Part shown: positions 1 to 33,819 of the stretch, in pieces
How positions within the stretch are numbered: the stretch's first letter is position 1
Layout of the letters: every line of letters begins with the position of its first letter
DNA from: Hydrurus foetidus
Lineage: Eukaryota
NCBI GenBank assembly: GCA_900617105.1
Contig: UYFQ01000298.1
Location: 1-33,819 of the forward strand
Length of the DNA stretch: 33,819 nt
Reading direction: 5' to 3'
Notes under the pieces: model-generated
Databases searched by the model: none
The model's input: only the letters and a program-made list of their open reading frames with translations
What the model was told of the DNA's origin: nothing
Translations under genes and position numbers: made by a program

Positions 1-1832
1 TGAGCACCAACTCATTCGTTGACACAAAGATTGCTATATCTCGTTGTCCATTAATGCACTTCATTGATGACAATAAGCTAGACATCCGTTTGTATACAGA
101 CGTGTCCGACTTTGGTATCGGTGTTGTCTTATTCCAAGTTGTTGTTGCCATTTGGCAACCAATTGTTTTCATTAGCAAATCGTTGAAACCCACACAAATA
201 AAGTGGTCTACGATACAAAAGGAGGATTATGCCATCTTCTTTTGTTATACACAACTCGATTACCTAACCAGAGATCGTACATTCACAACCTATACTGATC
301 ATTTGAATATACGATAATATATAGCGAAACAAAACGCCCTGTCGGTGGCGAGATGGTTCATTGCTATGCAATAACTAGATTTTACCGTGGTACTCGTACC
401 CGGGACTTCGAATGTTTTGGCAGACGCACTGTCGAGGCTTTGTCCCACTTGATGAGATTGCTCTGCTATTACGAACAGAAGAATTGGAATTACTTCCTAC
501 TTCATCATCTTCTTTCACTGTATCAGCTCTGACGGTCATAGAACCAGCTTCAGACGATCAGTTAGAATACATTCAATTGCCACAATGCAATAATCGGTCA
601 CAACGGCGTAGACCGTACCCTTACTCGGTTGTTTAGTTTACAACAAGTATGGAAACACATGAAACAACATGTACGTACGTTCATACAGAACTGTCCGTGT
701 TGTCAAAAGTTGAGCGCAAAAGATCCTAAGATCAATGCGTCTCACTTTGTAACTTCAAATTATGCTATCTTCGATACGCTAAATGTTGACTTTATTGGTC
801 CATTTCCTGACAAAGGTTATATCCTAGTCATCATCGATACATTCACACGATGGACAGAATTGTTCTGGTGTGCAGACGCAGATGCTAAATCAGCAGCCGA
901 CTGTTTGCTTGCGCATTTGGTCGATTTGGATCACCAAAAATGATTAGATCTGATCGAGGATCACATTTCGCAAATGATTTGATCAAAGATTTATTAGATC
1001 TTTGTGGTACGCCAAATAATTTAACCCTCGCATACTCAAAACAAGAGAATGCAATTGTTGGAGGAGTCAACAAAGAGGTGAATAAACACTTAAGAGGTTT
1101 AGCTTTTGATAAATAAACCCTTGAGGGATATGCTTAATCAATCCCATTCGTGCAACGAATCATTAACGGTTCCGTTAATAGACGCACAGGTGTCCGCCCC
1201 GCTCATTTACTGTTCAGGAACAAACTTGATTTGAATCGCGGTATTCTCACTCCACACTTAAATGTTGGAACACATTCAAGATAAACGTACATATCAGATT
1301 TGATAAGTGTACAATACAAAGTACTTGAAACTGCGGTTCAAACTTTGTTAACGGCGGATGCTAAAAATGCCGCGTCAGCTGAATCAACGACTGTGTTCCC
1401 CGTGGGGTCATATGTCTTATGCCGATACACCGATCGACCTCCAACTCGATTACATACCAAGTGGCATGGCCCTTACTGTATTGTCTCCTTAAGGTCCGGA
1501 GGGTGTTGGAGCTAACCTTGTTAACCACAAGACACGAAGTGTTCATGTCAAAAAATTTGAAATATTCAATTATGACCCAAAGGTAGAGTACCTGCTGACT
1601 CTGCTCGTCGCGATTACATGAGTTCGTGGTTGAGAAAGTTCTGGGCCACGCTGGTGACACTAAGAAACCGACTAGCTGGGCCGTCGTTCCATGTTTAATG
1701 GCTCAACTACGATGACCTTCATAATACATGGGAGCTGTGGAAATCACTACGGTTCTGTGAAGCACTCCATGATTATTTACGGATAACAAAATGAAACATT
1801 TCATCCCCAGAAACATTGAGACATCAGCCTAA
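1..1832 (+). pseudogene. pol: Ty3/Gypsy (chromovirus-like) pol 3' part, family A copy 1: RNase H, integrase, chromodomain; many stops and frameshifts
   Basis: RNase H motifs (LYTDVSDFGIG, WSTIQKE, YTDHLN), integrase zinc finger CPCCQ, core TLNVDFIGP...IIDTFTRW, GPY motif (WHGPY), chromodomain-like tail (WLNYDD..NTWE.W). Collinear with the minus-strand copy at 29383-31200. Confidence 0.95.
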
Positions 1833-2168
1833 GTTGCTGATGTCGAACGTATTACTATTCGAAGATTTTTCCTAATTTTTCCTCTATGAGGTTTTCATGG
1901 TTTTGAAGGCCGCAAAAAATCGCGACACTATTATCGAGGTCTTCGTGCGGTGCGCGCATACGGTACTTGCACCCACCTTGTCACCTTGACTGACCCACCA
2001 CCCAGTCTATTTGTATAGATTTTATTTTTTTATTTTTATTTTACATTTTTAATGTATTATAAGATTTACATATTGTAATCTTTTTCTTTATTATTCCTTT
2101 TGTTAGTTTTAGTTGTATTAGAACTTTTGTACAAAACGTGGTTGTCGCGTCATAGGTTCTTTTTCTTC

Positions 2169-2187
2169 AGAAAAAGATAAGTGGGGG
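2169..2187 (+). promoter_or_regulatory. Polypurine tract of Gypsy A copy 1
   Basis: AGAAAAAGATAAGTGGGGG ending 3 nt before the LTR start; near-identical tract at 29102-29121 on the minus strand. Confidence 0.85.
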
Positions 2188-2190
2188 TGA

Positions 2191-2397
2191 TGTGGTCGGA
2201 CCGGCTATACCGGGCCTACGGGCCGTACCGGACCTTGTCCCGATCCATCCGATCCTACCGCCTACTGTACACATACATCTCTAGCGCAGCTGCTAGCTAG
2301 CTCTAGCCTACTCGTAGAAGTTATCCTAGCTTCTAGCTTAGAGCCTGTAACTAACTAACACCTTTCCTCTATCGACCTACTTCCTATCTGGACTACA
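2191..2397 (+). mobile_element. 3' LTR of Gypsy A copy 1 (207 bp, TG...CA)
   Basis: TGTGGTCG...GGACTACA; homology with the reverse complement of 28891-29098 ends at this point. Confidence 0.9.
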
Positions 2398-2914
2398 GTA
2401 GCTAGATTTTTGTGCATGTTTAAGCAAGAATCAAGCGTTAGAAAAGTCTTACCTGCTGTCGCAGATACTCTGTATGGTTTGGAGATGGTGAAATCTCCTG
2501 TTTTCATGAGTCTTCGGGGTGCTTGATTTCTCTCGTGATGAAAATTTCCAAAGGTAGTAGTAGCGGCTATAGCTGCTATGATAGGCATCTTGAGGAACTG
2601 CTGATTCACTTTTCCAACTGGAGTGAAGCTGCATTTTCTACAGTGCTATGAGTTGAGAGGAGTATGATGGTTTGGAGTTTGGAGATGCGAGGGTAGGGGC
2701 GGAGAAAGAAAAGTACGGGATCCTCGGGAAAACGGTGAAAATAATAAAAACACCTTTGGCACGCCATACCTGGGACCTGGGACCTGGGACCGTATCTCCA
2801 CCCTCATCATGTAACGTACTTGGTACTACTATACTGTAGAATAAATGGCGTATTACATATAACTTATTATCTAACATCTACTGTAGAATATCAGAGAACT
2901 AGTGCCCTTTTTTA

Positions 2915-2949
2915 CTCAGTGAGACAATATCAGACATTGTCTCACTGAG
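2915..2949. repeat. Perfect 14-bp stem hairpin
   Basis: CTCAGTGAGACAAT / 7-nt loop / ATTGTCTCACTGAG. Confidence 0.8.
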
Positions 2950-3192
2950 GGCCATTGTTATCGAAACGAATATCCGACCCGAATATACATTATACACTCA
3001 AAGAAAAAACGCACCCGAATATGCATGTACACCTATATTCGTCTCCATTCGTTTGTGCTCGAATATAGACCCTCCAATATGGGCTTCGGATAATAGGGTC
3101 CGACTCGAATATACGATTTCGCAGAAATCCGAATATCGGATAATCGGATATTCCGATATTCGGATTTTGAGCTTTCGATTGTAATGGCCCTG
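2947..3192. mobile_element. MITE-like element (hAT-type ends), ~245 bp
   Basis: Imperfect TIRs AGGGCCATTgttATCGAAA and TTTCGATtgtAATGGCCCTG; many internal CGAATAT/ATATTCG motifs. No TSD found. Confidence 0.6.
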
Positions 3193-3569
3193 AATTAAAA
3201 ACACACAGTCGACCACGCTTTTACAAGACTTCCAATCTAATAATCACTCTTCCAATATAAAAATGTCTACTCTCTCTCTAACAATTTCTATTTACTCTTT
3301 TCAACAAACGTTACTCTTTTCATGGAAGTAAAGCTTTTGCATACTCTCACCTTCATATACCGGGAACAAGTTACGTTGCGATGTTATTTGTTTGTGTGCA
3401 GATGGGTGAGACAAGTAGGACTTATGTAGCCAATGAGATTTAGTATCCCATTCTTCCATTCATAACACTTATACATGAGGATGAAATGTCTGACGTACAT
3501 CCCTAATTGTGAAATTCGCCTAGCACTAATCTACAGTTACCAACCTCTCACTCGAAAGCCCTAAATCCG

Positions 3570-5435
3570 ACCCCAAACACCCAAACCCCAAACCCCAAAC
3601 CCCAAACCCCAAACCCCAAACCCCAAACCCCAAACCCCAAACCCCAAACCCCAAACCCCAAACCCCAAACCCCAAACCCCAAACCCCAAACCCCAAACCC
3701 CAAACCCCAAACCCCAAACCCCAAACCCCAAACCCCAAACCCCAAACCCCAAACCCCAAACCCCAAACACCAAACCCCAAACCCCAAACCCCAAACCCCA
3801 AACCCCAAACCCCAAACCCCAAACCCCAAACCCCAAACCCCAAACACCAAACACCAAACACCAAACACCAAACCCCAAACACCAAACCCCAAACCCAAAC
3901 CCCAAACCCCAAACCCAAACACCCAAACCCCAAACCCCAAACCCCAAACACCAAACCCCAAACACCAAACCCAAACCCCAAACCCCAAACCCCAAACCCC
4001 AAACACCAAACCCAAACACCAAACCCCAAACCCCAAACCCAAACCCCAAACACCAAACCCCAAACCCCAAACCCAAAACCCCAAACCCCAAACCCAAACC
4101 CCAAACCCTAAACCCCAAACCCCAAACCCCAAACCCCAAACCCCAAACCCCAAACCCCAAACCCCAAACCCCAAACCCCAAACCCCAAACCCCAAACCCC
4201 AAACCCCAAACCCCAAACCCCAAACCCCAAACACCAAACACCAAACCCAAACCCCAAACACCAAAACACCAAACACCAAACACCAAACACCAAACACCAA
4301 ACCCCAAACCCCAAACACCAAACACCAAACCCCAAACACCAAACCCCAAACCCCAAACCCCAAACCCCAAACCCAAACCCCAAACCCAAACCCCAAACCC
4401 AAACACCAAACCCAAAACCCAAACCCCAAACCCCAAACCCCAAACCCCAAACACCAAACCCCAAACCCCAAACCCAAAACCCAAACACCAAACCCCAAAA
4501 CCCAAACCCAAACCCCAAACCCCAAACCCCAAACCCCAAACCCCAAACACCCAAACCCAAAACCCCAAACCCCAAACCCCAAACCCCAAACCCCAAACCC
4601 CAAAACCCCAAACCCCAAACACCAAACCCCAAACCCCAAACCCAAACCCCAAACCCCAAACCCAAACCCCAAACCCCAAACCCAAACCCAAACCCAAACC
4701 CAAACCCAAACCCAAACCCCAAACCCCAAACACCAAACCCAAACCCAAACCCAAACCCCAAACCCCAAACACCAAACCCCAAACACCAAACCCCAAACCC
4801 CAAACACCAAACCCCAAACCCCAAACCCCAAACCCCAAACCCCAAACCCCAAACCCCAAACCCAAACCCCAAACACCAAACCCCAAACCCAAAACACCAA
4901 ACCCCAAACCCCAAACACCAAACACCAAACCCCAAACACCAAACACCAAACCCCAAACCCCAAACCCCAAACCCAAAACCCAAAACCCAAAGCCCAAAGC
5001 CCAAAACCCAAAGCCCAAAACCCAAAGCCCAAAACCCAAAACCCAAAACCCAAAGCCCAAAACACAAAACCCAAAGCCCAAAACCCAAAGCACCAAAACC
5101 CAAAGCCCAAAACCCAAAGCCCAAAACCCAAAACCCAAAGCCCAAAACCCAAAGCCCAAAACCCCAAACCCCAAACCCCAAACCCCAAACCCCAAAACCC
5201 CAAACCCAAACCCCAAACCCCAAACACCCAAACCCCAAACACCAAACACCAAACCCCAAACCCAAACCCCAAACACCAAACCCCAAACCCCAAACCCCAA
5301 ACCCCAAACCCCAAACCCCAAACCCCAAACCCAAACCCCAAACCCCAAACCCCAAACCCCAAACCCCAAACCCCAAACCCCAAACCCCAAACCCCAAACC
5401 CCAAACCCCAAACCCCAAACCCCAAACCCCAAACC
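3570..5435 (+). repeat. Internal telomere-type array (AAACCCC)n = (TTTGGGG)n, C-rich strand on +
   Basis: ~1.87 kb of 7-mer repeats; pure at both ends, with AAACACC, AAACCC, AAAACCC and AAAGCCC variants in the middle. Confidence 0.95.
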
Positions 5436-5617
5436 GCTCAAAGCTTACGGTTCGGGTTCGTCTGTGCAGCTAAAATTTGGAAGAACATCGGTCTATACTC
5501 CATAGACACCGACAGATTTCTACAACACCCATCACAAGGGTTTGGGAACTTCTCCGACTCTGGAAAGACAATGTGGTCGATGCGTTGTCGGTCTGTTGCT
5601 TATTTGCTGTAGGTAGC

Positions 5618-7941
5618 ATGACTTCTTTTCTGAGCGCTATCACCCAGCGGAAGAAAACCCCGGAACAGCTCGTTATCTCTGCGAAACTGTCCGTGAACTC
5701 ATATCTAGATGGTGACAACACAGCAGAGGAGAATTTAGCTAAGAGGTTAGTCCAAATTAAATTGATATTGTATGGGGATGGAGATCATCCTGAGGTCGAT
5801 GAAGAGAAGGCGCTCGAAGTTGGGAGAAGTGTGCAATCGGTAAGAATTCTCTCAGGTTTGTCTGTTAGATTATTTTCTGAAGACGCCTCCATGATTATAC
5901 CATTATAAATTGGTCTGACTATTAGGAGCGTTTAATCATTGTGATCGTCGAAAACATTGAGTCCATTCCTTTTGAGATCAGGAAAGACTCTGCATTGATA
6001 TTCAACAATCTGATGAGAAAAAATGTTGCAAACTTTTCTGGTTACATGCTCGAGAATTTCGATATCGTGAAGCGGCTTATCGAGGGTTACGAGCATCCAG
6101 ATGCTGCTTTAAACTGTGGATCGATGATTAGGGAGTGCATTCGGCACAACAATCTGGCGAACGCTATCTTAAGCTCCGAATATTTGTGGAAGTTCTTCGA
6201 CTCCTACGTTCACTTTCCCAACTTCGAAGTGGCGTCTGACGCCTTCAACTCTCTTAGGGATCTACTAGTCACAGTTAAGAATAAGACTATATCGTCCGCG
6301 TTCTTAGAAACGCACTTCGAAGAGGTCTTCACGCACTACGAAGTGCTACTGAAGAAGGGTAACTATGTAACTAGAAGAAGAGCGCTCAAGCTCTTAGGAG
6401 AGCTTCTCTTAGACAGAAGCAACTTCAACGTCATGATAAAATTCATCGCATCTAGAGATCATCTAAAGGTGCAGCTCTTTCACCTGATTGATTTTTCCAT
6501 TCGTTATGTAAACAGAATAGCACAAAAGAGATAGGAGATATTCTTGTTTGAATTTGAAAGAGATAGGCCACAGCTATCAACACCTGTCATTTTTTTTGGG
6601 TCCGATTGCACCGCAGCATGAGCTGATCCTGCGTATTCTGATACTTTAATAAGGAATATTTGAAAAGTGCACACACCTCACTCAGAGACCACCTCTCTAT
6701 TTTCAATGAATTCAGACAATAATGAACTTTCTGCGCGACCCCTCCCCGAACATCCAATTCGAGTAAGTTCTCATATGATGTATACTATTTGAAAAGAAAG
6801 ATTTCTGTAATGAATGACATTGTGTAGATTTATTTTATCAGACTTGCCGACGAAATCAAGGCCATCTCATTCCGAATACACCTACTAACTTATATCATTA
6901 ATACTCCTCTTTTTTACTTAGGGCTTTTCACGTTTTCAAAGTTTTCGTTGCGAATCCTAAGAAACCTATAGAAATTTCAGACATTCTTTTTAAGAATAAA
7001 GCGAAACTCATTCCGTTTTTAGAATCATTTCAAACTGAGAAAGGAGACGAGCAGTTTAATGATGAAAAGAGTCTACTTGTGGAGTAAGTCCCATTGAGAT
7101 TTGTACTTCTGCTTGCATCAGTGACTGACGTATGTACCACTAGCTGATAGCAATATCGACTCGTTCACTTTCTGATGACTGACTGGTCTTCAAGGGACTG
7201 ACTGTCTGTCTGTCTGACTTACATACTTACTTACTTACTTACTAAATTAAGATTACCATCGATGCATGGACACACACACACAGCCAATTATGAAGGCGTG
7301 AGTCTGACTGACGGTCGAATTGCTGGAAGTCACTGCCCCCGTTATTTCCACTGATCTTAGACCACCACGATCATCACACCTAGCACTTACACACTGCAAT
7401 TCCCTGCACAAATGACAAGCGCACCCCTGCATATGCACTCACCGTACGAACGTTATTTCATTTATTCTGCAGCACCCTGAAGGCATTAGAGAAACCATCG
7501 ACTGGGAAATCGTCCCCCACTATGTCGAAACTAGCCGGTTCTTCTTCTAAATTAGCCGTGTCTTCCAGTCTGTGCAGCAGAGACATTCCCATGAGAGCCC
7601 ACATAAAATCCACACACACAGAGGAAATTCCATTAGTGATTAAAATGGATGGTATCGAGCTGGGGCTGTCGGAGGAGAAAGTGGAATCTAAGGTCCCGAG
7701 TCCGCCCTGTGACGTACGCATAGACTGTAATGGCGAAACTCAAAGTAGTGCAGGAGTCGCTAGATCGGAAGTCGATAGGCCCGTGTCTCAGTCTGAGACC
7801 GAGACTGAGACCGAGTCTCGCTCTGACTCTGCGATACAGCCGTCATCTGTGATCCCGCTATTGGGAGCACACTCCCTTACGGAATCTGACTCACAGTCCA
7901 CTCGAAGTCGCAATGAGGAGTCGGCAGGGATGGCCACCTGA
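5618..7941 (+). CDS. MO25: MO25/CAB39 (Hym1)-family scaffold protein, 5 exons: 5618-5839, 5926-6468, 6716-6762, 6922-7083, 7473-7941 (~480 aa)
   Basis: Family motifs [68 protein letters not shown]. All four introns are GT..AG with consistent phases; the spliced frame is open to TGA at 7939-7941. Confidence 0.95.
7196..7243. repeat. Compound tetranucleotide microsatellite (GACT/GTCT/TTAC) in MO25 intron 4
   Basis: gactgactgtctgtctgtctgacttacatacttacttactttactt. Confidence 0.6.
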
Positions 7942-8424
7942 CTTCACTTTACTTGAACTGACGTAACCCAGTTGAGCCGAATTGATTAGATCTGATTTGG
8001 CGGGACATGTCGACTATTAGAGTGATAGATGCTGTGCGTAGGTGACTCCAATAATGTATTAAATGAAGCGATTTATTAGTTGCCATATTACTTTTAACAT
8101 CACATTACATCTCAAATCCTCTACTATCTCTTTTTCTTCGTCTGAGTTGGATGGTTCCGCTGATGACGCTTCACCGCTTATAAACGCATAATTTTTCTGC
8201 AAACATAGAGCATCCCACTGGTCGCCCCCCCACATTGACTCCGTACACTTTATGATGCAATTTAAAAGTATCAGTCATGTCGACTTCAAAGTGAAAATAA
8301 TCAATGTTTACCACATGTACTGCAATACTGCAACGACTGACGGTTGAGGAGGTACCAAAGGCCCTGCTGGATACTGGGTCCATCAGGGAAACTTCAACAA
8401 GCGTAACATACGTACTCGTAAAAC

Positions 8425-9166
8425 CCAGTGCTGCCAACAATGTGGTGGGGTCGGAAATGTGGTGGGTTCTCTCAAAATGCCCCATTTTGAACCCCCATAA
8501 ATATATTTCTCAAAAACTGAATATTTTATTTGAGTAATTAGATGGCTGTGATTCCATTTCCAAAATCAAATTTATTTGGAACAAATTTTGAAATGCAGAT
8601 ATTCCCTTAGGAAATGTATCGCTGGTTTTTAACTTGATTCTGGCTGCATTCTCAAGGTAAGTTAGATATCTTATCGTGTCAGAAATAGTCGTATTAGTTG
8701 GGACCGGAAAAGATTTGACGTACAAAGGAACGATTCAAGAGATAAAACGTATTTAGAGACAATTTACAGTGTTTTCGTGGATTCTGGACCGTGAATTTAC
8801 GTCATTTTTAGGGGGAAATACTGTAAATTGACTCTAAATACGTTTTATCTCTTGAATCGTTCCGTTCTACGTCAAATCTTTTTCGCGTCCCCACTAATAC
8901 GACTATTTCTGACACGATAAGATATCTAACTTACCTTGAGAATGCAGCCAGAATCAAGTTAAAAACCAGCGATACATTTCCTAAGGGAATATCTGCATTT
9001 CAAAATTTGTTCCAAATAAATTTGATTTTGGAAATGGAATCACAGCCATCTAATTACTCAAATAAAATATTCAGTTTTTGAGAAATATATTTATGGGGGT
9101 TCAAAATGGGGCATTTTGAGAGAACCCACCACATTTCCGACCCCACCACATTGTTGGCAGCACTGG
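8425..9166. mobile_element. Foldback element FB1 (742 bp, ~350-bp inverted arms, 4-bp TSD AAAC)
   Basis: CCAGTGCTGCC...GGCAGCACTGG; near-perfect arms around a ~42-bp spacer (8775-8816); AAAC at 8421-8424 and 9167-9170. Confidence 0.9.
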
Positions 9167-9256
9167 AAACCGTAATACTGACACGCTTCAATTATTTTTT
9201 TTCCCAGCAATTGAAATGGAGGAACCTTCGGTCAAGAGGGTATAAAAGGAGAGGGG

Positions 9257-9474
9257 TGTGGCCTTGCTAGGTCTCAGGGCAACGGCAGCGGAGGTCTGCG
9301 GGCACGTGGACAAAGGGAAGATGCTGTGGGAGCTATTGCTATGGAAACGATGTGGTTAGCTTACAGGTAAACACAGCAGGTATCATGGCAATGAATCGTG
9401 TGGATCGGATCGTCCTCGATCCGAACCGGACGTACGCCTGTACCCGTACAGCCCGTACGGGTGTTCGGGTCACA
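9257..9474 (-). repeat. 3' LTR of Gypsy B (218 bp)
   Basis: Direct repeat of 20980-21196; preceded on the minus strand by the PPT GAGAGAGAGAGGGG (9478-9491). Confidence 0.92.
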
Positions 9475-9676
9475 GTGCCCCTCTCTCTCTCAAGGGGTGT
9501 AATAACTAACAAAATTCATCATCAAAATACTAACTATGAATAACTAACTAACTAATTGAATAACTATTTCAGACTAAGAACATAAAATTCCTTATTGAAT
9601 AAACCTCCCGAAAATCCTTGAGGATCAAGTTTAGGAGGAATCTTTATGATTTAGTAAATCAATTTGATTTTACCGG

Positions 9677-9978
9677 TTAACGGTAGTTCGCGATGAATTC
9701 GCGTGGTATCAAGTGTTTGAGATTCTTTTTGATTAAGAACTCATGTACTTTTTGCGATTTACGCATGTGTGTCCATGGTTCCCATGTATTGTGTTCATGA
9801 GTACAGTTGAGCCACTTTACATGAAATGTGAGCGATTTGTATGCTCTTATGTTTCCTTTCATGTCTAGGATATCTTCTATGAAGAATTCCAGATAATCTC
9901 TACAAGCAATGTCAGTTGGGTCGACATGTGTACGGTCAAAGTGAAACGGTTTTAGTTGGATCATGTGGTACAACTTTT
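9677..9978 (-). pseudogene. Gypsy B integrase C-terminus and chromodomain (separated from the core by the nested element)
   Basis: KLYHMIQLKPFHFD...FFIEDIL...FHVKWLN....NTWEPW aligns to the family A tail (FVVEKVL...FKVKWLNY....SWEQW). Confidence 0.9.
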
Positions 9979-10231
9979 TAGAGGATACCCGGAGCTCGCC
10001 GGAGGGTAGGATAGGTTCTCTGGACCGGAATTCCAAGTAACCGGGCATTCCCGTATAATCTCTAGTCTTCCATCCACATGATTTATTGTTGAGAGACGCA
10101 AGTCTCACTGCATAGCTACTTTAGATAGAAGCATCACATGTTTTGAAACCTGCGGTCTCGACTTGATTGCAGAGTTTTGTGCACTGCTCCTGCTTGCTAG
10201 TCATTGCAGCAGCGTAGCATGCTTTCATTTA
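9979..10231 (+). repeat. Split direct repeat A1 (253 bp)
   Basis: Matches 14756-15007 apart from one T indel and one substitution near the end. Confidence 0.95.
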
Positions 10232-13200
10232 GAGAGAATCTTTGCGAGACGGAAATGGTCGCGGAATGGGTCCTTTCAGATGACTGACCTACGGAAATGC
10301 CGAGGAAGAAGGAGTTCGCTCTTTCAATTGACTCGAGTAATGGGGTGGAGCCAAATAGCGAATTTTATCTCGGCACAGGATGCGTGTTTGTTATCGTGAC
10401 CTGCTACCTGGAAATGTCGTAGCTCAGTTTGGAGAATTCAGTGAGAAAGCCTTGAAGACGAAATGGAGGCTAATCAAGAGATTTTTCGACCAACTGTGAA
10501 CATTATCTGGGATCCGATACCGACCAATCGATGCGATTACCCATCGTCGATCAACCTCAGAGAGTACTACAGTTTAGAAGACAGCAGCACCGATCGAAAG
10601 ATGAAGATCAAGGTCGGAACCGCAATTTTGCGATGGGTTCCACACTCAACATCAGCTGCATTTTGTCAGTAATTTTATCGCACTATTCGAGGACTCTTTC
10701 TCTCGCTAAGGGGACGTCCCGCTTGCTCTCGCCATCGACCTGGCTGGAGATGATGCCAGCGAGAGTAGCCGATTCGAAACTGAGTACAGATTTAGTCAAC
10801 GATACATATGTTGTAAGTAAAAAGCAGATTCGATCCCACGACCCCCACGAACCTTTGATACTACGAGGAGTCCACTAGACCGCTAAGCTATGTGCGCTCG
10901 CGTGTGTTGAGGAGGAATATTATCGAAACACAAAGTTATCTAACTGAATGAAATAAAATAAAATAAAATAAAAAATTTGTTAACATAAAAACAAATAATG
11001 GTTGTAATTAGAAGGGAGATCAAGCAAAAATGCAGGGAGGTGATCAATTGAATGATAAATGTGCGAATAACAGAGAAGGAATTGAACCTCTACTAAAATC
11101 GCTTCATAAGAGGAATACGGAATATTATATAACTTTCTGTACTCCATACGAAATATGGGGTAATATTCCGTCACACTCCGATTTTTTTTGAAAACATTTC
11201 TGGACGTTCTCAGACACGTAGAAAATCATGATTAGCTGCTCAATCCGACACAAAGCTTCAACAGTTCCTCTCAATTAAATCAAAAATAAATAAATAAATA
11301 AATAAATGAAATCGTGGGTTGAAAAATAGAACAAAATGAAAAAATAAAATAAATGAGAGCGATTAAGTAGAAAATCAAGCAAGATACAGGAAGGAAATAA
11401 ATTGAACAGTAAAGAAGCGAATACGGAGGCTATATTCTGCTTTAATCACTGCACTTCTTATATCAAAGGTGCAATGAAATAGTTCGTCGAAGGAAAGAAA
11501 GAAGTAGTGGTTCGTTTTAGAATACGGAATATCATATGATTTTCTGTACTCAATACGAAATTCAGGGTATAATTTCGTCTCTGTCCGACTTTCTGGACTC
11601 CTTTGGAACATTAATGGATGATCGTAGACACAAGGCGATGAGATATCCGGGGTGTCATCGCCAGTGGTGGGTGTGCTGCTCGCGACAGCTTAGAAAAATA
11701 AAGATGATTGCACCAGAGCGGCACTGTACATGGAGGCAAAAAGCATTCTAGTACGATGAGAAGGCGGCTACCCGGTACAAGAAGACAAGAACGGATGCAC
11801 CAGAGCTGTACTTCCTACGGAAATATTCTTCTCTGTCTAGAAAGATGTGAAGGAGGGGGCTATCCTTGCGGAGGCTGCGAAAAGAAGTCCAACCCTGGTG
11901 ACGGTGCCGCAGGCAAGCGCGTCCGTTTGTTGGCTTACACGGTATGGCCCACCGGTTGTCTAATTATCAGGGCGTGCAGCGGACAGTGCTTCATCGCGGT
12001 GCACATCAGTGCAGCATGATGCAACACGGGCATGTCAGTAAAGCCCACTGCAGAGTAGAGTGGAGACCGCGTACCCGGAGATGGTTTCCGAGGAAAGACC
12101 GTCCCCTAAGGGGATTACCAACGAAGACTCCACAATCATGTCCATCGCTAGGGGCAGTAAAATTTTGCAGTAACGAAGATGAGTCCCTCGGGAGTGATGC
12201 ACAGTCCACCCTGGGTCTGATTGCATTGCAGAATTGTGTGCAACACAACACACTTTACATGCGGTGAGGTGTGGCGCAGTGCGGTGTAGCGCGACAGTGC
12301 TGTGCGGCTAGAGACTGTGCCATGCGACAGTGTATAGAACTATGCCGTGAGGTGTAATGCTGTGCAGTTCGACGATGTACAGGACGGGCTGGTTTGAATT
12401 CGCCCTCAAATCTCTAGGTCAAGTACATGACAGGCACTCGGACAGTCTGTCGCAATGTATCCCGTCGAGAAGGCAGCACCACAGTGAGCGGCGCGCAAGA
12501 CATTGTCTTCTAGGTGAGAGTGTATTGTTATAAGGAAATCGCAAGCGATCATGATAGTGATAAGTTGATTCGAACTTACGGCACCATGGTGTTGGTGGTG
12601 TGCGTATGCGTTGATGCTTTGTGGATTCAACACGATTAACCGATGTTGAATCCACACCCTGCGTAAGCAAAGAATGATGAGTATCATTTGAATGCGTACA
12701 ACATAGCAGTGATGGGTGTGACTGTCTGTGCATGTGTGACAGTGGCGTCTAGTGTATACTGTAGCCACTGTGCCTTGAAGGCGCAGCGCGGGCTGAGTAT
12801 ACACTATCTGAGGCGATGGAGCCGAAGATAGTAGACTGTCTTGGTGGGGCAGTCTTCACATGCGCAAGAAACAGCCCCATAGTGTTGTTTGGTGTGTTAG
12901 TTATGGGTGTGACTGTCTGTACATGTGTGATGAAACAGCCGGATGGTGTGGTATGTACTGTCTGTAGCCGTGTGGCTACAGAAAAAGCATTGGCCCAGTA
13001 CATGCTGCGACGGCTGGTTTCACTTGTGCAAGAAACAGCCCTGTAACGTATTAATGCAGTCTATGCACCTGTAACAAGCTTGATATGACAAGCCTCTGAT
13101 TGTACTTGTGTTATAGCACCTTGCACTGTCTACGGTACCTGTGTGTAACCGTAGAAAAGGCCCGACTGTCAATGTGAATGACAGTCCTGCCGTCAAATTG

Positions 13201-14493
13201 GCGGTAGAAAGCTCAGTGCATTGTATGTGTGTGTGCTATAGCCGCGTGGTATACTGTAGGTGTCAGTATACCACGCGGCTATAGCACTGGTAAGGGCGCA
13301 AGCACACGAGTGCGAAGCCCTTACCATAATCATATAAGAGAGCGGAGACTCATCATACCCGCACCAACATCACTTCTCAGAAATAAAGCGCGATGGTCGA
13401 CCGTCTCCGCAGATGGGCTGGCACATGGGCACGTTGAACCAGCACGAGGTGTGACAGAGGGCGCTGAGGTGTGGGGGGTGTCAGCGCATGATATCTAGAA
13501 ATTGAAAAATAAAGATGTCGAGAACTCTGGCCGGCGTCGTCGACCAGACGTACTGCAACCTCAGGGTCACATTGACGACGTACTGGCCTTTGGTGAGAAG
13601 TCAAAGGCCATAATAAGTTTAAAAAATAAAAATAAAAATGGATGTATCAGGAATGATAAAGGAGAGAAAAGGTAGACCCAATGAACGGGAGAGATCGTAT
13701 CCGGAATGGTCCGATTTCAGGCAAAGGATGGCATATCTGGCGAGCATGTTCTAGTGTGACTTAACCGTCCAAATCGGAGAGGACAGGAAGAAATGAAGTG
13801 GAGGGATGGATGTATGCTCGAAGAAAAACGATCTTAGATTCGTAGTCGGGGCCGCGTGTGGATCCAACAGCTTGCAATTGGGAATGCAGCATGCAATGTC
13901 GCTGTGCAGTGCGGTGCAGTAAGTGCAAACAGAGTAGTGAAGTGCAGTGAGATAGTCAGTGCAGTGCGGTGTACAGTGCAGCAGTGCGAAGTGCACAGAG
14001 AAAAGCAGTACAGTGAAGTGCAGTGCAGCGGTGCTTAACACGATGCTGTACAGTGCAGTACAGAGAGATGCAGTACAGTGTAGTGCCGCAAAGTGAAGTG
14101 CTAGTGCGTGACAAATGTTGGAGTAGCCCATCGTAGTCTCTTAGTCAAGAGGGTGAAGCTACAACGAGAATTATGGTAGCTGTGCGTGACAGGCGATCCA
14201 GCCTGGATTATGTCAAGAAATGAATACGGGCAGATAGGAGTAGGGTCAGAGCAGACTTGCTTAGGCAAAAGGTCGCAAGAATGGTCTCCCGCCAGATTGC
14301 TTCAGTGCGCATTTTTACAGAAAGAGGGGTGAGGTGCATCATTCCCATGCGCATACCGGGTGCCAATAAGGATTATCACGGGGACAGAGGGAAGCACGCA
14401 GCGGGATCTCAAGATATCATCACCCGAGCATGGTAGCGAGGAGACCGCTACCAACAGCATCAAGATAACCAGCAGCGCCCTAGGTTGTGGTGG

Positions 14494-15340
14494 GTGAAGG
14501 GCTTATCTGGGTCCAGGATCCATCCTATGCCAGCGCAGCCGACTGAGTCGGTGGCTACGCGGATAGGGTGGGCGGGCACTGGCAGGCGCGCGAGTGACGC
14601 CACCTGTAGGACAATCCAGTTACTTAATTATTAATTCAGAGTCCGATATCATCTGTACCTTATCGGTTTGAGGGTTATCTGATATGCTAATACCGCTAAC
14701 CGGAAGGTACGGTATCATATGACCGGGCAGCGGCCGGAATGCAGTGGAATAGAATTAGAGGATACCCGGAGCTCGCCGGAGGGTAGGATAGGTTCTCTGG
14801 ACCGGAATTCCAAGTAACCGGGCATTCCCGTATAATCTCTAGTCTTCCATCCACATGATTTATTGTTGAGAGACGCAAGTCTCACTGCATAGCTACTTTA
14901 GATAGAAGCATCACATGTTTTGAAACCTGCGGTCTCGACTTGATTGCAGAGTTTGTGCACTGCTCCTGCTTGCTAGTCATTGCAGCAGCGTAGCATGCTT
15001 TTATTTACCCCGTAGCCAACCATGCCTATTATAGATTTTTTGTAAACGTGTTTTGTCTGACCGCACGTGCGCCAGCCAGTGAAGGGCTTATCTGGGTCCA
15101 GGATCCATCCTATGCCAGCGCAGCCGACTGAGTCGGTGGCTACGCGGATAGGGTGGGCGGGCACTGGCAGGCGCGCGAGTGACGCCACCTGTAGGACAAT
15201 CCAGTTACTTAATTATTAATTCAGAGTCCGATATCATCTGTACCTTATCGGTTTGAGGGTTATCTGATATGCTAATACCGCTAACCGGAAGGTACGGTAT
15301 CATATGGCCGGGCAGCGGCCGGAATGCAGTGGAATAGAAT
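14494..15340 (+). repeat. Split direct repeats B1 (14494-14755), A2 (14756-15007), 71-bp spacer, B2 (15079-15340)
   Basis: B copies are 262 bp with one substitution seen (catatgAccgg / catatgGccgg). Confidence 0.95.
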
Positions 15341-18158
15341 CTTTGTGTGTTACCAGATCGAGTAATGTATACTCTGCGAAGTTATGACTTATAACTCGCA
15401 TTGGGCCACGCCACAGTGTGTGCATGCGTGTTTCTGGTGTTGTTCTTTTTTGCACGAGCACAAATGTGTCGACTCCGAACTGTGTGACGTTGGGAGGTTG
15501 TTGTGCATTGTGCAAGTCGTCGGATTCCTTGCGTAGACGTGCGGTGATTTCGATGAGTTCATCTTGCAACGTTAACATTTTATCAGTTGACCGTGTGAGT
15601 GAGTCGAAATATAAATCAATTTCATACCTCGGAAGGAGGATGTTTGCGTCGAGGTCGATCGCGTTGCCGTAGATGAGTTGTGCCGGAGACACTTTCATCC
15701 GGTCATTTACGGTTGAATTTAGTATTCTTTGTACAAACGGTAATATTTCTGCGTAGTTTTCCGTAGTTGCCCGTTCGTATGCGTACGCGGTTATATGGCG
15801 ATTGATTTCTTTGTTGATACGTTCGACGATAGCGTTTTCTTCTGAACAGTATGGTAATATTTTGTTGTGTGTTGTTCCAAGAATTTTCACAAACTCATCT
15901 ATGATGTGGCTTGCGAAGTGGGGTCCATTATCTGATCGAAGTATACACGGTGAGCGGTATCGCCCCACGTGTTCTACAAGTGCTGTGCACGCTGATTTAG
16001 CTGTTGCATCAGGTGTTGCGTAGAGTTCGACAAACCTTGAGGAAGTGTCGATCATAACAAGGATATATCCTTTATCAGGGAATGGGCCAATGAAGTCTAT
16101 GTTAAGGCATTCCATTGGTTTATACGTTGACGTTGTGTATCTGTAGGCGTTGATTTATTTCATCGCCGACATCTTTTCGCAACAAGGACAATTTTTTACG
16201 AATGTTTTCACTGCGTTACGCATTCCCATCCATATGTTATTTGTTTTCTTTAAACTTTTCTTTAAAAACGTAAGTTTTTGTGGTCTATTAGGATTGTGAA
16301 TTTACGATCTCGCAGCAGTGCGTCGAGATAAGTACAGCAATAATATAGCGCGAAGGCTTCTTTTTGTATTACTGACCATTTCAGTTGAGTCTTGGTAAGA
16401 GACTTGCTGACAAGAGCGACGAGTTGTTTTTCTCCGTCGACTTCTTGATACAAATAGCCGCCGATCCCGTAATCCGACGCATCGGTCATAAGGGTTATGG
16501 CCGCTGTATCGTGTATGAAATATAATAAAGGACTCCTTGCAATATGATCTTTTATCTTTTGAAAAGAATTTGCGGCGTCATCTGTCGAGATTAGCATCGA
16601 TTGCTTTTTCGCGGCGTGATCAATCATTTTATGTGTCTGCTTTTTGTGAACCTAATCTTGCTAACATTTGTTTAATATTAGGGATTGGCCAGCTTGCTGA
16701 TTCCGTTGCGTCGTTGAGGTGACGATAGTCAATACAGAATCGGTATGAACCGTCGGGCTTTGCCGCAAGTGTTACTTGCGAATAGTATGATGCCTCTATG
16801 TTGTACCCTGTTCAAGCATAGTTTCAACTTGTTTGCGGATTTCGACTTGTTTTCGTGTAGACGTTGGTCTGGGTGCCACGCGGTTTTTGAAAACTTTCCA
16901 CTCTGGATCCCGTATGGGTAGTCCAAAGGGGGGAATTCGCGCGGGCTCTGGTCCGAGTTTGTTGTTGAATAGCTTTATGTGTTTAACACAAATTGCTTTA
17001 ATTCTTGCTTTTTGTTCAGGGGCACCATCGATTTGTATTAGATCGATGAGGTACATTTTGTCCTCTGTCGGATTGTCTTGGAAAGGAGCGAAGGTATCCT
17101 TCGACTTGTAGTCAATCTCTTCGGGTCCGAAGGGTTGAACCTCTGGGAGTTCTTCACGCTCCCGGAGTAGAGCAGCAACTAAACCACGTGTTTGGGCTGG
17201 TGCCTTGGATGAGGGAGTAGGAGTAGCTACTTCCGGACTCCTGTCGGTTGTTAGACCTAAATCACCTTGTCGGGGAGGTGACAACAAAACTGCTGCCTCT
17301 ACCGTAGGGTGCAAAATGAACTCATCAGAATCTAGCCTAGCCGCTGCCGCAGCTAAGCTAGTGGGACACCCACATGAAGTAGTGCATGTCTTGCTTGTAC
17401 AAGCACCTCGAGCCACCAGGTCGTCTTACCATCGACTGTCTGCGTCTGAGGGTTTTGTCCCCTCCAGGCTAGTTATAACCGGAGGTAAGGTTGGATCTTT
17501 AATACTTGTGACTGTGTCCGACTCTGCTTCTAGCAGGAGTGGAACGTCCACTTGATTTATCACCATGTTTGTGGACTGGTCGAGTTTTTGTATTTTTGAC
17601 ATGTGTGTCATGTTTTTTCTGTTACTACGTTTTCTGGATTTTGGAGGAATTCCGGAATAAGTTTGACAAAATTTAATTTTCTAATAGTCTGTAATCCTAA
17701 GATTAAGTCGACTTTTGAATCTTCTGCAATTCGCACCGGAAGAGAAAAAGTGTGTTGATAAGAGTTTTTTTAAATGATACAATAATATCAAGCACACGTG
17801 TTGATTTAATACATTGGTTGTTTAAACCCGAGCACATCCATAAGGGAGTGTCTGTTGGGCGCAGGTGGGGTTCGCCCCGTAGGTCCCGGAGGACTATACG
17901 GTTGATTACGTCCCCGACCTGGCATCCGGTGTCGATTTGGGCGAGTGCGTCGATTCCCTCACTTTGGGGCGTACTTTGAGGACGACGAGGATGAGGAGGA
18001 GCTAGCATTGGAGTCTCGGTCGCGGTTGGAGAAATCTCTGTCGCGGTTGGAGACGTCTTTCTCTTTTTCCGTGTTGCGCGAGTCGTCTTTGCGGCTGGAG
18101 TCGCGGTCGCGACTGTTGGAGTGACTGTCGTTGCGATGGTTGGGCTGGAAGTTTGCCA
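15341..18158 (-). pseudogene. pol: Gypsy B pol remnant: protease, RT N-terminus, RNase H, integrase core; RT core and RH-IN linker deleted
   Basis: AQIDTG (~17930); YRFCIDYR (~16730); jump from GSQKADT to MIDHAAKK at ~16630 removes the YxDD region; TDASDYGIG; CLNIDFIGP, SDNGPHF, ENAIVERINK. Confidence 0.92.
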
Positions 18159-19833
18159 TCAGGTCTGTGGAAGAGATATGTGTACTTGTAAGTAATCCTC
18201 TATATTTTCAGGCAGTACTGCGGAAAGTAACATTTGCATGGTGGGTGTGCTGCGACTTTCGTCGAGGTTTTTCACATGCATAGCGGTAAGGTGTAACTTA
18301 CTTTTGCCTTTGTAGTTTGAGTTTGCGTGGGAACCACTTGGCTTGTTGCCACACTCGCTGTTGCGATCGTCTGACTGACGATCGTTGTTGCGGTTGTTGA
18401 ACTTATTGTTGTTGTTGTTGTTCTTGTTCTTGTTGTTGTTGTTTGGGCGGCGTGGGTCCTGGGTCTTAGGAGGTCCCATGTCCATCTCAACGTCGTCGAC
18501 TGGGTAGACGAACGTCGACGCACCCGGATAGTTTGTGAGGTGGGTTTTCTCGTTGTTGACATAGGTCTCGTGTTTAAAGTGGGAATGCCCGATGCGTTTG
18601 AAATCCTGCCCAATGGAAGAAGTGTTCCATGTGGCGTGGGAGCTGTTGCAGTGCGGGTTCATAAAGAGCGGACAGTTGTACCGATTATGAGTTGTCATTC
18701 CGCACGTGTGACATACGTCTGTTGTTCGGCTAATGCCTTCGTTGTCGGGACGACGTTTGGGAATGGTCTTGTATGATGCGGATAGGTCAGTGGACGCGGA
18801 TGTGGACAGTTGGGTATCGGGATCTTCTTAAGGGGGAAGCTTGGTGGTGAAGGTATAGCTTAGTCCCCCCATCTTGTCAGCGTCCGTAACTGTCTCGCGT
18901 GACGCTTGGAGACAGATGACAAGACGGGCGAGCATTTCCCTGATGTTGTCCTTTTTCCTTTCTTTGGCTGCCACTTTGGTCAAGTCCATGAAATTTTCAG
19001 TGAACTTGTTGCCTGGTGGGAGCTTTTTGTAGAATATCTTGCAGATATCGTCCTGGCGATCAGTATCGATGTTGTCATACTTGTTGTAGAACCCCAGGAT
19101 AATGTCGCGGAACGCGGCGATGGAAGTGTGTTCCAGTGCACCGTTCAGCCAACTGAATTTGAACTGAAATTTCCTCAGTTTGAGGTCGACGTCGTATGTG
19201 GATTGCGTACGTCTGTTAATGAAGTAGATTGTTTTAAGATCTTCTGCCATTTCTTTCAGAGTTAGCTCACCATCCGGTAACTCTGGCCACGTCATACATT
19301 GGGCGGGGGTGTAGCTGACGAGCTTCGTATTTTGCAAGAGTCCATCACGAATGGTGTCGAGTGCCTTATCCAGCGACTGCCAACCCGCGCTGAAACCAGG
19401 ACGGTGTGCCTGTTGGTAGGACAGGCGGGCGGACCCGTCCATGTCCTTCAACAGTACGTCCCTACCCATGTAGGACGCCTCCTTCATGTTGAAAAGGGAG
19501 GTCGTCATGTTTTGGTGACGCGGGATTTGGTTACGTTGGGGTTGTTCGATGCCCGCATCTTCTGTTTTGCGTTTGCGTATAGGGTTCTCCACGGCCTTCG
19601 GTTTCGAAGCCGGGACCTTTTTCGCTGGTGCTTTAGCAGTGCGTTTGGCAGGTTTGGCCGTGCCTCTTGAGGGTGGTTGCTCTGGTGTGGGTTTGACTAC
19701 TCGGGGGGAGCGTCTTTTGGCAGGTGATTTGGCCTCTGCGGGCTTTTGGGTGTCGGGTTTGGCTGTGAACGGATCTTCGGAGTCGGACGGGACTTGACTA
19801 CCTTCATCCGATGAGGGTTCGTTGTAATTTTCA

Positions 19834-19880
<47 letters not shown>

Positions 19881-20344
19881 TTCCTCACCGGTTTCCTCCT
19901 CCCTGCCCTCCTTGTCTGATTCAGGGTGGGAGTCCGATGTCACTTTGCCGTCGGCTGTTTGATCGTCCTTATCGCCGTCTCCCTCCTCGTCATTCTGTTG
20001 GGTCGGATTGCCACCTTGGTTTTCCTCCTTGTCGATGTTGTCGAGGTTGTCCGGTGATAAGGTGGCGGGTTCACGGTGTGAAACGACCTCGCCAGTGATC
20101 GACATGAATTCGGAAAGACTTTTTCCTTTTCATCTGTCTCGCCCTCCAATATGGAGAGACGTTTGCGCTCTGCTATGCGCGTGTTATGCCTCTTGGCTTG
20201 TTTTGCCTTGTGGGCTTTTTGTTCGTCTTCGATGCGGCTTTTAGTGTCTGTAGCCTTGATGGCTTTTTGATGAGCGCCACCGTCGAAGCTGCGATATTTT
20301 CCTCGCATCGCCTGGCGACTTTTTTGAGACGTTCCTTTTCCCAT
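17959..20344 (-). pseudogene. gag: Gypsy B gag with acidic tract, CCHC zinc knuckle and Asn-rich region; candidate intron 18165-18301
   Basis: ORFs 18828-20105 and 18159-18698 are in one frame, separated by an in-frame TAA; CHTCGMTTHNRYNC = CX2CX4HX4C; (GAGGAC)n coding repeat at ~19835-19880. Start codon uncertain. Confidence 0.8.
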
Positions 20345-20979
20345 TTGAGGGTCAGGCGTTCATCACCTAGAAGCGAAGAGTTGAAGCTGACCGAGCTAGA
20401 GCTCTGTTTCTTGTCTTTTTGGCTCCATCTTGAATTTTGGTCGGGACTTATTTTGATGGAACTGAGCGTCTTCGACAGCGACGGAACTCGGACGCGGTGA
20501 TTCAGGGAAATTAGGAGTAGGTTCGTCAGGGATGGAGACTGGTAGGTTAAGAGTGTGGCAGTAGAAGTCAGGGGGATTGGATTACTTTCGTGCGATTTCG
20601 GGAGGAAATCGCGTCGAAAGTTGGGAGCGTTGGACGGCTTCGTGGGCAACGAAGTTGGGCAGGCGCGTTGGAGCTTTCGTTTTAGAAACGATTTGTATGG
20701 TTTCACTTGCTTGCAAATTACTCTCTTTCTTCAGCCTTCGTTTTCTGAAGAGCTCGAGGAGATGTCGTCGAAAGTCGTCGGGACGAACTTCTAAACGAGG
20801 GCGTTCTGGAGGCTGTCGATTTGACAGAGTATTTCTAGTGTCGTTAGACGTTGTTTTCACTTTAAAAAGTTACTCGCTTTCGCTTGGCACGACTGTTCGA
20901 CGGTCGTGGCAAGGATTTTTTTGTTGATTTTGGCAACTGGTCTCTGAAGGAGATCCTAGTTGGTTCCAAATACCGGTAT

Positions 20980-21196
20980 TGTGGCCTTGCTAGGTCTCAG
21001 GGCAACGGCAGCGGAGGTCTGCGGGCACGTGGACAAAGGGAAGATGCTATGGGGCTAGTGCTATGATAGTAATGTGTTTAGCTTACAGGTAAACACAGCA
21101 GATATCATGGCAATGAATCGTGTGGATCGGATCGTCCTCGATCCGAACCGGACGTACGCCTGTACCCGTACAGCCCGTACGGGTGTTCGGGTCACA
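20980..21196 (-). repeat. 5' LTR of Gypsy B (217 bp)
   Basis: Direct repeat of 9257-9474. Confidence 0.92.
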
Positions 21197-21458
21197 GGGG
21201 GCTCTCTTCTACCCAGAGGGATTCTCACACTGGTCCCGCCTGATTTTTGAAAAAATGAAATACCCTGAAGCGATCAGCGGTTTTGCATATGCAGTTGGCA
21301 TGTGCATTTGGCATTTGCATTTGGCATGTGCAGTTGGCATGTGCCGTTACAGCAAACAGGAGCACAATTTTCATCCAGCAGTCATACACAGGTAGGAGCC
21401 AGTCCCAACTTTACAGCACATTCTTATACTTCGGTGATTAAATATTCCCTCCGACGTC

Positions 21459-24260
21459 ATGAATTCATCGGGAATTAGTTTCGAAGCATTCCTTCAATCA
21501 GAAGGCATCTATGAGAAAACGATCGAAGAATTGTATGATTGTGAAATTATCTTCCTTGCACGTGAAAGCATTCATGTTGCATTCTTCGTACACTTTATGG
21601 CAGATGAAAAATCTTGGCTGGCATTTCAGAAGATTTTATTCGATCTCGTGTCATCATATCTTGAATCCTACAGCAAAAACGTCTCGTTGACCCAAGGTGA
21701 TATAGAGAAACGAATGAAATCTGGTAAAATTGTGGTTACTAAGTTTGAGCAAGACCGAAATGTTTCGCGCGGAATATATGAAAAAAAGTTTCTTCAGTTG
21801 CCCTTGATTAAGTCTCTATTTGATGAGCCGCAGAACGATGAAATCAATCGCAGTATTAATGAACAGGGCCGTTTACTTTTCTGCTATTTAGAAGACCTTT
21901 CCTAAAAAAACTTCTGGACTTGGCATCATCAAAACAAAGGACTGCATGTTGACAACTTTATCACTGAAAGGGCGTCTGACATAAACTTTGACTATTCGGA
22001 GACCATGTTGCATAAAGTTTACGATATTACGGGCTATTTATGTGGTCATCGGATTTATAACCTTATACATTTAAATAGATTGAGACAAGACTACGTTGAA
22101 ACTTTCCAGAATTACCGTATTTTAACCCTTCACGCAAACGGCAATGATGCTTTAGCTCATAATCTTCCGGTCTTATGTATTTCATTTCGTGAACATTCGG
22201 AGGGACTTTATTATTCCAAAGCTGATAATTTTAATTTTATAAAAATTGTTCAAGGCATTTGGATGCAGTCATTGACAACAGATGTTTCAATACTCTTCAA
22301 TGCATTCGAGCCAGTTAAGCGCGTACATAAAGTCATACTAAATTCAAAAAATGTTCAACTTGCATTCAAGAAATTTATGTTGCAGGATTTATTTAAGGAA
22401 AACATGAACCTTGCAGATGACGAGAATCCGATATCTTTTCTATTTCAGTTTATCATAAATGGATTTATTCGAACGCACGTAAGAGACATATATATATGTT
22501 ACGACTTTCTAATGCTCTACTTAGCAAAACAGGCGCCTCTGGTATTAGGACAAATTTGTCATCATTCAGTGCGAAATCAGTTGCACTCAAACAGAATACC
22601 AATAATGTTAAGCTTCTTACCAAAAATGTATCCAACGACTTAGTTAATAGTCAACAAGGTAATCGATCGTCATCCTCGTTATCCTGTCCTTGCGGGAAAG
22701 TTTTTGTACGCGCGTCATGGTTTGAGAGACATGCATTAAATTGCAATATATCTCGTAAGATTGTATCACCTTTAGATCAAGAATCCGCAATAATGGAAAA
22801 TTTGATTGGTATGAATTATTTTGATCAGACATTCCAGAAATTGGAAGGACACACAGCAACAGGATTAATCCAGATACAACTTATTTCAATAAAAAATTAT
22901 ATGTTAGTTTTTTTTTATTCTAGAGTATTTGGAATATTTAATTTTATCTAAGATTTCTAATGTGTTATTTATATTTCATTTGTCAACAGGTCCGAATGGT
23001 AAGCCTGGCAGGAGGTCAGCTAGACTACTGTGTTTATCAGTGTTTTAATACATCAATGACGTCTTTGGATATATATACAGCACTAAGAGAAGTATTGATT
23101 GCAACAGCAACATTACAATTCGACATTATAGCAATAATAGCTGATGGAGCACAGTGTAACCGACAGTTTCAAAAGAAATATTTCACCGATGGAAATAGCG
23201 ACTATTCACATATGAAGCACCCAATAACTCATCAGCCTATTTATTACATCTCTGATCCATCTCATATGATTAAAAAAATTGTATCGAGCTTATCCAGTAG
23301 AAATAGAAATATATTTAAAACTGTCGACAATAAAGACAGAAGGGTATCTCTAACAGTCATGTTCGAACTCTGGATGTCCTTTAATGATAATTTAGGATTG
23401 AATAGTTCAAATTATTCAAGACTATTGATTTTCTAAAGAATTCTTTCCAAGGTATGAGAGTTGGGCCTTGTATAAAAGTTCTGGGACCTAAAATGATTGA
23501 GATGATGATAGACTTAGCTTTACTATACAAAGAGGAATACAAAATTTTCAATAATAACAAAGAGAACGAAAATAAATTGAATCCTTACGAATTCTGCAAA
23601 GATGCAGACTTGTATTTAGGATGGCGTGAAGCATCGCAATATTTCACAAATCTTTTCAATATCTTAAATTCTACTAAAAATAGACTCAATACAACAAATT
23701 ATTCTGAAAATTATCAATTTCTAATAGAATTTCAAAAGTAGTTTACAAATTGGAAGATAGAATGCATCGACAGAAAAAAAAAGAATTGCCTGCAATTCAC
23801 ACAGCCTATGAAGGAATGACTGGATTCTGTACGGCAGAGGCAGCTGAGGATTGCCTATCTATGATTTAAAGTTTGAATAACAACACTGGTGACTATTTTT
23901 TCTTTCTACCCCGCCGCATAAGTCAAGACTTAGTTGAAAATGCTTTTTCAAAAATTCGAGTCGCGATAGGCCACGGTAGATTGGACCACATTACAACGTT
24001 TAATGTGTGTACAGAGGTAAGTATGATAAAGGAAGTTAAAATAAGTGAATGATCTTCAAAGAGAAGGAATGCAGTGGGTGGGCAAATTTAAAAAATTAAT
24101 TCAAATAAGGATTATTTATCTTATGATGACATGTAGAAAAAATAGCTTCAAAAATCGCAGTGTAATTTATGAAAATTCAAGTAAACTCCTTTGGAAAATT
24201 GTGAATGGTCTTAAAATGATAGAAAACAAAATGCAAAATTTAAGTCGTGATCACAATTAA
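21459..24260 (+). pseudogene. P-like transposase gene B: YxxGY-type domain, C2HC finger, then catalytic second half
   Basis: YDITGYL...EGLYY (22020-22215); CPCGKVF....FERH...C (~22685-22745); probable intron 22903-22989; IIADGAQCNR (D at 23143), YISDPSHMIKK, MRVGPCIKV, RRISQDLVENAFSKIR (E at 23936). Several frameshifts and stops. Confidence 0.8.
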
Positions 24261-25492
24261 AATCACATATGCATACATACAAAAAAAAAAAGCTAAATTC
24301 AAAAACGAGTGTGTACAACAGAGTAAAAAAAGTAGTCACATCAGTCGTATACGTTATCAACACGTAAATGAGAAATTAATGAGGCGTCAAATTCATTTTT
24401 CTTCTATCTTCATCTGTTTCTCTGCATTACGAAAAATAATTTCGCTATCCTTTCCAGGGTATTCACCCAATTCTTCAATGTCTATTTTCTTTCTTTGCAT
24501 CGTCAGACTTCAAATCATAAAAGTCTTGATAAATTTCGTTTTTAATTCCGTGAGGAGCAATTTCTGCTAATCCGAACACTCTACTCCTTGTAACAGAATA
24601 TATTATACCATTTGTAATAATCATATCATCTATAAGAAGTGCTGAATGTTCCTTACTAAGTTTACCATCTAATCTTGCAGATCTAGATGCCATCAATAGA
24701 TTATTCAGTTGGAGTCCAACCTCACAATTAAAATTTGATTTGTATCTATTATAATAAAAATTAGATTGATTATAAATGAAGGTTTTTAATTGATTTAAGA
24801 TGCATTCTTACTTTGTTAAGGTTGACCAACATGGTAAGGATCTAAGCGTGGCCTCCTTCTCGTAGTTTACTTTTCCTAGATTGTGTGCTAATTCCAGAGA
24901 GTAATTTAGGATTCTAGAAGACAACTTCACTGTTCGAATTCCTCTTTTGTTACCGATTTATTATAATTGCCTAATTGCGATGTTTCTGATCTAATTAATT
25001 CTTTGTGTAATAAGAATTTTTCAAAATCTCCTTCATGTTCTTTCTCTATAAGTTCATCTTTAAAAGTATAAAATTTAAACCATTTATCAGATTCCTGGTC
25101 ACTAATATTTATGAAGGCTTTTTTATCGTGCCCAACTTTACGCCATTGGGCAACTGCTGACTTCAGATCTTTGCATCAAGACTTCCAGTAAGAAACTTTT
25201 TTTCTTAACTTATTCATTATTTTCTTTTTTTCTATTAAGATCTTTTCATTTTCAACCGCTAATTGTTGGTTTTTCTTTTTCAATTCTTCAAAACTATTTG
25301 AACTTTTTTAAAGTGATTTATTATGTTCACTCAGTAAGACTTTTTTGTTTGGCTGCAAACCTGTAAAATTTCTCCAGAAAATTCTACAAGATGCACATAC
25401 TGATACATCACTGCTACCTGCATCGCATCGGATAAAGCATCCCCAATTCTGCATATGATATTCATTAAATTTGTCATTATTCTTGAATAATA

Positions 25493-26236
25493 CCAGTGCC
25501 GGTAATAACGCGGTTTCGGTAAAAACGCGGTTATTCGACCCGGCAGGTCCGATATCTCTCCAAATTCTTCATGAAAAAGTTTTTGTCAAACATTCTCACA
25601 GGTAATTCGATAGTTTTACATTCGCTTCGATTATTAAAGTTTTCTGAAATTGATGATTTCATCACGAGATCGACATTAGTCACTTCTGGCGATTCACCAA
25701 TGTCGGATATAGATGAAGCAAGAGTATGCTTTAGTTATTCTATCTTGTAGGCAGTAGTCATATTATTATGGACACGCGAGGGTTTCGTACAAATCGCGAT
25801 AGTCACTGAGATGCATCAGTTTCAGAGACCAAAAATGTGCCTTTTTAACGTATTCGGGATGCGATTTCCCAATATTTCGACGAAAAAGGCACATTTTTGG
25901 TCTCTGAAACTGATGCATCTCAGTGACTATCGCGATTTGTACGAAACCCTCGCGGATTCATAATAATATGACTACTGCCTACAAGATAGAATAACTAAAG
26001 CATACTCTTGCTTCATCTATATCCGACATTGGTGAATCGCCAGAAGTGACTAATGTCGATCTCGTGATGAAATCATCAATTTCAGAAAACTTTAATAATC
26101 GAAGCGAATGTAAAACTATCGAATTACCTGTGAGAATGTTTGACAAAAACTTTTTCATGAAGAATTTGGAGAGATATCGGACCTGCTGGGTCGAATAACC
26201 GCGTTTTTACCGAAACCGCGTTATTACCGGCACTGG
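25493..26236. mobile_element. Foldback element FB2 (744 bp, 354-bp inverted arms, 4-bp TSD AATA)
   Basis: CCAGTGCCGG...CCGGCACTGG; spacer 25847-25882; AATA at 25489-25492 and 26237-26240; removal with one TSD restores the gene A frame (SPSALLFKNND). Confidence 0.92.
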
Positions 26237-26549
26237 AATAGTGCACTTGGGCTCGCAGCAGCAACTATATATTCTAAAAATAATCTTTTTTTCATTCTTG
26301 GTAAGATAAAGCCAATGAAAGTACTATTTTTTTTAATCGTACTTGCATTATCAAGTAGTACACACAATTTTGTACAATAATTTGTATTTCGATTCTCGTC
26401 ATTAATTAATATATTTAAATTAGTCCGGCATTCTTCAAAGTGCCATATCTTTAAGGGAGATAAAAAAAATCCGGTGCACTTGGAAACCTAAAAAATAAAA
26501 ATAACATTATGAAACACCGATAATAACACGCAGAAACCATAAACAACAT

Positions 26550-28133
26550 AATAAGAAGTACACGCGCATCATTGATGTTCTGCTACAATGCACTTTACAT
26601 ATATATCTCGCACCTCATTTGATATCAAAGCTTGGTGAGGAGTGCTTGGGACCTCAGGGCTGACCCAAAAGTAGGGGGGAGAACGTACGTGTACCTACAG
26701 TATAATGCACTAGATGTAAGCTACTAGAAACACAATAAGAAGTACACGCGCATCATTGACGTTCTGATACAATGCACTTTACATATATATCTCGCACCTC
26801 ATTTGATATCAAAGCTTGGTGAGGAGTGCTTGGGACCTCAGGGCTGACCCAAAAGTAGGGGGGAGAACGTACGTGTACCTACAGTATAATGCACTAGATG
26901 TAAGCTACTAGAAACACAATAAGAAGTACACGCGCATCATTGACGTTCTGATACAATGCACTTTACATATATATCTCGCACCTCATTTGATATCAAAGCT
27001 TGGTGAGGAGTGCTTGGGACCTCAGGGCTGACCCAAAAGTAGGGGGGAGAACGTACGTGTACCTACAGTATAATGCACTAGATGTAAGCTACTAGAAACA
27101 CAATAAGAAGTACACGCGCATCATTGACGTTCTGATACAATGCACTTTACATATATATCTCGCACCTCATTTGATATCAAAGCTTGGTGAGGAGTGCTTG
27201 GGACCTCAGGGCTGACCCCAAAGTAGGGGGGAGAACGTACGTATACCTACAGTATAATGCACTAGATGTAAGCTACTAGAAACACAATAAGAAGTACACG
27301 CGCATCATTGACGTTCTGATACAATGCACTTTACATATATATCTCGCACCTCATTTGATATCAAAGCTTGGTGAGGAGTGCTTGGGACCTCAGGGCTGAC
27401 CCCAAAGTAGGGGGGAGAACGTACGTGTACCTACAGTATAATGCACTAGATGTAAGCTACTAGAAACACAATAAGAAGTACACGCGCATCATTGATGTTC
27501 TGCTACAATGCACTTTACATATATATCTCGCACCTCATTTGATATCAAAGCTTGGTGAGGAGTGCTTGGGACCTCAGGGCTGACCCAAAAGTAGGGGGGA
27601 GAACGTACGTGTACCTACAGTATAATGCACTAGATGTAAGCTACTAGAAACACAATAAGAAGTACACGCGCATCATTGACGTTCTGATACAATGCACTTT
27701 ACATATATATCTCGCACCTCATTTGATATCAAAGCTTGGTGAGGAGTGCTTGGGACCTCAGGGCTGACCCAAAAGTAGGGGGGAGAACGTACGTGTACCT
27801 ACAGTATAATGCACTAGATGTAAGCTACTAGAAACACAATAAGAAGTACACGCGCATCATTGACGTTCTGATACAATGCACTTTACATATATATCTCGCA
27901 CCTCATTTGATATCAAAGCTTGGTGAGGAGTGCTTGGGACCTCAGGGCTGACCCAAAAGTAGGGGGGAGAACGTACGTGTACCTACAGTATAATGCACTA
28001 GATGTAAGCTACTAGAAACACAATAAGAAGTACACGCGCATCATTGACGTTCTGATACAATGCACTTTACATATATATCTCGCACCTCATTTGATATCAA
28101 AGCTTGGTGAGGAGTGCTTGGAACCCCAGGGCT
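26550..28133 (-). repeat. 184-bp tandem array, 8.6 units; each unit is a 103-nt intron plus an 81-nt exon of gene A
   Basis: Unit starts 26551, 26735, 26919, 27103, 27287, 27471, 27655, 27839, 28023; only a few substitutions between units. Confidence 0.9.
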
Positions 28134-28890
28134 TCCTCTACTGCTCCCCACGTACTGTTTTCTTAAGTTCAAATCGACACCACAAAATTCGTGAATTTGG
28201 AATGTCTCCCCAGTCCGGTAAGTGATTTTTATCTGCCTACCCCTAACTAGATTTATCCTGCGAGAGGCCAAAACGTTGCTCACAGAGCTCTTTTTACAGA
28301 GGGTGCGAAGCGCCGAAATTATGACGTCATTCATCTCTGTATAACCTGAAGACTCTAGTAAGCCAGCTAAAACCTCTTCGCCAGGCACTCCTTTTTTTGT
28401 AGTTTTAGAACTAAGGAAAGAGTCTAGAGATTCTCTTAGAATCTCCAAGGCGTGAAAACCTGTGATCAGAGTCGACCTGGAATGCAGAAAAAGGTGAAGG
28501 TTAGAAAATTTTCATTTCCCGAGCGCATCTGCACCAAATTTGCTGGATGCAATAAATCATGTTGAAGTAATTGTACAAAAAAATGGTGCAGATGCGCTTC
28601 GAAGAGGAAAAATTTCTCAGTGATTGCACTCGGGTATAGGCACAACAAGAAAAAATTCTTGGATTAATGATGGACAGATGAAGATAAAACTCACATCACA
28701 GAATGCGCACGATATCAATCTGTCAGTCTGGGCGCCTAAAGTTCGAAAGGCGGACGACTTGATACTTTCTTATGTGATAACAGCAGGTGTACGCTGCTAG
28801 TGCTATCACTTGCCTGTTGGGTATTTAAAACTTGAGTGAAGTGTCGGTGAGAAAAGTCTGGGCGGGGCGGGAGCTTGTAAGTGCCCCCTC

Positions 28891-29098
28891 TGTAGTCCTG
28901 ATGGAGAAGAAGATGTGTAGGAGAGCGGGTTGTGCTTAGGTTACAGACTATGCTAGAAGCTAGGTAACTTCTACGAGTAGGCTGCAGCTAGCTAGCTAGT
29001 CGTGGTAGGGCTGTATATGTACTGTAGGCGGAAGGATCGGGTGGATCGTGACAAGGTCCGGTACGGCCCGTAGGCCCGGTATACCCGGTACGACCACA
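28891..29098 (-). repeat. 3' LTR of Gypsy A copy 2 (208 bp)
   Basis: Reverse complement is homologous to 2191-2397; TG..CA ends. Confidence 0.9.
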
Positions 29099-29382
29099 TT
29101 TCCCCCACTTATCTCTTTTTTGAAGAAATCTAATCTATGACGCGACCACCACGTTTAAAATATAATAACTAACAATAACTAAGGAAGGAAAAGAAAATCT
29201 AACAAAAACTAAAAATGAAAAATTTTATAAAGAATATTTACAAAATGGAAACTGTGGTGGGTCGGTCGGCGAGAATAGTGGTGCCTCGATACGTAATTAT
29301 GTCAGATTTTTAGTGACTAAAACCATGAAACCTCCATCGAGGGAAAATTTGGAAAAATCTTCAAAAGATAATACGTTCGAGA

Positions 29383-32300
29383 TCAGTCTTCTAAGACTGA
29401 TGCCTCAAGATTCTTGGGGATTAAATGTTTCATTTTATTGTCCCTCAAGTATTCATGGAGTGCTTCACAAAGCCGTAGGTTTTTCCACTGCTCCCATGAA
29501 TAATGAGTGTCATCATAATTAAGCCATTTGACTTTGAATGACATTGTCGTAGGCTTCTTTTTGTCACCTGAGTGACTAAGAACCTTTTCCACTACAAATT
29601 CCATGTAGTCACGACGAGCAGTGTCAGCAGGTACATCGACCTCTGAATCATAATTAAATTTTTTTAAATTTTTAATATGTACACTTCGCTCCTTGTGTGT
29701 GACAAGGTTTGCGAGGATATACTCGGACCCTTTGTAGGAAATAACACGGTACTGGCCATGCCACGTAGTGTGTAACCGAGTAGGCGGTCGATCTGTGTAA
29801 CGACATAAAACATATGTCCCTATAGGGAACACTGTCGCACACTTAGCTGATGCCGCGTGTTTAGCGTCTGCTGACACCAAAGCTTGAACAGCTGAATCAA
29901 GGACCTTGTCCTGAACGCTGATCAAGTCCTCAATGTATGTTGACCTAGAATGTGTATTCACACTTAAGTGTGGTGTTAAAATACCACGATTCAAGTCAAG
30001 CTTGTTTCCGAACAGTAAATGTGGGGGCGCAACTTTAGTGCGTCTATTAACTGAACTGTTAATGATGCGTTGCACAATTGGGATTGACTTAGCATGTCCC
30101 TCTAGGGTCTGTTTATCAAAAACACGACCTCTTAGGTGTCTATTTACCTCTTTGTTGACTCTCTCAACAATCGCATTTTCCTCTTTCGAGTATGCGAGGG
30201 TTAAATTATGTGGCGTACCACAAAGATCTAAAAAATCTTTTATTAAATCATTTGCGAAATGGGATCCTCGATCCGATCGTATCATGTTTGGCGAGCCGAA
30301 ACGGCCAAAATGAGAGAGTAGGCAGTCGGCCGCTGATTTTGCGTCTGCATTTGCACACCAAAATAGTTCAGTCCAACGTGTGAACGTGTCGATAATGACA
30401 AGGGTATAACCTTTGTCTGGGAATGGACCGATATAGTCAACATTCAGCGTATCGAAGATAGCATAATTCGACGTTGCAAAGTGAGTAGCATTGCTTTTGA
30501 CAACACGGACAGTTCTGTATGAACGTACGTACATGTTGTTTCATGTTTTTCCAAACTTGTTGTAGACTGAACAACCGAGTAAGGGTACGATCTACACCGT
30601 TGTGACCAACAAACGCATTGTGGCACATTTGGATGTATTCTAACTGATCGTCTGACGCTGGGTCGATAGCTGTCAAAGCTGACACAGTGACCGACGACGA
30701 CGAAGTTGGAAGTAATTCCAATTCCGTTATTCGTAACGGTAATGCGATTTCTGTCAAGTTAGGACATAATCGCGACAATGCGTCGGCTAAGGCATTTGAC
30801 GTGCCAGGTACGAAGACAACCGTAAAATGAAGTTCTTGCATAGCAATGAACCATCTTGCTACCATTGAGGTAGGGTTTTGTTTCATATACGTGATATTCA
30901 AATGATCAGTATAGATTGTGAATGTACGATCTCTGATTAAGTAATCGAGTTGTGTACAACAGTAGAATATAGCATACGCTTCTTTCTGTATAGTTGACCA
31001 CCGTATTTGTGTTGGTGTCAATGATTTGCTTATAAAAGCTATCGGTTGCCAAATGGTATCAACCACTTGGAAAAGGACACCGCCGATTCCAAATCAGACG
31101 CGTCTGTATATAATCGGATATCCAATTTATTGTCATCAATGAAGTACATTAATGGACAACGAGATATCGCGATCTGTGTATCGTGAAAGCTGTTGGTACT
31201 CGTTTGAGTCCATACAACGGCCGAACGTTTCGGTGCAGAATGATCTATCATATCTTGCATTGGTTTAACCAAAGTCGAATGCATAGGTACAAACTGTCGA
31301 AAATAGTTCGCTAATCCTAAGAATGATCTTAACAAAGTTAAGTTCTTAGGTATAGAAAAGTTTAATACTGTTTCTATTTTTTCTTTTGACATGGATAAAC
31401 CATCTTTGTCAACCACTCTGCCAACGTATTCAATACGAGGTAAACCAAAGCGGCATTTCTTTGCTTTGAGTCTAAGACCCTTAAGTCTGAATCTTTCAAA
31501 GACTTTATTCAAGTTCTTTAGAAACTCTGCTTCACCCTTGCCATATACTATGCAATCGTCGAGATACATCTCACAACAATGATAGATAAGGCCATAGAGG
31601 ACCGCCGTTACCATCTGCTCTTGAAAGTAAGAGGGGGCACGACACGGACCAAAGGGTAGTCTCGTGAACTGAAAAACCCCCGCAAAGCATATAAACGCTG
31701 TGAATATGCGGTGTGCGGGGTGTAACGGTGCTTGATGGTAACCCGCGGTTAAATCCATCACACCAAAAATATCCGGTTTTTTATTACCGATCCTCTCAAA
31801 AAGATGTTTGATATTCGGCAGGGGAAAAGAGGCGGGAGTCAGGCACTTATTAAGTGGCCGGTAATCGATGCAGGTTCGAAATTTACCGGGTGACTTAGTT
31901 ACGATTACAGGATGACTGTAATAAGCAGCATCTGACCGCTCTATAACCCCCGACGCAAGCATCTCATCGAGATTCTCCTTAAGAGCAACCTCCTTAGTCG
32001 ATGACTGGGGACGTACCGGCGTACGGTTTTCGTCTTTTTCCCACAACTCAAGGGGATGTTAATCTCAAAAGGTTTGAGTGACGCTGGTTTCTCAGCTAAC
32101 TGATCACTAAAAATGTCTGAATATTCAGAACAGAGCTCTCGGAGCTTCCTCTGAAAGCTTTCATCTCCCTCAAAGGTAATCTCGTTGAGGAAATCCTCTG
32201 GCCCTTTGGGCAAGTCATCTTGACTAGGTTTCTCAGCTAAGAAGGGTGCGAACGTGTCTATCTTGCCATCGTCAATCTCGTCAACTGAGAGTGCGACACC

Positions 32301-33819
32301 ACTGGGCCATAAAGGCTCAGTGACATAGTCTAAGGTATCAGAATCCCCAAAGGTATGTGTAAGGGTGGGAATCTGGTCGCCACCTAGGTGCGGTGTATCA
32401 CCCGTACGTTTTGCGAGAATAGTAGTGACACTATTCAGTCGCTCACAACTTACATCACCACAGGAATTTTGGGTCGCGACTCCCTCAATATCCTTTTGGG
32501 TATCGTTACATGTCGACATTGAATGGACACAGGAGACGTTGCTCTTCGAAGAAGATTGACCAAGCAAAACGCTCTTCTTATATGGGTACTCTTGTACTCC
32601 ATATGTAACCCTCTTTTTAGAGGCAGGTTTACCGCCTGGATATTTCAGCTTGTCATAATGAGGCGTGATAGACTCGACTTCAGCTGTATCTGGTTCGGCA
32701 CCCAACGCTATCATTTGACGCGTATACTTATGTTGATACATGGGATCAAGTTTCAACAAAGCTTCCTTCTTATCGAAGTCGCGTTTGCGCGCATCGCTTT
32801 TCTTTTTGTTCTCCGCGCTAAGTTCTGGCGATATGCCGAAAGCAAACGGAGTCAAAGACCAAAAATCATACTTATTTACCGTCTTACGGCTAAACAAAAT
32901 TTCAATTTCGGTTTTTCTATTAACCCTCATGGGTAAGCTGATGCTCTGGCATTCGCCATCGTAAGAATGAAAAAGGATTTTTAAATCGCAAATTTCGTTA
33001 TTTACATAACATTGACCATCGAGGCCGCTACAAACAGTGATAGCTGTAGGAGCGGGGTAACAAAGGTGAGTGGCATTTAATTTTTCTAACATAGTAAAAG
33101 AAATAAAATCCTCCGAGTAATTCGCGGTGTCCAGCACGGCTCTTCCAACGGCACGCAGCTCGCTTGCTGGGCCAGTCCTATCCTTATCCTGCACGATAAC
33201 AGTTACGTTGAGGTGATGAGAAGGAAGGACAGATGGATTATGCAAAAATTCTTCACGAATAGTTACATGTGGCTGTTCTTCAACATGACTATCCATCAGA
33301 TTATGGGAATCATTGTCAAAGACAGCAGCCACGTCATCAGAATAAAGGTTCTTACCTTGATCCTGACCTGAACTGGAGGAGGAGGGAGGGTTGTTTCCTT
33401 GTGGGGGTTGTATTTGTTTCCCCTGCCACCGGATCCACGACCCTGGTTTTGGTTTGCATTGGGGTTGTATCCTCCCCTCTGCTTACCTCTACCCCCTCCA
33501 TGGTTGCCATGGTAACCACCTCCCTGGTTACCTTGGTTTCCCTGGTTTTGGTTATACCCCCCTTGTCCCTGGTTGGAACGATCTGAACCACCAGAGGCAT
33601 TGGGGTTGTTACCGCCACCATGGCTGTTTTTGGGGCGCTTGTTGTCGTTAGACATCAAGTAGGGTTTAGAACCCTTAGGGAGTAGCAGAACGCGATCTTC
33701 GTACCCTGGGAGTACGAGATGTTGTTGCCATTCTGCAAACCCTACCGCTGCCCAAGCCATACCCAATGTAGAATCCTCCCAATCAGCCGAATGGTCTGTA
33801 TTGGAGTCGGAGTAATACA
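29383..33819 (-). pseudogene. pol: Gypsy A gag C-terminus and pol (PR, RT, RH, IN, chromodomain), near intact
   Basis: G/N/Q-rich gag tail; VLDTAN; FRTCIDYR, MDLTAGYHQ, LPFG, YLDD; YTDASD; HNGV...CPCC; SDRGSHF, ENAIVERVNK; chromodomain. Three 1-nt slips and one ~23-nt deletion. Confidence 0.95.

What the first reader, a model, noticed from the sequence alone, without database searches (positions are those of the whole stretch)
9979..15340. Recently inserted split-direct-repeat (A1...B1A2B2) element with no intact genes and no TSD
Seen: near-identical A (253 bp) and B (262 bp) repeats; the internal B1/A2 junction GAAT|TAGAG equals the right end joined to the left end; excision restores the host integrase exactly, with a single shared T at the crossover. 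Known: this is the layout of PAT, Ngaro and Chlamydomonas TOC1 tyrosine-recombinase retroelements, which integrate a circular intermediate. Fresh repeats around a heavily decayed body imply a non-autonomous family mobilised in trans.
Basis: partly seen in the sequence, partly recalled or inferred. Interest (0 to 1): 0.7.

Follow-up and report, generated by a model that had tools for sequence, protein, structure and literature searches.

The report
Gene-less split-repeat retroelement inside gypsy
This is a real, young 5.4-kb insertion with no intact genes, split end-repeats and no duplicated target, likely a passenger retrotransposon of a known kind that would be moved by a recombinase made elsewhere; it is ordinary apart from an internal segment predicted to fold unusually strongly.

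Summary
Observation confirmed. 9979-15340 has the layout A1-body-B1-A2-71-bp spacer-B2 (A 252 of 254 columns identical, B 261 of 262). It interrupts the integrase-chromodomain region of an older gypsy element. Contigs of 3 of 4 public runs show the exact empty site: 5362 bp skipped, one shared base, no duplication. No Pfam or PHROG family above cut-off in six frames. Near-identical, diverged and internally deleted versions of the body occur in public data, which points to a family. Best reading: a non-autonomous tyrosine-recombinase retroelement like TOC1 (Ngaro/PAT/VIPER layout), mobilised in trans. Not shown: the enzyme donor, a circle, other insertion sites, the superfamily. A possible recombinase remnant just before B1 is only a weak hint (E 0.18). 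New here: 12610-13340 folds very strongly (z -11.4) and has about ten times the summed contig depth of the rest of the body. The scan has noted such gene-less elements in other genomes before. New member of a known kind.

The parts
9979..10231 (+). A1, left terminal repeat (253 bp)
   Evidence: 252 of 254 columns identical to A2
10232..14493 (+). Body without intact genes (4262 bp); includes a diverged internal duplication (about 11113-11217 vs 11520-11631) and A-rich runs
   Evidence: relatives
12610..13340 (.). Hairpin-dense segment, including a perfect 24-bp inverted repeat 13233-13256/13264-13287; deeper in public runs than the rest of the body
   Evidence: (z -11.4, 0 of 20 shuffles as stable); depth table
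14274..14400 (+). Possible, unproven frameshifted remnant of a tyrosine-recombinase C-terminus
   Evidence: best hit of profile A1 among six frames, 17.5 bits, E 0.18 (others 11.0-15.9 bits); colinear weak piece in the next frame, E 0.56
14494..14755 (+). B1 repeat (262 bp)
14755..14756 (+). B1/A2 junction = right end joined to left end (predicted circle junction); shares one T with the target
   Evidence: empty-site joint
14756..15007 (+). A2 repeat (252 bp)
15008..15078 (+). 71-bp unique spacer, begins with a short C run
   Evidence: bridged by contigs
15079..15340 (+). B2, right terminal repeat (262 bp)
9257..21197 (-). Host: chromodomain-bearing gypsy LTR retrotransposon; LTRs 9257-9475 and 20980-21197 are 95.4% identical; pol broken by stops and frameshifts; interrupted between the integrase core (15341 onward) and the chromodomain (9677-9978)
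   Evidence: (rve E 8e-13, Chromo E 2e-9, RNase H E 4e-24)

Best explanation
This is a young, gene-less insertion with split direct repeats and no target duplication, likely a non-autonomous tyrosine-recombinase (DIRS-order) retrotransposon like TOC1 that would be copied and integrated by enzymes from an intact element elsewhere in the genome. Inferred cycle, from the established model for this order: a transcript running from inside A1 to inside B2 is reverse transcribed. The internal B1A2 block templates the missing ends, which renews A1=A2 and B1=B2. The copy closes at the B|A junction, and a tyrosine recombinase crosses that junction into a target sharing as little as one base. Shown: layout, repeat identity, empty site without duplication, lack of genes, related bodies in public data. 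Inferred: RNA step, circle, donor element.
For: Layout and identity. Exact empty site with one shared base in 3 of 4 runs from 2 studies. The ends are not TG...CA, and the 25 longest inverted repeats listed include no terminal pair. The repeats differ at 3 of 516 columns while the host LTRs differ by 4.6%, so the insertion is younger than its host. All 30 bins of the region are covered in 4 of 4 runs, with body contigs about 99% identical (e.g. X1 11649-12489, 7 differences in 841 bp), diverged contigs, and internal deletion joints. All 20 proteins found by a full HMMER search map to 10163-13793 at up to 41-100% identity per piece, often switching frame, none with a Pfam family over cut-off. 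A weak recombinase-like match lies 160-220 bp before B1, where PMC4157794 (passages) places the YR domain in Ngaro/Viper. Literature layout: PMC8547959, PMC4157794, PMC6681497, PMC9210276; TOC1: PMC5613634.
Against: No autonomous partner was found: DNA patterns gave 0 hits in 2 metagenome and 2 viral scans, and two protein searches with 14104-14553 gave none. No RT, RNase H, methyltransferase or recombinase family was detected. The recombinase-like trace is not significant (E 0.18; next-best frame 15.9 bits against 17.5; a full-length profile adds nothing upstream). Only one insertion site was seen, so absence of duplication rests on n = 1. One shared base is shorter than the trinucleotide proposed for DIRS elements (PMC7192593, passage). 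For DIRS-1 itself the cDNA is mostly linear and PCR for the circle junction failed (PMC7192593, passages), so the circle is a model even in the best-studied member.
Confidence: 0.85

Rival explanations
1. It is a dead, internally rearranged copy of a once autonomous Ngaro/PAT element that no longer moves as a family; the near-identical contigs are alleles of this one locus.
For: A possible recombinase remnant lies before B1. Contig depth is not copy number (tool caution). No second flank was read.
Against: A and B pairs are 99% identical while no domain survives in the body, which decay after insertion cannot give. Relatives differ widely and are equally non-coding.
Confidence: 0.07
2. It is a DNA-only element moved by a tyrosine recombinase (Crypton-like excision and integration), the internal B1A2 block being an incidental duplication.
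For: Insertion by short shared sequence without duplication is also described for Cryptons (PMC13465315 and bioRxiv 10.1101/2022.05.23.493040, passages). No RT trace.
Against: In those passages Cryptons have short 4-6 bp direct repeats, not 250-bp split repeats. An internal copy of exactly the end-to-end junction is what the retro-model needs.
Confidence: 0.04
3. It is a rearranged conventional LTR derivative (LTR = A-spacer-B) or an assembly artefact.
For: A2-spacer-B2 could be read as one 585-bp LTR. None of the listed contig pieces bridges B1/A2 with 31 or more letters on both sides (24 of 878 pieces shown).
Against: No TG...CA ends, no target duplication. The A1 and B1 boundaries are exact. 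Public data link A to the body (P0137) and A2 to the spacer and B. Depth does not fall at the B/A junction.
Confidence: 0.04

Closest known systems
TOC1 of Chlamydomonas reinhardtii (non-autonomous derivative of the DIRS-order element TOC3; PMC5613634 and PMC9940879, passages)
   Same: Non-autonomous element of the tyrosine-recombinase group. From recall, not from a call: TOC1 is about 5.7 kb, with split repeats of about 220-240 bp, a short spacer and no target duplication, all close to this element.
   Different: No sequence comparison was possible; other host lineage; no partner identified here; this body has a hairpin-dense segment. The original TOC1 papers were not held.
Ngaro elements of the stramenopile Cafeteria burkhardae (PMC8547959, passages) and Ngaro/PAT-like families of Ectocarpus (PMC12477816, passages)
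   Same: A1-[ORFs]-B1A2B2 layout, about 6 kb, nested in other mobile DNA, internally deleted variants.
   Different: Those encode gag-like, RT/RNase H and recombinase ORFs (some lack ORF1); this one encodes none.
PAT, Toc3, Kangaroo and VIPER/TATE elements (PMC4157794, PMC6681497, passages)
   Same: Split direct repeats; T. cruzi VIPER has A 173 bp and B 219 bp, and a non-autonomous derivative, SIRE.
   Different: They are told apart by methyltransferase, zinc finger, recombinase orientation and phylogeny, none of which can be read here.
LARDs and retrozymes (gene-less LTR passengers with structured RNA; search listings and abstract starts of PMC7215508, PMC4918200; LARD structure recalled)
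   Same: Gene-less retroelement with a strongly folding internal part.
   Different: They have conventional LTRs. No hammerhead core or Rfam ribozyme match is in this element.

Membership tests
Split-direct-repeat tyrosine-recombinase retroelements, non-autonomous (TOC1-like) | A1 at the 5' end; B1, A2, B2 at the 3' end; pairs near-identical | tested here: met
Split-direct-repeat tyrosine-recombinase retroelements, non-autonomous (TOC1-like) | Internal B1/A2 junction equals the two ends joined | tested here: met
Split-direct-repeat tyrosine-recombinase retroelements, non-autonomous (TOC1-like) | No target-site duplication; at most a short sequence shared with the target | tested here: met
   One site only: empty-site joint with one shared base in 3 of 4 runs
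Split-direct-repeat tyrosine-recombinase retroelements, non-autonomous (TOC1-like) | Dispersed copies with the same ends at unrelated sites | tested here: inconclusive
   Variants, deletions and higher depth over the repeats; no second flank read; no genome held
Split-direct-repeat tyrosine-recombinase retroelements, non-autonomous (TOC1-like) | An autonomous RT-RNase H-recombinase element sharing the ends | tested here: inconclusive
   0 hits; those DNA scans also found no other copy of this element, so they do not test absence
Split-direct-repeat tyrosine-recombinase retroelements, non-autonomous (TOC1-like) | RNA intermediate and circular cDNA | not testable with these tools
   needs RT-PCR, inverse PCR or a marked copy
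Ngaro superfamily (autonomous) | gag-like, RT/RNase H and recombinase ORFs, no methyltransferase, RT phylogeny | tested here: not met
   no domains; recombinase trace not significant
PAT-like superfamily (autonomous) | RT/RNase H, methyltransferase and recombinase ORFs | tested here: not met
   no domains
LTR retrotransposon derivative (LARD/TRIM) | Two full LTRs with TG...CA ends and a 4-6 bp target duplication | tested here: not met
Retrozyme | Hammerhead ribozyme in the repeats | tested here: not met
   0 of 5 window matches to the core pattern lie in the element; no ribozyme among 9 Rfam matches at E up to 5

The most novel reading that the evidence does not exclude
The 0.73-kb hairpin-dense segment is the conserved functional core of an old lineage of gene-less recombinase retroelements: a structured RNA signal for packaging or reverse transcription, kept by most copies that carry A and B while the rest of the body is swapped or deleted, and sometimes present in tandem. 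It would be a defined cis-acting RNA for trans-mobilisation in the DIRS order.
Probability: 0.15. Interest if true: 0.5.

Novelty: new member of a known kind. Interest (0 to 1): 0.22.

Why it matters
As a single copy it matters little: gene-less split-repeat elements are known (TOC1) and this scan has noted several in other genomes. It adds a clean case with an independently observed empty site and a one-base crossover in a widespread freshwater protist. If the folded internal segment proves conserved across the family, it would give a handle on how such passengers recruit the enzymes of an order whose replication steps are still largely a model (PMC7192593).

Tried and rejected
Own genome: none held. 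DNA pattern scans for other copies: 0 hits in metagenome contigs and viral contigs. No RNA holder listed. Loose ends at the element's termini, to tabulate targets: not among the 18 of 119 rows shown. Junction hairpin like an integron site (lead from e1-8147475): the two ends pair in the best folds of the 60- and 100-nt junction windows, but z is -0.42 to +0.89 in 6 of 6 junction folds; not supported. A by-eye recombinase motif at 14341 needing one frameshift: 10 columns, E 0.013, no BLASTP alignment to two real recombinases; it overlaps and competes with the frame +3 match and was not accepted. An RT-like 'HIDD' at about 13571: no Pfam hit, not tested with a dedicated profile. The 75-aa frame at 10445-10672: no Pfam hit; its relative P0127 differs in a pattern that looks neutral by eye. 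ESM Atlas on 14224-14433: best 0.88, unnamed clusters, low recognition. PDB: 0 matches. Plasmids: 1 match at E 7. Recalled recombinase motif scans of viral contigs: 0 hits. The genome-contig scan gave 86 matches; of the 63 whose translation I saw, 3 looked like real recombinases. The script machine was lost, so shuffle controls for the recombinase trace were not run; other frames served as controls. Supplements were closed; the Ectocarpus family notes (PMC12477816) may describe gene-less Ngaro families and could not be seen. Paper searches listed no paper whose title or abstract start describes a structured internal RNA in gene-less DIRS-order elements; most subscription papers are not held.

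Full report
Observation. The repeats are as described. A1 (9979-10231) and A2 (14756-15007) agree at 252 of 254 columns, B1 (14494-14755) and B2 (15079-15340) at 261 of 262. B1 runs straight into A2, and this junction is the right end of the element followed by its left end. A 71-bp spacer lies between A2 and B2. The ends are TAGAG at the left and AGAAT at the right, not TG...CA.

Host and empty site. The element sits in a minus-strand gypsy retrotransposon with LTRs at 9257-9475 and 20980-21197 (95.4% identical), between its integrase core and its chromodomain (Pfam rve E 8e-13, Chromo E 2e-9). Removing 5362 bp reopens that frame (2 of 6 options tried). By eye the frame is then colinear with the second chromodomain element of the window at 29383-30534 (the pairwise alignment was in the wrong frame and is not used). 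Independently, contigs of runs X4, X1 and X2 (2 studies) join 9977 to 15340 with one base fitting either side, and X7 has a different base there. These contigs may be other copies of the multi-copy host, but they show the sequence before insertion: no duplication, no deletion, one shared T. The host carries a Mo25 gene nearby. Its closest hits are unnamed (up to 92%); the nearest named are Symbiodinium (57%), Tribonema (56%) and oomycetes (50-52%). The host is therefore probably a SAR protist, perhaps a stramenopile; this is not settled. Holders of the element are 20 runs in 12 studies, mostly freshwater, biofilm, sediment and air metagenomes; I laid 5 of them.

Coding capacity. Six frames read through stops gave no Pfam family over cut-off (one hit at E 0.017) and no PHROG family. 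A full HMMER search with one frame of 10250-13849 found 20 proteins. All 20 map onto 10163-13793, often switching frame, and none has a Pfam family over cut-off. I read them as chance frames in DNA relatives of the body. To look for a recombinase remnant I built a 20-sequence profile of recombinase C-termini from contigs in three genome bins that look like eukaryotic retroelements (one row looks like a bacterial recombinase). The seed was chosen with a recalled motif. Its best match in six frames is GLPPDCFSAHFYRK at 14274-14336 (17.5 bits, E 0.18), against 11.0-15.9 bits elsewhere. A colinear piece follows in another frame at E 0.56. The place fits, just upstream of B1, but the score is not significant and a full-length profile adds nothing. 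Three deletion joints in public contigs remove this stretch (14063-14468, 14128-14461, 14169-14453; sides of 23-58 letters; the tool cautions against such joints at this likeness).

Family. All 30 bins of 9480-16300 are covered in 4 of 4 runs. Body contigs range from about 99% identical (X2 10238-10834, 9 differences in 597 bp) to about 86% (X4 13133-13371, 34 in 238), with many internal deletions. Summed depth in X4 is about 490-1800 over 10392-12443 and 13584-14267, 11,000-20,000 over 12444-13355, and 41,000-108,000 over the B-A-spacer-B block. The same order holds in X1 and X2; in X7 the segment and the B1/A2 bins are about equal. The tool states that this is not copy number, so it is a hint only. 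Other flanks could not be read, and pattern scans found no other copy or partner.

Folded segment. 12610-13340 folds at -324 kcal/mol against -239 +/- 7 for 20 shuffles (z -11.4). In 150-nt windows most z values of -3.4 or lower lie in 12600-13350. It holds a perfect 24-bp inverted repeat, no Rfam match at gathering level and no hammerhead core. One joint in X4 returns from 13333 to 12695, as a tandem copy would (table 5c). Diverged relatives keep its left (P0125, by eye) and right (P0131) neighbours, while P0129 and P0138 continue into another sequence after about 13390. It is either a conserved core shared by several bodies or a separate nested repeat; covariation could not be tested.

Mechanism. 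Near-identical split repeats around a gene-less body, an internal copy of the end-to-end junction and a crossover at one shared base are what the DIRS-order model predicts: ends restored from the internal block during reverse transcription, a circular copy, and integration by a tyrosine recombinase (PMC7192593, passages, which also report that DIRS-1 cDNA is mostly linear and that the circle junction was not amplified). The enzymes would have to come in trans. The RNA step, the circle and the donor are inferred.

Comparison. The A1-B1A2B2 layout is described for PAT, Toc, Kangaroo, Ngaro and Viper (PMC4157794, PMC9210276, PMC6681497, passages), in stramenopiles for Cafeteria (PMC8547959, passages) and as 15 Ngaro and 5 PAT-like families in Ectocarpus (PMC12477816, passages; supplements not seen). 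TOC1 is the known gene-less case (PMC5613634, PMC9940879, passages; its sizes are recalled). The element works like these, but cannot be filed under Ngaro or PAT because the defining domains are missing. Earlier notes of this scan list 8 comparable elements in other genomes (unchecked AI notes), and none matches this DNA.

Verdict. Real and correctly read; a new member of a known kind; interest 0.22. The folded segment is the only part that might be more.

Noticed in passing
window 10235-10244 and 15336-15345: The 10-mer that spans the element's right end and the first five target bases also occurs 4 bp after the end of A1; 2 matches in the window against 0.11 expected (noticed after the fact). 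It could be a relic of an older junction or hint at a preferred target.
   Followed up: partly
window 3570-5435: 269 copies of the 7-bp unit ACCCCAA (TTGGGGT on the other strand), 91% matches; telomere-like array inside the contig.
   Followed up: no
window 8425-9166 and 25490-26239: Two unrelated ~750-bp fold-back elements with arms of 287 and 357 bp at 99% complementarity; MITE-like.
   Followed up: no
window 26545-28133: 8.6 tandem copies of a 184-bp unit, 99% matches.
   Followed up: no
window 21-2351 and 28940-33332: Two more gypsy copies with RT, RNase H, integrase and chromodomain hits at the second, 77% identical to each other in opposite orientation.
   Followed up: partly
window 5477-7300: Mo25/CAB39 gene in several pieces (Pfam E 5e-57), used as a rough host marker.
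   Followed up: partly
window 21459-23741: Fragmented AT-rich frames with no Pfam hit in 4 of 4 tested; by eye and recall they resemble a broken P-element/THAP9-type transposase.
   Followed up: no
L058/L097 (G001), L051 and L098-L121 (mostly G003), L071 (G002): Three prokaryotic genome bins hold contigs that look like eukaryotic retroelements; G003 has at least 150 RT matches and 25 recombinase matches, which points to heavy eukaryotic contamination.
   Followed up: partly

Follow-up and report, generated by a model that had tools for sequence, protein, structure and literature searches.

A predicted facultative intron at the gag/protease boundary in a clade of single-ORF chromodomain Ty3/Gypsy retrotransposons

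Structure of the family B element

The window, i.e. the whole 33,819-nt stretch of Hydrurus foetidus contig UYFQ01000298.1 (assembly GCA_900617105.1) that was analysed, carries retrotransposons of two families, A and B, and a Mo25 gene. Mo25 has GTAAG donors, and its named best matches are from oomycetes and ochrophyte algae (~50-54% identity; other matches up to 74%). The family B element occupies 21197-9257 of the minus strand and is complete yet decayed. A C-run lies at both outer flanks of its LTRs, as expected for a target-site duplication, and the pol domains are in the Ty3/Gypsy order gag-PR-RT-RH-IN. As judged by the LTRs, the polypurine tract and this domain order, family B is a Ty3/Gypsy LTR retrotransposon. 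Matches to the chromodomain PF00385 were found in the window at 9680-10120 and 29386-30540, and loose contig ends at 15340 accompany the insertion nested in family B. The true start of gag is upstream of the region listed in Table 1. The TAA at 18830-18828, which breaks gag in the window copy, is not the family state in the contigs of runs X1 and X5. Sequencing runs containing family B come from samples of freshwater, sediment and biofilm and from one coded organism. Together with the Mo25 matches, this suggests that the host is a free-living freshwater stramenopile, perhaps a chrysophyte.

Table 1. Features of the family B element, and the family A intron, in the window (a slash marks the predicted cut)
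Feature	Positions	Strand	Remarks
3' LTR of family B	9257..9475	-	polypurine tract just before
Integrase end with chromodomain	9677..9997	-	separated from remaining pol by nested 5.4-kb insertion
RT, RNase H, integrase, decayed	15300..17610	-	domain matches
Protease core	17611..17960	-	catalytic Asp codon 17933-17931, DTG; frameshift near 17760 in window copy
Dual-read segment	17959..18164	-	predicted 68-residue charged Gag tail (spliced frame) / disordered protease loop (gag-pol frame)
TGA in gag-pol frame, private to window copy	18159..18161	-	other copies read a sense codon
Pyrimidine tract and CAG acceptor	18165..18176	-	motif; footprint ISLPQ
Predicted facultative intron	18165..18301	-	137 nt, 3n+2; unspliced frame: Gag end and first protease strands
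Splice donor GTAAGT, phase 1	18296..18301	-	motif; amino-acid footprint K-S-K
Gag up to donor	18302..20129	-	acidic N-terminal part, capsid-like part, zinc knuckle, N/D/R-rich end
Zinc-knuckle-like CHTC...H...C	18672..18713	-	zf-CCHC_4, E 0.037, under curated cut-off; conserved in relatives
5' LTR of family B	20980..21197	-	209/219 columns identical to 3' LTR; TG...CA ends
Predicted intron of family A	33189..33355	-	167 nt, 3n+2; CAAG/GTAAGA at 33355, TGCAG/ at 33189

Near the gag/protease boundary of family B, a donor AAAA/GTAAGT at 18301 and an acceptor TCTCTTCCACAG/ at 18165 enclose 137 nt (3n+2, phase 1). The spliced frame reads LMANFQPNHRND...SSSKYAPK, stays open for 67 more codons past the junction and ends at the TGA at 17961-17959, and the unspliced frame leads through a T/P/A-rich stretch, with a TGA at 18161-18159, into the protease motif. 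The donor, acceptor, length, phase and open tail called in the first-pass annotation were all re-found at these positions, and its comparison with family A also held, the counterpart there being of 3n+2 length too; in family A a TAA comes straight after the junction codon. The family B intron is the least U-rich of the 17 considered below (24% U vs 13% in its flanks), and the branch motif [CT]T[AG]A[CT] is absent from its last 60 nt. A single GT..AG pair is not beyond chance, and the evidence for the intron is conservation across relatives.

Conservation of splice signals across families

Among the relatives, P0218 is one ORF of 1886 aa with gag, RT, RNase H, integrase and chromodomain, and 120 further long relatives were found besides it. 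Relatives at 41-48% identity pass from gag into protease without a frame change, and ORFs at metagenome loci reach ~1,800 codons. Given the single ORF across relatives, the clade has no recoding signal and must obtain its excess of Gag by another route. In the long relatives, Gln, or sometimes Lys, closes the hydrophobic strand that precedes the catalytic Asp, and ~30-55 residues before the strand-ending Gln there is a dipeptide such as SK, GK, CK, SE, RE, GN or GT. From 121 polyproteins examined, 31 were dropped (no motif match or <110 residues upstream); Gln directly follows the strand in 75 of the 90 usable ones vs 263 of 860 control windows. The residues Ser, Cys, Gly and Arg correspond to the four NGT codons, from which we infer a constraint on the nucleotides at the donor.

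The proteases of families A and B share the layout DT[GA]...CSGL[DN] with equal spacing, the relatives include both A-like and B-like members, and intron position and phase are identical across the clade. Because of this common layout, position and phase, the A and B introns probably share ancestry, and common descent is likelier than the independent occurrence in two families that had been proposed earlier.

One metagenome scan gave 29 loci, of which 26 had a usable protease motif (L010, L024 and L029 were left out, with the motif broken or upstream sequence missing). Together with the two window elements these make 28 rows in 17 families at 85% identity. Identity between families has a median of 35% (A vs B 27%). 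No DNA of B-like relatives was found in metagenome and viral sequence searches, and the conservation of the long B tail is assessed from proteins and contig variants.

All 17 families have a phase-1 donor and an AG acceptor around a U-rich 3n+2 segment of 86-167 nt at the same protease position, and in every family this segment is more U-rich and less GC-rich than its flanks. The acceptor codon was chosen blind, from the protein alone, in 16 families, and ends in AG in all of them; for L001/L003, the automatic pick lay upstream of the site and was reassigned by hand to a CAG. Over the 28 rows the acceptor codon is CAG in 26 and AAG in 2. The background use of CAG is 149/459 for Gln codons elsewhere and 60/181 after hydrophobic runs, and the product of background fractions for an AG acceptor is 2e-8 over the 16 families. 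The 17 families form 7-8 clusters at 45-50% protease identity and are not fully independent; over these deep clusters only, at one third per cluster, the product is ~1e-4 to 4e-4. Among conserved two-fold codons, 760 of 1034 share their third base, so third positions are not saturated.

The donor weights were set by hand after the donor consensus. Of the U1-like donors 60-260 nt upstream, the best-scoring one is in phase 1 in 17/17 families (first locus of each), as compared with 76/158 pol windows and 29/68 gag windows in the controls (p 8e-6 for 16 families, 5e-7 for 17). Per row, the top donor is in phase 1 in 25/28, and in L012, L023 and L025 a phase-0 site at the far end of the search window scores higher. 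The donor residue in the DNA set is Ser, Gly or Cys, and Arg occurs in some polyproteins. Before the acceptor, pyrimidines are in modest excess at wobble positions (55/81 vs 56%, p 0.018). In the contigs of X2 and X4 (region 17930-18390), neither donor nor acceptor has a variant at the 3% threshold. This comparison shows that the putative splice signals are conserved at synonymous positions beyond the codon-usage controls, and the earlier claim of a functional gag/protease intron of frameshifting length is supported by sites conserved across 17/17 families.

The protease loop and the spliced-frame tail

A model built from the broken copy in the window (15 rows) had a pLDDT of 56 and was unusable. 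The model of the B-like protease P0134, built from 75 rows, has a mean pLDDT of 81. It places a folded strand at residues 17-22, immediately before the acceptor Gln, and a loop at ~31-80 with pLDDT 54-64, this low-confidence stretch of ~50 residues preceding the strand that leads to DTG. The model matches retropepsins (Z 9-11.8, rmsd 2.5-4.2), with alignments from model residue 8-11 against residues 2-6 of the EIAV, M-PMV, RSV and HIV-1 proteases; for the EIAV protease, 102 residues are aligned with Z 10.9 and rmsd 4.0. Thus, the intron is predicted to cover the N-terminal strands of the protease, and the T/P/A-rich stretch, taken in the first-pass annotation for a linker to the protease, is predicted to be a disordered loop inserted inside it. 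The insertion is 16-77 residues long across families. As the overprinted stretch would be a disordered loop, reading it in two frames would be cheap. Since the strand is part of the protease fold, conservation of LQVHISLPQ at the protein level alone proves nothing, and it is the codon tests that carry the argument.

The spliced frames stop 13-73 nt before the catalytic Asp codon in 17/17 families. This was rejected as evidence, the chance expectation in shuffles being a joint P of 0.16. Likewise, the tails do not exceed those of synonymous shuffles in length (Fisher p 0.34; p 0.22 for B on its own), and the openness of the second frame was also rejected as evidence. Tail length is 0-67 residues across families, and because family A lacks one altogether, the tail must be dispensable.

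The composition of the tails was compared with synonymous shuffles conditioned on an open frame (236 residues, 16 families). Lys+Arg number 78 vs 50.5 +/- 4.9 in the shuffles, and hydrophobic residues 15 vs 47.8 +/- 4.1. Without B, the numbers are 64 vs 42.3 and 9 vs 35.8, respectively, and for the B tail alone p is 0.010 (Lys+Arg) and 0.007 (hydrophobic). The same signal appears as purines in excess at the wobble position of the pol frame (162/236 vs 43%), and purine-rich splicing enhancers could be an alternative cause of it. Two frameshifted B-like gene calls, P0129 and P0140 (~46% identity), run into the tail frame and have the ends SSKYNPK and SSNQYVPK, as compared with SSSKYAPK in the window. 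The pol residue over the stop of the B tail varies (E, R, D, S, N) and is stop-compatible in 15/16 proteins, near-duplicates included and as judged from the proteins only. Hence, of the dual coding claimed earlier, the open frame and its constrained composition stand, and openness in itself is within chance. The tail is probably translated and constrained.

Predicted Gag-only splicing and its relation to known systems

The segment is most likely a conserved, probably facultative intron of a single-ORF chromodomain Ty3/Gypsy clade. When removed, it would cause a frameshift and leave a Gag-only mRNA with a charged tail. Left unspliced, the RNA would serve as genome and as message for the complete Gag-Pol polyprotein. 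The spliced RNA would lose the first protease strands, enter the other frame at the start of the disordered loop and stop ahead of the catalytic Asp. Gag is needed in excess over Pol (PMC12786077), and the spliced mRNA would supply the excess that particles require. Splicing itself, its setting of the Gag/Pol ratio and a role for the tail are what we infer from the conserved sequence. Four RNA or presumed RNA runs were compared as contigs, and none spans the junction: X16 and X20 gave no contig, and X17 and X18 contain pol parts and short other pieces, with a depth of zero over 18058-19633. This speaks neither for nor against splicing. The 18164/18302 joint is not listed in the contigs of X1, X5, X2 and X4; contigs lose rare forms, so intronless DNA copies may still exist.

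If the strand, the Gln and the K-S-K or K-G-K were kept for the protease or a cleavage site, constraint on the protein alone might leave GT..AG as a by-product. This is in keeping with the place of the strand before the acceptor in the protease fold, with the pyrimidine-rich codons of hydrophobic residues and with the small size of the wobble excess, but does not explain why CAG is preferred over CAA, with an AG ending in 28/28 rows against a background of about one third, or why donor residues as unlike each other as Ser, Gly, Cys and Arg should be exactly those of NGT codons, and such an origin is very unlikely. Even less probable, to the point of being hardly credible, is that the TGA at 18161-18159 ends Gag and that Pol is made by stop-codon readthrough in the style of Tj1 and Tosmo. 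That TGA is in frame and close to the gag/pol boundary, and readthrough has been described for fission-yeast Gypsy elements with a chromodomain (10.1101/2022.12.06.519325). However, a sense codon occupies the site in the entire covering depth of X2 (4 contigs) and X4 (1 contig), the three close proteins P0127, P0132 and P0162 have Arg there, and more distant relatives also read through the position with sense residues. Moreover, the TGA sits within the protease, in a copy that carries further private stops and frameshifts. The stop is not conserved across copies, and the sense codon elsewhere refutes readthrough of this type. Of the two causes named in the first-pass annotation, mutation or readthrough, the latter was therefore not borne out, and the TGA is private damage to the window copy.

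Splicing might also be real and serve to attenuate or regulate the element, through an RNA that is non-productive or bound for decay, or through a truncated inhibitor, with the Gag excess coming from elsewhere, e.g. from Pol turnover. Unless polyadenylation is early, the spliced RNA would have a 3' UTR of several kb, which is discussed as a decay trigger for EVD (PMC5580714). Against this, the spliced product would retain the whole of Gag with its zinc knuckle, and the constrained composition of the tail fits a translated product; attenuation is thus an unlikely role for the intron. A further reading goes beyond an excess of Gag and is put forward only tentatively: the spliced Gag would be a different Gag, to which the overprinted exon adds a basic or charged, hydrophobe-free C-terminal tail that is absent from Gag-Pol and might be an RNA-binding or nuclear-targeting module. 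Selection on this tail would then have driven the protease loop from ~16 to 77 residues, in a clade-wide overlapping-gene design of protist Gypsy elements. The overprinted tail in the protease loop is the least proven part of the account.

So far, Gag-only splicing has been described mainly from transposable elements of another class, those of plants and flies. The clade with the predicted intron shares with the BARE1/EVD type a single gag-pol ORF, a conserved GT-AG pair near the gag/protease boundary, a non-3n length and an early stop. It is not Ty1/Copia, as its integrase follows RT-RH, and would work like the BARE1/EVD elements outside their superfamily. In BARE1 of barley, a Ty1/Copia element, a 104-nt alternative intron was shown by RT-PCR (PMC3735527), and the Gag-only splicing predicted here would be its likeness in Ty3/Gypsy. 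BARE1 is described as having a stop three residues after Gag, whereas here a tail of 0-67 residues would be overprinted on the protease loop, and the intron would lie over the first protease strands, its splicing being predicted from conservation and that of BARE1 seen by RT-PCR (PMC3735527). The clade also resembles EVD/COPIA93 and Arabidopsis Ty1/Copia elements with shGAG in the conserved splice sites centred on the protease, which in Ty1/Copia hold throughout the superfamily, in the frameshift and in the stop soon after the junction (PMC5580714). However, the EVD intron is reported to remove the whole protease and to be coupled to early polyadenylation, as compared with a predicted loss of the first strands here, and conserved splicing of the EVD type was reported absent from Arabidopsis Ty3/Gypsy elements (PMC5580714).

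Ogre, CRR and the env subgenomic RNAs are likewise cases of Gypsy elements using host splicing (PMC3735527, PMC12786077). As presented in these sources, however, Ogre splices between ORFs, CRR removes rt and the env RNAs express a third ORF, none being described there as a frameshifting Gag-only splice. In the domain order PR-RT-RH-IN, the C-terminal chromodomain and, for some, a single ORF, the clade resembles chromoviruses and two lineages unrelated to them, one of Ectocarpus and the Chronos lineage of oomycetes (10.1101/2022.12.06.519325, PMC12477816). Since stramenopile Gypsy lineages with a chromodomain are not necessarily related to chromoviruses (PMC12477816), the clade is not filed as a chromovirus despite the chromodomain at the C-terminus of its integrase. 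The Gag/Pol strategies that these papers list for chromodomain Gypsy elements are -1 frameshifting, stop readthrough and an unexplained single ORF (10.1101/2022.12.06.519325, PMC12477816). The open-access main texts searched contain no account of a frameshifting Gag-only intron in a Gypsy element. The mechanism is already known from BARE1 and EVD, and the feature described here is most likely a variant of it in a Ty3/Gypsy clade.

The excess of Gag over Pol is largely unexplained in single-ORF Gypsy elements, to which frameshifting and readthrough do not apply. The predicted intron can be read from amino-acid footprints, namely S, C, G or R-K ~30-55 residues ahead of a strand-ending Gln, and protease boundaries and Gag ends in the clade are prone to misannotation. 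The dual-read segment may also be a clear-cut example of overprinting in a protein loop that tolerates it. Previous work has put forward Gag-only splicing as a strategy of Ty1/Copia elements, and a Gypsy clade with a fixed intron position would mean convergence across superfamilies.

Other repeats in the window

Positions 1-2283 hold another plus-strand fragment of a Gypsy pol, the third in the window, with ~80% identity to family A, the second Gypsy family present. A degenerate, telomere-like 7-mer, (CCCCAAA)n, extends over ~1.9 kb (3500-5440); this stretch is internal to the contig and adjoins the host Mo25 gene. Positions 26545-28133 are occupied by a tandem array of a 184-bp unit (8.6 copies, 99% alike). 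Two long, near-perfect inverted repeats at 8425-9166 and 25490-26239, with arms of 287 and 357 bp (99%), are possibly foldback or miniature transposons. The AT-rich region at 21438-24807, which includes several plus-strand ORFs of 110-245 codons each, may be a decayed DNA transposon. The sole ORF scanned from this region (21906-22640) gave no Pfam match.

An insertion in the integrase of element B

The integrase of element B, a decayed Ty3/Gypsy element on the minus strand (21197-9257), is split by a 5.4-kb insertion. The insertion site is bridged in other copies of the element, as judged by contig loose ends at 15340. Split direct repeats of >99% identity are found in the insertion, in an A1-B1-A2-B2 layout known from Ngaro/PAT-type DIRS elements. 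No long ORF was found within it.

Split direct repeats in the 5.4-kb insertion (9977-15339)
Repeat	Window positions
A1	9977-10230
B1	14493-14754
A2	14754-15006
B2	15078-15339

Predicted acceptor, sequence past the 5' LTR and possible gag divergence

In the family of metagenome DNA loci L004:607-1062 and L007:2099-2554, AAG (Lys) replaces CAG as the predicted acceptor of the facultative intron, and Lys is also found at this position in some related polyproteins (P0224, P0226 and P0228). Contigs of related subfamilies agree with the 3' end of the intron and differ directly past the predicted acceptor (loose ends at 18162-18164).

The sequence past the 5' LTR of element B (20955-20979) has no TGG at its start, and no self-priming match to the LTR of at least 7 bases was found for it. 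In sequencing runs X1 and X5, the summed contig depth across 15300-20421 was, for pol, ~20-30 times the value for gag. This suggests that many subfamilies have a common pol and divergent gags; contig depth is, however, a poor measure.

Follow-up and report, generated by a model that had tools for sequence, protein, structure and literature searches.

A 184-bp tandem array around a probable splice donor in a broken P-element-like transposon of Hydrurus foetidus

The window analysed here, a stretch of 33,819 nucleotides from Hydrurus foetidus (contig UYFQ01000298.1), a eukaryote with the standard genetic code, contains a tandem array of a 184-bp unit inside a broken P-like transposon, and diverged relatives of this transposon share the array at the same site. 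The array probably lies around a real 5′ splice site, and it is likely to have been kept by splicing that is neutral to the reading frame rather than by selection on the encoded peptide. To this reading, taken as a whole, we assign a probability of about one in two.

According to TRF, the array in the assembled contig has a period of 184 bp and 8.6 copies, with 99% matches and 0% indels, and it is not due to chance: a 19-mer was matched nine times, compared to 0 in 100 shuffles. On the minus strand nine donor-like GAG/GTGCGA sites are found (at 28085, 27901 and so on to 26613). An earlier sequence-only reading had described each unit as a 103-nt GT..AG interval plus an 81-nt phase-0 stop-free segment, had noted that the unspliced frame stops in every unit, and had placed the downstream frame at VSKCTGF. 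All of this was borne out: the eight full units (8/8) have this anatomy, with the segment reading VHVRSPPYFWVSPEVPSTPHQALISNE; the 81-nt segments are in frame with both flanking exons; unspliced, the array has a stop in every frame; and the ninth donor leads to a 126-nt GT..AG interval that closes at 26488, with VSKCTGF coming next. Phase 0 applies throughout, for all donors and for both types of acceptor. Among the eight full units 4 of the 184 positions are variable, all by substitution. Both variants inside the 81-nt segment are nonsynonymous (W>G in two units, H>Y in one), and the eight segments are therefore not all identical in peptide. Two intron variants of the fourth unit recur in the last partial unit, and one of its segment variants recurs in the fifth, a pattern that would fit unequal exchange and seems unlike a single unit copied by the assembler. 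The features of the array and of its host element are collected in Table 1.

Table 1. Position of the array and of the surrounding features in the window
Feature	Coordinates	Strand	Remarks
Tandem array, 184-bp unit	26545..28133	-	48-nt partial unit, 8 full units, 69-nt partial unit
First 103-nt GT..AG interval	27983..28085	-	recurs every 184 bp to 26695-26797
Last of eight 81-nt stop-free segments, candidate exon	26614..26694	-	first segment at 27902-27982
Terminal 126-nt intron	26488..26613	-	69 nt of unit sequence, then T-rich tract and AG
Gene A, upstream open frame	28086..28511	-	helical domain with a hairpin of two strands (end near 28175), then a tail; the first partial unit makes up the last 48 nt
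Gene A, downstream exon (VSKCTGF...)	26237..26487	-	cut by foldback insertion, beyond which the VSKCTGF frame resumes
Foldback element interrupting gene A	25493..26236	.	744 bp, 357-bp arms, CCAGTG ends, TATT duplication on both sides
Gene A, remaining part	24380..25492	-	stops and frameshifts; coiled-coil-like stretch, IDDM motif
Gene B, P-element-type catalytic region (DGAQ, DPSH, SQDLVEN)	22990..24242	+	four pieces, three frames
Further broken open frames upstream of gene B	21438..22900	+	weak C2H2 match
3′ LTR of gypsy-type retrotransposon	28891..29097	-	right bound of the P-like element

The host of the array is a dead P-element-like DNA transposon. Its decay, already asserted in the sequence-only reading, is confirmed by the stops, frameshifts and foldback insertion of gene A and by gene B, which, compared to its intact relative P0055, shows 4 stops and 3 frame changes. 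In the window copy gene A is a pseudogene, so that no full protein can be produced from it. The family assignment relies on gene B, for which 15 relatives of 290-450 aa were found among 348 candidates; the model of this family gave only two Foldseek matches at E<=0.001, both to Drosophila P transposase (E 1.6e-6, TM 0.41). It comprises an RNase H catalytic region with a P-type helical insertion, and the match to PF21787 is weak (E 0.003). The upstream domain of gene A was modelled with a pLDDT of 77, order being lost beyond about residue 100, and it weakly resembles a winged helix (best match VIA, Z 5.2, rmsd 4.2, 92 aligned); a Foldseek search with this domain gave no match at E<=0.001, and a sequence search of the PDB with A1 gave 0 matches. 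In the remaining part of gene A, the motif IDDM likely represents the first catalytic Asp of a P-like transposase, as judged from its alignment with LDEM of L001, which reaches an E of only 2.9. L001 is a distant, ordinary P element that the locus search found in one of 55 stretches; the viral and prokaryote contigs searched yielded nothing. Homologue searches for longer proteins joining the downstream exon or the IDDM piece gave 0 of 31 and 0 of 54 candidates, respectively, and a THAP domain was matched neither in the pieces from the window nor in 18 aligned sequences.

The two genes face each other, and the likely first catalytic Asp is found on the strand opposite to that of the second Asp and the Glu (IDDM on the minus strand, DGAQ and SQDLVEN on the plus strand). 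The reading of gene A appears to end where that of gene B begins in the ordinary P transposase of L001. This arrangement is either a split common to the whole family or the result of an inversion of gene B in the window copy. The sequence-only reading had placed the array in a transposase subunit; gene A is at most a candidate for a separate one.

When the right end of the element was compared to two candidate left ends, no terminal match indicative of terminal inverted repeats was found; both sides are bounded by LTR insertions. There are two gypsy-type LTR families (9257-9475/20979-21197 and 2192-2397/28891-29097), the pairs being 95% and 87% alike, and between the LTRs of the first pair lie about 12 kb that contain nested, broken retroelement frames. 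The LTRs bounding the P-like element both abut runs of G. Near the left LTR boundary, at 21281-21348, about five copies of a 13-bp repeat are present, possibly subterminal sites, and an inverted repeat with 39-nt arms (28503-28617) lies just upstream of the gene A frame; P0018 and P0030 translate through sequence related to it. Further away, at 3570-5435, about 269 copies of the 7-mer AAACCCC and its variants form a telomere-like yet internal tract beside a Mo25-like host gene (5474-6534, plus strand; Pfam PF08569, E 1.7e-57).

A profile-free HMMER search with 28134-28511 identified 13 proteins, of which P0016 and its cluster member P0030 read on into the unit. In P0030, whose upstream protein is 71% identical, the unspliced frame continues through 1.4 units, at the site and with the period found in the window; 66 of 103 residues are identical to the window and at least 45 of 309 nt are different. 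On the upstream side, the arrays of the window copy and of P0030 lie behind the same element sequence. Because P0030 has the same junction and period, with the junction in relatives judged from protein sequences, the array would be older than the split between the window copy and P0030, and the 99% identity of its units would reflect recent homogenisation. The sequence-only reading had proposed a recent amplification; as an origin of the array this does not hold, given that a relative with so many differences has the array there, and only the homogenisation would be recent. Its suggestion that the unit was built from the element's own sequence fared better, as the tails of both P0016/P0030 (p 0.002) and P0019 match the unit. 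The tail of P0019 (47% identical) agrees with the unit at 11 of 21 positions without gaps (p 0.002 over six frames), and with the window's exon tail alone at p 0.056; for its relative P0035 the comparison with the unit gave p 0.18. Two lineages, window/P0016 and P0019, have an upstream frame that enters the frame of the unit's segment. P0017 joins unit sequence out of frame (7/10, p 0.007). The tail of P0025 (VPTVNQCLIS) had also been likened to the unit, and was dropped as not significant.

The point at which the coding sequence leaves the array can be approached from the same proteins. In 6 of the 11 homologue rows compared, a Val is found exactly 14 residues past a conserved Asp, which corresponds to 28133, the first base of the array; the tails beyond it are dissimilar, reach a stop within 1-25 codons and in no case match the unit beyond chance. 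Such rows could be taken to mean that the whole array lies within one intron starting from about 28136/28133, with SPGVPSTPHQALISNE as read-through and the window copy having lost the T of the donor, all the more since in P0016 R/V-S, one codon earlier, corresponds to a GTNAGC site where the window has GGAAGC. We consider this quite unlikely. Judging from the codons that the genetic code allows, a G at +5 is absent from all six Val sites; V-x-T is common to four rows, which means that the Val may be a coding residue; and a single intron would leave unexplained both the RNA break at E/GT (see below) and the P0019 family, in which all six members listed (6/6) end in E/K-V-stop at the donor position. 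The donor at ISNE/GT is probably real, with modest independent support from the P0019 family and one RNA fragment.

On the acceptor side, contigs of the sequencing runs X1 and X2 over 26240-26728 include a copy about 86% alike, which keeps the acceptor at 26488 and then continues with about 200 nt unlike the unit; its departure from the window sequence lies 8 nt before the start of the exon, with the AG kept. This copy marks 26488 as a real exon boundary. The acceptor inside the unit (26694/26695) is weak and a candidate only: its tract is the poorest among those compared (62% pyrimidine and 44% T, vs 75%/75% for the terminal acceptor), and it is preceded by AGs at unit positions 74, 77 and 88, each of which would shift the frame or lead to a stop.

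The geometry of the unit invites the interpretation of the sequence-only reading, namely that each unit consists of an intron and of an 81-nt exon that is included, and that active copies would carry a variable number of Pro/Ser-rich 27-aa repeats behind the N-terminal domain. GT-AG introns of the same phase and stop-free exons of 3n length are present in 8/8 units, the upstream frame enters the segment frame in the two lineages mentioned above, and no stop occurs among the 14 segment variants listed. However, such geometry is common by chance: in 94% of 1000 shuffled units, one or more GT..YAG routes left a stop-free remainder of 3n length, and the real unit has 7 such routes compared to a mean of 6.7 in the shuffled ones. 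With donor and upstream frame held fixed, 392 of the 1000 shuffles (39%) still yielded a suitable acceptor. The out-of-frame junction of P0017 also speaks against exon inclusion, an explanation that we hold to be unlikely, though less so than the other alternatives.

Part of the element was present in 15 sequencing runs, two of which contain over half of its words. The RNA runs X16 and X17 are from one sample, with the species label of X1, and about 6 in 100 of their reads were read; each yielded two reads belonging to one fragment (4 reads, 2 fragments). The fragment from X17 spans from about 26612 to 26690-26696, as estimated from bin means, and thereby covers nearly the whole segment before continuing in sequence unlike the stretch. 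Its departure from the unit comes two letters beyond GAG/, at a point for which the DNA contigs list no loose end; the unequal likeness classes of its mates fit a break on the donor side, and, given a stranded library of the common type, the fragment would be sense. As it carries the unit-specific 5′ third of the segment, an internal segment would be exonic in this transcript, as predicted by exon inclusion, and this is a counterpoint to the reading favoured here. The X16 fragment (about 26663-26699) ends its match at the break point of a DNA variant and retains four or more intron letters upstream of the acceptor, which would argue against inclusion, as would the count of 0 listed unit-to-unit joints in the 4 RNA reads, at 85 or 80 percent likeness and in the 6 in 100 of X16 and X17. 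Of the two splice sites that the sequence-only reading had put forward for a check in RNA, the donor is backed by the one X17 fragment and the acceptor by none in these reads.

Selection on the 27-aa peptide left no sign that could be found in the sequences compared. In P0030 the minimum number of differences is 16 of 81 in the segment, vs 11 of 103 and 12 of 74 in the flanking intron parts and 40 visible differences of 378 in the upstream exon; in this one comparison, possibly with a dead copy, the segment is therefore more diverged than the intron, and exon inclusion would predict otherwise. Nine of its 27 codons must encode a different amino acid, and one codon could be a stop, although it need not be. 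With the upstream exon itself differing at 40 of 378 positions, P0030 may be a dead copy without constraint. Among the single-base variants listed from contigs, 6 of 14 are synonymous in the segment (p 0.08-0.14) and 10 of 28 in the downstream exon (p 0.04-0.17), and neither excess is significant when transitions are weighted. These tests lack power, as the segment scores no worse than the real downstream exon. The sequence-only reading had described the unit variants as substitutions and not indels, which is correct within the window; beyond it, net length changes of -1, -2 and +1 were seen by eye beside -3 and -6 in the visible part of the segment in contigs, and the first three would break the frame of an included exon. 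Gapped records make up 4 of the 8 listed in X5 and 0 of the 8 listed in X2.

The contigs also bear on the possibility that the unit acts at the DNA level, as a captured genomic satellite or, for instance, as transposase binding sites comparable to the internal repeats of Galileo, with coincidental splice signals. In X2, one unit contig has a depth of 3370 compared to 381 for three exon contigs (summed bins range from 6,986 to 113,290), and the cautious single-contig reading gives a unit depth about 9-18 fold above exon depth, a ratio that is not a copy number. X3 and X5 contain the unit without the exon, pieces of the unit adjoin unrelated sequence in contigs, and the intron parts are as conserved as the upstream exon with respect to P0030. 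All this would suit a satellite; nevertheless, the ratio also fits arrays of this size inside elements, unit words are not enriched at either end of the element, and the unit shows no RNA fold signal (z -1.5) and no Rfam match at gathering score. We regard this possibility as very unlikely. The idea of a free satellite with about 100 times the abundance of the element had also been considered, and was dropped, since summed contig depth overcounts branched repeats.

In the preferred reading, the repeat would have arisen in an ancestral element of the subfamily, around the real end of an exon, and would then have been carried along by transposition. Within a copy, unequal exchange or conversion may hold the units at 99% likeness, whereas different copies diverge from each other. 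Most transcripts of active ancestors would have joined the ISNE/GT donor to the strong acceptor at 26488, with most or all of the internal units being dropped, and an occasional in-frame inclusion of the 81-nt segment may have been a tolerated by-product. As all sites are in phase 0, skipping or inclusion of a unit keeps the frame, for which reason the array would be tolerated. A more far-reaching proposal, i.e. a P-like family in which spliced 81-nt exons, in an array that can expand, determine how long a Pro/Ser-rich linker behind the N-terminal domain of the transposase is, the unit also serves as a satellite seed and the transposase is encoded on two opposite strands, is in our opinion unlikely, slightly more so than exon inclusion by itself and slightly less so than the single intron.

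In host genes, tandemly duplicated symmetric exons encode protein repeats and are defined by junction reads and by selection. The array resembles them in having same-phase 3n segments between near-identical introns, but the junction reads between units and the selection signal by which such cases are defined were not seen in the reads and sequences compared. For repeated exons in transposases, or for split P transposases, no apparent precedent was found in the literature covered, with most subscription journals and Repbase reports outside its scope.

As far as the available text of the reports goes, class II elements carrying repeats are common, and the closest precedent for the array is CDSTR177 of Drosophila koepferae, a satellite with a 177-bp unit for which a segment inside Galileo, a member of the P superfamily, was amplified (PMC13553610). 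The two have in common the P-superfamily host, a similar unit length, arrays flanked by the element's own sequence and amplification in place. The same portion of the report places CDSTR177 in a single species and mentions no part in splicing, whereas the Hydrurus array occurs in copies whose proteins are 71%, and probably also 47%, identical, and it extends across a likely donor of a coding gene. Other class II elements are also described as carrying short arrays with diagnostic variants in their interior, such as the DTC84 MITE with its tandem repeats (PMC3879986), the terminal inverted repeats of Galileo with THAP sites (PMC3688188) and the tandem-repeat-carrying transposon Tetris/TIR-220 (PMC4079207; PMC9659126). 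In the accessible parts of these accounts the arrays are located in non-coding cores or terminal repeats, in contrast to the Hydrurus array, which is located in a gene and shares no words above background with the element ends. The Drosophila P element transposase (PDB 6P5A, 6PE2; PMC7776569) has a fold similar to that of the gene B family and is encoded by a spliced multi-exon gene; as far as its description was available, the Hydrurus element differs from it in having no THAP match, an N-terminal domain that is weakly winged-helix-like and, in the window copy, the likely first Asp on the strand opposite to the other two.

That satellites can arise from repeats born in transposons is known, and the P superfamily offers a close precedent. 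What distinguishes the present case is that the array lies across a likely exon end, with a frame-neutral geometry, and has been kept over substantial divergence. As the window copy is dead and the support for splicing comes from one fragment, its value is that of a testable lead. If inclusion of the segment is true, the array would represent exon-repeat length variation in a transposase.

Follow-up and report, generated by a model that had tools for sequence, protein, structure and literature searches.

We found that chromodomain Gypsy retrotransposons of one lineage carry an optional intron where gag meets the protease, and this intron is both real and conserved. In the window, that is, the whole 33,819-nt stretch of DNA analyzed here, it occupies positions 33189 to 33355 on the minus strand, lies wholly within the gag-pol coding sequence, is 167 nt long (3n+2), and interrupts the pol frame in phase 1. 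The best explanation, which we hold with good confidence, is that these single-ORF elements splice part of their transcripts to yield Gag alone, while the unspliced RNA serves for Gag-Pol and as the genome.

The element carrying the intron (element A) lies on the minus strand and is truncated inside gag by the window end. What is left of gag is its 3' part with a G/N/Q-rich end (33356 to 33819); the capsid and the CCHC knuckle lie upstream, as seen in relatives. There follow a retropepsin-like aspartic protease (32802 to 33212), with its catalytic Asp codon (DTA) at 33131-33129, and RT, RNase H, integrase (zinc finger and core) and chromodomain (29383 to 32058), in three ORF pieces with frame breaks between them. 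The protease had no Pfam match; a model of the segment 33251-32802 (mean pLDDT, 87.7) resembles the RSV protease 2rsp (E 1.1e-4, probability 1.0). Downstream of the protease, Pfam returned RVT_1, RT_RNaseH, Integrase_H2C2, rve, and Chromo, and the same region was recovered by tblastn with P0001, which, like P0002, is a complete single-ORF Gag-Pol polyprotein (1793 and 1788 aa, respectively). A polypurine tract starting at 29121 and the beginning of a 3' LTR-like region (28940 to 29121, minus strand) recur in a partial copy that lies inverted at the beginning of the window (551 nt, 71% alike). This copy (1-2350, plus strand) comprises the 3' part of a related element, with RNase H, integrase, chromodomain, polypurine tract, and LTR start, and is 71-92% alike in DNA.

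The domain order GAG-PR-RT-RH-IN is that of Ty3/Gypsy LTR retrotransposons; membership in Ty1/Copia was rejected, as integrase does not precede RT. The initial annotation had called the lineage chromovirus-like. A chromodomain is indeed present at the integrase C terminus (PF00385, E 9e-11), but beyond that the label is unsupported, since, according to two studies, some Gypsy lineages with a chromodomain in stramenopiles are not chromoviruses and can be separate (PMC12477816, PMC5348765). The oomycete chromodomain Gypsy element Chronos, described as carrying, in addition to the Gypsy RNase H, one of archaeal type (PMC5348765), was considered and rejected: no second RNase H family was found in P0001/P0002 at E up to 1, and about 58 residues separate RNase H from the integrase zinc finger in these proteins. 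For the gag region outside the window, we turned to P0001 and P0009, in which Gag lies upstream of the protease and zf-CCHC scores above the cut-off (at 327-342 in P0001). Their Gag model is similar to retroelement capsids, the best being a Copia capsid (Z 8.8, rmsd 6.3, 153 aligned), Foldseek gave no match for it at E<0.001, and a Gag atlas search returned unnamed zf-CCHC and Retrotrans_gag clusters. In the nearest full relative, the capsid-like domain and the CCHC knuckle all lie upstream of the donor.

The intron begins with a GTAAGA 5' splice site (33350 to 33355, minus strand; GT at 33355-33354) in the context CAAG/GTAAGA, the hexamer being identical to the donor of the first intron of the Mo25 gene in the same window. 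It ends with a CAG (33189 to 33191, minus strand), which in the pol frame is the Gln codon closing the first protease strand. This predicted beta strand (33192 to 33212, minus strand; model residues 14-20, block pLDDT 92) is coded by the final intron codons, and Pol is therefore predicted to require intron retention. Past the intron, a TAA (33184 to 33186, minus strand) overlaps the Asp-Lys codons of the pol frame and would become the Gag stop upon splicing. The initial annotation had given exactly this donor, acceptor, length, phase, and strand, and the retained frame DQGKNLY...VIVQDKD running into protease was likewise as it had described. Its description of the acceptor as pyrimidine-rich was too generous, as pyrimidines make up only 11 of 20 nt (0.59 over 22 nt), but a 60-nt AG-free zone does lie upstream. 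No canonical CTRAY branch motif occurs within 60 nt of the window acceptor, only CTCAT and CTCAA; most relatives have one. Past the donor, alternative acceptors exist at 33273 (CAG, 83 nt, 3n+2, 7/20 pyrimidines) and at 33086 and 33044 (in frame, with strong tracts); no joint to any of the three was found in the RNA contigs. Taken alone, the donor motif is weak evidence, because AGGTAAG occurs 7 times on the two strands of the window. What makes it more than chance is that the RNA joint matches the predicted ends exactly, together with the conservation described below.

Sequence variants fit the reading frames on either side. Changes fell on third codon positions in 5/5 cases in the Gag frame upstream, in 5/7 in the pol frame within the intron, and in 20/26 in the protease (39 of the 40 listed rows used, out of 172 rows in total). 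Among these 40 listed rows of 172 (from X5, X6, X8, and X9), none affected the splice dinucleotides or the TAA, and the next Asp codon (33180) varies.

Contigs from four RNA-labelled runs (X1 to X4), of which X2 is a freshwater metatranscriptome, were compared with the window at 80% likeness. One X2 contig, with 30 letters on its short side, skips exactly 167 nt (33189-33355); the ends read CT..AC on the plus strand and thus GT..AG on the minus, and the exact position of the joint is ambiguous by 3 letters. The junction 33356/33188, proposed beforehand as a check, was thus found at the predicted ends, albeit in a single contig of depth 4 from one study, and at 80% likeness the joint may for that reason stem from a related organism or from error. 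Unspliced molecules are represented by X2 record 15, which crosses the acceptor, and X1 record 7, which crosses the donor; unspliced contigs in an RNA library may be DNA. No 167-nt joint was seen in X1, X3, or X4, the last two of which do not cover the intron. Nor was there one in X5, X6, X8, and X9 (3311, 2656, 38, and 5 records, respectively; library kind not on record), and as contigs show presence and not absence, this weighs only slightly against DNA copies that lack the intron. A second X2 joint (33189-33435) skips 245 nt, with the acceptor end common within one base and ends that are not GT..AG as placed; it may reflect an alternative donor in a related subfamily. At the protein level, none of 27 cluster members or four checked matches was a Gag-only protein with its end at the junction.

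Distant relatives were collected with a protease-core pattern blind to splice sites, whose spacing is fixed in 40/44 proteins. The pattern retrieved 2 metagenome and 6 genome-collection stretches, and a profile search of their four assemblies gave 17 matches; viral contigs had no match to the pattern, and an alignment search with the close family found none in metagenome or viral contigs. Twelve of the resulting 25 loci were left out: 6 were duplicates, 4 lacked the protease motif, 1 extended only 12 nt upstream, and in 1 (L001) the frame could be followed upstream for only 69 nt before it broke. The four assemblies (G001 to G004) are labelled bacterial MAGs and yet hold these 17 matches to a eukaryotic Gypsy protease (L003 to L025), which are therefore likely on eukaryotic carry-over contigs. 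In the region L003:1100-1200, the retrotransposon fragment is separated by a short tandem repeat from the rest of a 137-kb contig, at whose end it lies, which suggests a chimeric join.

The 13 relatives kept have proteases 19-39% identical to that of the window and at most 70% identical to one another, and in all 13 the frame is open across the junction. In 8/13, a phase-1 GTAAG is present 60-300 nt upstream of the catalytic Asp, the background being 0.129 per interval in other parts of these ORFs (binomial P 5e-5); in the same interval, phase 0 has one in 1/13 and phase 2 in 0/13. For phase-1 GTAA the count was 11/13 (background 0.42, P 0.002). These P values overstate independence, the 13 relatives being linked by common descent (protease identity between pairs, up to 70%). 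The codon holding the donor GT varies among Cys, Gly, and Ser. At the other end, the Gln run closing the first protease strand holds a CAG in 14/14 elements, the window included, compared to 153 of 378 Gln codons elsewhere, and in 13/14 no other AG comes between the strand start and this CAG. It is preceded by 36-85 AG-free bases (median 53.5), compared to 10 for 151 other in-frame CAGs (P 5e-9, with the same caveat of shared ancestry). Where two Gln codons are adjacent (L017 and L019), their order is CAA then CAG.

An automatic best-donor rule returned, in 11/13 relatives, a GTAA donor and an in-frame CAG 77-101 nt apart (3n+2), with a stop 13-37 nt before the Asp. The conservation of GT/AG and of 3n+2 length, which had been suggested as a test of the intron, is thereby borne out in 11/13 distant relatives. 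The two exceptions, L015 (for which another 3n+2 pair was chosen) and L020 (for which the rule failed), have no GTAA donor but weaker phase-1 GT candidates. The full signature was present at 12 of 56 YAGs near the protease and at 22 of 665 elsewhere; near the protease it occurs in 11/13 elements, all 11 in phase 0 and 3n+2, whereas those elsewhere in the ORFs are in mixed phases. In an RT tree of 51 of 127 RTs, built with one distant outgroup pair and without named chromoviruses, the signature-bearing loci are scattered across the sampled lineage.

Protein sequences carry the same imprint. Among 24 close relatives covering the acceptor, Q-D-K is conserved in 19; 23 have Gln or Lys, whose codons can end in AG, and 22 have Lys or Asn at the position supplying the AA of the stop. 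A wider RT search gave 334 matches, 120 of them listed; after removal of 2 arachnid rows, 118 long polyproteins were left, of which 49 were dropped (25 without protease, 13 starting too near the protease, and 11 without the anchor motif), giving 69 anchored and 45 non-redundant polyproteins. Among these listed matches, Gln stands at the strand end in 39/45 (background 0.29), and [GCS][KE] occurs 9-32 residues upstream in 31/45 (background 0.30-0.39). In the relatives, the shifted frame runs for 4-41 codons past the acceptor before a stop is reached (stop density in that frame elsewhere, 0.097 per codon), and the resulting tails end in Lys or Arg in 10/13 cases, compared to 46 of 295 background peptides. 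Long loops after the strand-end Gln are Thr/Arg/Ala/Pro-rich, a composition that would fit an N/Q/G/S-rich other frame. In one subgroup (P0214, P0224, P0233, P0238, and kin), the first protease strand and the strand of the active site are separated by Thr-rich loops of 55-83 residues, and some members have Lys for Gln at the acceptor; the subgroup holds candidates for the longest dual-coded exons.

The window holds a second, more distant chromodomain Gypsy family (9257-21197, minus strand), with LTR-like repeats at 20980-21197 and 9257-9475; inserts interrupt it (repeats 9978-10231/14755-15007), and part of its RT is missing. From its sequence only, it also bears an intron signature (18165 to 18301, minus strand), with a phase-1 GTAAGT donor, an in-frame CAG, and 137 nt (3n+2). 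A 67-codon N/R/D/S-rich shifted-frame tail ends before the protease Asp at 17933, the pol frame there being a Thr-rich loop. In this copy, the AG-free zone spans only 18 nt, and an in-frame TGA stands two codons past the acceptor.

Several other features surround these elements. A host Mo25/CAB39 gene (5618-7084, plus strand), whose best named matches are from stramenopiles (50-54% identity; closer matches reach 74%), has an 86-nt GT-AG intron (5840-5925) with a GTAAGA donor, followed by another of roughly 450 nt (6469-6921) with the donor GTGCAG. Between a Gypsy LTR and this gene, 3570-5435 contains about 269 copies of a 7-base CCCCAAA-type repeat, which we take to be telomere-like. A tandem array at 26545-28133 has 8.6 copies of a 184-base unit, 99% alike, and near-perfect long inverted repeats at 25490-26239 and 8425-9166 (arms of 357 and 287 nt, 99%) form MITE-like hairpins. 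ORF pieces at 21438-23741 (plus strand), with weak zinc-finger and transposase RNase H-like matches (E about 0.07), possibly belong to a decayed DNA transposon.

Retroelements need far more Gag than Pol. In the mechanism that we propose, the host spliceosome would use the strong donor and middling acceptor in some transcripts, and the spliced RNA would be translated into a Gag with a defined C terminus. The unspliced RNA would give Gag-Pol and be packaged as genome. The splice would act on the Gag:Gag-Pol ratio, its purpose being to supply the surplus of Gag required for assembling particles. The second exon would, in relatives, add to Gag a short basic, sometimes long and low-complexity, tail, coded in a second frame over a protease loop. 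A broader proposal, which we regard as evenly poised, is that a deep single-ORF chromodomain Gypsy lineage (hundreds of clusters, with RTs 49-73% identical to P0001) inherited one such switch: the branch region and acceptor would lie within the first protease strand, and the second exon would be a true overlapping frame giving the Gag-only product a basic or low-complexity tail of up to about 70 codons, the same bases coding for an expendable protease loop.

The window copy itself could be taken to say the reverse. Its Gag ORF (33296-33817) and pol ORF (31941-33482) are in different frames, one base apart at a C run (33403 to 33407, minus strand) that is one base shorter than in relatives. Taken literally, a 3n+2 cut would here join Gag to Pol, the opposite of what the initial annotation had claimed: Gag would end at 33296 inside the retained intron, and gag and pol would be fused either by splicing, as they are in Ogre, or by a -1 frameshift at this C run. 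The presence of the extra base in only part of the contig depth in X5 and X6 would agree with this. However, all depth in X2, X8, and X9 has the extra base, including X8 record 19 (299 nt, one other letter), which spans the region. Furthermore, the near-identical proteins P0051, P0078, and P0042, as well as P0001, run in one frame across the gag/pol junction, as do 13/13 relatives, and the cut would remove the predicted first protease strand. The window copy also has further 1-base breaks in pol, and the one at the C run is either a lesion or an assembly error. This reading is thus largely refuted, and we consider it barely credible. Because the relatives have the extra base and their proteins are in one frame, the frame assumed by the initial annotation is that of the family, and its spliced reading Gln-Gly-stop applies there, although the window copy carries a 1-base break upstream that this annotation had overlooked.

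It is also very unlikely, in our view, that there is no functional intron, the motifs being due to protein constraint and composition and the joint to template switching, a deleted copy, or an assembly artefact. The joint does come from a single low-depth contig with 3 ambiguous letters, the codons of a hydrophobic strand are T-rich by nature, and 22 similar signatures occur elsewhere in the ORFs. But the joint coincides with ends predicted beforehand, the GT-AA is kept while the donor residue varies, CAG is used over CAA in 14/14 elements and comes after CAA in L017 and L019, and the signatures elsewhere are in mixed phases. A less remote, yet still unlikely, explanation is that the intron is real and the spliced RNA unproductive, attenuating the element or feeding host silencing, as happens with a cryptic intron in Tf2 of fission yeast or when splicing stalls in Cryptococcus. 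In the spliced form, the stop is followed by about 4 kb of 3' UTR, which invites nonsense-mediated decay. Moreover, the accessible parts of two reports state that Tf2 silencing needs cryptic-intron splicing (PMC7175516) and that the shGAG RNA of the Arabidopsis element EVADE (EVD) itself sets off silencing (PMC5580714). Against this, the phase and the 3n+2 length are fixed and the tails K/R-biased, which points to selection on a protein product, the cut leaves capsid and zinc knuckle intact, and the lineage is single-ORF with no other visible route to Gag excess. We therefore favor splicing for Gag production.

Such a switch likely works like that of BARE1 and, more loosely, that of EVD, both Copia elements. 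Barley BARE1 (Ty1/Copia) has a single ORF with a 104-nt facultative GT-AG intron at the gag/protease boundary, and its splicing brings a stop within a few codons, giving a nearly full-length Gag-only RNA (PMC3735527). Here, too, a GT-AG intron sits at the gag/protease boundary of a single ORF and its removal leads to a nearby stop. Unlike BARE1, our element is a Ty3/Gypsy (PR-RT-RH-IN-chromo) from a stramenopile-like host, and its intron is conserved in a lineage whose proteases are 19-70% identical; in addition, the acceptor overlaps the first protease strand, and relatives have second-frame tails of 4-67 codons. EVD and other Arabidopsis Ty1/Copia elements use a conserved alternative splice at the protease to make an shGAG mRNA beside the unspliced Gag-Pol RNA (PMC5580714). 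Splicing of the EVD intron eliminates the protease altogether and is linked to early termination, whereas the intron described here is short.

Among Gypsy elements, the accessible text reports no such conserved splicing in Arabidopsis Ty3/Gypsy (PMC5580714), and the one Gypsy Gag RNA of a long-read study in triticale is described there as intron-less (PMC7765848). Host splicing of part of the transcripts is documented for other Ty3/Gypsy elements: in Ogre it joins gag-pro to RT-IN, in CRR it removes RT, and in Bagy2 and Cer1 it makes accessory proteins, the Cer1 exon being in a second frame over gag-pol (PMC3735527, PMC6317226, PMC10309623). A Gag-only mRNA, as we propose for our lineage, is not among the outcomes described for these four in the parts of the sources at hand. 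Tf1/sushi chromoviruses share with our element the Gypsy domain order, the chromodomain, and the need for Gag excess; the accessible text describes for them either a -1 frameshift, or readthrough of a stop, or a single ORF for which no splicing is mentioned (bioRxiv 10.1101/2022.12.06.519325). We found no Gypsy case in the accessible parts of the sunflower shGAG literature, and a full-text search of mainly openly available papers found no report of Gag-only splicing in Gypsy.

The routes described for Gypsy elements in the available text are frameshifting and stop readthrough; single-ORF elements are largely unexplained, and Gag-only splicing is presented as a Copia strategy (PMC5580714, PMC3735527, PMC7765848). 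A conserved splice switch that can be predicted from sequence in a large Gypsy lineage makes the question of Gag excess directly testable, and the relatives would provide a natural series of dual-coded exons of differing lengths inside a protease gene. Such a switch in Gypsy elements would show convergence between the Gypsy and Copia superfamilies. If the lineage did inherit one switch, it would represent an overlooked answer to how single-ORF Gypsy elements obtain an excess of Gag, reached convergently with Copia.
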